Assembly (NCBI RefSeq): GCF_041886205.1
Contig: NZ_CP169029.1
From: Escherichia coli
Lineage (GTDB): Bacteria > Pseudomonadota > Gammaproteobacteria > Enterobacterales > Enterobacteriaceae
Length of the DNA: 64,000 bases
Reading direction: 5' to 3' (one strand)
The position numbers and the translations under genes are program-made. Shown piece after piece: positions 1 through 64,000 of this stretch. Each line of letters begins with the position of its first letter. Within the stretch, counting starts at the first letter, position 1. The notes below the pieces were generated by a model. It saw only the letters and a list, made by a program, of their open reading frames with translations. It was not told the origin of the DNA and did no database searches.

Positions 1-148
1 GATCGCGCCCATACAGCCACTCCAGCGCGTGGTCTATCTGCCGGGCGTTGTCATCCAGCCCACAAAGGGTCGTTTCTGCCGCTTCGCCAAGAATTAATCG
101 CCAGCGTTGTAGCTCACGGGTGGTCAGAAGATCGTTCAGTTCAGACAT
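1..148 (-). CDS. yehP: First 49 codons of a YehP-like protein, the expected vWA partner of the MoxR-type ATPase. The gene runs off the left edge.
   Basis: Too short for the ORF track. The reverse-strand ATG at 148-146 reads MSELNDLLTTRELQRWRLILGEAAETTLCGLDDNARQIDHALEWLYGRD... with no stop before position 1. The start overlaps the yehM stop by 8 nt. The name rests on recalled yehLMPQ synteny; the vWA motifs lie outside the window. Confidence 0.6.
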   Translation of the reverse strand, partial: MSELNDLLTTRELQRWRLILGEAAETTLCGLDDNARQIDHALEWLYGRD

Positions 149-2420
149 GGAAAACTCCCCAGTGTTGCAGCGATGCCAGTGCCTGCTGTTCGAGTTGTTG
201 ATGATGTGCAATGGCTTGCGGTGGACAATGCAACGGTATTTGCAGCGCCGAAACGGGAAGTTGCGCCAGTTGATAATGCTCAAGCACCTGATGCGCCAGC
301 GTCCCGCGTTCTCGTGGTGGTAGCCAGGCCATCGCCGCGCGTAAATCGGGCAGGGCATTGATAAAATCGGCATCACTCAGTTGATTTAAATGACTGCTGA
401 AACCGGCGATAAATGCCGGCTGACAAGCCAGTTGATGACGGGCTAATGCCAGCAAACCGTGCAGCGCCTCGCCGGATTGGGCCGGGGATAACTGCGTCAG
501 CATTGTCAGCGCCGCTTCGGCACTAGCGTTGGGATGTTCCAGACGCATCAGTGCGCCAAGAGTCGCGCCGCGATCCAGCGCCGGGGCATGAATCGCCTGA
601 CTGCGGCGCTCCAGTAAGGCTACCGCCGCAGAAAGCGAAACGCCGGATAAGTTAACGCCGCTATGTAGATCGCGCAGGATATGGCAAAGCGCTTGCCAGC
701 TATGCAGGTGAGCGTGAAACTCCTTTTCATCCGGTCTGCCGTTGGATTCACACAGCCACAGCGTGCGATCGATAGCCGCGCATAACGTCGTTTGTAATAT
801 CTGCGCGCCTTGCATACCGCTAATTTCATCCAGCCGCCATAAGGCATATAGCACTTCCAGCGCCTGGCCCATTTCGGCAAATTGATTTTCCTGGGCGATT
901 AATAATGTGAGTTGTTCCAGTAATTGCTCACTAAAGCTCGCCAGGCCCGCTAACGCCGCCTGGCTAAGACATGCGGTAATGCTGCCGATTCCACCCGCGT
1001 CCAGCATATCGGCTTCTAATTTATTGCGTGCGGCTTCCTGGAGTGTTGCACCAAAGCAGGCGGCCTCAATCAATGCCGCATGCTGGCTAAGCGGGCGGGT
1101 TAATTTCCAGCGTTCTTCACCGTTGCCTGCAAGTGTCAGTGTACTTCCCTGCTGGCGTAAAATCCCTGGGATCTCCAGTATTGCCAGCCGATGTAACACC
1201 TGACTTTGCGCTAGTCCATTGGGGTTAAAGCGATTTAAGGTAAGCTGCGCCGGAAGAGAGATTCCGGTACGTTCCAGTTCGCAGGTGACATCTTTTGGCA
1301 GAGGCGGTTGTGGCGTGGAGGGGGCAAGTTTACCGAATCCGTCACCCGCTAATGTGTCTATCAACGTTAGCAGAATCGGATCGGTATCGGGATGAATAAC
1401 TCCGCGATAGCTCCACGGCAACGGCGCGTTCAAGGCTTCTTTAATCAGCGAGCCTGCTATGGCATCCAGCCAGTCAGTGCGTAACGGTAGTGTATGACCG
1501 CGCAACTGTGCCAGTGCCATTGCATGCAGATGTGCGGCAGCCATATCAGCGGTAGAAGCGGGCAATTTGTGCTGGCGCAAACGGGTGAGAACCGTTTTTA
1601 GCAGTTGTTCTCCCGCCTGCTGTAAGCCCCACTGCCAGCACCAGTTTTGCCAGACCGGAGCAGGCATTCCGGAAAGGTATCCTGCCAGCACATCAAGGCG
1701 CTTTTCGCTGTATGGCGTGAGATAACAACCTGTAACGGCATCATCCTGTGAGGGCAATTCTGGCTTGTTAATTTCCTGCGGGCATTCGCGCCACATTTTT
1801 GCCAGTGCCGGAGCGTGCCAGCCACCGCAGACGACTAACACGTCGCCATTGTTTTGCAGCATCGCCCATCCAATCCAGCGGGCCATAAAGGCTTCGCGCT
1901 GACGATTGAGAGCATCTCCGGGGGAATCGCCCCGCAGTTGGGCAAAATAGTGCGCCAGCGCAGAGGGTAATGCAGTTTGCTGGCTTTCATCTTCGAATAA
2001 GTGATCCCACAGGGTGTCGCTGTTATCCATGCGGGTGGCACGCAGCAGCAAGGCCTGGCTTTCCTCTTGCGTATCAGGCGAATCGTCCTCTTCTTCACTC
2101 TGCGCCCAGCAAGGCAAATCGATGAAGTAAGTTTGTGCCTGAATACGACGTGCGGCTTGTAGCGCCTGCCACTCCGGCGAAAATTCAGCAAATGGCGTCC
2201 AGGCACCGCGCCCGGGGGCCGTACCGTCCTGATACTGGCAATAACTGTAAATAGCTACCGGAAGCTGGTGGGCTAAAAACAGTTCGTCTACCCGGTCATT
2301 AAAATCAGCCGGGCCTTCAATCAACACGTATCGTGGCCGCTGGCTTTCGATTAACGATTTCACCAGCCGGGCGCTGGCCGGGCTATGATGCCGGATGCCG
2401 ACAATTAACGGCTCGCTCAT
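141..2420 (-). CDS. yehM: YehM-like large protein of unknown function (759 aa)
   Basis: ORF 141..2588. I place the start at ATG 2420 (MSEPLIVGIRHHSPASARLV...), 10 nt after the yehL stop, because the longer in-frame extension overlaps yehL. No catalytic motif is recognisable by eye. It is tightly coupled to yehP. Confidence 0.85.
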   Translation of the reverse strand: MSEPLIVGIRHHSPASARLVKSLIESQRPRYVLIEGPADFNDRVDELFLAHQLPVAIYSYCQYQDGTAPGRGAWTPFAEFSPEWQALQAARRIQAQTYFIDLPCWAQSEEEDDSPDTQEESQALLLRATRMDNSDTLWDHLFEDESQQTALPSALAHYFAQLRGDSPGDALNRQREAFMARWIGWAMLQNNGDVLVVCGGWHAPALAKMWRECPQEINKPELPSQDDAVTGCYLTPYSEKRLDVLAGYLSGMPAPVWQNWCWQWGLQQAGEQLLKTVLTRLRQHKLPASTADMAAAHLHAMALAQLRGHTLPLRTDWLDAIAGSLIKEALNAPLPWSYRGVIHPDTDPILLTLIDTLAGDGFGKLAPSTPQPPLPKDVTCELERTGISLPAQLTLNRFNPNGLAQSQVLHRLAILEIPGILRQQGSTLTLAGNGEERWKLTRPLSQHAALIEAACFGATLQEAARNKLEADMLDAGGIGSITACLSQAALAGLASFSEQLLEQLTLLIAQENQFAEMGQALEVLYALWRLDEISGMQGAQILQTTLCAAIDRTLWLCESNGRPDEKEFHAHLHSWQALCHILRDLHSGVNLSGVSLSAAVALLERRSQAIHAPALDRGATLGALMRLEHPNASAEAALTMLTQLSPAQSGEALHGLLALARHQLACQPAFIAGFSSHLNQLSDADFINALPDLRAAMAWLPPRERGTLAHQVLEHYQLAQLPVSALQIPLHCPPQAIAHHQQLEQQALASLQHWGVFHV

Positions 2421-2430
2421 GCATCTTTCC

Positions 2431-3519
2431 TCACGGCAGGCGGTGGCGGGCTTGATAATAAGCCTGCCAGTGAGCTTCTTTATGTGTGGCGACTCGCTGT
2501 TCGAAGTAACGGCGCAGACGAGCGCGATCTTCTTCGTTATCTTTGACGATGGTTCCGGCAATACAGTCCACCAGATCGGCTGGCTCACCTGCGCGATTCG
2601 CTAAAAACCAGGCGCGGACGCCCACAGCGTGGGCCACGTTCACGGCTTCAGCGGTGGACATAATCGCTGTTAGTGTATCCATTGACGTTTTCTTTTCGCC
2701 GTTGGCACGCAGATCGCGGAAGGTGCGGACCAGTAACTCCAGTACCGCGTCAGGCACTTTATGCGGAATACCGCTATGGGCCAGCAAACGCGCCGAAGCA
2801 CTGGCGACCAGTTCCAGCTCCTGAGCGAAATCCATAATCGGAAAGACAGTTTCAAAATCGAAGCGACGCTTTAGCGCAGCACTCATCTCATTGACGCCGC
2901 GATCGCGCGTATTGGCAGTGGCAATAATATTAAAGCCTTCCCGCGCATAGAGTTGACTGGCTTCACCAGTGAGTTCCGGCACCGTCATCACCCTGTCAGA
3001 AAGCATACCTAACAGACAGTCTTGCACTTCCAGCGGTGTACGCGTTATCTCTTCAAAACGGACGATTTTGCCGTCGCGCATTCCCTGGTAAAGCGGGGCA
3101 GGGACCAGCGCTTCCGTTGATGGACCATGATTGATAAGCAGAGCGTAGTTCCAGCCGTACTTGATTTGATCTTCAGTGGTAAATGCGCCGCCCTGGATGG
3201 TTAACCCGGCATCGCCGCTAATAGCGGTTGCCAGTAATTCAGACAGGAGAGATTTTGCGGTGCCCGGTTCCCCCACCAACATCAAACCGCGCCCGGTGGC
3301 AAGAGTGACTAACATACGTTCGACAGCAGAGGGACTAATCACGACTTTACGGCTAATATTTTGCGCGCTATCGCCAAGGATAAAAGCACGTGCCGCAGGC
3401 AAACTTAACTGCCAACCGGGCGGGCAAGGTGCGTTATCATTTTGTTTTAATTTTGCCAGTTCATCGGCGTATAACACAGCGGCAGGCGGACGCTGCAGAT
3501 GATTATTCTGCGGTGACAT
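2431..3519 (-). CDS. yehL: MoxR / AAA_5-type AAA+ ATPase (362 aa)
   Basis: ORF 2431..3585. The start is taken at ATG 3519 (MSPQNNHLQRPPAAVLYADELAKL...). Walker A is LMLVGEPGTAKS, a Walker B-like segment is GKIVRFEEI, and IIATANTRDRG is typical of MoxR-class ATPases. Confidence 0.9.
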   Translation of the reverse strand: MSPQNNHLQRPPAAVLYADELAKLKQNDNAPCPPGWQLSLPAARAFILGDSAQNISRKVVISPSAVERMLVTLATGRGLMLVGEPGTAKSLLSELLATAISGDAGLTIQGGAFTTEDQIKYGWNYALLINHGPSTEALVPAPLYQGMRDGKIVRFEEITRTPLEVQDCLLGMLSDRVMTVPELTGEASQLYAREGFNIIATANTRDRGVNEMSAALKRRFDFETVFPIMDFAQELELVASASARLLAHSGIPHKVPDAVLELLVRTFRDLRANGEKKTSMDTLTAIMSTAEAVNVAHAVGVRAWFLANRAGEPADLVDCIAGTIVKDNEEDRARLRRYFEQRVATHKEAHWQAYYQARHRLP

Positions 3520-3625
3520 ATATTCATCCCTGAAATGTATTAATGAAATAAACGATATTTTACGCGCAATAAATGTTTGGCGCATTAGTTGTTTGAGCGA
3601 AAAATATCTGGAAAGCAGATCACAG

Positions 3626-3656
3626 TAAATAAAAAAACCTGCTGGTGAGGCAGGTT
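3626..3656 (-). terminator. Rho-independent terminator ending the molR-like/yehI/yehK transcript
   Basis: Stem AACCTGC (3636-3642) / GCAGGTT (3650-3656) with a 7-nt loop. On the minus strand it is followed by TTTTTTTATTT. It lies about 170 nt after the yehK stop and upstream of yehL. Confidence 0.8.
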
Positions 3657-3825
3657 CTTTTATTTACTATTTTCAGGCCTAACACCACAGCCTGTGCAAC
3701 ATCGTGTTCCAACGAACGAATTATAACCACGGCTGGACCCCGTTGCAATTAAGATAATGAGATTTATAATCCAGACCGTTGGGACGTTGCGCCGGATCGG
3801 ACCAATTTGAATTATTTAGAGTATA

Positions 3826-4143
3826 TTATTCTATTTCTTGGTTGAATATATTCTGTAGTTCACGATTAAAAATTGCTATTACAGTTTCAGGTGATTCACC
3901 TCGTAATTTCCGCTCATCAATACACTCATCTCTTATATAAATCAACGCATCATTTATTAGCGGGTCAGCATCTTCTCGATCACGTTGATGAAATGTTGGA
4001 TGTAGCCGGAATCGCTCCAGTCGATAGACGGAACCTGTAAATAATTCAGAGCATTTATGGATCTCAAGTCTGAAGGAAAACGGATCTTCAGGTACAGGGA
4101 CCTCATAATCGTAAATAGCAACCAGCTCTTTTTGCACGATCAT
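3826..4143 (-). CDS. yehK: Small acidic protein of unknown function (105 aa)
   Basis: ORF 3826..4143. Its position between yehI and yehL matches recalled K-12 yehK (105 aa). Coding sequence is AT-rich and shows no recognisable motif. Confidence 0.8.
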   Translation of the reverse strand: MIVQKELVAIYDYEVPVPEDPFSFRLEIHKCSELFTGSVYRLERFRLHPTFHQRDREDADPLINDALIYIRDECIDERKLRGESPETVIAIFNRELQNIFNQEIE

Positions 4144-4202
4144 CGCTTTCCCGTTGGTAAGTCGTGTTGAAAACGGGCAGTCGCATCACTGCCCGTTGTG
4201 TT

Positions 4203-7200
4203 TTAATGGAAAATGACGTCGGGTGCGCTTAACGCCTCACTCAAATCAAACACATCAAGTGCGGCAAAAGTGACGGATTTATTGTCACGGTACACCCGAA
4301 GAGAACGGAAGCTCATCAGCGCTTTGCTATCAGCACTGTAGTAGTTAAAACCGGGTGAAAACTTAAGGACCAGCCGGTACTCACCTAAGTCATAGACAAA
4401 TGCGTCCTCATAGCCTGACTCCCAGCCTTTGTATCGCATTCCCATAAGCTGCCCAACGGTAGCGGATTTACCTTCCCAGCGAGTCAGGCTGTTACTGGTT
4501 GACTCGTCAGGTGTGAGCAGCACCGTGCGGCGCGACAACTGGCGAAAAGGCGGCATAATTTCGTAATCGGCAAAAAGCTGTGCAAATTCACTGCGCATTT
4601 CTGCTGTCATTTCTAACGGGTGGGCAATGCCAATCAGAGCGTCCGCAGGCAGGTCAATGGGCTCATCTTGTGCATTGCAGAATTCCCCCTCTGCGGCCAC
4701 ACGAAAGGTGTTGAGTAAACGACGTGGTTCATTTGCCGGATAAACCCCCCATATTAATCGCTGGGTAACCAGGCGGGTAAAGGGATGATTAACAAAAAGA
4801 GAATGAAAATCTGCCAGCGACCAGCGTCGGGTGGTGCGTAGGGCAGTTTCAAGACGCGGGAGCAGGTTTTTGCTCACCTGAGTGGCATCTTTTTTTAGCC
4901 CTTTTAGTCGGGCCAGTGCCTCGGGCGCTTTCAGTTGATCGTCATCGGCGCGCAACCGGGGAACACTTTTCTGGCGAACGTTTTGTTGATCGTAGATAAC
5001 CGGGTTGAGGTTTTCATCGAAGCGAACGGTAAACTGCCGGGGACCAAAATCAAAAATCAACGCCTGCGGATCATCAAGACCCAGTGTTGGGACTAATCTG
5101 TCCGCTAACTCTTCCTGGCTTAGCCCGCGATTTTCTGCGACCACCTGAAGAAATTCCGCTGCGTTTTCACGTAATGAAGAGGATTTCGCCCGTTGTGATA
5201 CATGATGCAGCTGTATCAGCGCCATATCATTATTCATCAGGGTGAGTATATTCAGACCACTGACAGCACGGGCAGATTTGCCTTCTTGTGGCCAAGCGAG
5301 GATCTGTGTTGTTAGATCCCGTGCCGTGCTTTCGTCACCAAAGAGACTTAACGCCAGAAATGCCCAGTTGTCTTTTGCGGGGGCACCAGCTTGTTGCCAT
5401 GCGGTGAAGAGATCCCAGGCAAAAGCTGCCAGCGTTTGCGGCTGGCAGAACGTTTTCAGTTGTTCCAGCCCGCTATAAAAACGTCCCCCTTGGGTAAAGC
5501 GCAGCATTTCGCCAATAATTTCCAGAGCGTCATCGGTAACAGGTTGATTATTAGTGATAAGGCGCGGCCTGGACCACATTTGCGGATGCCAGAAATCAGG
5601 GGCTTTTGGAATGCGTGCCGGGTAAATCTCTATTGGACTCTGTTTAAGTAATTGTTCCAGGGCAGGCCATACATCAGCGCGATCCCAGCGGTTTGCCACG
5701 GTTTGTAGTAATACGCCATGTCCCTGTTCGTAAAGTAAACGCAGGGCAAGTAATGCAGCTTCGCTATTATCGCTGGATTTAGTGAAGACAAGAGGGATAA
5801 GTGCAGTAGCCGTATGTTCCGGCCATTGTAAAATCCACTGGCGAGCCAGATCACGCTGCGCCGCGAAACGTCGCCAGACGCGGGCAACAGGCAGCGCCAG
5901 TTCTGTTGCGCCGAAATGAATCAGCAGCGGAAATATCTCTTGTGGATGTCGGGCAAAGGCGGTGTTTAATCCAGGCAAAGCATCGGTAGCCAGCACACTT
6001 AACAGATATTCCACCCCAGTGTAATGAAAATCAGCATCGACAATTTGTTGCCAGCACGATACCGCCATTTCGCGCGGCATCTGCGCGATAAGGTACAGAT
6101 TCCAAATCCCCCAACGCTTTTCATTACCATAGTAAAATTCGTGCTGAAAAGTTCGCCACCCTTCCATCAACGCAATGCAATCTTGTGCCAGTAATGCTTT
6201 GGTGGCTTCTTCACGATACTGTTTAGATTTGGCCTGATGCGCGTGATAAGTACGCAATAGTCCTATTGATGTGTATTCTTGCAGTTGCTGAGCATCAAAG
6301 GCATCCAACTGTCCATTAAGAAGATGCTTATTAAATTCCAGGCTATGAACGTCAAAACCTAATTCCCGCAAGAAGGTATCCGCCCCTCTCTTAGCAATAC
6401 GTTCGTCAAAAGACATGGCGCTAAAATGGTCAATTGCAGTTTGCTGTTCCGGCGTCCAGTGTTTATTCGGCGACCTGTACGTTTGCGGTGCAAGCGTAAG
6501 ATCAGGCAGCGAAAAGTGAGGTATGGAAGTCTTTTTCTTCCTCCCACGCCATGGTGGTGAAACGAGGATTTCAGGCATTTGGCTGTTATCGGTACTATCA
6601 ATAACCGGTTTGGGCGGTGCCAATAAATAACTATTCAGTACTGCCCGGGCTTGAGTACTTAACCACTGCATCACCTCTTCTGCCAGTTGTGGCTGCGATG
6701 CCATCAGCGTTTGTAACAGCGTACGCCAGTATTCATCTCGAGCTTTTTGCTGGGCAGGCAGCTTTTTGTCTTCGATGATTGGATAACCAGGGCGGGCTGG
6801 TGGTTCTTTTAACGCCAACAGTTCTGCCAGTGCCGCGAGCGTCGCGTGGGGGAAGTTTTTACTGTATTTAGCCACACGTTGCAGGCTGGGTTTGTTTTTA
6901 TCAGCCACCAGTAGCAAGGTGCGGATGACCTGCGGATGGTTAATTTGTACCAACAGACTGCCGCAATCTTCTTTATGGGCATACATCGCGAGGCGCGGAA
7001 TGGCTGCCAGTCCTTGTTCGCGCAAAAGGGCGGCGCAGGCCGCGTAGCCGAAGTGGTTTTCATGCGACATGTAGCTGGCTTCGCGATCGCTAAATATATC
7101 CTGACTCCAGTAGTGATCGAGTTTCCTCACCGCTGTGGGGTCATTAGCAACAACTTTTAGCCACTCCTTAGAATGATAATGAGTCCGTGGGCATTCAAGG

Positions 7201-7850
7201 CCTATCAACTCATTGGCGATTTCTGGTTTTTCCGGGAGGATCAGCGCAATAAAAGGGCGGCGAACTTTGGTTATTCCTGGCAGTGCGGCAATGAGTTTGT
7301 CGGCGCAACGCTGCCAGCAGCTTTCCTCTGCCAGAGAGAGATGCTTACGCAGTCGGAGATCGAATTCGTTATAGGTTTCTGATCGATAACCATAGCCATA
7401 GTCCTCGTTCTGATACTGCAATGTCACTACCAGAGGATCACTCTCATAACACCGCGCAATAAACTGGCGTGCAATCACCACCTCAGTCGCATATTCCAGT
7501 CCCTCTTGTTGGACGATTTCGTCGAGCAACTGTTGGCTGTCATTTTGCGCGATACAGGCTAGTGCCGCCATTGTGCGGGCCGGGACTGAGGGTTTGTGTT
7601 CGCCGATCAAGTTGATGGCCTGCGTAATGGCGGACTGCCACTCCAGTGAAAAATTTTCATAACGCCAGACAATGTTTTTTTTCTTCTCAGCTTTTTGTAG
7701 CAATTCATCACCCAGTGTCTGAATGATGCTTTCAGTGATAACAGGCACCGGTTCGCCCGGCCATTTGCGATGACTGAGTGGTGTTTTGCCTTTTTTATAT
7801 TTCAGTTCCAGTTGGGCGTTATCCGCCAGCCACGGTAATTCCTTGTCCAT
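4203..7850 (-). CDS. yehI: DUF4132-family giant protein lacking a WGR domain (1215 aa)
   Basis: ORF 4203..7850. It is a paralogue of the two upstream genes along its whole length (for example LPWLADNAQ, HLSLAEESCWQRCADKLIAALP, LLPEKPEIA, FDFGPRQFTVRFDENL, FADYEIMPPFRQL). It begins directly at the segment that follows the WGR domain in its paralogues. A 9-nt spacer with AGGAAAG separates it from the upstream stop. Confidence 0.9.
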   Translation of the reverse strand: MDKELPWLADNAQLELKYKKGKTPLSHRKWPGEPVPVITESIIQTLGDELLQKAEKKKNIVWRYENFSLEWQSAITQAINLIGEHKPSVPARTMAALACIAQNDSQQLLDEIVQQEGLEYATEVVIARQFIARCYESDPLVVTLQYQNEDYGYGYRSETYNEFDLRLRKHLSLAEESCWQRCADKLIAALPGITKVRRPFIALILPEKPEIANELIGLECPRTHYHSKEWLKVVANDPTAVRKLDHYWSQDIFSDREASYMSHENHFGYAACAALLREQGLAAIPRLAMYAHKEDCGSLLVQINHPQVIRTLLLVADKNKPSLQRVAKYSKNFPHATLAALAELLALKEPPARPGYPIIEDKKLPAQQKARDEYWRTLLQTLMASQPQLAEEVMQWLSTQARAVLNSYLLAPPKPVIDSTDNSQMPEILVSPPWRGRKKKTSIPHFSLPDLTLAPQTYRSPNKHWTPEQQTAIDHFSAMSFDERIAKRGADTFLRELGFDVHSLEFNKHLLNGQLDAFDAQQLQEYTSIGLLRTYHAHQAKSKQYREEATKALLAQDCIALMEGWRTFQHEFYYGNEKRWGIWNLYLIAQMPREMAVSCWQQIVDADFHYTGVEYLLSVLATDALPGLNTAFARHPQEIFPLLIHFGATELALPVARVWRRFAAQRDLARQWILQWPEHTATALIPLVFTKSSDNSEAALLALRLLYEQGHGVLLQTVANRWDRADVWPALEQLLKQSPIEIYPARIPKAPDFWHPQMWSRPRLITNNQPVTDDALEIIGEMLRFTQGGRFYSGLEQLKTFCQPQTLAAFAWDLFTAWQQAGAPAKDNWAFLALSLFGDESTARDLTTQILAWPQEGKSARAVSGLNILTLMNNDMALIQLHHVSQRAKSSSLRENAAEFLQVVAENRGLSQEELADRLVPTLGLDDPQALIFDFGPRQFTVRFDENLNPVIYDQQNVRQKSVPRLRADDDQLKAPEALARLKGLKKDATQVSKNLLPRLETALRTTRRWSLADFHSLFVNHPFTRLVTQRLIWGVYPANEPRRLLNTFRVAAEGEFCNAQDEPIDLPADALIGIAHPLEMTAEMRSEFAQLFADYEIMPPFRQLSRRTVLLTPDESTSNSLTRWEGKSATVGQLMGMRYKGWESGYEDAFVYDLGEYRLVLKFSPGFNYYSADSKALMSFRSLRVYRDNKSVTFAALDVFDLSEALSAPDVIFH

Positions 7851-7859
7851 GCTCTTTCC

Positions 7860-10800
7860 TTATTCAAACAGGGCTTCAATATCGTTAATTAGCTCGCTGG
7901 CGGTGATGGCATCGAGTACGGAGAACTGCGCTTCCTGTGTTGAATTACTCCCCCAGCCATAGCTTTCCGCTTTGCCTTCCCATAACCACAGCTTGCTTAA
8001 GAGCTGCTCAGCGCTAAGTTCGGCTGGTGACATACCCACCGCAAAACCTTCGTCGATTTCCATGATTAACGACCAGCGACCCAAAGGTTTGATCATCCAT
8101 CCGATCCAGCCTCCATCCTGTGGTTCGCCCTTTATCCAGCCTTTATTCGCCAGCCCCATGACCCGACCACTCGGGCATTTTCTGCCTGCCCAGCGGGTCA
8201 GTTCACTGGCATTGCGCTCGGCTTCTGTCAGGGCGTAGCTGTTACGGTCGAGCTGGCGGAACGGTGGTAGCAGTTCGTAGTCGGCAAAAAGCTGACCAAA
8301 GGCGGCAGCATCCGTTGGTGATATTTCCAGAACGTGAGGAGTGCCGATAGAGATATCGCCTTCCGGCAGGGTGAAAAGATCATCGTCAGCGGTGCTGTAG
8401 CTGTTATCTTCTGCTACGCGAAAGCAAGCCAGTAGCTGGTTTTCGGCGCTATAAACGCCCCAAATCAGACGGCGGGTTAAGTGACGAACCAGCGGATGCT
8501 CAACCAGGAAGAGCTGGAAGTTTTCCAGCGACCAGCGGCGGCGCAGGCACATGGCGGATTCCAGCCTTGCTACCTGCTGGGCGGCGACGGTACGCGCATC
8601 TTTTTTCAGCAGTTTGTAGCGGTTAACAGCATCGTTCGCCTGTGATTCATCATCGCTTTTGTTTGGTTTGGGCAGGTCTTTCAGACGGCTGCCGGAAGCG
8701 TCACGCACAAACGGTTTTAAGGTTTCATCAAAGCTGACGGTGAACTGGCGTGGGCCGAAATCCAGCAGCAACGAACCGTTATCATCCAGACCGAGATCTG
8801 GTGCTAACCGATCTTCAAGCTCCGCCACCGTGAGTTCGCGGCTCTCGGCAATATCGGCAATTTTCTCTTTTGCCCGCTCCTGTAAAGCTTTGAATTTCAG
8901 TTTCTGAGCAATGCCGTTAAGCTGCATCAGAGCAATATCACTACCGATAGCGGCGAGGATATCAAGCCCGACGGTGGCGCGTTTATGCTGGGATTCGCCA
9001 GGCCAGGCGCGGATTAATGGCGTCAGTTTGCGGGCGGTGTCATCGTTACCGAGAACGCCTAACGCAGTGAACGCCCAACTCTCTTTCGACGGCGCGCCAG
9101 CGGTCTGCCAGGCGGTAAACAGATCCCAGGCAAATTCAGCCAGTGAGTCGGCGGTACAGGCGTCTTTCACCTGTAATATTCCCGGATACAGAACCTCTTC
9201 CTGAGGGAAGCGGAGCATTTCACCGAGGTGGAGGAGGGCTCTATCTGGCAGTGATTGGGCGTTTGCTTTTAATACCGGGCGCGTCCAGAGCGATGGTTGA
9301 TAAAAGGCCGGAAGAGTGGGGATTTTTGTCGGGTGATTATCTAAGGGATCGAGCGCAAGCAGAGCGTTCACCGCATCGGTTACTTCCGGCTGGTTATAAC
9401 GTCGGGCGATTTCTTGCAGTAATGGCTGATGACCGTTTTCGGTAAGCATACGCAAGGCAGCGCGGGCGTTATCCTGTGCTTCACCGGCTTTGCCGAGCGC
9501 CGCAGGCAGCAGGCCGGTAAGGGCATGTTCCGGGTATTTCAACAGCCAGCTACGGGCGTTTTCGCGTAGCGTTTTGAGTTTGTTGAAGGCACGGGCAATC
9601 AGTGGCGCTAATTCGATAGCCGCAAAATATTGTGCTACAGGCAGCGCTTCTTGCGGATAGCGAGATGCTGAGTGGATAAAACCTGTTAAACCAGCAAGTC
9701 GAAGATGCAACATTACTTGTGTTGCACCTGTATGTGGTTCTTTACTAAGGATGTTCCACATCTCGATAGCTTTATTAATGGGTAAAACATGGAGTGAAGA
9801 AAGATTCCATTCGCCCTGATAAGGGGAGTTATAGGACTTAAAAGCATCAATCAGCGCTGAATAATCTTCACGCTGCAAGGCATCCAGTGCTATTTCTGGA
9901 ACATCAATATAGCCTCTATGTTTGTTCCAATCCCAGCGGTTGAATCCCAGGGAGGTCAGAAAAGCTTTTTCTCCCTCAGCTTGCTGATGAGGTTGCCAGT
10001 TATGCTGCACTTGCAGTGTTTTGCTTTTTGTTTCATTTATTGTACAGAAGGATTCTAGGGATAATGGTGCTAAATCCAGCACCGAAATCGTCGATTTTTT
10101 CTTTTTAGCCAGCCAGGGCGGTGAGACTAATACGGCAGGCAGCATATCAGCGTTCGCATAAACTGAAGGTTGTGTCAGTTGTTGCTGGCATGACTTAAGA
10201 ACGGTAACTGCCGGGGCAGATAGCCAGGAGATTACCCGTTCTGCTAATGTTGGTTGTGAGATAAGCATTGTCATTAGCATCATGCGCCAGCGCTTTTCAT
10301 CTTTTTTTGCCAGAAGTTCTGCTAATGCCGCCAGCGCTGCATGTGGAAAGCGAACGAAAGCCTTTGTCATGCGATCGTGGCAACGCTTTCCCTGCTCGCT
10401 TGCATGGATAAGTAGTGTAAGTGCCTGCGGGTGGTTGATATGCATCAACACTTCACCACATGTGTCACCAGCAGCGTAAGGAGCAAAACGGGCCAGCGCA
10501 GCGACACCTTGCTCCTTGAGTATCGTTGCGCACCAGATTTTACCTCCGTAATAATCATCAAATACCTGCCCAGGCTGTCCTGGATAGTATTTTCCCAGTT
10601 CTGCCAATACCTGCTCGTCAGCGGCCGTCAGTTTTAGCCATTCCAGCGCATATAACCCTTTTTGTCCGCAAAGATGTCTGGCAATCTCATGAGCTATTTC
10701 TGGTTTTTCCGGCAACAATAGTGCAACCAGCGGCTGGTGCCAGGTGGGCATGTTTCCGAGAGCGGCAATCAGTTTGTCGGCGCAGCGCTGCCATACATCG

Positions 10801-11618
10801 TCATTTGCAAGTGAGAGATGCTTACGCAGGCGCATTTCAACCGAAGCGAAGCGTAACAGATAGCCAGGCTGCCTGTTATCCGGGGTAACCGTAATGAGAT
10901 GGGCATCATAATCCCAGTCGAAGCGGATGAATTGCAATGCAATGACAACCTCAGTGGCATATTCCAGACCACCTTCCTGGACAATTTGATCCATTAACTC
11001 TTCATGATCGTTACGATTGAAGCCTTGTTCCAGCGCAACCAGTACCGCCAGTACCATCGGAGGTAGCGTGGTGCTAATTGGCGAGTCGATAAGGCCTACT
11101 GCTTGTGTAATTGCCTGCTGCCAGTCGAGTGAACAGGTACTGTAATCGAAGGTGAGCACCTTTTTAAAACGCCGGTGAGTATTCGCGGCAACGGTGCGTA
11201 GCAGGGTTAATTCATCCTCCTGCTGCACCGGATCGCCAGGCCAGCGTCGATGACTGAGTGTGGTTGGCGCAATCTCTGTCGGTAACATGATTTGGGCACC
11301 GTCTGCCAGCCAGGGGAGGAGGTCACCAGCAAATGCTGGTTTGTCTTGTGGCAAAGGGGTAATTTCAGGGCATTCAATAACCTGGCCGGGTGCAAATGTC
11401 GCTGTCATCACGGATACTTCTTCTACGTAGCCCTTTTTTGTTTTCTCCGCAATCAGCTTCAGCTCCGCTTTTTCCGCCGCCGCAGCATCTGCAAAGCTTT
11501 TTACCTGACTTTGCCCGTTACTGCCGACTTTACCCCAGTTAATATGCAGCTCGTTTCCCTGCTGCTCCACCGCCCAGAATTTATGTGATTTTTCGTCCTG
11601 ATAAATATAGGTTTTCAT
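7860..11618 (-). CDS. Intact WGR-domain + DUF4132 giant protein (1252 aa), molR-like
   Basis: ORF 7860..11618. The N-terminus MKTYIYQDEKSHKFWAVEQQGNELHINWGKVGSNGQSQVKSF...KKGY is a WGR-type module with a WGK variant of the WGR motif. The remainder is collinear with yehI. A 12-nt spacer with AAGGA precedes the ATG. Confidence 0.9.
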   Translation of the reverse strand: MKTYIYQDEKSHKFWAVEQQGNELHINWGKVGSNGQSQVKSFADAAAAEKAELKLIAEKTKKGYVEEVSVMTATFAPGQVIECPEITPLPQDKPAFAGDLLPWLADGAQIMLPTEIAPTTLSHRRWPGDPVQQEDELTLLRTVAANTHRRFKKVLTFDYSTCSLDWQQAITQAVGLIDSPISTTLPPMVLAVLVALEQGFNRNDHEELMDQIVQEGGLEYATEVVIALQFIRFDWDYDAHLITVTPDNRQPGYLLRFASVEMRLRKHLSLANDDVWQRCADKLIAALGNMPTWHQPLVALLLPEKPEIAHEIARHLCGQKGLYALEWLKLTAADEQVLAELGKYYPGQPGQVFDDYYGGKIWCATILKEQGVAALARFAPYAAGDTCGEVLMHINHPQALTLLIHASEQGKRCHDRMTKAFVRFPHAALAALAELLAKKDEKRWRMMLMTMLISQPTLAERVISWLSAPAVTVLKSCQQQLTQPSVYANADMLPAVLVSPPWLAKKKKSTISVLDLAPLSLESFCTINETKSKTLQVQHNWQPHQQAEGEKAFLTSLGFNRWDWNKHRGYIDVPEIALDALQREDYSALIDAFKSYNSPYQGEWNLSSLHVLPINKAIEMWNILSKEPHTGATQVMLHLRLAGLTGFIHSASRYPQEALPVAQYFAAIELAPLIARAFNKLKTLRENARSWLLKYPEHALTGLLPAALGKAGEAQDNARAALRMLTENGHQPLLQEIARRYNQPEVTDAVNALLALDPLDNHPTKIPTLPAFYQPSLWTRPVLKANAQSLPDRALLHLGEMLRFPQEEVLYPGILQVKDACTADSLAEFAWDLFTAWQTAGAPSKESWAFTALGVLGNDDTARKLTPLIRAWPGESQHKRATVGLDILAAIGSDIALMQLNGIAQKLKFKALQERAKEKIADIAESRELTVAELEDRLAPDLGLDDNGSLLLDFGPRQFTVSFDETLKPFVRDASGSRLKDLPKPNKSDDESQANDAVNRYKLLKKDARTVAAQQVARLESAMCLRRRWSLENFQLFLVEHPLVRHLTRRLIWGVYSAENQLLACFRVAEDNSYSTADDDLFTLPEGDISIGTPHVLEISPTDAAAFGQLFADYELLPPFRQLDRNSYALTEAERNASELTRWAGRKCPSGRVMGLANKGWIKGEPQDGGWIGWMIKPLGRWSLIMEIDEGFAVGMSPAELSAEQLLSKLWLWEGKAESYGWGSNSTQEAQFSVLDAITASELINDIEALFE

Positions 11619-11630
11619 TGCTAAATCCTT

Positions 11631-14600
11631 TTAATCAAACAGTGATTCAATATCGTTAATCAGCTCGCTGGCGGTGATGTCGTCGAGCACGGAGAAGGGA
11701 TAAACCGATTTGCGCGGCGTCAGTTTGCACAACTGAATGTGCTCAATTTTTTGGCTATCGCTGATTTCGGTGACGGGCAATCCAACGCAGAAGCCTGGTG
11801 TCACACTCAGTTCGACGTAGCCATCATCCACAGATTTATAAAATGAGTAATAGCCGCCACCATCCAGCACATCGCCCCGTTGCCAGCCTTTATTCATCAG
11901 CCCGGCGACGCGCCCACTCGCTGCCTGGCGACCAGCCCAGCGCTGCAAATCGCTGCTGCTTTTTTCTGTCTCAGAGAGCTGAGACCAGGGGCGATCAAGT
12001 TGACTGAATGGTGGCAATAGTTCGTAGTCAGAGAACAGTTGTGCAAATTCAGCAGCCTGCGGGGCCGGGATTTCCAGTACATGCGGGATACCGATACTGC
12101 CCTGCGCAAGGGTTAACGGGTTATCCTGACCGTCGCTAAAACTGCCATCCTCCGCCACGCGGAAACAGGAAATAAGCTGATTATCAGCGTCATAAATGCC
12201 CCACATCAGACGTTGGGTGATATGACGAACCAGGGGATGCTCAACCAGAAACAGGCGGAACTGTTCTGCAGTCCAGCGGCGACGCTGACACATGGCGGCT
12301 TCCAGACGCGAAATCTGTTGTGCAGCTACCGTGCGGACATCTTTTTTCAACAACTTGTAGCGATTTACCGCTTCCTCAGCCAGCGTTTCATCATCGCTTT
12401 TGTTCGGTTTGGGCAGATCTTTCAGACGGTTGCCGGAAGCTTCGCGCACAAACGGTTTTAAGGATTCATCAAAGCTGACGGTGAACAGGCGTGGGCCGAA
12501 ATCCAGCAGTAGTGAGCCGTTATCATCCAGACCGAGATCGGGGGCTAACCGGTCTTCCATCTCTGCGACGGTGAGCTGGCGGCTTTCGGCAATCTGGGCG
12601 ATTTTAGTTCTAGCCTGATCCTGCAAGGCTTTAAATTTTAGCTTTTGCGCAATACCGTTAAGTTGCATCAGGGCGATATCGCTGCCGATAGCAGCAAGAA
12701 TATCCAGCCCGACAGTGGCGCGTTTATGCTGAGATTCCCCCGGCCATGCGCGGATGAGCGGGGTGAGTTTGCGGGCGGTGTCATCGTTACCCAGAATCCC
12801 CAGTGCGGTAAATGCCCAGTTATCTTTGGCTGACCCGCTTGCAATCTCCCAGCTCAAGAAGAGATCCCAGGCGAAATCGGCAAGAGACTGCGGGGTACAG
12901 GCCTCGATTACCTGTGTTATCCCCGGGTAAAGGGTGGCTTCGCGGGGAAAAGAGAGCATGGTGCACAGTTGCAGGATAGCTGAATCCGGAAGTGCCTTGC
13001 CGTTACTGCGCAGAAGCGGGCGGTGCCATACTTCAGGGGTACACCAGGCGGGGAGTTTAGCGATTTTCTGCGGAAAATTATCGAGGGGGTCGCTGTTAAG
13101 AACATCTAACAAACCCGTAAGCACTTCTGCCTGATTATAGCGGTGGGCAATTTCTTCCATTAACGGCTGATGCCCATGATGAGCCAGATAGCGAATTGCC
13201 GTAGCGGCGTCTTCACGCTCACTACCTGCTTTTCCCAGCACGGAAGGCAGCAGGCCCGTAATGGCATGTTCCGGATAGGTTAACAACCAACGTTCAGCAA
13301 CATCACGTACAGATTTAAGCTGACGAAAGGCGCGAGCCATTAAGGGGGCTACTTCGGTTGCGCCAAAACGTGCCGCTAAAGGAATGGCTTCCTGAGGTAC
13401 GACTAAGGCGCGACGCAGCAAGCCGGGCAATGTCGGAAGACCGTAATATTCCACTACTTCACATGCGTTAATCAGATGTAGGTGAGTCAGTGCGTTCCAT
13501 ATTTTCAGTGCTTTATTTTCTGATAACTGAAGCAATACCGACACATTGACAAGGATATGACTTGCCCACCGAGGTTTATCCCAGATCTTTAATAAAGCTT
13601 CGTAATTGTCCTGCTCGAAAAAATCAATGGCAGCCTGAGGTATACCCCAACCAAGCTCTTCGCAATGGAAGTTCAACAAATCCAGGATATCTTTCGCTGA
13701 TGGGGATGGCGCAGATGGCTCAGTCAGATTTTTTGTTGCGGGGATAGATTCAGGGGGGGAAGAGGTAATACCCGGAGAGTGAGGTTGATACCAGCAATCT
13801 TTTTCTTTTTTTCCAACCATGAAGGGGCGATCAATATACTGGGTAATTCATTCTTATGAGCAATTTTTTCGATGGACATAAGCTGAGGAAAATAACTAAA
13901 TAAAATTTGTTGCTGTTTTTCGTCAAGCCAGGGAAGCGTTTTATGTAAGGCTTGCGCATTACCCAAGATGATGCGCTGCAGTAAACGATAATAGTGAGAG
14001 TTATTTGTGTAATTTAAGGCTTTTGTTAATGCATAAAGTGCAGCTTCAGGATGTAAATTTGTTGCGTGTTCCACTTCACTGATACATTCTTCTTTTATTA
14101 ATATATTAATGGCGTCAGGATGATTAACTTGTGTAATTAGATTTTTAACTGAATAACTATCCTTTATCCATGGCTGAAGAAGTGGAAGAGCTTTTACCCC
14201 TCGTTCACGCAGTAATGTCGCAGTGCATTTTTCCGCCGTCTGCCAGTCGTTATAGCGCTTAAGTTGGTTAAGATTCATCAATTCATTGAGTGCCTGCGGA
14301 TCTGTGGCAACGATATCCAACCATTCCATTTCTGGGTAATTAGCACATTGCACTAAGTCAAAGACAATTTGATTAGCAATTTCAGGTTGTTCAGGCAAAA
14401 GAAAACCTATTAAAGGGCGTTTACGTGGAGACAGGGAAGGCAACGCTTGAGTAAGCTTTTTCATGCACCGTTGCCATGTTTTTTCATCAATACGCGAGAG
14501 ATGATTTCGCAAGTGAAAATCTACAGTGCTGAAGCCGAATTCAAAACGTTGTTCTGATATTGTGTTACTTAGAATAAGCGTTGGTACGCAATTTTTTGTA

Positions 14601-15370
14601 AAAAAATTGTATCCCATGCGAACATACAAAAGGCATTTATCTAAAGCTTCACAATTTCCCGGATCTTGATTTTGATCATCTGATATCTGAATTTGCTGTA
14701 ATAGCAAGACTAATTCGGTCGCGTATTCTACCCCATGCTGTTGCGCCAGATAATCAAAAAGATCATTAGCGCTATCGCTATCTTGCATAAGAAACTTGAC
14801 CAGCAAAAAGAATGCATTGGAGAAAATCGAACCGTCTATATTTTTCTGCTGAACGCGCATGATTGCTTCATCCCGGCCTCGTTGCCATTCCGGGCGGCAG
14901 TCACTCACATCAAAATGCTGTAATTGTGCAAGAAAATAGTATTCCTCATATTTGTTTTCCCATAAGAGTGACCATAACGAGATATCTTTAGCAAACGTCC
15001 TGACACTGTCGGCTGGGAATTTCCTACTGCTAAATACTCTCTTTGTTTCGAGAATGATTGGTTCAAGGTCCGCAATCCACGGTGGTGTGTCGACATCAGT
15101 AATAATTGGATGTTGTTCGCTATCATCAGCTGTGGTGGGAACAGTTATCAGCATGTTTATATCGTCAGTCGATTTTACATACCCCTTCTTCACCTTCTCC
15201 GCAATCAACTTCAGCTCCGCTTTTTCCGCCGTTGCAGCATCCGCAAAACTTTTTACCTGGCTTTGCCCTTGGGTGCCAACTTTTCCCCAACTGATATGCA
15301 ACTCGTTTCCCTGTTGCTCCACCGCCCAGAATTTATGTGATTTTTCGTCCTGATAGATAAAGCGTCTCAT
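11631..15370 (-). pseudogene. molR: WGR + DUF4132 paralogue with a broken reading frame (molR/yehH-like)
   Basis: Two ORFs, 15370->13724 (548 codons, WGR N-terminus MRRFIYQDEKSHKFWAVEQQGNELHISWGKVG...) and 13820->11631 (729 codons), overlap by 97 nt in different frames. Joined, they are collinear with the 1252-aa neighbour. The downstream frame is -1 relative to the upstream frame. The gene symbol is tentative. Confidence 0.75.
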
Positions 15371-15468
15371 TCTGCATCCCTGTAATTTTATCCAGTTGAA
15401 TGCAGATGCTACCAGTATTTATGCGGGTTAGAGAGAGACAAAATCGCAAGAAAACAACTTTAGGAATT

Positions 15469-15501
15469 TATAAAGAAAAGGCGCTGTCGATGCAGCGCCT
15501 T
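15469..15501 (-). terminator. Rho-independent terminator of metG
   Basis: Stem AAGGCGCTG (15478-15486) / CAGCGCCTT (15493-15501). On the minus strand it is followed by TTCTTTAT. It lies 10 nt after the metG stop. Confidence 0.75.
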
Positions 15502-15510
15502 GAAGGGGGA

Positions 15511-17544
15511 TTATTTCACCTGATGACCCGGTTTAGCACCGGCATCCGGGCTTAGCAGGAAGATATCTTTCCCGCCAGGACCAGCAGCCATTACCATGCC
15601 TTCGGAGATACCAAAGCGCATTTTACGCGGCGCCAGGTTAGCCACCATAATGGTGTGACGACCAATCAGAGCCTGCGGATCCGGGTAAGCAGAACGAATG
15701 CCGGAGAAAACATTACGTTTTTCACCGCCGAGATCCAGTGTCAGTCGCAGCAGTTTGTCAGAACCTTCAACAAACTCTGCATTTTCAATCAGCGCCACGC
15801 GCAGGTCAACTTTAGCGAAGTCGTCAAAGGTGATGGTTTCCTGAATCGGATCGTCTGCCAGCGGGCCAGTAACTGTCGCGGCAGCTGCTTTCACTTCTTC
15901 TTTAGAGGCTTCCACCAGTGCTTCAACCTGCTTCATATCGATGCGGTTATACAGCGCCTTGAACGGATTCACTTTGTGGCCCAGCAGCGGTTGCTGGATA
16001 CCATCCCAGGTCAGTTCCGTATTGAGGAATGCTTCTGCACGCTCGGTCAGTTTCGGCAGTACCGGCTTCAGGTAAGTCATCAGCACGCGGAACAGGTTTA
16101 TGCCCATTGAGCAAATTGCCTGCAGGTCGGCATCGCGGCCTTCCTGTTTCGCCACAACCCACGGAGCCTGTTCATCGACATAGCGGTTAGCCAGATCAGC
16201 CAGCGCCATGATTTCGCGCACGGCTTTACCAAATTCGCGGCTTTCCCACGCTTCACCAATCACTTCAGCGGCATCAGTGAAGGTTTTGTACAACTGCGGG
16301 TCAGCCAGTTCGCTTGCCAGCACACCGTCAAAACGCTTGTTGATAAAGCCCGCATTACGAGAGGCCAGGTTAACCACTTTGTTAACGATATCGGCATTCA
16401 CGCGCTGAACGAAATCTTCCAGGTTGAGATCGATATCATCAATGCGCGAAGAGAGTTTCGCAGTGTAGTAGTAACGCAGGCTGTCAGCGTCAAAATGATT
16501 CAGCCAGGTGCTGGCTTTAATAAAGGTACCGCGAGACTTAGACATCTTCGCGCCGTTCACCGTCACATAGCCATGAACAAACAGGTTGGTCGGCTTGCGG
16601 AAGTTGCTGCCTTCCAGCATTGCTGGCCAGAACAGACTGTGGAAGTAAACAATATCTTTACCGATGAAGTGGTACAGCTCGGCGGTGGAGTCTTTCTTCC
16701 AGTATTCATCGAAGCTTACGCTGTCGCCGCGCTTGTCGCACAGATTCTTGAAAGAACCCATATAGCCAATCGGCGCATCTAGCCAGACGTAGAAATATTT
16801 ACCCGGCGCGTTCGGAATTTCAAAACCGAAGTACGGCGCGTCGCGGGAGATATCCCACTGTTGCAGGCCGGATTCAAACCACTCCTGCATTTTATTTGCC
16901 ACCTGCTCCTGCAACGCACCGCTGCGGGTCCATGCCTGCAACATTTCGCTGAAAGAGGGCAGATCAAAGAAGAAGTGTTCAGAATCACGCATTACCGGCG
17001 TAGCGCCAGAAACCACCGATTTCGGCTCGATCAATTCAGTCGGGCTGTAGGTCGCGCCGCAAACTTCGCAGTTATCGCCGTATTGATCCGGGGATTTACA
17101 TTTCGGGCAGGTGCCTTTCACAAAACGGTCCGGCAGGAACATGCCTTTTTCCGGATCGTACAGCTGAGAGATGGTGCGGTTTTTAATAAAACCGTTTTCT
17201 TTCAAGCGAGTATAGATAAGCTCAGACAACTGGCGGTTCTCTTCGCTGTGCGTCGAGTGATAGTTGTCATAGCTGATGTTAAAGCCTGCGAAATCAGTCT
17301 GATGCTCCTGACTCATTTCGCCAATCATCTGCTCCGGGGTGATACCAAGCTGCTGAGCTTTCAGCATGATTGGCGTACCGTGGGCATCGTCGGCGCAGAT
17401 GAAGTTGACCTCGTGGCCGCGCATTCGCTGGTAACGGACCCAGACATCAGCCTGGATGTGCTCCAGCATATGGCCGAGGTGGATTGAGCCGTTAGCGTAC
17501 GGCAGTGCGCACGTCACCAGAATTTTCTTCGCGACTTGAGTCAT
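15511..17544 (-). CDS. metG: Methionyl-tRNA synthetase (677 aa)
   Basis: ORF 15511..17553. The start is taken at [25 protein letters not shown] (HIGH-type motif). The KMSKS motif is present (GAKMSKSRG), as are the zinc knuckles CPKC...CEVC. Confidence 0.97.
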
Positions 17545-17675
17545 AGTAGGCATTACTTCTTAATAGTGAAAAGGGGTTAGATAGTACCAAATGGGAAAAT
17601 GTTAAGTAAGTACTTCTCTATATTCTTCAGGTAAACTATCAGCTGATGGTTTATCTATACAAAAAAGGAGTCGGG

Positions 17676-18785
17676 ATGAACGAACAATCCCAGGCCAAAT
17701 CACCAGAAGCCTTGCGCGCAATGGTCGCCGGGACACTGGCCAATTTTCAGCACCCAACCCTGAAGCATAACCTCACCACGCTGAAAGCGTTGCACCATGT
17801 CGCCTGGATGGACGACACGTTGCATGTGGAACTGGTTATGCCATTCGTCTGGCATAGCGCGTTTGAAGAGTTAAAAGAGCAATGTAGCGCCGAACTGCTG
17901 CGTATCACCGGGGCGAAAGCTATCGACTGGAAACTGTCGCACAATATCGCCACCTTAAAACGCGTGAAGAATCAGCCGGGTATTAATGGCGTGAAGAACA
18001 TCATTGCGGTCAGTTCCGGTAAAGGCGGCGTGGGTAAATCCTCCACGGCGGTAAACCTGGCGCTGGCACTGGCGGCGGAAGGGGCGAAAGTCGGCATTCT
18101 GGACGCCGATATCTACGGCCCATCAATTCCCACCATGCTGGGCGCAGAAAATCAGCGTCCAACTTCGCCGGACGGTACCCATATGGCACCGATTATGTCT
18201 CATGGCCTGGCAACCAATTCAATTGGTTATCTGGTCACTGACGACAATGCGATGGTGTGGCGTGGACCGATGGCGAGCAAGGCGTTAATGCAGATGTTGC
18301 AGGAAACCTTGTGGCCGGATCTGGACTATCTGGTACTCGACATGCCGCCAGGAACCGGTGACATTCAGCTGACGCTGGCGCAGAACATTCCGGTGACTGG
18401 TGCGGTAGTGGTCACCACCCCGCAGGACATCGCGCTGATCGATGCGAAAAAAGGCATTGTGATGTTCGAGAAAGTCGAAGTTCCGGTGCTCGGTATTGTC
18501 GAGAACATGAGTGTGCATATTTGCAGTAACTGTGGTCACCATGAACCGATTTTCGGTACCGGTGGTGCAGAGAAACTGGCTGAAAAATACCACACACAGC
18601 TGCTGGGGCAGATGCCGTTACACATCTCCTTACGTGAGGATCTCGATAAAGGCACGCCAACGGTTATCAGCCGTCCGGAGAGCGAATTTACCGCTATCTA
18701 TCGCCAGCTGGCTGACCGCGTTGCAGCTCAGCTCTACTGGCAGGGTGAAGTCATTCCCGGCGAGATTTCCTTCCGCGCGGTCTAA
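17676..18785 (+). CDS. apbC: Fe-S cluster carrier ATPase ApbC/Mrp (369 aa)
   Basis: ORF 17646..18785. The start is taken at MNEQSQAKSPEAL. It has the deviant Walker A SGKGGVGKS and the CSNCGH cluster-binding motif. It is divergent from metG. Confidence 0.95.
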   Translation: MNEQSQAKSPEALRAMVAGTLANFQHPTLKHNLTTLKALHHVAWMDDTLHVELVMPFVWHSAFEELKEQCSAELLRITGAKAIDWKLSHNIATLKRVKNQPGINGVKNIIAVSSGKGGVGKSSTAVNLALALAAEGAKVGILDADIYGPSIPTMLGAENQRPTSPDGTHMAPIMSHGLATNSIGYLVTDDNAMVWRGPMASKALMQMLQETLWPDLDYLVLDMPPGTGDIQLTLAQNIPVTGAVVVTTPQDIALIDAKKGIVMFEKVEVPVLGIVENMSVHICSNCGHHEPIFGTGGAEKLAEKYHTQLLGQMPLHISLREDLDKGTPTVISRPESEFTAIYRQLADRVAAQLYWQGEVIPGEISFRAV

Positions 18786-18813
18786 CGCCTATTAACCATT
18801 CTGGTTATTTTTC

Positions 18814-18856
18814 ATACACCGCAGAGATGTTACATTGATGCGGTGTATTTGTTTTT
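18814..18856 (+). terminator. Probable apbC terminator
   Basis: Stem ATACACCGCA (18814-18823) / TGCGGTGTAT (18839-18848), followed by TTGTTTTT. Confidence 0.65.
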
Positions 18857-19047
18857 GCCGCATTAATGAACACTTATTTAATACTGCGAATATTCTGCGG
18901 ACCTTCGTCCGAAACTCTACAAAGTCGATTGATCGTACAGGCAATGCTTCATTATCATCCTTCGTGGCTGTGTAGTGGATGTACAGCTATAGTTTGTTAT
19001 GCACTCATTCTATCCAGGCATAACCTTTACTACAGGGATAACGTTCA

Positions 19048-19329
19048 ATGAATAAGTATTGGCTGTCAGGAATTATTTTTCTTGCCTATGGATTGGCTTC
19101 TCCCGCATTCTCTTCACAGACTGCCACATTATCGATTAATGGCAGGATCAGTCCCCTAACATGCAGTATGACTATGGTTAATAGTCAACCTCAACAGCAT
19201 TGTGGTCAGTTAACGTATAATGTCGATACCCGTCATCAGGTTTCTTCGCCCGTCAAAGGTGTAAAGACAGAAGTGGTTGTTGCAGGTAGTGATAGCAAAC
19301 GTCGAATCGTGTTAAATCGATACGATTAA
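19048..19329 (+). CDS. yehE: Small secreted protein YehE (93 aa)
   Basis: ORF 19048..19329. It has an N-terminal signal peptide (MNKYWLSGIIFLAYGLASPAFS) and sits upstream of yehD as in the recalled K-12 order. Confidence 0.8.
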   Translation: MNKYWLSGIIFLAYGLASPAFSSQTATLSINGRISPLTCSMTMVNSQPQQHCGQLTYNVDTRHQVSSPVKGVKTEVVVAGSDSKRRIVLNRYD

Positions 19330-19360
19330 TTTGGCAACCTGATTTTAATTGCATTTAGAA

Positions 19361-19399
19361 AGCCGAAATCATTTATATAAATGATTTCGGCTTTTTTTA
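19361..19399 (+). terminator. Rho-independent terminator after yehE
   Basis: Perfect 14-bp stem AGCCGAAATCATTT / AAATGATTTCGGCT with an ATAT loop, followed by TTTTTTT. Confidence 0.85.
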
Positions 19400-19622
19400 T
19401 TGATATCAATAATACCATTTACATAAATCTACATTAATTAATAGATGCGATAAATATTTAATACTCTTAAGTATTTGTTGTATTTATATTGCATTGGTTA
19501 ATTTGTTTTAAATCAATAAAACAATATGTTTACATTGCGGCAACTTTTTTGATGTGAGAAATTTGTTTCCAAGAGATACAGACTCTTAACAACCAAAAAT
19601 AAATTTTATTAAGGAACATATT

Positions 19623-20165
19623 ATGAAACGTTCAATTATTGCTGCCGCTGTCTTTTCTTCTTTTTTTATGAGCGCTGGAGTATTTGCTGCAGACGTTGAT
19701 ACCGGAACATTAACCATTAAAGGAAATATTGCAGAATCTCCGTGTAAATTCGAAGCGGGTGGTGATTCAGTAAGTATTAATATGCCGACTGTACCAACCA
19801 CTGTCTTTGAAGGTAAAGCTAAATATTCTACCTATGATGATGCAGTCGGTGTAACCAGCAGCATGTTAAAAATTAGCTGCCCGAAAGAAGTTGCTGGTGT
19901 AAAACTCTCGTTGATTACCAACGATAAAATAACTGGTAACGATAAGGCGATAGCCAGTAGCAACGATACCGTGGGGTACTATCTCTATTTAGGTGATAAC
20001 AGCGATATCCTGGATATTTCTGCACCTTTTAACATTGAGAGTTATAAAACAGCGGAAGGTCAATATGCTATTCCGTTTAAAGCAAAATACCTGAAACTGA
20101 CAGATAACTCAGTGCAATCAGGTGATGTGTTATCTTCTCTGGTTATGCGTGTGGCGCAGGATTAA
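19623..20165 (+). CDS. yehD: Fimbrial major-subunit-like protein (180 aa)
   Basis: It has a signal peptide (MKRSIIAAAVFSSFFMSAGVFA), the pilin Cys pair (ESPCKF...ISCPKE) and a C-terminal beta-strand motif. It is the first gene of the chaperone-usher cluster. Confidence 0.9.
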   Translation: MKRSIIAAAVFSSFFMSAGVFAADVDTGTLTIKGNIAESPCKFEAGGDSVSINMPTVPTTVFEGKAKYSTYDDAVGVTSSMLKISCPKEVAGVKLSLITNDKITGNDKAIASSNDTVGYYLYLGDNSDILDISAPFNIESYKTAEGQYAIPFKAKYLKLTDNSVQSGDVLSSLVMRVAQD

Positions 20166-20246
20166 TAAATAAAAATTGCAAGTTTCTCCAGGTAATAAAC
20201 ATGGCCGCTATCCCCATGGCGGCTTTTTAATTTAAGAGGCATTAAG

Positions 20247-20921
20247 ATGAAAGGATTATTATCTTTACTCATTTTTTCTATGGTCCTTCCTGCGCATGCC
20301 GGAATTGTTATCTACGGGACGCGCATTATTTACCCGGCAGAAAATAAAGAAGTGATGGTGCAGTTGATGAACCAGGGAAACCGTTCTTCGCTGCTGCAGG
20401 CGTGGATTGATGATGGCGATACGTCGTTACCACCAGAAAAAATTCAGGTTCCTTTCATGTTAACGCCACCAGTGGCAAAAATAGGGGCAAATTCCGGGCA
20501 GCAAGTAAAAATCAAAATTATGCCGAATAAACTGCCCACTAATAAAGAAAGCATTTTTTATCTGAATGTTCTGGATATTCCACCAAATAGTCCAGAACAA
20601 GAAGGTAAGAATGCACTGAAGTTTGCGATGCAAAACAAAATCAAATTGTTTTACCGGCCGGCGGGTATTGCTCCGGTAAATAAAGCGACCTTTAAAAAGT
20701 TACTGGTAAATCGCAGTGGCAATGGATTGGTGATAAAAAATGACTCAGCTAATTGGGTGACGATTTCGGATGTCAAAGCTAATAATGTCAAAGTCAATTA
20801 TGAAACTATTATGATTGCCCCCTTAGAAAGTCAGAGTGTTAATGTCAGAAGTAATAATGCAAATAACTGGTATCTGACCATTATCGATGACCACGGTAAC
20901 TATATTAGTGACAAAATTTAA
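20247..20921 (+). CDS. yehC: Periplasmic fimbrial chaperone (PapD-like)
   Basis: It has a signal peptide MKGLLSLLIFSMVLPAHA followed by GIVIYGTRIIYP, NxG..SLLQAWID and KLFYRPAG, the typical chaperone signatures. Confidence 0.9.
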   Translation: MKGLLSLLIFSMVLPAHAGIVIYGTRIIYPAENKEVMVQLMNQGNRSSLLQAWIDDGDTSLPPEKIQVPFMLTPPVAKIGANSGQQVKIKIMPNKLPTNKESIFYLNVLDIPPNSPEQEGKNALKFAMQNKIKLFYRPAGIAPVNKATFKKLLVNRSGNGLVIKNDSANWVTISDVKANNVKVNYETIMIAPLESQSVNVRSNNANNWYLTIIDDHGNYISDKI

Positions 20922-22932
20922 TTGCAGGAGCTGCCTATGTTGAGAATGACCCCACTTGCATCAGCAATCGTAGCGTTATTGCTCGGCATTGAAGCTTATG
21001 CAGCTGAAGAAACCTTTGATACCCATTTTATGATAGGTGGAATGAAAGACCAGCAGGTTGCAAATATTCGTCTTGATGATAATCAACCCTTACCTGGGCA
21101 GTATGACATCGATATTTATGTCAATAAGCAATGGCGCGGGAAATATGAGATTATTGTTAAAGACAACCCGCAAGAAACATGTTTATCAAGAGAGGTTATC
21201 AAGCGGTTAGGCATTAATAGCGATAACTTCGCCAGCGGTAAGCAATGTTTAACATTTGAGCAACTTGTTCAGGGTGGGAGCTATACCTGGGATATCGGGG
21301 TTTTTCGTCTCGATTTCAGTGTCCCGCAGGCCTGGGTGGAAGAACTGGAAAGTGGCTATGTTCCACCGGAAAACTGGGAGCGGGGTATTAATGCGTTTTA
21401 TACCTCTTATTATCTGAGTCAGTATTACAGTGACTATAAAGCGTCGGGTAATAGTAAGAGTACATATGTACGTTTTAACAGCGGGTTAAATTTACTGGGG
21501 TGGCAACTGCATTCTGATGCCAGTTTCAGTAAAACAAATAACAATCCAGGGGTGTGGAAAAGTAATACCCTGTATCTGGAACGTGGATTTGCCCAACTTC
21601 TCGGCACGCTTCGCGTGGGTGATATGTACACATCAAGCGATATTTTTGATTCTGTTCGCTTCAGCGGTGTGCGGTTGTTTCGTGATATGCAGATGTTGCC
21701 TAACTCGAAACAAAATTTTACGCCACGGGTGCAGGGGATTGCTCAGAGTAACGCGCTGGTAACTATTGAACAGAACGGTTTTGTCGTTTATCAGAAAGAG
21801 GTTCCTCCTGGCCCGTTCGCGATTACAGATTTGCAGTTGGCCGGTGGTGGAGCAGATCTTGATGTCAGCGTGAAAGAGGCGGACGGCTCGGTAACCACCT
21901 ATCTGGTGCCTTATGCAGCGGTGCCAAATATGCTGCAACCCGGCGTGTCGAAATATGATTTTGCGGCGGGTCGTAGCCATATTGAAGGGGCGAGCAAACA
22001 AAGTGATTTTGTCCAGGCGGGTTATCAGTATGGTTTTAATAATTTATTGACGCTGTATGGTGGCTCGATGGTCGCGAATAATTATTACGCGTTTACTTTG
22101 GGGACTGGCTGGAATACACGCATTGGTGCCATTTCCGTCGATGCCACGAAGTCGCATAGTAAACAAGACAACGACGATGTGTTTGACGGGCAAAGTTATC
22201 AAATTGCCTACAACAAATTTGTGAGCCAAACGTCGACGCGTTTTGGTCTGGCGGCCTGGCGTTATTCATCGCGTGATTACCGGACATTTAATGATCACGT
22301 TTGGGCAAACAATAAAGATAATTATCGCCGTGATGAAAACGATGTCTATGACATTGCCGATTATTACCAGAACGATTTTGGCCGTAAAAATAGCTTCTCT
22401 GCCAATATGAGCCAGTCATTGCCAGAAGGCTGGGGGTCTGTGTCCTTAAGTACGTTATGGCGAGATTACTGGGGGCGTAGCGGCAGCAGTAAGGATTATC
22501 AGTTGAGTTATTCCAATAACTGGCGGCGGATAAGCTATATCCTCGCGGCAAGCCAGGCGTATGACGAGAATCATCATGAAGAGAAACGTTTTAATATTTT
22601 TATATCGATTCCCTTTGATTGGGGTGATGACGTTACGACGCCTCGTCGGCAAATATATATGTCTAACTCAACGACGTTTGATGATCAGGGGTTTGCCTCA
22701 AATAATACGGGATTATCAGGAACCGTTGGAAGCCGGGATCAGTTTAACTATGGGGTCAACCTGAGTTATCAGAATCAGGGAAATGAAACGACAGCTGGGG
22801 CGAATTTGACCTGGAACGCGCCGGTTGCGACAGTGAATGGCAGTTATAGTCAGTCGAGTACTTATCGACAGGCTGGAGCCAGTGTTTCAGGGGGCATTGT
22901 CGCCTGGTCGGGGGGCGTTAATCTGGCGAACC

Positions 22933-22941
22933 GTCTTTCCG
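22933..22941. repeat. IS1 target-site duplication, left copy (GTCTTTCCG)
   Basis: The identical 9-mer recurs at 23710..23718, immediately flanking the IS1 ends. Confidence 0.95.
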
Positions 22942-22956
22942 GGTAATGACTCCAAC

Positions 22957-23460
22957 TTATTGATAGTGTTTTATGTTCAGATAATGCCCGATAACTTTGT
23001 CATGCAGCTCCACCGATTTTGAGAACGACAGTGACTTCCTGCCCAGCCTTGCCAGATGCTGCCTCAGATTCAGGTTATGCCGCTCAATGCGCTGCGTATA
23101 TCGCTTGCTGATAACGTGCAGTTCTCCCTTCAGGCGTGATTCATAAAGCGGCCAGCCATCCGTCATCCATACCACGACCTCAAAGGCCGACAGCAGGCCC
23201 AGAAGACGCTCCAGCGTCGCCATAGTGCGTTCACCGAATACGTGCGCAACAACCGTCTTCCGGAGCCTGTCATACGCGTAAAACAGCCAGCGCTGGCGCG
23301 ATTTAGCCCCGACATAGCCCCACTGTTCGTCCATTTCCGCGCAGACGATGACGTCACTGCCCGGCTGTATGCGCGAGGTTACCGACTGCGGCCTGAGTTT
23401 TTTAAGTGACGTAAAATCGTGTTGAGGCCAACGCCCATAATGCGGGCAGTTGCCCGGCAT
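22957..23460 (-). CDS. insB: IS1 InsB' frame, expressed as the InsAB' transposase by -1 frameshifting
   Basis: ORF 22957..23460 overlaps the insA 3' end. The slippery A6C lies in the overlap. Confidence 0.9.
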
Positions 23461-23654
23461 CCAACGCCATTCATGGCCATATCAATGATTTTCTGGTGCG
23501 TACCGGGTTGAGAAGCGGTGTAAGTGAACTGCAGTTGCCATGTTTTACGGCAGTGAGAGCAGAGATAGCGCTGATGTCCGGCGGTGCTTTTGCCGTTACG
23601 TACCACCCCGTCAGTAGCTGAACAGGAGGGACAGCTGATAGAAACAGAAGCCAC
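23379..23654 (-). CDS. insA: IS1 InsA (91 aa)
   Basis: [46 protein letters not shown]..., the canonical IS1 InsA zinc-finger/HTH protein. Confidence 0.95.
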
Positions 23655-23709
23655 TGGAGCACCTCAAAAACACCATCATACACTAAATCAGTAAGTTGGC
23701 AGCATCACC

Positions 23710-23718
23710 GTCTTTCCG
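23710..23718. repeat. IS1 target-site duplication, right copy (GTCTTTCCG)
   Basis: See the left copy at 22933..22941. Confidence 0.95.
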
Positions 23719-24204
23719 AAACGTTTGCTGTGATGAATGCGCCAGGAATTAAAGATGCTTATGTCAATGGGCAAAAATATCGCACAACAAACCTTAATGG
23801 AGTGGTGGTATACGACGGAATGACACCTTATCGGGAAAATCACCTGATGCTGGATGTGTCGCAAAGCGATAGCGAAGCAGAATTACGTGGCAACCGGAAA
23901 ATTGCCGCCCCTTATCGCGGCGCGGTTGTACTGGTTAATTTTGATACCGATCAGCGCAAGCCATGGTTTATAAAAGCGTTAAGAGCAGATGGGCAACCAT
24001 TAACGTTTGGTTATGAAGTCAATGATATCCATGGTCATAATATTGGCGTTGTCGGCCAGGGAAGTCAGTTATTTATTCGCACCAATGAAGTACCGCCAGC
24101 GGTTAATGTAGCAATTGATAAGCAACAAGGACTTTCATGCACAATCACCTTCGGTAATGAGATTGATGAAAGTAGAAATTATATCTGTCGGTGAGAGGTG
24201 GAAT

Positions 24205-25239
24205 ATGATGTTCAGAAATGGAATGTTACTAATATTTATTTTATGGGCTAATTTTACCTGGGCTGGATGTCGTACCACTGCATCATTAAATATTACAGAT
24301 AGTATTAATGTGGGGGAGATTTTAGCGAATGAGGTTTCCTTTAGTAAAAATGTCGTGTTTACTGGGATATCTTGTGATACGAGCACGGATAAAATAGTTT
24401 ATAAAAATATCCAAAGTGATTGGGTTGAAGTTGGGCCTTTTGGTAATGGTGAAAAGTTAAAGGTTAAAATAGAGTCTTTAGGTAAAACCAGTGAGACGAT
24501 TGGGAAATCCAGCAATGCGCAGGCAGAATTACCCTATGTGGTTAAAATTGCCAGAGGTACACTTGATTTTACTGGAGAAAGAAAACCAACCTGGTTTCTT
24601 TCAGATACTGTGATTGCAAATATTGGCGGTGAGTCATCTACATCCATCGACTTTTGGTTGGGAATTTGTAAGACATTGAAGATTAACTGGTGTGTAAGTT
24701 ATCTCACCAGTAAACTGGCGGGGGATACATTTACGCTTGGGTTAAGCATTTCCTATTATCCTAAAAATACGACCTGTAAGCCTGAAAACATAATAATAAA
24801 AGTAGATGATATTGCCTTGTCCCAGCTCAGAAGTCAGGGAAAGATTACGGCGAACAGTAAGGAAGGAGTAATTACGTTGAAATGTGATAATCTTTTCGGC
24901 GACAAAAACCAAGCATCGCGGAATATGGTCGTATATCTTTCCAGCAGTGACTTAGTTACAGGAAGCAATACAATTTTGCGTGGAAATATAGATAATGGTG
25001 TAGGATTTGTGTTGGATCTAAAAGAACCACCAAAAGGGACTGAAGCTGCCATCAAAATTTCTGCTAGCGGCAATCAGGGCGCGGCGACATCATTATGGAA
25101 AACAGATAAACCTGGGACTTCTTTAAATAGCAATATTATTAATATACCAATCATGGCCAGTTACTACGTCTACGATACAAACAAAGTTAAATCTGGCGCA
25201 CTGGAGGCAACCGCATTAATCAACGTGAAATACGACTAA
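24205..25239 (+). CDS. yehA: Fimbrial tip-adhesin-like protein (344 aa)
   Basis: ORF 24115..25239. The start is taken at ATG 24205 (MMFRNGMLLIFILWANFTWAG signal peptide), preceded by GAGAGG. The longer extension overlaps the yehB 3' end. Confidence 0.85.
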   Translation: MMFRNGMLLIFILWANFTWAGCRTTASLNITDSINVGEILANEVSFSKNVVFTGISCDTSTDKIVYKNIQSDWVEVGPFGNGEKLKVKIESLGKTSETIGKSSNAQAELPYVVKIARGTLDFTGERKPTWFLSDTVIANIGGESSTSIDFWLGICKTLKINWCVSYLTSKLAGDTFTLGLSISYYPKNTTCKPENIIIKVDDIALSQLRSQGKITANSKEGVITLKCDNLFGDKNQASRNMVVYLSSSDLVTGSNTILRGNIDNGVGFVLDLKEPPKGTEAAIKISASGNQGAATSLWKTDKPGTSLNSNIINIPIMASYYVYDTNKVKSGALEATALINVKYD

Positions 25240-25295
25240 TAACAAGCAAGACGAGCAAGTGGCTAATAATAAAAAATAACAAGGTGTCTGCATTT

Positions 25296-25322
25296 CCCCC
25301 TCATGATGAGGGGGCTTTTTTT
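25296..25322 (+). terminator. Rho-independent terminator of the yeh fimbrial operon
   Basis: Stem CCCCCTCAT / ATGAGGGGG followed by CTTTTTTT. It abuts the rcnB stop on the opposite strand. Confidence 0.85.
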
Positions 25323-25659
25323 AGCGATGATAAAAAATCTCACCGTCGTAGGCTTTAATGATTTTACCGTCGGTGTCGCTGATCAACACGTACGCGCCAC
25401 CCATATAGGTCCAGTGCGTCCCGGCATCAGGCGCGGGCAGGTTACGTAACTGCCACTGCTTAATGTTGTACTCATCGGTGCGGTACATCTCTGGGACGGT
25501 ATCGCCTGGTTTGAAATGCTTAAAGTCAGCAATGAAACTGCTTAACTCATACTTAGAAATTCCCGAGGTATTGGTCGAACCCGCGGTGGCTGGTGCGGCC
25601 CAGGCGGCACTGGTAACCAGCAAAAGCGCACCCAGTGACATCTTATTTTTAATGGTCAT
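25321..25659 (-). CDS. rcnB: Periplasmic Ni/Co homeostasis protein RcnB (112 aa)
   Basis: ORF 25321..25884. The start is taken at MTIKNKMSLGALLLVTSAAWA (signal peptide), which gives the recalled 112-aa RcnB/YohN. Confidence 0.88.
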   Translation of the reverse strand: MTIKNKMSLGALLLVTSAAWAAPATAGSTNTSGISKYELSSFIADFKHFKPGDTVPEMYRTDEYNIKQWQLRNLPAPDAGTHWTYMGGAYVLISDTDGKIIKAYDGEIFYHR

Positions 25660-25880
25660 AAACTCTCCACTTTGGGGATCTGTAATATCAGTCGCATATC
25701 TTTCCTGCCATACAATATAACTGACAAGCGATATTTTGTTAGTGATCCCATGATTTCGTAAAAAGTGTAAATGAAAGGATGCCCTAAAAGCATCCTTAGC
25801 GAGCAGAGAGTCAGCGGAAATAGCTGATTTAAGAATCATCCTGGGCTGAAGATAACATGCAAGCCTAAAGGATTGAGTTA

Positions 25881-26727
25881 TCACATTATGCCCATGAAGC
25901 CATGTACGCCCATATACACACCGACTAAGCCAATCAACAGACTGGAAAAATAGGGGGCGCGTTTAGCGAGAGTGTTAAATCCGCTCCAGCGTTTTGCGAC
26001 CTGCTGAACGCTGATTGCTGCGCCAACGCCTACGGTGACAAGCGTTAACGCCAGGCCAATGCTGAAACTGACGACCAGTGTTGCGCCCAGTGTCAGGGCT
26101 TTCAACTGAATGCATATCAACAGCACGGTAATTGCTGCCGGGCAGGGGATAAGGCCACCGGTTAAGCCAAATAACAAAATTTGCCAGTTGGTGACCTCTC
26201 TACCATCAAAGCGTCGTTTAATGTCATTGGCATGGGCTCGTGCATGGGCATCCTGATACTCGCCATGTTCGTGATGGTGATGATGTCCATGGTCGAGGTG
26301 ATGTTCGTGGTCTTGATGATGTTCGTGATCGTGATGATGGTGATGATGCTCATAATCATGCCCGTGCATATTCTCCAGCCAGTTGCGTTCGCCGCGCCAG
26401 GTACGCCAGAACATCCAGAACGCGGTGCCAATAATGATCACTGCGGAAATCAGCTGGAGCCACGGTTCTGCTGATTGAGCAGTAAAGCGCTTACTGATCA
26501 CCATCCCGCCAAAGGCAATCAACCAGACCACCGCGGTATGCGAAATGGTTGCTGCCAGTCCGAGCATCACCGCCTGTTTAATGGTGCCTTTGGATGGCGA
26601 TGATAAACGCCGCCATCATCGTTTTTGAGTGCCCTGGTTCCAGGCCATGAAGCGCACCAAGTAAGATGGCGCTGGGGATGAAGAACCAGGCGTTTCCTTG
26701 CTGAAGAAGAGTTGTAAATTCGGTCAT
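25881..26727 (-). pseudogene. rcnA: Ni/Co efflux protein RcnA with a frameshift after codon ~45
   Basis: ATG 26727 reads MTEFTTLLQQGNAWFFIPSAILLGALHGLEPGHSKTMMAAFIIAI, then QRHH-stop at 26578-26580. The rest of the protein (…KGTIKQAVMLGLAATISHTAVVW…, the His-rich loop, …GFMGIM) continues in another frame to 25881. The junction is at CCATCCAAAGG (about 26592). Confidence 0.8.
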
Positions 26728-26764
26728 GATAATAATTCTTAGTATTAATTCGGCAATCTGATTC

Positions 26765-26799
26765 TACTCCCCCCCAGTACCTGATACTCCCCCCCAGTA
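26765..26799. promoter_or_regulatory. Two tandem RcnR operator sites (TACT-C7-AGTA) in the rcnA-rcnR divergent promoter
   Basis: TACTCCCCCCCAGTA occurs at 26765..26779 and again at 26785..26799. This matches the G/C-tract inverted repeat described for RcnR binding (recalled). Confidence 0.8.
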
Positions 26800-26847
26800 G
26801 ATTAATAGTGCTATGATTTTTCATATTCTTGTTAACCAGGTGTTGCC

Positions 26848-27120
26848 ATGTCTCATACAATCCGTGATAAACAGAAACTGAAAGCGCGTGCCAGTAAGAT
26901 TCAGGGCCAGGTCGTGGCGCTCAAGAAAATGCTCGACGAACCGCACGAATGCGCTGCAGTTTTACAACAGATTGCTGCTATCCGTGGAGCGGTAAACGGT
27001 CTGATGCGGGAAGTGATTAAAGGTCATCTGACGGAACACATCGTTCACCAGGGGGATGAGCTAAAACGTGAAGAAGATCTGGATGTCGTTCTGAAGGTGC
27101 TGGATTCATATATCAAATAA
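26848..27120 (+). CDS. rcnR: Ni/Co-responsive repressor RcnR (CsoR/RcnR family, 90 aa)
   Basis: [44 protein letters not shown]..., including the His3/Cys35/His60/His64-type ligand pattern. Confidence 0.95.
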
Positions 27121-27217
27121 TTTATTAACGCGATTGTAAAACTGCCGTTTTTCCTCGTTTACAACGGGTGCGCTGGACATTACCATCCTCCTCTGCGATT
27201 TATCATCGCAACCAAAC

Positions 27218-27342
27218 GACTCGGGGTGCCCTTCTGCGTGAAGGCTGAGAAATACCCGTATCACCTGATCTGGATAATGCCAGCGTAGGGAAGTCACGGA
27301 CCACCAGGTCATTGCTTCTTCACGTTATGGCAGGAGCAAACT
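27218..27342 (+). promoter_or_regulatory. TPP (thi-box) riboswitch controlling thiM translation
   Basis: ACTCGGGGTGCCCTTCTGCGTGAAGGCTGAGAAATACCCGTATCACCTGATCTGGATAATGCCAGCGTAGGGAAGTC is the classic thiM aptamer (CUGAGA and ACCUGAUCUGGAUAAUGCCAGCG elements). The expression platform masks the GGAG upstream of ATG 27343. Confidence 0.95.
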
Positions 27343-28131
27343 ATGCAAGTCGACCTGCTGAGTTCAGCGCAATCTGCGCACGCGTTACACCTTTTTCACC
27401 AACATTCCCCTCTTGTGCACTGCATGACCAACGATGTGGTGCAAACCTTTACTGCCAATACCTTGCTGGCGCTCGGTGCATCGCCAGCGATGGTTATCGA
27501 AACCGAAGAGGCCAGTCAGTTTGCGGCTATTGCTAGTGCGTTGCTGATTAACGTTGGCACGCTGACGCAGCCACGCGCACAGGCGATGCGTGCCGCCGTT
27601 GAGCAAGCAAAAAGCTCTCAAACCCCCTGGACGCTTGATCCAGTAGCGGTTGGTGCGCTCGATTATCGCCGCCATTTTTGTCATGAACTTTTATCTTTTA
27701 AACCGGCAGCGATACGTAGTAATGCTTCGGAAATCATGGCATTAGCTGGCGTTGCTAATGGCGGACGGGGAGTGGAAACCACTGACGCCGCAGCTAACGC
27801 GATACCCGCTGCACAAACACTGGCACGGGAAACTGGCGCAATCGTCGTGGTCACAGGCGAGGTGGATTATGTTACCGATGGGCATCGTATCGTTGGCATT
27901 CACGGTGGCGATCCGCTAATGACCAAAGTGGTAGGAACTGGCTGTGCATTATCGGCGGTTGTTGCTGCCTGTTGTGCGTTACCAGGCGATACGCTGGAAA
28001 ATGTCGCATCTGCCTGTCACTGGATGAAACAAGCCGGAGAACGCGCAGTCGCCAGAAGCGAGGGACCAGGCAGTTTTGTTCCACATTTCCTTGATGCGCT
28101 CTGGCAATTGACGCAGGAGGTGCAGGCATGA
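27343..28131 (+). CDS. thiM: Hydroxyethylthiazole kinase
   Basis: 262-aa ORF immediately after the TPP riboswitch. It overlaps thiD by ATGA. Confidence 0.95.
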
Positions 28132-28928
28132 CACGAATTAACGCTCTGACGATTGCCGGTACTGATCCGAGTGGTGGTGCGGGGATTCAGGCCGATCTTA
28201 AAACCTTCTCGGCACTTGGCGCTTATGGTTGCTCAGTTATTACTGCACTGGTGGCGCAAAATACCCGTGGCGTACAGTCGGTGTATCGCATTGAGCCTGA
28301 TTTTGTTGCCGCCCAGCTCGATTCGGTGTTCAGCGATGTGCGAATCGACACCACTAAAATCGGTATGTTGGCGGAAACCGATATTGTTGAAGCGGTGGCA
28401 GAACGGTTGCAACGTTATCAGATCCAAAACGTGGTACTCGACACCGTTATGCTGGCAAAAAGCGGCGATCCGCTGCTTTCACCTTCGGCGGTTGCCACGC
28501 TACGCAGTCGATTATTGCCACAGGTTTCATTAATAACGCCAAACTTGCCCGAAGCTGCCGCCTTGCTCGACGCGCCACACGCGCGCAACGAACAGGAAAT
28601 GCTGGAACAAGGGCGATCGCTGTTGGCGATGGGCTGTGGCGCAGTGCTAATGAAAGGTGGTCATCTGGATGATGAGCAAAGCCCGGACTGGCTGTTTACT
28701 CGCGAGGGTGAACAACGGTTTACCGCACCGCGCATTATGACCAAAAACACCCACGGCACTGGTTGTACGCTCTCTGCGGCGTTGGCTGCACTACGCCCGC
28801 GCCATACAAACTGGGCTGACACCGTACAGGAGGCAAAAAGCTGGCTTTCATCGGCGTTAGCCCAGGCCGACACGCTGGAAGTTGGTCACGGTATTGGTCC
28901 GGTTCACCACTTCCACGCCTGGTGGTGA
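28128..28928 (+). CDS. thiD: Hydroxymethylpyrimidine / phosphomethylpyrimidine kinase
   Basis: 266-aa ORF with PfkB-like motifs ([27 protein letters not shown]). Confidence 0.95.
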
Positions 28929-28992
28929 GCACCGTACTATAGCTGCTTTGGTTATTGTCAGCCTTTGGCACTGACATTCAGGGATGAAACCA

Positions 28993-29811
28993 ATGCAGCT
29001 AAGAATCACCAGTCGAAAAAAACTCACCGCTTTATTATGCGCTCTTGGGCTAATTTCCATCGTTGCGATTCATCCGCGTCAGACGGTGAATTTTTTCTAT
29101 TCGACAGCAATTCAGATTAAAGACTACATCCACTTCTACGGTTATCGCCCGGTTAAATCTTTCGCTATTCGCATTCCTGCCAGTTACACCATTCACGGAA
29201 TAGATGTTTCGCGCTGGCAGGAACGGATCGACTGGCAGCGGGTGGCAAAAATGCGCGATAACGGTATTCGCTTACAATTTGCCTTTCTTAAGGCGACGGA
29301 AGGCGAAAAGCTGGTGGACCCCTATTTTTCGCGTAACTGGCAACTAAGCCGCGAAAATGGCCTGCTGCGCGGGGCGTATCATTATTTTTCCCCGTCGGTA
29401 TCCGCTTCAGTTCAGGCGAGATTATTTCTGCAAACGGTGGATTTCTCACAAGGCGATTTCCCTGCCGTACTGGACGTAGAAGAACGGGGAAAATTATCGG
29501 CAAAAGAATTACGCAAGCGGGTAAGTCAGTGGCTAAAAATGGTAGAAAAACGCACGGGAAAAAAGCCGATTATTTACTCAGGAGCCGTTTTTTATCACAC
29601 GAATCTGGCGGGCTATTTTAATGAATATCCGTGGTGGGTGGCTCACTATTATCAACGTCGTCCGGACAATGACGGAATGGCCTGGCGCTTCTGGCAGCAT
29701 TCCGACCGTGGACAGGTAGATGGCATCAATGGTCCGGTGGATTTTAATGTGTTTAATGGCACGGTGGAGGAGTTGCAGACATTCGTTGATGGGATTAAAG
29801 AAACGCCTTAA
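28993..29811 (+). CDS. yegX: GH25-family muramidase-like protein with an N-terminal membrane anchor
   Basis: ORF 28984..29811 (alternative ATG at 28984). A hydrophobic N-terminus (LTALLCALGLISIVAI) is followed by GIDVSRWQERIDW and AVLDVEE, which resemble GH25 lysozyme catalytic motifs. Confidence 0.85.
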   Translation: MQLRITSRKKLTALLCALGLISIVAIHPRQTVNFFYSTAIQIKDYIHFYGYRPVKSFAIRIPASYTIHGIDVSRWQERIDWQRVAKMRDNGIRLQFAFLKATEGEKLVDPYFSRNWQLSRENGLLRGAYHYFSPSVSASVQARLFLQTVDFSQGDFPAVLDVEERGKLSAKELRKRVSQWLKMVEKRTGKKPIIYSGAVFYHTNLAGYFNEYPWWVAHYYQRRPDNDGMAWRFWQHSDRGQVDGINGPVDFNVFNGTVEELQTFVDGIKETP

Positions 29812-29862
29812 ATAAGAAGCAGTGATATACTCCCACCAGACTCCCCGGCAGGAAAAAGACAA

Positions 29863-30609
29863 ATGGAACAAGCGCATACCCAGCTGATTGCCCAACTGAA
29901 CGAGCGTATTTTAGCGGCGGATAACACGCCGCTTTATATTAAGTTTGCCGAAACGGTAAAAAATGCCGTGCGCAGCGGGGTGCTGGAGCATGGCAATATT
30001 TTGCCCGGTGAGCGTGATTTAAGTCAGTTAACCGGCGTTTCGCGCATTACGGTGCGCAAGGCGATGCAGGCGCTGGAAGAAGAGGGTGTGGTGACGCGTT
30101 CGCGCGGTTACGGCACGCAGATCAACAACATCTTCGAATACTCGTTGAAAGAAGCGCGAGGTTTTTCTCAGCAGGTGGTATTGCGCGGGAAAAAGCCCGA
30201 TACGCTATGGGTTAACAAGCGTGTCGTGAAATGTCCCGAAGAAGTCGCGCAGCAGCTGGCGGTCGAAGCAGGAAGTGATGTCTTTTTGCTTAAGCGTATT
30301 CGCTATGTCGATGAAGAAGCGGTATCGATTGAGGAATCGTGGGTTCCGGCGCATTTAATTCATGATGTTGATGCCATCGGGATTTCACTTTATGACTATT
30401 TCCGCAGCCAGCACATTTACCCACAACGTACGCGTTCCCGCGTTAGCGCCCGGATGCCGGATGCCGAGTTTCAGTCACATATTCAGTTAGATAGCAAAAT
30501 ACCGGTGCTGGTGATCAAGCAAGTGGCGCTTGACCAACAGCAACGGCCTATTGAGTACAGCATTAGCCACTGTCGCAGCGATCTATACGTTTTTGTGTGC
30601 GAGGAGTAG
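29863..30609 (+). CDS. yegW: GntR/HutC-family transcriptional regulator
   Basis: 248 aa. It has an N-terminal winged HTH (LPGERDLSQLTGVSRITVRKAMQALEEEGVV) and a UTRA-like C-terminal half. Confidence 0.9.
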   Translation: MEQAHTQLIAQLNERILAADNTPLYIKFAETVKNAVRSGVLEHGNILPGERDLSQLTGVSRITVRKAMQALEEEGVVTRSRGYGTQINNIFEYSLKEARGFSQQVVLRGKKPDTLWVNKRVVKCPEEVAQQLAVEAGSDVFLLKRIRYVDEEAVSIEESWVPAHLIHDVDAIGISLYDYFRSQHIYPQRTRSRVSARMPDAEFQSHIQLDSKIPVLVIKQVALDQQQRPIEYSISHCRSDLYVFVCEE

Positions 30610-31548
30610 TTCCTCGCGCGTTGGCGCACAATCACCGCCCCGATGCCCGACAACCCACGACGCCACTGCATTGCCCAGTAATACGGCATCCGCCAGTGGC
30701 AGACCAGAGGCCAGCCCGGCAAGTACGCCACCGGCATGACTGTCGCCCGCCCCAATGGTGTCGACAACTTGCGTTGGAAATGCCGGAATGCAGCCAGAAG
30801 CGTCGTTGCTGAAATACCATGCGCCTTCTTTATCGAGACGAACGATCAACGGCGCGGCAAATTTCTCCTGCCATTGCTTGCCAAGTGTTGTTATCTCTGC
30901 GGATAAAGCAAAACGTTCGGCGGCAATCTCAGCCTCTTGACGATTGAGCGACACTAAAGGTCGACAGGCCATGATCCGCGCCAGTAATGCATCCGGGATA
31001 TCGCCAATACGTGGGCCAAAATCGATAAACGGCGTCACGTCTTGCAGCTCTTCCAGCCACTCCACTAACAATTCGCCGCAGGGCGAGGCCAGTTGATAAC
31101 CGGAAAAATAGAGCAGGCTGCCAGGCGCAACGGTTAATCGCGCCAGCCACTGGCGATTCCACTGATTTTCAACACCGCTGAATGACATAAAAGTGCGTTC
31201 GCCATCCGGCTCAACCAGCGCCAGACACCAGCCGTTATCACCTTCGGCGTTATCGATCAGGCTGATTAAGCCCTCTTTTGCCATCCGGTTGCGAATAATC
31301 TCCGCCCACACGCCCTGACCGAGCGGCAAGGCATTACCCGCTTCGATGCCGAGGCGCTTTAACGCCACGGCAATATTCAGTGCGCAGCCGCCAACGTTAA
31401 CGCTCTGCTGTTTCAGTTCGATATCGCACCCACGCCAGGGGAGGGCATAAGCGTCGGCGATCACATCAATGACCGCCGCGCCGACGACCATCACCGGCTG
31501 ACGCGAGGTTAATTCAGGCAGCAGCGTGTGTAATCGAGCGCCGCTCAT
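30583..31548 (-). CDS. yegV: PfkB-family carbohydrate/nucleoside kinase
   Basis: 321 aa. It has an N-terminal GG motif (VNVGGCALN) and a C-terminal DTIGAGDSHAGG motif. The start overlaps the yegU stop (ATGA). Confidence 0.9.
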   Translation of the reverse strand: MSGARLHTLLPELTSRQPVMVVGAAVIDVIADAYALPWRGCDIELKQQSVNVGGCALNIAVALKRLGIEAGNALPLGQGVWAEIIRNRMAKEGLISLIDNAEGDNGWCLALVEPDGERTFMSFSGVENQWNRQWLARLTVAPGSLLYFSGYQLASPCGELLVEWLEELQDVTPFIDFGPRIGDIPDALLARIMACRPLVSLNRQEAEIAAERFALSAEITTLGKQWQEKFAAPLIVRLDKEGAWYFSNDASGCIPAFPTQVVDTIGAGDSHAGGVLAGLASGLPLADAVLLGNAVASWVVGHRGGDCAPTREELLLAHKNV

Positions 31549-32549
31549 ACCGCCTCCCGTTGTTGACGATATTTCGCCAGCGCTGTGGCATAGCGGTTGA
31601 AATCAAGCTGATTTACCGCATCCAGTTCCGCCTTTAACGCAGGATCGATAGCGTTAACGCCATGCAACGCGCCGCAAATCGCCGTCGCCATAGCGCCGAT
31701 GGTGTCTGTGTCGCCGCCAAGGTTAGCGCACAGGACGGCGCAGCGATTCGGGTCGGTTTGTGCCAGTTCAACCAGCGCAATGGCGCACGGAACGGACTCA
31801 ATAGTGCTGGTACCTGCGCCAACGACCTGGTAAAGCTGTTCGCTGGCGGATTCGGTGCCGTCGGCATTGCGCACAATTTTCAGCGCAATCTCCAGACGTG
31901 CTGCCAGTGAGGCGCTGAAGGTAGTGATGCGTTTTTGCTGTGCATGTCGCGCAATTGAAGGCAGGGAATCAACAATCGCTGACCAGCTTTCTCCGTCAAT
32001 GGCACGAGAAATCGCCCATGCGATGACTACCGCACCTGCAACTGCCAGATCGGATTTATGGGTCGGGCTCGACGCCAGCGCCACATCATCAATAAAGGAA
32101 TCAACATCACGCGCCGGAAGCAAACAACCTAATGGCGAGACGCGCATCGCTGCGCCGTTGGTCACGCCGTTGTTTTCCAGTTCAGCAACGGGTTTACCGT
32201 CGCGAATGGCGTTAAGCGCAATCTTCGAGGTCGGACCTAGTACGTTTTTGTTAAAGGCGTCGAAACGCAGCGCCCAGTCGAGAATATTACGCCCAATCAG
32301 ATCCGGATCGATCTTGCCTTCACGTTCCAGTAACGCATCCGCCAGACACAGCGCCATCGAGGTATCGTCGGTGAATTCGGCGCGGTTAAAATAACAGGCC
32401 GCGTTATTCTCCTTTGGTCCAGGAAGAAAACGGTCAATCCAGCCAAAGTGTGCTTTAACGCGGCTGCGTGGCCAAAGCTCGGAGGGCATCCCCATCGCAT
32501 CCCCTAACGCCTGCCCATAAAGAGCACCGAGAATACGTTCTGTTTTCAT
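31545..32549 (-). CDS. yegU: ADP-ribosylglycohydrolase-family protein
   Basis: 334 aa. GALYGQALGDAMGMPSE, FTDDTSMAL and GGDTDTIGAM match the ARH/DraG metal-binding signatures. The start overlaps the yegT stop. Confidence 0.9.
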   Translation of the reverse strand: MKTERILGALYGQALGDAMGMPSELWPRSRVKAHFGWIDRFLPGPKENNAACYFNRAEFTDDTSMALCLADALLEREGKIDPDLIGRNILDWALRFDAFNKNVLGPTSKIALNAIRDGKPVAELENNGVTNGAAMRVSPLGCLLPARDVDSFIDDVALASSPTHKSDLAVAGAVVIAWAISRAIDGESWSAIVDSLPSIARHAQQKRITTFSASLAARLEIALKIVRNADGTESASEQLYQVVGAGTSTIESVPCAIALVELAQTDPNRCAVLCANLGGDTDTIGAMATAICGALHGVNAIDPALKAELDAVNQLDFNRYATALAKYRQQREAV

Positions 32550-33823
32550 TTAACTTCCCCTTGTGTCAACGCAATATCGCGATCATCGACCTTGATAGCC
32601 GTAATTTCGTTGTCGGATTCGCGGAAAAAAATCATGAACAGCACGGCGATAATGGCAATCATCACCGCGCCGAAAGTCCACATCCCGGACCAGTTGAAAG
32701 TCAGCCCGTTTACCGGTTCCGGATAAGCGAACATCTTTTCCATCATCACACCGCCAAGACGATAGCCGAGCAAACTGCCGAAGCCCTGGCAGCAGAGCGT
32801 GATCAGCCCCTGCGCGGCGGTACGCATATGCACGGGGGCTTTTTTATCGACATAGATGTAAGCGGTAACGTAGTAAAAATCGTAACTTACGCCGTGAAGC
32901 AAAATACCGAGGAACAGTAACGCGTAAGTGAAATATTCATCCGCACTACCGTAAATAAAGAAGCCATAGCGGATCGCAGCGGTGACCAGACCAAGCAATA
33001 ATACCTTTTTGATACCAAAGCGTTTAGTGAAAAACGGCAATGCCAGCATAAAGAAGATTTCAGAGAACTGGCCGAGCGTCATCCAGCCGGTGGCGTTTTT
33101 CATGCCAACTTCGGTCAGATAACCGTTGGCAAAGATGTAATAGAACGCCAGTGGCATCGCAAACAGGAATGAACAGAAGAAAAAGACGAGGAAGTTTTTA
33201 TCGCGCAGCAGGATCAGCGCATCCAGGCCGAGCATGACTTTAATGTCCATTTTGCCGGTGCTTTTTGGCGGCGTGTCGGGCAGGAAAAACGCAAACACAC
33301 CGAGCAGAGCAGAACTTCCGGCGGTAATCAGCAGCGGGATGTTAGTCGGTGAGATATCGGCATACCCCAGCATTTGCGGCAAGAAACCACATGCCAGACC
33401 AGAGGCAATCCAGCCGATAGTGCCCATCACACGAATGCGCGGGAAATCACGCTCCACATCCGGCACGTTGGCAAAAGCGATACTGTTAGTCAGCGCAATG
33501 GTCGGCATATAGGTTAGCGAGTAGGCCAGCAGTAACGGGAAGAACCCGGCAAAAGTGGTCTGTTGCGCAGCGAAATACATCAGCAGCGCGCCTGCGAACA
33601 TCAATACCGCCAGCACTTTTTGCGCCGAGAAAAAGCGGTCAGTGATGGAGCCAACCAGAATTGGCGACAGGATCGCCGCAATGGCTGTGCAGGCATACGA
33701 CCAGCCAATTTCTCCGGCACTAAAACCGCTTTTACTTAACCACAACCACAATGGCACAAACCACGCGCCCCAGATAAACCATTCAACAAACATCATGAAC
33801 GACAGCTTTGCTGTTGTTTTCAT
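32546..33823 (-). CDS. yegT: MFS nucleoside:H+ symporter-family transporter
   Basis: 425 aa, polytopic, resembling NupG/XapB. It is the first gene of the yegTUV unit. Confidence 0.9.
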   Translation of the reverse strand: MKTTAKLSFMMFVEWFIWGAWFVPLWLWLSKSGFSAGEIGWSYACTAIAAILSPILVGSITDRFFSAQKVLAVLMFAGALLMYFAAQQTTFAGFFPLLLAYSLTYMPTIALTNSIAFANVPDVERDFPRIRVMGTIGWIASGLACGFLPQMLGYADISPTNIPLLITAGSSALLGVFAFFLPDTPPKSTGKMDIKVMLGLDALILLRDKNFLVFFFCSFLFAMPLAFYYIFANGYLTEVGMKNATGWMTLGQFSEIFFMLALPFFTKRFGIKKVLLLGLVTAAIRYGFFIYGSADEYFTYALLFLGILLHGVSYDFYYVTAYIYVDKKAPVHMRTAAQGLITLCCQGFGSLLGYRLGGVMMEKMFAYPEPVNGLTFNWSGMWTFGAVMIAIIAVLFMIFFRESDNEITAIKVDDRDIALTQGEVK

Positions 33824-34079
33824 CTTTTAATTCCTTCATGACAGGTAATGTAAGGTACGCGATGACAATACCACTTAATAATACCTTTTAAATACCTTTG
33901 CGGTGAAAACTTGACCGCGCTAACATTTTTTCTGATGAATCGAGCCAACAGAAAACGCTGAAAAAACATCCAAAAGATGGAAAAACTCGCCCGTAACGAC
34001 CAGGATTATGATTGCCCGCAAAAGGCGGGCCAGGAAAATCCATAGCCGATATCCAATCGGAATTTACGGGAGCATAGTA

Positions 34080-35132
34080 ATGACAGATATTGCGCAGTTG
34101 CTTGGCAAAGACGCCGACAACCTTTTACAGCACCGTTGTATGACTATTCCTTCTGACCAGCTTTATCTCCCCGGACATGACTACGTAGACCGCGTGATGA
34201 TTGACAATAATCGCCCGCCTGCGGTGTTACGTAATATGCAGACGTTGTACAACACCGGGCGTCTGGCTGGCACAGGATATCTTTCTATTCTGCCGGTTGA
34301 CCAGGGCGTTGAGCACTCTGCCGGAGCTTCATTTGCCGCTAACCCGCTCTATTTTGACCCGAAAAACATTGTTGAACTGGCGATCGAAGCGGGCTGTAAC
34401 TGTGTGGCGTCAACTTACGGCGTGCTGGCGTCGGTATCGCGGCGTTATGCGCATCGCATTCCATTCCTCGTCAAACTTAATCACAACGAGACGCTAAGTT
34501 ACCCGAATACCTACGATCAAACGCTGTATGCCAGCGTGGAGCAGGCGTTCAACATGGGCGCGGTTGCGGTTGGTGCGACTATCTATTTTGGCTCGGAAGA
34601 GTCACGTCGCCAGATTGAAGAAATTTCTGCGGCTTTTGAACGTGCGCACGAGCTGGGTATGGTGACAGTGCTGTGGGCCTATTTGCGTAACTCCGCCTTT
34701 AAGAAAGATGGCGTTGATTACCATGTTTCCGCCGACCTGACCGGTCAGGCAAACCATCTGGCGGCAACCATCGGTGCAGATATCGTCAAACAAAAAATGG
34801 CGGAAAATAACGGCGGCTATAAAGCAATTAATTACGGTTACACCGACGATCGTGTTTACAGCAAATTGACCAGCGAAAACCCGATTGATCTGGTGCGTTA
34901 TCAGTTAGCTAACTGCTATATGGGTCGGGCTGGGTTGATAAACTCCGGCGGTGCTGCGGGCGGTGAAACTGACCTCAGCGATGCAGTGCGTACTGCGGTT
35001 ATCAACAAACGCGCTGGCGGAATGGGGCTGATTCTTGGACGTAAGGCGTTCAAGAAATCGATGGCTGACGGCGTGAAACTGATTAATGCCGTGCAGGACG
35101 TTTATCTCGATAGCAAAATTACTATTGCCTGA
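34080..35132 (+). CDS. fbaB: Class I fructose-bisphosphate aldolase (350 aa)
   Basis: ORF 34008..35132. The start is taken at [20 protein letters not shown], the recalled FbaB N-terminus. Confidence 0.93.
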
Positions 35133-35154
35133 TACGCCTCATACGAACAGCACC

Positions 35155-35275
35155 ACCCCGTAGGACGGATAAGGCGTTTACACTGCATCCGGCAACCTAT
35201 GCCTGATGCGACGCGGAAGCGTCTTATCATGCCTACATAGCACTGCCACGTATGTTTACACCGCATCCGGCATAA
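35155..35275. repeat. REP/BIME cluster
   Basis: GGATAAGGCGTTTACACTGCATCCGGCA, GCCTGATGCGACGC...GCGTCTTATCATGCCTAC and GTTTACACCGCATCCGGCA are typical E. coli REP units. Confidence 0.85.
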
Positions 35276-35294
35276 AAACACGCGCACTTTGCTA

Positions 35295-35324
35295 CGGCTT
35301 CCCTATCGGGAGGCCGTTTTTTTT
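35295..35324 (+). terminator. Rho-independent terminator after fbaB
   Basis: Stem CGGCTTCCC / GGGAGGCCG with loop TATC, followed by TTTTTTTT. Confidence 0.8.
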
Positions 35325-35386
35325 GCCTTTTACTCCTCGAACAATTTTCACATTGTCGTTTTTGTGATCGTTATCTCGACATTTAA

Positions 35387-36311
<925 letters not shown>

Positions 36312-36312
36312 T

Positions 36313-37586
<1,274 letters not shown>

Positions 37587-37595
37587 GGACGGTAT

Positions 37596-38048
37596 ATGAC
37601 TAACCTGTTTGTTCGTAGCGGAATTTCTTTTGTCGATCGTAGCGAAGTTTTAACCCATATCGGTAATGAGATGCTCGCGAAAGGTGTGGTTTATGATACC
37701 TGGCCACAGGCATTAATTGCCAGAGAAGCAGAATTCCCTACCGGGATAATGCTTGAGCAGCACGCCATTGCTATACCGCATTGTGAGGCGATTCATGCTA
37801 AGTCGTCAGCCATTTATCTGTTAAGGCCAACAAATAAAGTTCATTTTCAGCAAGCGGATGATGATAACGACGTGGAGGTGTCGTTGGTTATTGCGTTGAT
37901 TGTGGAAAATCCGCAGCAGCAATTGAAACTTTTACGCTGTTTATTTGGCAAGTTACAACAGCCCGATATCGTCGAGACACTAATCACTCTTCCTGAAACC
38001 CAGTTAAAGGAATACTTCACAAAGTATGTTTTAGATTCAGACGAATAA
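37596..38048 (+). CDS. gatA: Galactitol PTS EIIA
   Basis: 150 aa with the phosphorylatable His context AIAIPHCEA. Confidence 0.93.
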   Translation: MTNLFVRSGISFVDRSEVLTHIGNEMLAKGVVYDTWPQALIAREAEFPTGIMLEQHAIAIPHCEAIHAKSSAIYLLRPTNKVHFQQADDDNDVEVSLVIALIVENPQQQLKLLRCLFGKLQQPDIVETLITLPETQLKEYFTKYVLDSDE

Positions 38049-38078
38049 ATCCCTCTGTAACAATAAAAAGGACTATTT

Positions 38079-38363
38079 ATGAAACGCAAGATTATTGTCG
38101 CTTGCGGAGGCGCGGTTGCGACCTCTACGATGGCGGCGGAAGAAATTAAAGAGTTGTGTCAGAATCATAATATTCCTGTTGAATTAATCCAGTGTCGGGT
38201 TAATGAAATAGAAACCTATATGGATGGTGTGCATTTGATATGCACCACTGCCAAAGTGGATCGTAGTTTTGGCGATATTCCGTTAGTTCACGGCATGCCT
38301 TTTATTTCTGGTATCGGTATCGAAGCATTACAAAATAAAATTCTGACTATCTTACAGGGGTGA
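38079..38363 (+). CDS. gatB: Galactitol PTS EIIB
   Basis: 94 aa with an N-terminal active-site Cys ([13 protein letters not shown]). Confidence 0.93.
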
Positions 38364-38366
38364 CCT

Positions 38367-39722
38367 ATGTTTTCAGAAGTCATGCGTTATATTCTCGACC
38401 TCGGCCCTACGGTGATGCTGCCGATTGTCATCATTATTTTTTCTAAAATATTAGGCATGAAGGCAGGCGATTGCTTTAAAGCGGGTCTGCATATCGGGAT
38501 TGGCTTTGTTGGCATTGGCCTTGTGATTGGCTTAATGCTGGATTCCATTGGCCCGGCGGCGAAAGCGATGGCGGAAAATTTCGACCTGAATCTGCATGTG
38601 GTCGATGTTGGCTGGCCGGGCTCTTCACCAATGACCTGGGCGTCGCAAATTGCGCTGGTGGCGATTCCGATTGCGATTCTGGTTAACGTGGCGATGTTAC
38701 TGACCCGTATGACGCGGGTGGTAAATGTTGATATCTGGAATATCTGGCATATGACCTTCACCGGCGCGTTGCTGCATCTGGCAACTGGTTCATGGATGAT
38801 AGGGATGGCAGGTGTGGTAATTCACGCGGCGTTTGTTTATAAGCTCGGCGACTGGTTTGCCCGCGATACCCGAAATTTCTTTGAGCTGGAAGGTATTGCT
38901 ATTCCGCACGGTACGTCGGCGTATATGGGGCCGATTGCGGTGCTGGTCGATGCTATCATCGAGAAAATCCCAGGCGTTAACCGAATTAAATTTAGCGCCG
39001 ACGATATTCAGCGCAAATTTGGTCCATTTGGCGAGCCTGTCACCGTGGGTTTTGTGATGGGGCTGATTATCGGCATCCTCGCGGGTTACGATGTCAAAGG
39101 TGTATTGCAGCTGGCGGTAAAAACGGCGGCAGTGATGCTGCTAATGCCACGGGTGATTAAACCCATCATGGATGGTTTAACGCCCATCGCTAAGCAGGCT
39201 CGTAGTCGTTTACAGGCGAAGTTCGGCGGTCAGGAGTTCCTGATTGGCCTTGATCCGGCGTTGCTGCTGGGACATACGGCGGTGGTATCGGCAAGCCTGA
39301 TTTTTATCCCACTCACCATTTTAATTGCTGTTTGTGTGCCGGGTAATCAGGTGCTGCCGTTTGGCGATCTTGCCACCATCGGCTTCTTCGTGGCGATGGC
39401 GGTCGCCGTGCATCGTGGAAATCTGTTCCGCACCTTAATCTCGGGTGTCATCATTATGAGCATCACCCTGTGGATCGCGACGCAAACTATTGGTTTGCAC
39501 ACCCAACTGGCGGCTAATGCTGGGGCGTTAAAAGCCGGGGGTATGGTGGCTTCAATGGATCAGGGCGGTTCTCCCATTACCTGGTTACTGATTCAGGTTT
39601 TCTCCCCGCAAAATATTCCCGGTTTCATTATTATCGGTGCAATTTATCTGACCGGTATTTTCATGACCTGGCGTAGAGCGCGTGGCTTTATTAAACAAGA
39701 GAAAGTCGTTCTCGCAGAATAA
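38367..39722 (+). CDS. gatC: Galactitol PTS EIIC
   Basis: 451-aa polytopic membrane protein. Confidence 0.95.
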   Translation: MFSEVMRYILDLGPTVMLPIVIIIFSKILGMKAGDCFKAGLHIGIGFVGIGLVIGLMLDSIGPAAKAMAENFDLNLHVVDVGWPGSSPMTWASQIALVAIPIAILVNVAMLLTRMTRVVNVDIWNIWHMTFTGALLHLATGSWMIGMAGVVIHAAFVYKLGDWFARDTRNFFELEGIAIPHGTSAYMGPIAVLVDAIIEKIPGVNRIKFSADDIQRKFGPFGEPVTVGFVMGLIIGILAGYDVKGVLQLAVKTAAVMLLMPRVIKPIMDGLTPIAKQARSRLQAKFGGQEFLIGLDPALLLGHTAVVSASLIFIPLTILIAVCVPGNQVLPFGDLATIGFFVAMAVAVHRGNLFRTLISGVIIMSITLWIATQTIGLHTQLAANAGALKAGGMVASMDQGGSPITWLLIQVFSPQNIPGFIIIGAIYLTGIFMTWRRARGFIKQEKVVLAE

Positions 39723-39769
39723 TTTTTACCTGAGGGGGAGGTTATCCCCCTTAACAATCAGGAGTTTTT

Positions 39770-40810
39770 ATGAAATCAGTGGTGAATGATACTGATGGTA
39801 TCGTGCGTGTTGCAGAAAGCGTCATTCCTGAAATTAAACATCAGGATGAGGTGCGGGTAAAAATTGCCAGCTCGGGCTTATGTGGTTCCGATTTACCCAG
39901 GATATTTAAAAATGGTGCACATTATTATCCAATAACGTTAGGCCATGAATTTAGCGGCTATATTGATGCGGTGGGATCCGGTGTTGATGATTTACACCCT
40001 GGCGATGCGGTTGCCTGTGTGCCGTTATTACCCTGTTTTACTTGTCCAGAGTGTCTGAAAGGGTTTTATTCCCAGTGCGCAAAATATGATTTTATTGGCT
40101 CGCGGCGTGATGGTGGATTTGCTGAATATATTGTCGTTAAGCGAAAAAATGTCTTTGCTCTACCCACGGATATGCCTATTGAGGATGGGGCTTTTATTGA
40201 GCCGATTACCGTTGGTCTGCATGCTTTTCATTTAGCGCAAGGTTGTGAGAATAAAAACGTTATTATTATTGGTGCCGGAACCATTGGCCTGCTGGCCATT
40301 CAGTGCGCTGTCGCGCTGGGAGCAAAGAGTGTGACGGCGATCGACATTAGTTCAGAAAAACTGGCACTGGCAAAATCTTTCGGTGCGATGCAAACATTTA
40401 ACAGTAGCGAAATGAGCGCGCCGCAAATGCAGAGCGTTTTACGCGAACTGCGCTTTAATCAGCTTATCCTCGAGACGGCTGGCGTACCGCAAACTGTCGA
40501 ACTGGCGGTAGAGATTGCCGGTCCTCATGCCCAACTGGCGCTGGTGGGCACGTTGCATCAGGATCTGCATTTAACATCGGCAACGTTTGGCAAAATATTG
40601 CGTAAAGAGCTGACGGTTATCGGCAGTTGGATGAACTACTCCAGCCCTTGGCCGGGGCAGGAGTGGGAAACGGCGAGCCGGTTGCTGACAGAACGTAAGT
40701 TAAGCCTGGAGCCATTAATCGCTCACCGTGGAAGCTTTGAAAGCTTCGCCCAGGCGGTGCGTGACATCGCTCGTAATGCTATGCCGGGCAAAGTGTTGCT
40801 CATTCCCTGA
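39770..40810 (+). CDS. gatD: Galactitol-1-phosphate 5-dehydrogenase (Zn-dependent MDR family)
   Basis: 346 aa with GLCGSDL, GHEFSG and GAGTIGLL motifs. Confidence 0.95.
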   Translation: MKSVVNDTDGIVRVAESVIPEIKHQDEVRVKIASSGLCGSDLPRIFKNGAHYYPITLGHEFSGYIDAVGSGVDDLHPGDAVACVPLLPCFTCPECLKGFYSQCAKYDFIGSRRDGGFAEYIVVKRKNVFALPTDMPIEDGAFIEPITVGLHAFHLAQGCENKNVIIIGAGTIGLLAIQCAVALGAKSVTAIDISSEKLALAKSFGAMQTFNSSEMSAPQMQSVLRELRFNQLILETAGVPQTVELAVEIAGPHAQLALVGTLHQDLHLTSATFGKILRKELTVIGSWMNYSSPWPGQEWETASRLLTERKLSLEPLIAHRGSFESFAQAVRDIARNAMPGKVLLIP

Positions 40811-40909
40811 AACCGCGGGCCAGCGTGATGCTGGCCCGGTATTGTGCAAAACAGATCATTCACCAATGGTCCCCCTTCGTTTACACTAGCCACAATTGAA
40901 TATGGGTAA

Positions 40910-41689
40910 ATGACGATGAATTCATTCGAGCGAAGGAATAAGATCATCCAATTAGTGAATGAACAGGGAACCGTGCTTGTTCAGGATCTGGCGGGAGTAT
41001 TTGCTGCCTCGGAAGCGACAATCCGTGCCGATTTGCGCTTTCTCGAACAAAAAGGCGTGGTTACGCGCTTTCATGGCGGTGCGGCGAAAATAATGTCTGG
41101 TAATAGTGAAACCGAGACCCAGGAAGTCGGGTTTAAAGAGCGATTTCAGCTCGCCAGCGCGCCAAAAAACAGAATAGCGCAGGCGGCAGTCAAAATGATC
41201 CACGAAGGGATGACCGTTATTCTCGACAGCGGAAGTACGACAATGCTTATCGCCGAAGGATTAATGACCGCCAAAAATATCACGGTGATTACCAACAGTC
41301 TCCCGGCAGCGTTTGCCCTTTCCGAAAATAAAGACATTACTCTGGTCGTCTGTGGTGGCACGGTCCGCCATAAAACGCGCTCGATGCATGGTTCCATTGC
41401 CGAGCGTTCATTACAGGATATTAATGCCGATTTAATGTTTGTCGGTGCTGATGGTATTGATGCGGTTAATGGTATTACGACCTTTAATGAAGGTTATTCT
41501 ATTAGCGGTGCGATGGTCACAGCCGCTAATAAAGTGATTGCCGTTCTCGATTCATCGAAATTTAACCGTCGCGGTTTTAATCAGGTACTACCAATCGAAA
41601 AAATTGACATTATTATTACCGATGATGCTGTGTCAGAGGTGGATAAACTGGCATTGCAGAAGACGCGGGTAAAATTAATTACGGTGTAG
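40910..41689 (+). CDS. gatR: DeoR-family repressor of the gat operon, apparently intact
   Basis: A single uninterrupted 259-aa ORF with an N-terminal HTH (RRNKIIQLVNEQGTVLVQDLAGVFAASEATIRADLRFLE). Confidence 0.9.
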   Translation: MTMNSFERRNKIIQLVNEQGTVLVQDLAGVFAASEATIRADLRFLEQKGVVTRFHGGAAKIMSGNSETETQEVGFKERFQLASAPKNRIAQAAVKMIHEGMTVILDSGSTTMLIAEGLMTAKNITVITNSLPAAFALSENKDITLVVCGGTVRHKTRSMHGSIAERSLQDINADLMFVGADGIDAVNGITTFNEGYSISGAMVTAANKVIAVLDSSKFNRRGFNQVLPIEKIDIIITDDAVSEVDKLALQKTRVKLITV

Positions 41690-41702
41690 TATTGTTCTGT
41701 AT

Positions 41703-41732
41703 GCCGGATAAGGTGTTTACACCGCATCCGGC
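41703..41732. repeat. REP element
   Basis: GCCGGATAAGGTGTTTACACCGCATCCGGC, between the convergent gatR and yegS. Confidence 0.8.
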
Positions 41733-41770
41733 ATTACGGATTCTCCCTGGTTCAAGAGAGAATAGTTTGA

Positions 41771-42670
41771 TTAACGCAACAGTGGACAATCTGGTGGTAA
41801 TCGACAACGCAACGCTGCCGGAAGTATTTCAATATGAAAATTTTGCCCACTCAACGGTTCGCCATCAAGATTAAAGGTGATGTCGTGTGGTGCCTGAATA
41901 TCAAACCACGACGAAGCGCCTTCGATAATATTCGGGTTATCTTCGTCAGATTTTAAGGTTGATACGAGAGCCGGAAGTATTTCATCGCCGGTAAAAATGC
42001 GCAGTTGCAGCAAGCCATCGTTAATTAACGCGTTCGGACACAATTGCTGACCGCCACCGGCCTGACGCCCGTTACCAATACCAATGACCAGGGCGTCACC
42101 TTGCCAGTGAAAGTTTTCACCGCGGATTTCACAACGGTCCGGTTGCAGAGTATCCATACGCATTAAGCCATGAATGATGTAAGAGACGCTACCCAGCGCG
42201 GCTTTTAATTTTTCCGGCGTTTCTGTGGTAATACGCGTCCCAAATCCGCCTGTCGCCATATTAATAAAACAGGTTTGTTTGTTGACCTGCGCCATATCTA
42301 TCGCAATGGCGTCACCGGCAATTGCCAGTTTCAGCGCCTTATCCAGTGCCTCAGGAATCCCTACACTGGTGGCAAAATCATTGGCGGTTCCTAATGGCAA
42401 AATTCCCAGCGCGGGTATGTCATCCCCCTCACACTGAATCAACGCCGTAGAAACTTCATTAATGGTGCCATCGCCACCACCGGCAATCACCGTTGCGACG
42501 CCCAACTTCCGGGCCTCCTCTACATATCGTGCGGCATCGCCTTTCTCCCAGGTGACCCGCACATGGATCGTCATTCCTTCCTCACGCAACAGCATAATTG
42601 CTTCGCGCAAGGGTAGATTGTCAGTACTTTTGCCATTAAGAATCAGTAAGCTGGCGGGAAATTCTGCCAT
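41771..42670 (-). CDS. yegS: Lipid kinase YegS (DAGK-catalytic-domain family)
   Basis: 299 aa with the GGDGT motif ([12 protein letters not shown]). Confidence 0.93.
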
Positions 42671-43075
42671 GATCGTATGTGCCTTTATGATTGGTCTGTA
42701 GATAGTGTAGAGCAGAAAACAAAAGGTGGAGTCAGAACAGGATGAAAGTCGGAGGATAAAAAGTCAGTTCAAGTATGGAGGATTCAGTGGTTACCACCAG
42801 GAGCTTGCAATGGGGACAGCGAATACTAACGGCTGCCACCGATAAATTTCAAAAAAGAGCATATACCTAATATTCAACTAAACAGTGGCATCTTCAATAT
42901 AATATATTAAAGCCCCCATGGAGTTACCCTGAAGGGCCTCAATGTCCGTAATTCCTACTTATGTAGGAAATGTTGTACAGAACATTTATTATAATCCTAT
43001 TCAATTATAATAATCATGCCATTATTATATTTAAACACTAGAGAGTGTCGTTGGTATTTAATGGGGGAAGGTGAG

Positions 43076-43393
43076 ATGAAAAAGATAGCTGCTATATCAT
43101 TAATTAGTATTTTTATTATGTCTGGTTGTGCTGTGCATAATGATGAGACAAGTATCGGTAAATTTGGTCTTGCATATAAAAGTAATATTCAGCGTAAACT
43201 CGATAACCAATACTACACCGAAGCCGAAGCTTCTTTAGCCAGGGGTAGAATATCTGGTGCAGAAAATATAGTAAAAAATGATGCAACTCATTTCTGTGTT
43301 ACTCAGGGCAAAAAAATGCAAATAGTTGAGCTGAAGACAGAAGGTGTAGGATTACATGGTGTCGCTCGTCTGACATTCAAATGTGGAGAGTGA
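43076..43393 (+). CDS. yegR: Small lipoprotein YegR (105 aa)
   Basis: ORF 43016..43393. The start is taken at MKKIAAISLISIFIMSGC (lipobox), preceded by GAAGGTGAG. Confidence 0.8.
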   Translation: MKKIAAISLISIFIMSGCAVHNDETSIGKFGLAYKSNIQRKLDNQYYTEAEASLARGRISGAENIVKNDATHFCVTQGKKMQIVELKTEGVGLHGVARLTFKCGE

Positions 43394-43552
43394 GAATATT
43401 TTTTGGTAAGCGTCAAATATGCGCGTTCTGGCTGTGCGTAGCCGGAACCTGTGGGAGCACGATGCCGATAAGTGAAAGGCATCGTGCTATGAAGGAGGAT
43501 TCTATCGATGTGGTCAATGGAAGACGGTTACCAGAGATAGGGCTTATGCATA

Positions 43553-43639
43553 AAAAAATAAGCCCGTGTAAGGGAGATTACACAGGCTAAGGAGGTGGTT
43601 CCTGGTACAGCTAGCATTTTATGGGTTATGTTTTTCAGC
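43553..43639 (-). ncRNA. cyaR: CyaR (RyeE) Hfq-dependent sRNA
   Basis: The reverse complement reads GCTGAAAAACATAACCCATAAAATGCTAGCTGTACCAGGAACCACCTCCTTAGCCTGTGTAATCTCCCTTACACGGGCTTATTTTTT. This matches the recalled CyaR sequence, including its terminator hairpin and U-tail. Confidence 0.9.
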
Positions 43640-43674
43640 GAAACGGATGATAACCTTAATAAATGCAGCTGTAT

Positions 43675-43690
43675 GTGATCGGTTTCTAAG
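43675..43690. promoter_or_regulatory. Probable CRP site of the cyaR promoter
   Basis: TGTGATCGGTTTCTAA has one perfect TGTGA half-site, 6-nt spacing and a degenerate second half. It is centred about 40 nt upstream of the CyaR 5' end. A TATCAT -10 lies about 7 nt upstream of +1. Confidence 0.5.
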
Positions 43691-43723
43691 AATTTTCCAT
43701 CCGGGAAAAATAATCGAAATTAA

Positions 43724-45085
43724 TCACTTACCGTGTGGGTTACGCGTGGTTTCCCCGGAGAAATTACGCATCAGCAGAGCGTAATTGAGCTCAAGATCCT
43801 GCGGGACCGGGAGCCACACAGTATAACCATCGCCTGGTGCGACCGGCATCGCTTCACCTTTGGCGTTTTCCATGTGCTCAAGGGTAAAGTTAATGTTGCC
43901 TTGCGGCGTCATCAGCTCAAGGCTGTCGCCAACGGAGAATTTATTTTTCACCGCTACCGCCGCGAGGTCCCCCTTGCGCTCACCGGTAAACTCACCAACA
44001 AACTGCTGGCGGTCAGAAACTGAATAACCGTATTCGTAGTTCTGATAATCGTCGTGAGTATGACGACGCAGGAAACCTTCGGTATAGCCACGATGCGCCA
44101 GACCTTCCAGAGTTTCCAGCAGGCTGGTATCGAACGGTTTGCCCGCAGCGGCGTCATCGATAGCTTTACGGTAAACCTGTGCGGTGCGTGCGCAATAGTA
44201 GAAAGATTTAGTACGGCCTTCGATTTTCAGCGAATGCACGCCCATTTTGGTCAGGCGTTCTACATGGGCGATGGCGCGCAGATCTTTCGAGTTCATGATG
44301 TAAGTGCCGTGCTCATCTTCAAACGCGGTCATATACTCGCCCGGACGCTGGGCTTCTTCGATCATAAACACTTTGTCGGTTGGCGCGCCGATACCCAGCG
44401 TCGGCTCAACATTTTGCACCGGAATCGGCTCGTACTTGTGTACGATGTTGCCAACGTCATCTTCTTTCCCTTCCTGGACGTTGTACTCCCAGCGGCAGGC
44501 GTTGGTGCAGGTACCCTGGTTCGGATCGCGCTTGTTGATATAGCCAGAGAGCAGGCAGCGACCGGAGTAGGCCATGCACAGTGCGCCGTGAACGAAGATC
44601 TCGATCTCCATATCCGGCACCTGATTGCGGATCTCTTCAATCTCTTCCAGCGACAGCTCGCGAGAGAGGATCACGCGGGTCAGGCCCATTTGCTGCCAGA
44701 ATTTCACCGTCGCCCAGTTTACGGCGTTAGCCTGCACCGAGAGGTGGATCGGCATTTCAGGGAAGTGCTCACGCACCAGCATAATCAGCCCTGGATCGGA
44801 CATAATCAGCGCATCCGGCCCCATTTCCACCACCGGTTTCAGGTCACGGATAAAGGTTTTCAGCTTGGCGTTGTGCGGTGCAATGTTGACCACGACATAA
44901 AACTTTTTCCCCAGCGCGTGGGCTTCATTGATGCCGAGCTGAAGATTTTCGTGGTTGAATTCGTTGTTGCGCACACGCAGGGAGTAACGCGGCTGGCCCG
45001 CATAAACAGCATCTGCGCCATAAGCGAAAGCGTAACGCATATTTTTCAGCGTTCCCGCCGGGGAAAGGAGTTCCGGTTTAAACAT
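43724..45085 (-). CDS. yegQ: Peptidase-U32-family protein (tRNA ho5U hydroxylation factor TrhP/YegQ)
   Basis: 453-aa ORF, U32-type. The functional name is recalled from the literature. Confidence 0.9.
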   Translation of the reverse strand: MFKPELLSPAGTLKNMRYAFAYGADAVYAGQPRYSLRVRNNEFNHENLQLGINEAHALGKKFYVVVNIAPHNAKLKTFIRDLKPVVEMGPDALIMSDPGLIMLVREHFPEMPIHLSVQANAVNWATVKFWQQMGLTRVILSRELSLEEIEEIRNQVPDMEIEIFVHGALCMAYSGRCLLSGYINKRDPNQGTCTNACRWEYNVQEGKEDDVGNIVHKYEPIPVQNVEPTLGIGAPTDKVFMIEEAQRPGEYMTAFEDEHGTYIMNSKDLRAIAHVERLTKMGVHSLKIEGRTKSFYYCARTAQVYRKAIDDAAAGKPFDTSLLETLEGLAHRGYTEGFLRRHTHDDYQNYEYGYSVSDRQQFVGEFTGERKGDLAAVAVKNKFSVGDSLELMTPQGNINFTLEHMENAKGEAMPVAPGDGYTVWLPVPQDLELNYALLMRNFSGETTRNPHGK

Positions 45086-45231
45086 AATTCTCTCGTTCTG
45101 ATGACAGGTCAGATCCGCTTCACCTGATGAAGCGGTTAGGGGAGTGCCCCCACTTTAAGGGCGGGCATTGTAGCGCTGTGGGGGGATCTGGTAAAGCGCC
45201 GGACGCCAACAACCCACGCCCGGCATCGTAA

Positions 45232-45564
45232 TTACGTATTGTCTTTCACCGTCTGGCTTGTGCCATTGGCTTTAACGGAGGCAATTCCGGTTTCACGAGA
45301 TTGCGCGGTGGCGTACATCTGGCTGGAGCCGATAATTTGATGATTAGCGGCTTTCAGATTGAAATAGAATTTGCCGTTACTTGCCGTTTTTTTCTCATAG
45401 CGTTCTTCTTGCGGGCTGTTGCTACGCACCGACGCGATGCCCTTTTCCGCAGAGGCTTTTGAGGTATAAAGCTCGCTGGTGAGGATAGTCTCACCATTGC
45501 CCGCTTTTAGCACAAACCGGAACTGATTATCACTGCTCTTACTGAGTTCAAACCAACCAGCCAT
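45232..45564 (-). CDS. yegP: YegP, tandem DUF1508 protein (110 aa)
   Basis: ORF 45232..45603. The start is taken at MAGWFELSKSSDNQFRFVLKAGNGE. An internal duplication is visible (FRFVLKAGNGETILTSELYTSKASAEKGIASV / FYFNLKAANHQIIGSSQMYATAQSRETGIASV). Confidence 0.88.
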   Translation of the reverse strand: MAGWFELSKSSDNQFRFVLKAGNGETILTSELYTSKASAEKGIASVRSNSPQEERYEKKTASNGKFYFNLKAANHQIIGSSQMYATAQSRETGIASVKANGTSQTVKDNT

Positions 45565-45754
45565 AATGACTCCTTGATTGAAATTGTGTATCGAAAACAG
45601 CATCTAAAGGTGCTGTTTACCGATTAAAGTATGAGCGATTTTCTGATGCCTGCCAGGGCGGAGAGATAATGTCAGTTTGCTGACCATGCGTGGGATAATG
45701 TTGCCGGATCTGGTCTGAACGCCATCTCCGGCTAACAAAATAATGTCGCTAAAA

Positions 45755-46477
45755 CTAAACGATGCGGCAGGCGTCGGCTTCCCAGCGGTAACCGACGCCA
45801 TAAACGGCGCGGATAAATGACTGTTCGGCGTCGAGAGATTCCAGCTTGCGGCGCAGGTTTTTAATGTGGCTGTCGATGGTGCGGTCGGTTACTACGCGGT
45901 AGTCGTCATAAAGATGATTGAGCAATTGCTCGCGGGAGAACACTTTTCCTGGTTCGTGAGAGAGCGTTTTCAGCAGACGAAATTCCGCAGGCGTCAGGTC
46001 AAGCATTTTACCGCGCCATGAAGCCTGAAAACGACCTTCGTCGATAATCAACGGGCTTTCAGCATCCTGTTGCTGCAACTCGCGCTGCGGTTTGCAACGG
46101 CGCAAAATGGTTTTGACGCGCGCTACCACTTCCCGTGGGCTGTACGGCTTACAGATATAATCATCTGCGCCAATCTCCAGCCCCAGCAGGCGATCGATCT
46201 CTTCGATTTTTGCCGTCACCATCACGATCGGAATGTCAGAAAAACGACGAATTTCCCGGCACAGCGTCAGGCCATCGGTGCCAGGGAGCATCAGATCTAA
46301 CAGGATCAGATCCGGTGGTGTCTGGCGCACATACGGCAGTACCTGATCGCCGTGGCTGATAAGCGTCGGCGCATAGCTCGCAGCACGCAGATAATCAATG
46401 AGCAACTGCCCCAGCTTCGGTTCATCTTCCACGATCAAAATACGCGGTGTGTTTTCGTCGATTGGTAACTCGGTCAT
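45755..46477 (-). CDS. baeR: OmpR-family response regulator BaeR
   Basis: 240 aa with a receiver domain (ILIVEDE...[11 protein letters not shown]) and a winged-helix output domain. Confidence 0.95.
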
Positions 46478-47877
46478 ACTTCTCTCTGTAAATCCCGTTC
46501 CAGCGGTAACTCTACTGTAATGCTTACCCCGCCAAAAGGCGAATGGGCAGCAATAATGCGACCATTATGTGCTTCAACAATGTTCAGGCAAATCGCCAGC
46601 CCCAGCCCGGAACCGCCGCTGGCACGGTTGCGGGAACCTTCGGTGCGATAAAAACGTTCAAACAATTTTTGTAGCTGATCGTCACTGACACCTGGCGCAC
46701 TGTCGGCAAAGGTCAGGCGCACCGTTTTGTCGCGCTGCCCGGCAGAGATTTGCAGGCTGCCGCCGCTGTCAGTGTAGCGCAGGCTGTTTTCCAGTAAGTT
46801 ATTGAATAACTGCATTAAACGGTCGCGATCGCCAAATACGGTAATACTGTCTGGCAGGGAAAATTGCAGTTTCAGGCCACGACTGGCGAATCGTTCGCGA
46901 AATGCGCCGCCCGCCACTTCCAGCAGTGGGATCAAATCTACCGGTGCTTTTTGATAGGCGAGAGCGCCTTCATCAGACATCGACAACTGATGGAGATCGT
47001 CAACCAGTTTGGTCAGTGTACCGACCTCCGCCTGTAAAGACGCCACCGTCTCCGGCGTGAATTTACGCACGCCATCCTGAATGGCTTCCAGTTCACCGCG
47101 CAGCACCGCTAATGGCGTACGCAGTTCGTGAGAAATATCGGCCATAAAATCGCGCCGCATTTGCTGGTTTTTCTCCAGTGTGCTGGCAAGCTGGTTGAAG
47201 TCTTGCGCCAGTTTGCCCAGTTCATCTTCACTGGTGGGCGTTACGCGGGTAGTGAAATCGCCCGCCGCCAGTTTGTGCGTGCCATCGACAAGTCGTTTTA
47301 CCGGTGCCAGTAAACCGCGCGCCAGCAGAAAAGTGGCAAGTGCCGCGAGTAACGTTGCCAGGGCGACAATCAACCAGCTGGTTTGCCGCTGTTGTTTATC
47401 GAAATTGATATCAGTATTGCGCGTTAACCGCTCAACGGGGGAGGCGATCACCGCGCCAACTTCCGCACCGTTGACCAGAATGGGTCGCCGTGTACCGTCA
47501 GGTGGAATCGGCGCTCGCGGACCAACCAGCACTTTGTTGTTTTGATCAACCACCCAGAACTGGGTACGCCAGCCGTGCGGTGGCATACCCGGGCCGGGTT
47601 TATCTTCCGAATTATCGTGTTCAAATGAACGCAGGATCTGAAAGACAAAGCGATCATTGTTGCGCAGGAAGCGCCAGTTGCCATGCTGCGCATACTGCTC
47701 GCCAAGCGCATCACTTAACAGTTGTAATCGCTGTTCATTACCATGCTTGATGTAATCAATAAAGCCACGCTCAAAACTGATACGCACCGCCCAGTGCATA
47801 CTGATCAGCAAGACAATGCAGGTGGCGAAAATCGCCAGAAACAGTTTGCCGGTAATACCGGGTCGCCAGAACTTCAT
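46474..47877 (-). CDS. baeS: Sensor histidine kinase BaeS
   Basis: 467 aa with an H-box [13 protein letters not shown] and N and G boxes. It overlaps both neighbours by 4 nt. Confidence 0.95.
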
Positions 47878-49289
47878 TGCGCGCTCCTTTTTCGCCGCGA
47901 AATAGCTACATTTTGATGCGTATCGTTCGGCACTCTGGCAAAGATGAACGCCGGAAGGGCGATGATCAACGCCATGCTAAGCCAGGTGTACATAAAGACG
48001 GTTTGTGTGGTGCCGCTGTCGACGCTGACATGCTGTGAACCAAAAAGTCCCAGCAACAGCCCGGCGATAGTGACGCCGATACTCATCGACAATTGCATAA
48101 TCATCGACAGCAGGCTGTTGCCGCTGCTCGCCAGATTGTCCGGGAGATCTTTCAGCGTCAGGGTGTTCATGGAGGAGAAACGCGTCGAGTTGACCATCCC
48201 TTGTAAAAACAGGACGAACGGCAAAACGTAGTACCAGCCCAGCAGGGCGGTAGTCATAAACAACAGGGTGACCAGCGACAGACCCAGCGTGGTCGCTACC
48301 AGTACCCGACGATAACCAAAGCGATTCACCACCTGTACCACAATTCGCTTCATTCCCATGCTGCCAAGCACCATCGGGATCATCATCAGTCCGGCATGAA
48401 ACGGCGAGAAACCGAGGCCAATTTGCAGGAAAACCGGTGTCATAAAGGGCAACATGCCACTGCCAATACGTCCGGCAAAGCTCCCCGCCAGGCCCAGCGA
48501 AAAGGTACGAGTACGGAACAGTTTCAGACTGAACAGGGCACGGTTGTTATTTCTGGCGTGCAGCAGATAAAGCACCAGTGCCACCACGCCAACTGCGACC
48601 AGGCCTGCAATCGTCAGCGGCGATAAACCTGTACCTTTACTGCCGTCCAGCGCCAGGGTTAATACCGCCATGCCAACCGCCAGCAATAAAAATCCGGAGA
48701 GATCAAAGCGCCGCGTCTGCATGGTGTAGTTTGGCATTAACAGCAATGTGGCGATCGCACCGATAATCCCCACCGGAATGTTGATCAAAAAGATCCAGTG
48801 CCACGATGCGTACTCCACCAGCAGACCGCCGAGCGCCGGACCGAGCAGCGGACCGACCTGACCGGGTAACGTGACAAAGGTCATCGCCGCCATATATTGC
48901 TCGCGCGGTACGATTTTCATCACCGTCAATCTGCCGACCGGCACCATCATCGCGCCGCCAACGCCCTGTAACGCGCGTGCCAGCAACAGTTCGTTCAGCG
49001 TGCCGGAAAGCGCGCAAAACAGTGAACCGAGAGTAAACAGCACGATGGCGGTAAAGAAAATATTGCGCACGCCGACTTTGTCCGCCAGCCAGCCGCTGGC
49101 GGGCAGCATCACCGCCACGGTCAGCACATAAGAGACAATGACCATGTGCATATGCAACGGACTTTCCCCGAGGCTTTGCGCCATTGAGGGAAGGGCGGTG
49201 TTTACGATGGTGGTGTCCAGCGACTGCATAAAGAAGCCGAAAGCCACAATCCACAATTGCCAACGGGTGCTGTCGGGAAGATCTGTCAT
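47874..49289 (-). CDS. mdtD: MFS transporter MdtD
   Basis: 471 aa, 14-TMS-type MFS. Confidence 0.93.
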
Positions 49290-52200
49290 TTACTCGGTTA
49301 CCGTTTGTTTAGGTTTACGCGAAAAACGCAGCCGCAGACGGTCGAAAAAGAGATACACCACCGGCGTGGTATACAGCGTAAGGAGCTGGCTCATTACCAG
49401 TCCGCCGACAATGGTGATCCCCAGGGGTTGCCGCAGCTCCGAGCCGTCGCCGCCCGACAATACCAGCGGCAGCGCACCAAACAGCGCCGCCAGGGTAGTC
49501 ATCATAATCGGGCGAAAACGCAGCAGACAGGCCTGGAAAATAGCTTCCTGCGGCGTCAGGTTACCGTGCCGTTGGGCTTCAAGCGCAAAATCGACCATCA
49601 TAATGGCGTTTTTCTTCACGATGCCGATTAATAGCATGATCCCTATCAGGGCGATTAGGCTGAACGGGGCATTGAACAGCTCCAGCGCCAACAGCGCTCC
49701 AACGCCCGCCGAGGGCAGGGTGGAGAGAATCGTCAGCGGATGTACGTAACTCTCGTAAAGGATACCCAGCACGATATACACCGTGGCGATGGCGGCGATA
49801 ATCAGGATCACCTGCGAGTTCATCGTCTCCTGGAACACCTGCGCCGTGCCGGCAAAACTGCCGCGCACCGTCGAAGGCACACCAAGCTGGGTCATTGCGC
49901 GATCGATCGCCGCACTGGCGTCCGAGAGCGATTTTCCGGTCGGCAGGTTAAACGAAATGGTCGAGGCCGCCGATAATCCCTGATGATTCACCGATAGTGG
50001 GGCATTCGCCGGTTGCCATTTAGCGAAATACGACAGCGGGATCGCTTTGCCTTCGTTATTGATAACGAACATTTTTTCCAGCGCACTGATGTCCTGGGTA
50101 TAGCGCGGATCCACTTCCATCACCACTTTATACTGGTTCATCGGCTGGTAAATGGTCGAGATTTGCCGCTGACCGAAGGCGTTATTTAACAGACTGTTGG
50201 CGGCTTGTACGTCGATTCCCAGCCGTGCCATGGTGTCGCGGTCGTAAACCAGATTCATCTCCGCGCCGTTATCCTGCTGATCGGAGTTCACGTCCGCCAG
50301 TTCCGGCAACGTCGCCAGTTTTTTGCGGATTTTCGGCTCCCATTCTCGCAGTGCCGCCAGGTCGTCGGATAACAACGTGTACTGGTAGCTGGCGTTCGAC
50401 TGACGCCCACCAACGCGAATATCCTGTACCGCCATCAGGAACAGATTCGCCCCCGGTTCTTTCGCCAGTTTTACGCGCAGACGGTCGATAATTTGCTGCG
50501 CCGTTTCGCTGCGTTCGTCGCGTGGCTTGAGGGTGATAAACATCATCCCGCTGTTCACTCGCGAACCGCCTGTAAAGCCGGTGACATTATCCACTGCCGG
50601 ATCGTCACGGATAATTTTCATGAAATCCTGCAACTTACCGCGCATCGCCTGAAACGAAATACTCTGATCCGCCTGAATCCCGCCCATCAACACGCCAGTG
50701 TCCTGCTCCGGGAAGAAGGTTTTCGGGATCGAGATATACAGCCAGATATTCAGCGCAATGGTGCCAAGCAGCACCACGCCCACCAGATGGGTATGATTGA
50801 GCACCCATTTCAGTGACTTGCCGTAGCCTTGTTGCAGGGCTACCAACATGCGACCAAAACCACGCAGTCGCTTTTGCTCGCGCGGCTTGCTGGCTTTCAG
50901 CATCCAGCCACACATCATTGGCGTTAATGTCAGAGAAACCAGCAACGATATACCAATGGCGACAGAAAGCGTCACGGCAAATTCGCGTAACAGTCGGCCC
51001 GGCAATCCGCCCATCAACAGCAGCGGCAGGAACACCGCCACCAGTGACAGACTCATCGACAGCACCGTAAAACCGACTTCGCGAGTACCTTGCAGTGCGG
51101 CTTGCAACGGTTTCATTCCCGCTTCCAGATGACGTGCAATGTTTTCCAGCACCACGATGGCGTCATCCACCACGAAACCAGTAGCGATGGTGAGCGCCAT
51201 TAACGAAAGGTTATTGAGACTGAATCCGCACAGGTACATCGCCGCAAACGTACCAATCAGCGAAACCGGCACCGAAACGGCGGGAATAATAGTGGCGCGA
51301 CCCGAGCGCAGGAATAAAAACACCACCAGAATCACCAGCGCCACCGAGATAATCAGCGTTTGCTCGACTTCTTCCAGCGAGGCGCGAATGGTGGGGGAGC
51401 GATCCTGGGCAATTTGCAGATCAATCGCCGCCGGAATGGTTTCCTGCAACTCCGGTAATTTTGCCCGGATGCTGTCAACCGTCTGGATAATATTGGCTTC
51501 CGGCAGTTTGCGGATCATCAGTAAAATAGCCGGTTTGGCGTTGGTCATCCCGGCGTTGCGCACATCCTGCACTGAGTCGGTCACCGTCGCCACATCGCCC
51601 AGACGAACCGCGCCGCCGTTGTTGTAGTGAATAATCAACGGCTGATATTCAGCGGCGGTTTTTAGCTCATCATTGGTCTGGATCTGCCAGCGGTGAGTGC
51701 CATCTTCCAGCGCGCCCTGCGGTTTACGCACGTTGGCATTGCTGACGGCGGTGCGTACGTCGTCCAGCGACACGCCCTGATTAAACAGCGCCTGCGGATT
51801 CAGCCCGACGCGTACGGCGGGCAGTGAGCTGCCTCCGACATCGACATCACCAACACCGTCGATTTGCGAAATTGTCGGAGCCAGCTGCGTCGAGGCGAAA
51901 TCGTACAGTTCACCCTGCGAATAAGTATCGGACGTCAGCGTGAGGATCATAATTGGCGCATCCGACGGGTTCGCTTTGCGATAGGTCGGGCGGCTGGGCA
52001 TCCCACTGGGCAGCAAACTTTGTGCAGCGTTGATCGCCGCCTGCACATCACGCGCTGCGCCGTTGATATCCCGGTCAAAATCAAACTGCAAAATAATACG
52101 CGTGCTGCCGAGCGAACTGCTGGAGGTCATTTCACTGACTCCGGCAATGCGCCCAAGTGAGCGCTCCAGCGGCGTGGCAACGGAAGACGCCATTGTTTCT

Positions 52201-52367
52201 GGTGACGCACCGGGCAGCGAGGCGCTGACCATAATCACCGGAAAATCGACCTGCGGCAGCGGGGCGACCGGCAGCATACGGAAGCCCAGTATGCCGCACA
52301 GGGTAATGGCAACCGACAGTAAAATCGTCGCCACCGGACGGTAAATGAAGAGGGCAAAAAACTTCAC
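49290..52367 (-). CDS. mdtC: RND efflux pump subunit MdtC
   Basis: 1025-aa RND permease. Confidence 0.95.
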
Positions 52368-55300
52368 TTACGCCTCCTCTTCATGACGGGCAAAGCGGCT
52401 TTTGGTCCACAATGCCAGGCGGTCGAACAGCAGATAAATCACCGGCGTGGTGAACAGCGTCAGCACCTGGCTGACAATCAGGCCGCCGACCATGCCGATA
52501 CCTAACGGACGACGCAGTTCCGCGCCGACCCCGGTACTCAACATCAGCGGCAGCGCGCCAAGCAGAGCCGCCAGGGTGGTCATCAGGATCGGACGAAAAC
52601 GCAACAGACAAGCCTGGTAGATTGCCTCGCGCGGCGACATGCCTTGCTCGCGCTCGGCAGCCAGCGCGAAGTCGATCATCATGATGGCGTTCTTCTTCAC
52701 GATACCGATCAGCAAAATAATGCCGATAATCGCAATCACATCCAGTTCGCTACCAGCAATCAGCAACGCCAGCAGTGCGCCAACCCCTGCGGTGGGTAGC
52801 GTCGAGAGAATGGTGATCGGGTGAATAAAGCTCTCGTACAGAATGCCGAGCACGATATACATCGCCACCACCGCCGCGACAATCAGCCAGACAGTGCTGC
52901 CCAGCGCCGACTGGAAGGCGAGGGTGCTGCCCTGGAACTGCGTGGTGATATCCACCGGCAGATTCAGCGTCTTTTCGGTGTCCATAATCGCCTGCACCGC
53001 ATCGCCCAGCGAATAGTTATCCGGCACGTTAAAGGAGATGGTCGTTACCGGGAACTGATCCAGATGGTTGATGGAGAGCGGCGCAAAACGCTGCTCAATT
53101 TTGGCAATTGAGCTTAGCGGCACCACGCCGCCGTCGCTGCTGGTCAGGCGAATGGTATCCAGCGCCGCGAGGCCTGGGGTATTTTCGGTGTTGTGCTCCA
53201 GCACCACGCGATACTGGTTGGCCTGAGTATAAATAGTGGAAATCAGCCGCTGACCAAACGCGTTGTACAGGGCGTTATCGACATCCGCCATGCTGATCCC
53301 CAGACGGCTGGCGCTGTCGCGATCAACATTGACATACGCCACCAGCCCTTTGTCCTGCCAGTCGCTGGAGACATCAGAAAGCTGTGGCAGTTGCTGGAGT
53401 TTTTCCATCAACTGTGGCACCCAGGTACTGAGCGCATCCAGTGACGTGGCCTGCAAGGTAAACTGGTACTGGGTGCGGCTGACCTGAGTATCAATAGTCA
53501 GATCCTGCGTTGGTTGCAGGAAGAGATCGACGCCCGGCACTTTATCTACCGCCGTTTGCAGACGGGCGATGACTTTTTGCACCCGATCATCACGTTCATC
53601 CAACGGTTTGAGGTTGATTTGTAAACGTGCACTGTTCAGCGACGGGTTAGTGCCATCAACGCCAACAAATGAGGTCAGGCTTTGCACTGCCGGATCCTGC
53701 AAAATCACGTCCGCGACCTGGCGTTGTCGCTGGGCCATATTGGCAAAGGAGCTGGATTGCGGTGCCTGCAAAGTGCCCTGAATAATGCCATTGTCCTGTA
53801 CCGGGAAGAAACCTTTCGGAATGAACACCCACAGCAGCACGCTAAGCAGCAGCGTGCTGAGTGCCACGCTTAAGGTCAGCCACGGATGATTCAGCACTTT
53901 CGCCAGTCCACGACCATAGGCGGCGATTATCCTGTCGAACATTTTTTCCGAGGCACGGGAGAAGCGGTTCTGTTTACGCAACGACTCCTGGCTGAGCATC
54001 CGCGCGCACATCATCGGTGTCAGGGTCAGCGACACCACCGCTGAGATCAAAATCGCTACCGCCAGGGTAATAGCAAATTCGCGGAACAGTCGCCCGACGA
54101 TATCGCCCATAAACAGCAGTGGGATCAACACCGCAATCAGTGAGAAGGTCAGCGAGATAATGGTAAAGCCGATTTCACCTGCGCCCTTGAGCGCCGCCGC
54201 CAACGGTTTTTCGCCTTTTTCGATATAGCGGGAAATGTTTTCGATCACCACGATGGCGTCATCGACCACGAATCCGGTGGCGATAGTTAACGCCATCAGT
54301 GTCAGGTTATTGATTGAAAAATCGAGAAACACCATAACCGCGAAAGTGCCGATTAACGACAGCGGTACAGCAACACCGGGAATGATGGTCGCCGGAATAT
54401 TGCGCAAAAACAGGTAGATAATCATGACTACCAGCGCGATAGCCATCATCAATTCAAACTGAGTATCATCGACGGATGCGCGGATATTGGTGGTGCGATC
54501 GGAAAGCACTGTCACCTTCACCGATTTCGGCAGACTCTCAGTGAGCTGTGGCAGCATCTGCCGAATGCTGTCGGCGGTGGAGATAATGTTAGCACCGGGC
54601 TGGCGCTGAACATTCATCACAATGGCCTGTTCTTTGTTCGCCCACGCGCCGAGCCAGCTGTTTTCTGCACCTTGCTCTACAGTTGCGACATCGCCCAGAC
54701 GAATTGGCGCGCCGTTCTGGTAGGCGATGATTAGCTGGCGATACTCTTCGGCGGATTGCATCTGGTCGTTCGCGGAAAGCGTGACCGCACGGGAAGGGCC
54801 GTCGAGGCTACCTTTTGCCGAGTTAACGTTAGCGCCGGTAATGGCGGTGCGCACGGTTTCGCTGGTCAGGCCGAGGGCGGCAATCGCCTGAGCGTTAAGT
54901 TTGACGCGAACAGCCGGACGCTGACCGCCGGAAAGCGTCACCAGGCCGACGCCGGAAATCTGCGAGATTTTCTGCGCGACGCGGGTTTCCACCATATCTT
55001 CCACTTGCGTCATCGGCATGGCGGTTGAGGTGACGGCGAGCGTCATGATCGGCGGATCTGCCGGGTTCACTTTGCTGTAAACCGGCGGGTTAGGCAGATC
55101 GCTCGGCAACAAGTTGGTCGCAGCGTTAATCGCGGCCTGCACTTCCTGCTCGGCGACATCGAGCGGTAATGTTAGCTGGAACTGCAAAGTGATAACTGAC
55201 GCACCGCCGGAACTTTGCGACGACATCTGTTTCAGGCCAGACATCTGCCCGAACTGGCGTTCTAGCGGCGCGGTAACGGCAGAGGTCATGACATCCGGGC

Positions 55301-55490
55301 TGGCACCTGGGTAGAGCGTGACCACCTGAATGGTCGGATAGTCCACTTCCGGCAGCGCCGAAACGGGCAGGGCGCGATAACCGATAATCCCGGCGAGTAA
55401 GATCGCCACCATCAGCAGCGTGGTGGCCACAGGACGCATAATAAACAGGCGCGACGGGCCGCCTGTGCTGCTCGGGGGTAACACCTGCAT
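52368..55490 (-). CDS. mdtB: RND efflux pump subunit MdtB
   Basis: 1040-aa RND permease. Its start shares 1 nt with the mdtA stop (TGATG). Confidence 0.95.
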
Positions 55491-56737
55491 CAGGAGCGTG
55501 CTCCTTTTTTCGCGTATTCGCGGCTGGTGGCTTTCTCTTCCGGAGTAGTGGCGCTCTGGGCTTCCACCACTTCCACTTTCGCCCCTTCGGTCAGGCGATC
55601 AATGCCGTCTGTCACCACGCGATCGCCCGCAGAAATACCTGCACGGATCACCACTTTCTGACTGTCCTGAATGCCCGGCGTCACCAGATGTTTGCTGACC
55701 TTGTTTTCGCTATTCAGCACCCAGACAAAATGGCCTTCATTGCCCATTTGCAGGGCGGCTGTTGGGATCACTACGGCGTTTTGTTCGGTGTCGACTAACA
55801 TGCGCGCGTTAACAAACTGATTGGGAAACAGCGCATCATCCTGATTATTAAAGCGTGCTTTCACTTTAATCGTACCGGTAGTGGCATCGATTTGGTTATC
55901 TAGACTTAACAGCGTGCCTTCACTTAATTTCTTCGAGTTGGTGCGATCCCAGGCTTCTACCACCAGCGGTTTTCCGGCTTTCTGCGCCTGCACTACGGTA
56001 GCGATATCGCTTTCCGGCAGGGTAAAGACTAAATCGATAGGATGCGTCTGGGTGATCACCACGATCCCGGTGGTATCACCACTGGAGATTTGGTTACCAA
56101 CATCAACCTGCTTGAGACCAACGCGACCATCGACTGGTGCGGTAATCCGGCTCCAGTCGAGTTGCAGCTGCGCGCTGGCAACGCTTGCTTCATCAGCCTT
56201 AATGGTGCCTTCGGTTTCACTGACCAGCGCCTGTTGGGCATCCAGCTCCTGGCGGGAAACGAGATTGGTTTTTGCCAGTTGTTGATAACGCGCCAGGTCA
56301 CGGCGGGCGTTGGCAAGCGTGGCTTTATCTTTTGCCAGTTGGCCCTGGGCTTGTGCTAATGCAACTTTGAACTGGCTGGGGTCAATTTCTGCCAGTAAAT
56401 CGCCTGCTTTGACCTGCTGGCCTTCCTGGAAATGTAACGCTATCAGTTGGCCGTCCACGCGGCTGCGCACCGTAACGGTATTAGCGGCGGTAATGGTGCC
56501 AAGCCCGGTGAGGTAACGCGGAACTGCCTGTTCTACGGCGGTCGCCGCCTGAACCGGGGCTAATGGGCCGGAACGCATACCACGTCGACCACCCGCTGGC
56601 GATTGCTGCGCTTGTTTCGTCGCCCCTGGGGCTGCACTCCGGGAGTCATTGCGGCCTTGCCAGAACCAGAATGCGGCGATGGCGGCGATAACCACCACGA
56701 TTACGATTACCCAACGGGATTTATAACTACCTTTCAT
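55490..56737 (-). CDS. mdtA: RND membrane-fusion protein MdtA (415 aa)
   Basis: ORF 55490..56884. The start is taken at [23 protein letters not shown]. Confidence 0.93.
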
Positions 56738-56790
56738 CGTTAAGAGTTTCTCTTCCTGAAACGTTTCGCGGAATGATACTAGTGTAGCCA

Positions 56791-56808
56791 GCCAATAAGG
56801 GAGAAAAA
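56791..56808 (-). promoter_or_regulatory. BaeR-box-like sequence upstream of mdtA
   Basis: The minus strand reads TTTTTCTCCCTTATTGGC. This is close to the BaeR consensus TTTTTCTCCATDATTGGC as I recall it. It lies about 55-70 nt upstream of the mdtA ATG. Confidence 0.6.
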
Positions 56809-56971
56809 TGGAGGAATTATGAAACACTGTCTGGAATCGTCTGAATGACGGGCACATTTGCGAGCACGCATCCAGTAATAACACAGGAAACTATTTTATC
56901 TACGCGTTAGCGATAGACTGCTTGCATGGCGAAAGGAGGTAAGCCGACGATTTCAGCGGGACGCTGAAACG

Positions 56972-57108
56972 GGAAAGCCCCTCCCGAGGAAGGGGCCATA
57001 AATAAGGAAAGGGTCATGATGAAGCTACTCATCATCGTGGTGCTCTTAGTCATAAGCTTCCCCGCTTACTAAGACTACCAGGGCGGGGGAAACCCCGCTC
57101 TACCCTCA
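56972..57108 (-). ncRNA. Sib antisense antitoxin sRNA, copy 1 (ends approximate, +/-10 nt)
   Basis: Minus-strand promoter: TTGACA (57143-57138), a 17-nt spacer, TACTTT (57120-57115). The terminator hairpin GCCCCTTCC/GGGAGGGGC (56977-56996) is followed by TTTCCC. It is fully antisense to the ibs ORF. Confidence 0.7.
57016..57072 (+). CDS. ibsB: Ibs-family hydrophobic toxin peptide, MMKLLIIVVLLVISFPAY (18 aa)
   Basis: A short ORF with AAGG upstream. Its sequence equals the recalled IbsB-type peptide. Assigning A/B symbols within a 4-copy array is arbitrary. Confidence 0.8.
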   Translation: MMKLLIIVVLLVISFPAY

Positions 57109-57299
57109 CTCCTGAAAGTATGCCTTCACGATAAGATTGTCAATCCGCAGGCTTTGTAGTCTGCGATCCTGCCAGCAAATATTCTTTGCGAGTCGTTACG
57201 CAATAATCACAGAGGAAACTATTTTATTCACGCGTTAGCGATAGACTGCATTCAGGGCGAAAGGAGGTAAGCCGATGATTTCAGCGGGACGCTGAAACG

Positions 57300-57437
57300 G
57301 GAAAGCCTCTCCCGGAGAAGAGGGCTTTTAATAAGGAAAGGGTTATGATGAAGCTACTCATCATCGTGGTGCTCTTAGTGATTAGCTACCCAGCATACTA
57401 AGACTACCAGGGCGGGGGAAACCCCGCTCTACCCTCA
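57300..57437 (-). ncRNA. Sib antisense sRNA, copy 2 (ends approximate)
   Basis: TTGACA (57472-57467), 17 nt, TACTTT (57449-57444). The terminator hairpin is a variant with a bulge (AGCCTCTCCCGGAGAAGAGGGCT). Confidence 0.65.
57345..57401 (+). CDS. Ibs-family toxin peptide, MMKLLIIVVLLVISYPAY
   Basis: The equivalent ORF in repeat unit 2. Confidence 0.75.
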   Translation: MMKLLIIVVLLVISYPAY

Positions 57438-57628
57438 TTCCTGAAAGTATGCCTTCACGGTCAGATTGTCAATCTGCAGGCTTTGCAGTCTGCGATCCTG
57501 CCAGCAAATATTCTTTGCGAGACGTTACGCAATAATCACACTGGAAACTATTTTATCCGCAAGTCAGCGATAGACTGCATACAGGGCGAAAGGAGGTAAG
57601 CCGACGATTTCAGCGGGACGCTGAAACG

Positions 57629-57765
57629 GGAAAGCCCCTCCCGAGGAAGGGGCCATAAATAAGGAATGGGTCATGATGAAGTGGATCATCATCGTGGTGC
57701 TCTTAGTCATAAGCTTCCCGGCTTACTAAGACTACCAGGGCGGGGGAAACCCCGCTCTACCCTCA
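57629..57765 (-). ncRNA. Sib antisense sRNA, copy 3 (ends approximate)
   Basis: Same promoter and terminator architecture as copy 1 (-10 at 57772-57777 on the plus-strand coordinate). Confidence 0.65.
57673..57729 (+). CDS. Ibs-family toxin peptide, MMKWIIIVVLLVISFPAY
   Basis: The equivalent ORF in repeat unit 3. Confidence 0.75.
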   Translation: MMKWIIIVVLLVISFPAY

Positions 57766-57956
57766 CTCCTGAAAGTATGCCTTCACGGTCAGATTGTCAA
57801 TCCGCAGGCTTTGTAGTCTGCGATCCTGCCAGCAAATATTCTTTGCGAGTCGTTACGCAATAATCACACTTGAAACTATTTTATCCGCAAGTCAACGATA
57901 GACTGCATACAGGGCGAAAGGAGGTAAGCCGACGATTTCAGCGGGACGCTGAAACG

Positions 57957-58093
57957 GGAAAGCCCCTCCCGAAGAAGGGGCATTAAATAAGGAAAGGGTC
58001 ATGATGAAGATACTCATCATCGTGGTGCTCTTAGTGATTAGCTACCCAGCATACTAAGACTACCAGGGCGGGGGAAACCCCGCTCTACCCTCA
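57957..58093 (-). ncRNA. Sib antisense sRNA, copy 4 (ends approximate)
   Basis: TTGACA, a 17-nt spacer and TACTTT are retained even though the flanking repeat sequence diverges here. Confidence 0.65.
58001..58057 (+). CDS. Ibs-family toxin peptide, MMKILIIVVLLVISYPAY
   Basis: The equivalent ORF in repeat unit 4. Confidence 0.75.
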   Translation: MMKILIIVVLLVISYPAY

Positions 58094-58274
58094 CTCCTGA
58101 AAGTATGTCACTCAACCCTTGTTGTCAATCTGTAAGCCCACGTTCTTGCGAGGCGAATAGCAAAATTATCTACGCCGCCGGGCCTAATTCTGAAAGTTTC
58201 TTCGTTTGCTCTTATTTCATTATTGCAGTCGGTATGATACCGGACCTCAATAATTCTCTAAGAAAGGATTTCTT

Positions 58275-58934
58275 ATGAGCGAACAAATCACGTTTGCCAC
58301 CAGCGATTTTGCCAGTAACCCGGAACCACGTTGCCCCTGCATTCTGCTGCTGGATGTTTCTGGCTCGATGAGCGGCAGACCTATTAATGAACTTAACGCC
58401 GGATTGGTTACCTTTCGCGATGAGCTGCTTGCCGATCCGCTGGCCTTAAAAAGAGTGGAACTCGGTATTGTGACGTTCGGCCCGGTGCATGTGGAACAAC
58501 CCTTTACCAGCGCCGCTAATTTTTTCCCGCCCATCCTGTTTGCCCAGGGCGATACACCAATGGGGGCCGCCATTACCAAAGCCCTGGATATGGTTGAAGA
58601 GCGGAAACGTGAGTATCGTGCAAATGGTATTTCGTATTATCGCCCGTGGATTTTCCTGATCACCGATGGTGCACCAACCGATGAGTGGCAGGCTGCCGCC
58701 AACAAAGTGTTTCAGGGGGAAGAAGATAAGAAGTTTGCTTTCTTTTCCATTGGTGTTCAGGGGGCGGATATGAAGACGCTGGCACAAATCAGCGTTCGTC
58801 AGCCTTTGCCTCTGCAAGGATTACAATTCCGTGAACTGTTTAGCTGGTTATCCAGTTCGCTGCGTTCGGTTTCCCGCTCCACGCCGGGAACGGAAGTTGT
58901 GCTGGAAGCGCCAAAAGGCTGGACGTCAGTGTGA
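58275..58934 (+). CDS. yegL: TerY-like von Willebrand factor A (vWA) domain protein
   Basis: 219 aa with MIDAS residues [11 protein letters not shown] ... GDTPMG ... [10 protein letters not shown]. Its stop overlaps the yegK start (GTGA at 58931). Confidence 0.92.
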
Positions 58935-59692
58935 GCTGGCGTCTGGTTTATGCATCCGTTGTTGGAACGTCGCACATTAGCGCTGATTTACCTTGTCAGG
59001 ATGCCTGCCAGATGCAGGTTGCCTGGCTAAATGACCAGCAGCCATTATTGTCGGTATTTGTCGCTGATGGCGCAGGCAGTGTCTCGCAGGGTGGCGAAGG
59101 CGCGATGCTCGCCGTCAATGAAGCGATGGCTTATATGTCGCAAAAAGTGCAGGGTGGGGAATTGGGGCTTAATGATGTCCTCGCCACGGATATTGTACTG
59201 ACTATTCGTCAGCGACTTTTTGCCGAGGCGGAAGCCAAAGAATTAGCGGTTCGCGATTTTGCCTGCACATTTCTGGGACTGATTTCATCGCCTGACGGCA
59301 CCTTGATTATGCAGATTGGCGATGGCGGCGTGGTGGTGGATTTTGGTCACGGTCTGCAATTGCCGCTTACGCCGATGGTGGGTGAATATGCCAATATGAC
59401 GCATTTCATTAGCGATGAAGATGCTGTTTCCAGACTGGAAACTTTCACCAGCAATGAGCGTGCGCATAAAGTTGCAGCATTTACGGATGGTATTCAGCGA
59501 CTGGCGTTAAATATGCTGGATAATTCTCCGCATGTGCCTTTCTTTACCCCGTTTTTCAATGGACTGGCGGCAGCAACGCAGGAACAACTCGATTTATTAC
59601 CTGAATTGTTAAAGCAGTTTTTGTCCAGCCCGGCGGTAAACGAGCGTACCGATGATGATAAAACGTTGGCACTGGCGCTGTGGTTACCATGA
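58931..59692 (+). CDS. yegK: PP2C-like Ser/Thr protein phosphatase
   Basis: 253 aa with [17 protein letters not shown] and FTDG acidic/metal-binding motifs of the PP2C_2 type. It is recalled as PphC. Confidence 0.9.
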
Positions 59693-61629
59693 AACCCACT
59701 TTATATACTGCTACTGGTGAGTGCGTTACGCCAGGCCGTGAACTGGGCAAAGGTGGTGAAGGCGCGGTTTATGATATCGAGGAGTTTGTCGATAGCGTCG
59801 CCAAGATTTATCACACGCCGCCACCCGCCTTAAAACAGGACAAACTTGCCTTTATGGCTGCGACAGCTGACGCGCAGTTGTTGAATTATGTCGCCTGGCC
59901 GCAGGCAACGCTTCACGGTGGACGAGGCGGAAAAGTTATCGGTTTTATGATGCCAAAAGTTTCTGGTAAAGAACCGATTCATATGATCTATAGCCCGGCA
60001 CATCGTCGCCAGAGTTACCCTCATTGTGCGTGGGATTTTCTACTCTATGTTGCGCGCAATATTGCTTCATCTTTTGCTACGGTTCACGAGCACGGGCACG
60101 TCGTGGGTGACGTAAACCAGAACAGTTTTATGGTAGGTCGCGACAGCAAAGTGGTACTGATTGATAGCGACTCCTTTCAGATTAACGCCAATGGCACACT
60201 GCATTTATGCGAAGTCGGCGTGTCGCATTTTACGCCGCCAGAGCTACAAACCTTGTCGTCATTTGTCGGCTTTGAACGCACAGAAAATCACGATAATTTT
60301 GGCCTTGCGTTGCTGATTTTTCACGTCTTGTTTGGTGGCCGGCATCCTTATTCTGGTGTGCCGCTTATCTCTGATGCGGGTAATGCGCTGGAGACGGATA
60401 TTACCCATTTCCGTTATGCCTACGCGTCAGATAATCAGCGACGTGGTTTAAAACCGCCGCCACGATCGATTCCGCTATCGATGTTACCGAGTGATGTTGA
60501 AGCCATGTTTCAGCAGGCATTCACGGAAAGTGGCGTGGCAACCGGGCGTCCGACGGCTAAAGCGTGGGTAGCGGCACTTGATTCTCTGCGCCAACAGTTA
60601 AAGAAATGTCCCGTTTCGGCAATGCATGTTTATCCCGCTCATTTGACCGACTGCCCGTGGTGTGCGCTGGATAATCAAGGCGTTATCTATTTTATTGATC
60701 TCGGCGAAGAGGTCATTACCACCAGCGGTGATTTTGTGCTGGCGAAAGTCTGGGCGATGGTGATGGCGTCAGTAGCACCGCCAGCATTGCAATTGCCATT
60801 ACCCGATCATTTCCAACCGACTGGCAGGCCGCTTCCTTTAGGCCTGTTACGGCGCGAATACATCATTCTGATTGAGATCGCACTGTCAGCGTTATCGCTG
60901 TTGCTTTGCGGCCTTCAGGCAGAACCGCGTTATATTATTTTGGTTCCTGTGCTGTCGGCTATCTGGATTATTGGCAGTCTGACAAGCAAAGCGTACAAAG
61001 CAGAAGTTCAGCAACGCCGTGAGGCATTTAATCGCGCGAAAATGGACTATGACCATTTATTCAGCCAGATCCAACAGTTGGGCGGGCTGGAAGGTTTTAT
61101 CGCCAAACGGACGATGCTCGAAAAAATGAAGGACGAAATGCTCGGGTTACCGGAAGAAGAAAAACGTGCTCTGGCAGCACTTCACGACACCGCAAGGAAA
61201 CGGCAGAAGCAGAAGTTTCTGGAGGGATTTTTTATTGATGTTGCCTCTATTCCCGGCGTTGGCCCTGCGCGTAAAGCGGCGTTACGGTCCTTTGGTATTG
61301 AAACAGCAGCGGATGTTACCCGTCGTGGGGTTAAGCAAGTGAAAGGGTTTGGTGATCATCTGACCCAGGCAGTTATCGACTGGAAAGCAAGTTGCGAACG
61401 CCGTTTTGTGTTCAGGCCGAATGAAGCGGTAACGCCAGCAGACAGACAAGCGGTAATGGCGAAAATGACCGCCAAACGACATCGGCTGGAATCGACGTTG
61501 ACTGTCGACGCGACAGAGTTGCAGCGATTCCGCCTTCATGCTCCAGCACGGACCATGCCGTTGATGGAACCGTTACGTCAGGCGGCAGAAAAACTGGCTC
61601 AGGCGCAGGCTGATTTAAGCCGCTGCTGA
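59689..61629 (+). CDS. yegI: Ser/Thr protein kinase with transmembrane and C-terminal helix-hairpin-helix modules
   Basis: ORF 59680..61629 (GTG). I prefer ATG 59689, which overlaps the yegK stop as ATGA. Motifs are the Gly loop GKGGEGAVY, Lys VAKIY, catalytic loop GDVNQNS, DSD (DFG-like) and TPPE (APE-like). Two hydrophobic helices span residues ~393-436. HhH repeats are IPGVGPARKAALRSFGI and VKGFGDHLTQAVIDW. Confidence 0.9.
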   Translation: MKPTLYTATGECVTPGRELGKGGEGAVYDIEEFVDSVAKIYHTPPPALKQDKLAFMAATADAQLLNYVAWPQATLHGGRGGKVIGFMMPKVSGKEPIHMIYSPAHRRQSYPHCAWDFLLYVARNIASSFATVHEHGHVVGDVNQNSFMVGRDSKVVLIDSDSFQINANGTLHLCEVGVSHFTPPELQTLSSFVGFERTENHDNFGLALLIFHVLFGGRHPYSGVPLISDAGNALETDITHFRYAYASDNQRRGLKPPPRSIPLSMLPSDVEAMFQQAFTESGVATGRPTAKAWVAALDSLRQQLKKCPVSAMHVYPAHLTDCPWCALDNQGVIYFIDLGEEVITTSGDFVLAKVWAMVMASVAPPALQLPLPDHFQPTGRPLPLGLLRREYIILIEIALSALSLLLCGLQAEPRYIILVPVLSAIWIIGSLTSKAYKAEVQQRREAFNRAKMDYDHLFSQIQQLGGLEGFIAKRTMLEKMKDEMLGLPEEEKRALAALHDTARKRQKQKFLEGFFIDVASIPGVGPARKAALRSFGIETAADVTRRGVKQVKGFGDHLTQAVIDWKASCERRFVFRPNEAVTPADRQAVMAKMTAKRHRLESTLTVDATELQRFRLHAPARTMPLMEPLRQAAEKLAQAQADLSRC

Positions 61630-61640
61630 GCCATTTTCTT

Positions 61641-62993
61641 TTAACGAAACACCACTTCCGCCCAGCGTGCCAGCCCGGCGGTGACGGAGCCAAAGTCATC
61701 GCCGCCTGCAATCGGAATTCCCGGCAACTGTTCTGCCAGCGCTTTTTTAATCAGCGGCGAACGGGCGCTACCGCCGGTCAGGTAGATAACGTCCGGTTTT
61801 TCCTGGGCGTTATCCAGGGCCAGTTGCACCTGTTCCAGAATCCGCGCCAGTGGCTGGCTGAGGGCGCTTTCCAGCCCTTGCTGGCTAATCAGCGTAGCCA
61901 GTTCATCGCTGATAAACGGCAGTGAGGCGCGGGTTTCCGCTACGCTTGAAAGAGCAATTTTGCACTCTTCTGCGCTACGCACCAGGCGATAGCTTAAACG
62001 CTGACGCCAGACTTTCTGTAGCAGGGCCACTTTTTCCGGTTCGCGGGCATCGCGTACCAGATCGTTAAGCAGACGACCGTTGGCACTACTGTAGAAATCA
62101 CTCTGCGCAGGTACGTCGTTGATGGCAACCGCATTCCACCACGGCAGAATCGGCAGGGCGATGCCTTTTTCGGTTTCGCCACCCATGCCCAGTAACGGCA
62201 TCAGGTTTTTAAACGCCAGTGCGATGTCCAGATCGTTACCGCCAATACGGCAACCACTGTGACCCAGCAGGCTGGCTTCACGATCGAGACGCGAACGCCA
62301 CTGCGGCCCCATCAGCAGCAATGAACAGTCAGTCGTACCACCGCCGATATCCACCACCAGCACCCGTTTTTCTTCCTGCAAGGTGGCTTCGTAATCCAGC
62401 CCAGCCGCGACCGGCTCGTACTGGAATACCACGTCCCTGAATCCGGCACGCTTCGCCGCGCGTTCCAGAATCCCTTGCGCCTGGGCGTTTGCTTCATCGC
62501 CGCCCAGCCCCTGGAAGTTGATCGGGCGACCAATCACCGCCTGAGTAATCGCTTCTGGCAGCTGCGCCTGCGCCTGCTGGCGAATGTGCAACATCATTGC
62601 GCAGACCAGATCCTCAAACAGCGCTACCTGCTGCGGTTTTAAGCCGCTGGCACCGAGGAACGATTTTGGTGATTTCACAAACCACACTTCTTCTGGATCA
62701 TCAATGTACTGTGCCAGTGAGGAAAGACCGAACTGCACGCTTTTCGCCGTAACATCGATATCTTCTTCGCGGTTATAACGAATCGCCCGACGTAACAGCG
62801 CCTGCGTTTCATCGTCGTCTGCCGGAACATCATGATGGCGGTACAGCCATTCACTTACTGCTTCACGCGTTGGCGCGCAAAGCATTGAAGGCAGCAGCGT
62901 GCTGTCGTTTTCCATTTTCAGTAATTGCGGTTTACCGTCACGCATGACCGCCACTGAACAGTTTGCTGTACCGTAATCAAAACCAATAAACAC
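61641..62993 (-). CDS. yegD: Hsp70/actin-fold ATPase YegD (nucleotide-binding domain only)
   Basis: 450 aa with FIGFDYGTANCSVA, VVDIGGGTTDCSL and IYLTGGSARSPLI, the Hsp70 phosphate-1, phosphate-2 and adenosine motifs. Confidence 0.93.
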   Translation of the reverse strand: MFIGFDYGTANCSVAVMRDGKPQLLKMENDSTLLPSMLCAPTREAVSEWLYRHHDVPADDDETQALLRRAIRYNREEDIDVTAKSVQFGLSSLAQYIDDPEEVWFVKSPKSFLGASGLKPQQVALFEDLVCAMMLHIRQQAQAQLPEAITQAVIGRPINFQGLGGDEANAQAQGILERAAKRAGFRDVVFQYEPVAAGLDYEATLQEEKRVLVVDIGGGTTDCSLLLMGPQWRSRLDREASLLGHSGCRIGGNDLDIALAFKNLMPLLGMGGETEKGIALPILPWWNAVAINDVPAQSDFYSSANGRLLNDLVRDAREPEKVALLQKVWRQRLSYRLVRSAEECKIALSSVAETRASLPFISDELATLISQQGLESALSQPLARILEQVQLALDNAQEKPDVIYLTGGSARSPLIKKALAEQLPGIPIAGGDDFGSVTAGLARWAEVVFR

Positions 62994-63066
62994 GAATTAA
63001 TCCCCATGCCGGTGAAGAAGGGGCGTGACTTTAGCGAAATGTTGCCGTCGCGACAACCGGAATATG

Positions 63067-63079
63067 AAAGCAAAGCGTA
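63067..63079 (+). promoter_or_regulatory. Ada-box-like element in the alkA promoter
   Basis: AAAGCAAAGCGTA compared with the recalled Ada consensus AAANNAAAGCGCA (one mismatch). It lies about 50 nt upstream of the alkA ATG. Confidence 0.45.
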
Positions 63080-63126
63080 GCGTCTGAATAACGTTTATGC
63101 TGAAAGCGGATGAATAAGGAGATGCG

Positions 63127-63984
63127 ATGTATACCCTGAACTGGCAGCCGCCGTATGACTGGTCGTGGATGTTGGGATTTCTCGCCGCCCGTGCGGTGAG
63201 TGGTGTGGAAACGGTCGCTGAGGATTATTATGCCCGTAGTCTGGCGGTGGGCGAATATCGCGGCGTGGTGACTGCTATTCCGGATATAGCCCGCCATACT
63301 CTGCACATAAATTTAAGTGCAGGTTTAGAACCCGTTGCCGCTGAGTGTCTGGCGAAAATGAGCCGCCTGTTTGATCTGCAATGTAACCCGCAGATTGTTA
63401 ACGGTGCGTTGGGCAAGTTAGGCGCGGCGCGGCCCGGATTGCGTTTACCCGGCTGTATTGATGCTTTTGAGCAGGGTGTGCGGGCGATTTTAGGCCAACT
63501 GGTGAGCGTGGCGATGGCGGCAAAATTGACTGCCAAAGTTGTACAGCTTTATGGCGAACGGCTGGATGATTTTCCGGAGTATATCTGCTTCCCCACGCCT
63601 CAGCGGCTGGCAGCAGCCGACCCGCAGGCATTAAAAGCGTTAGGCATGCCGTTGAAACGGGCAGAGGCACTGATTCATCTGGCAAATGCGGCGCTGGAGG
63701 GCAGCTTACCAATGACAATTCCGGGCGATGTGGAGCAGGCGATGAAAACGCTGCAAACTTTTCCGGGTATCGGGCGCTGGACGGCGAATTATTTCGCTTT
63801 GCGTGGCTGGCAGGCGAAAGATGTTTTTCTGCCGGATGATTATCTGATTAAACAGCGATTTCCGGGGATGACACCGGCACAAATCCGCCGTTATGCCGAG
63901 CGCTGGAAGCCCTGGCGTTCTTATGCGCTGTTGCATATCTGGTATACGGAAGGCTGGCAACCAGACGGAACGGACGAATTGTAG
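63127..63984 (+). CDS. alkA: 3-methyladenine DNA glycosylase II
   Basis: 285 aa, MYTLNWQPPYDWSWMLGFLAARAV..., with the HhH-GPD motif (FPGIGRWTANYFALRG ... D). The C-terminus (…GWQPDGTDEL) differs slightly from what I recall for K-12. Confidence 0.93.
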   Translation: MYTLNWQPPYDWSWMLGFLAARAVSGVETVAEDYYARSLAVGEYRGVVTAIPDIARHTLHINLSAGLEPVAAECLAKMSRLFDLQCNPQIVNGALGKLGAARPGLRLPGCIDAFEQGVRAILGQLVSVAMAAKLTAKVVQLYGERLDDFPEYICFPTPQRLAAADPQALKALGMPLKRAEALIHLANAALEGSLPMTIPGDVEQAMKTLQTFPGIGRWTANYFALRGWQAKDVFLPDDYLIKQRFPGMTPAQIRRYAERWKPWRSYALLHIWYTEGWQPDGTDEL

Positions 63985-64000
63985 GCCTGATACGTCGCAT

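Follow-up and report, generated by a model that had tools for sequence, protein, structure and literature searches.

The C-terminal half of the Escherichia coli protein kinase YegI ends in a conserved pair of helix-hairpin-helix motifs, (HhH)2, and we propose that this cytoplasmic tail may bind nucleic acid and in doing so promote autophosphorylation in trans of a kinase that is itself anchored in the membrane. To the mechanism as a whole, which draws on sequence conservation, predicted structure and analogy with known systems, we assign a probability of about 0.5. The window analysed is a 64,000-nucleotide stretch of contig NZ_CP169029.1 (assembly GCF_041886205.1), in which yegI is the last gene of the cassette yegL-pphC-yegI (Table 1). 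The kinase activity and two-pass topology of this same gene, as well as its description as a kinase with an HhH domain, are on record; because YegI architecture and topology are already published or catalogued, nothing here is new as a discovery from raw sequence, and the fold assignment and family-wide conservation add detail to YegI and no new entity. The term 'helix-hairpin' is absent, and the tail undiscussed, in the searched sections of Rajagopalan and Dworkin (2020). The initial annotation held the joining of a membrane-tethered kinase to an HhH tail to be unusual, a description that does not survive: the design is catalogued as COG4248, the family comprises at least 1186 clusters at 50% identity, and the locus is core in E. 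coli, being found by megablast in 5400 of 5426 complete genomes, where the matches are annotated as 'protein kinase YegI' or 'helix-hairpin-helix domain-containing protein'.

Table 1. Features of the yegL-pphC-yegI cassette and of YegI, in window coordinates and in residue numbers of the 649-codon frame.
Feature	Residues	Nucleotides (strand)	Characteristics
yegL		58275..58934 (+)	TerY-type vWA; triad gene 1; MIDAS motif DxSxS (DVSGS)
pphC (yegK)		58931..59692 (+)	PP2C phosphatase; triad gene 2
yegI open frame	649 codons	59680..61629 (+)	GTG at 59680
yegI	646 aa	59689..61629 (+)	Ser/Thr kinase; ATG per RefSeq
Kinase domain	1-300	59680..60579 (+)	Hanks-type, divergent
Zinc knuckle/ribbon (putative)	305-335	60592..60684 (+)	Cys/His cluster at aa 308-328, nt 60601-60663
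Linker helix	352-370	60733..60789 (+)	hydrophobic/amphipathic; Kyte-Doolittle peak 1.64
Transmembrane helix 1	393-412	60856..60915 (+)	Kyte-Doolittle 19-mer peak 2.31
Transmembrane helix 2	418-436	60931..60987 (+)	Kyte-Doolittle 19-mer peak 1.94
Charged helical stalk	437-515	60988..61224 (+)	three helices; breaks at G468/G469 and G489-P491
(HhH)2 domain	516-580	61225..61419 (+)	hairpins G526-V-G528 and G556-F-G558
HhH 1	524-540	61249-61299 (+)	
HhH 2	554-568	61339-61383 (+)	
C-terminal helical hairpin	581-649	61420..61629 (+)	conserved LAQAxADL end

The three genes of the cassette overlap, pphC sharing 4 nt with yegL and the RefSeq ATG of yegI at 59689 overlapping the pphC stop by a further 4 nt. 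Since RefSeq begins the protein at this ATG, published YegI residue numbers equal the window numbers minus 3, an offset that all ten published residues fit. YegL matches Pfam VWA (E 6.4e-10) and shares 29-37% identity with TerY proteins annotated on ter plasmids (E down to 1e-17), and the description of COG4245 points to the R478 ter region, while PphC matches Pfam PP2C_2 (E 8.1e-52). Among the 80 fetched loci, almost every one whose sequence reaches upstream shows the gene order vWA-PP2C-kinase; a YegL counterpart, 60-78% identical, lies upstream in nearly all related loci, and the position of pphC is also conserved. The neighbouring Hsp70-like gene yegD was considered as a member of the system and rejected, being a neighbour in Escherichia and Shigella only.

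Conservation within the kinase was followed in 47 full-length cluster representatives, 32-50% identical to YegI, that were found without a word index. The loci L003-L082 had been fetched by the pattern FGIETAAD, and for that reason the invariance of SFGIETAAD among them is unusable and conservation was re-measured on the index-free search. Here, residues K42, D144, N146, D162, D164 and S165 are invariant. Pfam Pkinase gives no match to YegI itself reaching E 0.1, and the protein partially matches the kinase cores of PADLOC and NCBIfam models; YegI is an active kinase (Rajagopalan and Dworkin, FEBS Lett 2020; bioRxiv 10.1101/819920). Directly C-terminal to the kinase domain is a Cys-His-Cys-Cys knuckle, a putative zinc site, which had been picked out at this place as a possible zinc-binding cluster from the letters alone. 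Its likely ligands C310, H316, C325 and C328, spaced C-x5-H-x8-CPWC, are conserved in 100% of the same 47 representatives, as is W327 and as H321 is not, and in the AlphaFold2 model the knuckle has two short strands and then a helix that starts at CPWC.

YegI is anchored by a two-helix hairpin. The two hydrophobic segments proposed initially are located where the annotation put them, and their membrane spanning is upheld by published PhoA-LacZalpha fusions, whose sites map exactly onto both segments. Fusions placed at published residues 340, 390, 439 and 646 report a cytoplasmic location, and positions 414 and 432 a periplasmic or intramembrane one, the R414 fusion (R417 in window numbering) being PhoA-positive (bioRxiv 10.1101/819920); a two-pass topology with both ends in the cytoplasm has thus been shown experimentally (Rajagopalan and Dworkin, FEBS Lett 2020). 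AlphaFold2 places the first transmembrane helix at aa 392-412 and extends the second as one helix, aa 418-468, into the cytoplasm. The periplasmic turn between them, QAEPR, is 5 residues long and too small for an external sensor, and YegI has no extracytoplasmic sensor domain, its extra domains all being cytoplasmic. Of 48 representatives, 39 retain this short-turned hairpin of about 40 residues. The linker helix that precedes it, modelled at aa 354-363 and with W358 kept in 45 of 48 sequences, is flanked on both sides by cytoplasmic fusions (Rajagopalan and Dworkin, bioRxiv 10.1101/819920). PknB and PrkC, Hanks-type Ser/Thr kinases of the PASTA class, share with YegI the membrane anchor, a partner phosphatase of the PP2C type and activation through dimerisation; unlike it, they span the membrane a single time and detect ligands with extracellular PASTA domains, whereas YegI crosses twice and exposes only some 5 residues.

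From the second transmembrane helix the chain continues into a charged stalk (25-44% D/E/K/R) whose helices are predicted by AlphaFold2 with pLDDT >90. The coiled-coil-like character first ascribed to this region is retained in part: the charge and the predicted helicity stand, and heptad a/d periodicity exceeds that of shuffled sequences at aa 438-468 (p = 0.009, six segments tested, no correction applied) and nowhere else.

The stalk leads to the (HhH)2 domain, in which both of the helix-hairpin-helix signatures noticed at the outset are present, their G-h-G hairpins being kept in 131-134 of 137 sequences (>95%; 142 representatives). AlphaFold2 predicts helices at aa 529-537, 548-552 and 559-575, position 531 is R or K in 69/69 sequences and position 532 K or R in 66/69, and the domain carries a net charge of +5 (family median +4). 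When the complete aa 300-649 model was compared with the PDB by Foldseek, it gave coiled-coil noise alone, with nothing at E <= 0.001, and the HhH domain was therefore modelled by itself. In this form the predicted fold superposes on solved (HhH)2 domains; the E-values from Foldseek and PDB profiles are weak (0.05-1), a consequence of the small size of the domain. The curated Pfam HhH models are not passed by the tail, HHH_5 reaching 24.4 bits where the gathering score is 27 and IMS_HHH, IMS_HHH_1, Cdd1 and HHH likewise staying under threshold. The closest folds are the DNA binders Rad51 N-terminal domain, DisA, ComEA (8dss_B), Dpo4 and UvrC. The same fold serves protein contacts in the NusA AR and SAM domains.

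The knuckle, the hydrophobic helices, the charged stalk and the HhH motifs all lie where the initial annotation put them, and their conservation goes well past what chance would give. Mean column identity is highest in YegI across the HhH block (0.70), followed by the kinase (0.67), and falls to 0.32 in the transmembrane helices, a pattern consistent with a tail that binds a specific ligand and with passive anchoring by the membrane helices. A true (HhH)2 fold, two G-h-G hairpins and conserved basic residues together make nucleic-acid binding plausible, as judged from alignments and models. These observations also bear on the explanation that competes most closely, namely that the (HhH)2 domain, together with the helices on either side, forms a protein-protein module comparable to SAM domains or the NusA acidic repeats. 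Such a module would drive oligomerisation of YegI or give YegL, PphC or a substrate a docking site at the membrane, with no part for nucleic acid. HhH derivatives that bind proteins usually lose the G-h-G hairpins and the basic residues; in YegI both phosphate-binding hairpins and the basic residues that follow are almost invariant, and the best Foldseek matches are DNA-handling proteins without exception, which makes a purely protein-binding module doubtful.

How binding could be coupled to the kinase is suggested by what has been published on autophosphorylation. YegI autophosphorylates with second-order kinetics, and the purified protein does so in vitro with no DNA added, so that DNA would be at most a modulator of its activity. 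PphC has been reported to dephosphorylate YegI. The mechanism we favour would then run as follows: the (HhH)2 domain would engage the nucleic-acid backbone, most likely of double-stranded DNA close to the inner membrane, and binding would gather two or more YegI molecules, favouring concentration-dependent trans-autophosphorylation and switching the kinase on, after which PphC would reset it. YegL would be a likely partner or target of this switch. In essence, the tail would receive the input and position the kinase from the cytoplasmic side, with the membrane hairpin as a passive anchor. The published work on the yegL-pphC-yegI operon reports no inducing condition.

The end of the protein also invites the reverse arrangement, in which DNA is the output and the kinase controls how its own HhH tail holds DNA through phosphorylation of S605 and S647, thereby tethering or blocking chromosomal or foreign DNA at the membrane. 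These two serines (published S602 and S644) are autophosphorylation sites (bioRxiv 10.1101/819920) and fall within conserved tail helices, modelled by AlphaFold2 as a hairpin of aa 586-615 and 617-648, where they adjoin the invariant E604 and the LAQAxADL end. In addition, overproducing either YegI or YegL raised endogenous DNA damage in a published screen, one that does not tell direct from indirect effects; this link to DNA also speaks for the mechanism we favour. However, the S602A/S644A double mutant shows only a modest change in autophosphorylation, which also counts against the favoured mechanism, and no DNA phenotype is tied to the sites, and we regard control of DNA holding as decidedly unlikely.

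Two proteins among the closest folds serve as partial precedents for nucleic-acid input to YegI. DisA, which scans DNA integrity, is a signalling enzyme whose HhH domain is attached through a helical spine, and in this sense a mechanistic analogue; it is a soluble octameric diadenylate cyclase where YegI is a membrane-anchored kinase, and their kinship is limited to the HhH fold. The competence receptor ComEA binds incoming double-stranded DNA irrespective of its sequence and, as in YegI, carries its (HhH)2 domain on a membrane anchor, but it faces outward and has no enzymatic domain, whereas the YegI tail faces the cytoplasm.

The operon as a whole resembles the TerY-P triads of Anantharaman, Iyer and Aravind (2012). 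According to the summary by Bell et al. (2024, PMC11090510), such a triad unites a vWA protein of the TerY type, a phosphatase of the PP2C class and a Ser/Thr kinase whose catalytic domain is followed by a zinc ribbon. All of these components, in one operon, are shared by the yegL-pphC-yegI cassette. In contrast, YegI-type kinases do not end at the zinc ribbon but add a membrane hairpin, a stalk of helices and the (HhH)2 domain, and the YegI-type loci examined are stand-alone cassettes and are not located within McrBC/CoCoNuT operons. In other TerY-P kinases the same position is taken by a zinc ribbon or an OB fold that has been read as nucleic-acid binding (PMC11090510). The TerY-P system that Gao et al. 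(2020) reported to act against T7-like phages is likewise a stand-alone cassette of the same three protein types, but its kinase ends in an OB fold, whereas the YegI tail is all-helical with a transmembrane hairpin and (HhH)2 domain. It is very unlikely that the tail binds RNA or another membrane polyanion within an RNA-targeting conflict system: CoCoNuT systems, whose predicted target is RNA, occur together with TerY-P triads (PMC11090510) and HhH-type domains of NusA work in an RNA context, but the closest folds to the YegI domain bind DNA and no CoCoNuT genes are nearest neighbours in the YegI-type cassettes examined.

Membership in the validated TerY-P defence family was rejected on the PADLOC models. 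YegL reaches only E 0.013 (13.1 bits) with the TerY model, none of the TerY-P kinase or phosphatase models matches, PphC matches no PADLOC model and YegI gives weak matches to the MkoA and PD-T4-6 kinase models only (E up to 10 in each case). We found no report of a phage phenotype for yegL-pphC-yegI in the literature. Triad hosts range from Proteobacteria to Paenibacillus and Methanoregula archaea, in variable genomic contexts, and many plasmids carry the cassette (83 plasmid records, of which 46 are conjugative). The genes around the cassettes vary, with few defence genes among them; clustering of all flanking open reading frames from 77 loci revealed no recurrent fourth gene or effector beyond a DUF4236 protein (13/77) and a small zinc-ribbon membrane protein (5/77). 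A tblastn search of 50,697 phage records yielded no YegI homologue and one weak kinase-only match, and the PHROG matches to YegI, which are full-length, are therefore probably host DNA inside prophage calls. With variable flanks, few defence genes and TerY-P models that miss the triad, the sensing of incoming foreign DNA envisaged in the initial annotation has no direct support. The cassette could still form a stand-alone module for immunity or stress that is both mobile and widespread, in which the (HhH)2 tail would detect DNA at the inner membrane, such as an injected phage genome, DNA entering by conjugation or DNA stalled at the envelope, and the kinase would phosphorylate YegL and thereby switch it; we hold this to be rather improbable.

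YegI is one of few Hanks-type kinases in E. coli, and the tail, as its most conserved part, is the obvious place to seek the signal to which the kinase responds. If the immune or stress reading were true, YegI would be a protein-kinase sensor of membrane DNA distinct from the validated OB-fold TerY-P system. Should the tail prove to bind DNA and to gate the kinase, a family of at least 1186 clusters would gain a testable function.

YegI is encoded by the third and final gene in the order yegL-pphC-yegI, and the ~4-kb yegI locus is matched over at least 80% of the query length in 5400 of 5426 complete E. coli genomes (best 99.2% identity), which label the gene "protein kinase YegI" or "helix-hairpin-helix domain-containing protein". 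RefSeq places the start at an ATG at 59689 rather than at the frame-opening GTG at 59680, and the 4-nt overlap of this ATG with the pphC stop suggests translational coupling. With this start, published residue numbers equal ours minus 3, and 10 of 10 literature residues agree. No yegJ lies between pphC and yegI in the window, which thus carries a non-K-12 arrangement of yegI. The convergent yegD, encoding an Hsp70/actin-fold protein 11 nt away, adjoins the triad solely in Escherichia and Shigella among the loci compared. Between mdtA and yegL lie four tandem copies of a ~329-nt module, each with a minus-strand Sib antitoxin RNA (Rfam SIB_RNA, 132-142 bits) and corresponding to annotated Ibs toxin genes in matching E. 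coli genomes; K-12 has two Sib/Ibs copies at this site. Elsewhere in the window, several 2-kb blocks have a G+C of 0.41-0.44, versus ~0.50-0.56 in the remainder, a composition that suggests horizontally acquired genes.

Table. Positions of the yegI locus, YegI sequence elements and neighbouring features
Feature	Position (nt)	Strand	Extent or residues (649-codon frame)
yegL (vWA)	58275-58934		
pphC (PP2C)	58931-59692		
yegI open frame	59680-61629	+	649 codons
Cys/His cluster KKCPVSAMHVYPAHLTDCPWC	60601-60663		aa 308-328
Third hydrophobic stretch	60733-60789		aa 352-370
Hydrophobic segment 1 (TM1)	60856-60915		aa 393-412
Hydrophobic segment 2 (TM2)	60931-60987		aa 418-436
HhH 1 IPGVGPARKAALRSFGI	61249-61299		aa 524-540
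HhH 2 VKGFGDHLTQAVIDW	61339-61383		aa 554-568
yegD	61641-62993	-	
Sib modules	56881-58165	- (Sib RNA)	four copies of ~329 nt
Low-G+C blocks	14001-26000		2 kb each

The cassette of vWA, PP2C and kinase-zinc-ribbon genes is described as the "TerY-P triad" (Anantharaman et al. 2012, as summarised in PMC11090510). The kinase of the validated TerY-P system bears an OB fold according to that summary, whereas YegI has an HhH tail, and PADLOC models of the validated system do not recognise the yegL-pphC-yegI triad. The kinase-plus-HhH design is catalogued as COG4248, many YegI homologues carry JGI names equivalent to that COG description, and the neighbouring COG4245 is the vWF protein from the tellurite region of R478. 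YegI is itself already known, and is reported to be an active, Mn2+-preferring Ser kinase that autophosphorylates with second-order kinetics, and is phosphorylated on its activation loop and two tail serines (Rajagopalan and Dworkin 2020, bioRxiv 10.1101/819920); it is also a dephosphorylation target of PphC. Despite this activity, Pfam Pkinase gives no match to YegI at E <= 0.1, so kinases of this family can escape domain scans. The catalytic loop reads VGDVNQ, with DSD in place of the DFG motif (window 59680-60579).

Behind the kinase domain, the Cys/His cluster, both hydrophobic segments and both HhH signatures lie where the initial annotation had put them, and its observation is confirmed, although the combination of kinase, HhH and membrane tether that it called unusual is already on record. 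YegI comprises, in order, a kinase, a zinc knuckle, a two-helix anchor whose outer turn has 5 residues, a helical stalk, a cytoplasmic (HhH)2 domain and a phosphosite helical hairpin. In the 47 full-length representatives of an index-free set (32-50% identical to YegI), C310, H316, C325, W327 and C328 are invariant while H321 varies, and the metal site is therefore probably C-x5-H-x8-C-P-W-C. The hydrophobic segments reach Kyte-Doolittle 19-residue peaks of 2.31 and 1.94, and this hairpin keeps its character in 39 of 48 representatives while its sequence is poorly kept (mean column identity 0.32). That it tethers YegI to the membrane is proven by published PhoA-LacZalpha fusions, reported as cytoplasmic at published residues 340, 390, 439 and 646 and as periplasmic or in-membrane at 414 and 432. 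Between the zinc knuckle and TM1, the chain has one more hydrophobic stretch (Kyte-Doolittle 1.64), with a conserved W358 and proline-rich flanks; because fusions on either side are both cytoplasmic, this segment may form an interfacial or amphipathic helix.

An AlphaFold2 model of aa 300-649 (49-sequence input, mean pLDDT 87) folds the Cys/His cluster into two short strands and a helix, followed by a linker helix (aa 354-363), helices at aa 392-412 and 418-468, such that TM2 continues directly into the cytoplasm, stalk helices (aa 470-488 and 490-514), the HhH helices and a closing helix pair (aa 586-615 and 617-648). The charged stretch initially read as coiled-coil-like bears out that reading in part: aa 438-468 has heptad periodicity above shuffles, and the other helices tested do not. 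Foldseek with the whole model returns coiled-coil noise only. The (HhH)2 domain modelled separately (aa 510-585, pLDDT 86) matches the N-terminal domains of Rad51, Dmc1 and RadA (probability up to 1.0, TM-score 0.65), and also Hjm, ComEA, Dpo4, DisA and UvrC. Sequence profiles point the same way but weakly: the best PDB matches are to the thumb regions of REV1 and Pol IV (E 0.05-0.12), and five Pfam HhH-type models match slightly below their thresholds. No part of YegI is better conserved than the HhH block (mean column identity 0.70, versus 0.67 for the kinase domain), whose G-h-G hairpins are retained in 131-134 of 137 index-free sequences. The domain has a net charge of +5 (family median +4); position 531 is basic in all 69 sequences compared, and position 532 in 66 of them.

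Searching genome contigs gave 230 confirmed loci. The 80 that were fetched were obtained with the peptide FGIETAAD, and conservation was therefore measured on the index-free set instead. These 80 span beta-, gamma- and delta-proteobacteria, Acidobacteria, Verrucomicrobia, Planctomycetes, Nitrospira, Paenibacillus and the archaeon Methanoregula, and nearly all with upstream DNA retain the vWA-PP2C-kinase order. Compared with the E. coli proteins, YegL is 60-78% identical, the kinase domain 39-76% and the C-terminal half 30-50%. Within the triad YegL is conserved best, and its E. coli and Methanoregula versions (loci L067, L069, L070, L074, L082) share 60-63% identity, which points to recent cassette transfer between domains of life. 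With the tail (aa 440-649) as query, an index-free HMMER search gives 2025 clusters at 50% identity (E <= 1e-3), 1186 of them at E <= 1e-10; full-length members mostly have 640-655 residues, with the tail position unchanged. Some family members (P0187, P0177, P0244, P0167) extend the tail with TonB_C, bacterial SH3 or weak PG-binding matches, and since such domains are normally periplasmic, these proteins would need an extra membrane pass or another topology. In several members the tail is fused to TPR repeats, and in the distant locus L002 the gene after the kinase encodes a DnaJ-TPR protein; a chaperone or TPR link is possible. In Candidatus Methylophosphatis (L045:1843-7001), a ~5 kb insert with IS66- and IS5-type transposases and a DruA-like ORF divides the kinase domain from the C-terminal half.

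YegI-type kinases also turn up on plasmids (83 records, of which 46 are conjugative), among them plasmids of Agrobacterium and Rhizobium and megaplasmids of Pseudomonas, for example pQBR103. One Rhizobium rhizogenes plasmid has the kinase next to Hxs, DUF262 and UvrD genes. No record in a 50,697-genome phage collection encodes a YegI homologue, and the full-length, very high-scoring matches of YegL, PphC and YegI (1519.8 bits) to PHROGs of unassigned function thus probably derive from host DNA within prophage calls. Clustering all flanking ORFs of 77 loci yields no conserved fourth gene. The only recurrent accessory gene encodes a ~380-aa protein with an N-terminal DUF4236 and predicted membrane helices, found on either side and either strand at 13 loci (L017, L022, L025, L035, L037, L047, L048, L059, L063, L064, L066, L078, L081). 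The 134 nearest neighbours are mixed: a few belong to defence systems or mobile elements (MADS mad3 and mad8, WYL, Mrr, PIN, JetA, reverse transcriptase, transposases), and others are housekeeping.

DNA binding by the tail is plausible, and nucleic-acid binding is favoured because the tail is under the strongest constraint within the protein and keeps its phosphate-binding hairpins. It is also hinted at by other TerY-P kinases, which hold a zinc ribbon or OB fold at the equivalent position (PMC11090510, in summary), and overproduction of YegI or YegL increases endogenous DNA damage, a further hint of a DNA link. The HhH fold can serve protein contacts as well, and the reported in vitro autophosphorylation of YegI without added DNA counts against DNA-dependent activation. 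The literature reports no operon-inducing condition or YegI substrate. The initial interpretation is supported in part: the membrane tether stands, while foreign-DNA sensing is speculative. Because an external domain is absent and the TM sequences are poorly conserved, the input would have to be cytoplasmic and the two-helix anchor passive. It is hypothesized that nucleic-acid binding by the tail would gather kinase molecules and so allow concentration-dependent trans-autophosphorylation, with PphC resetting YegI and YegL acting as its partner.
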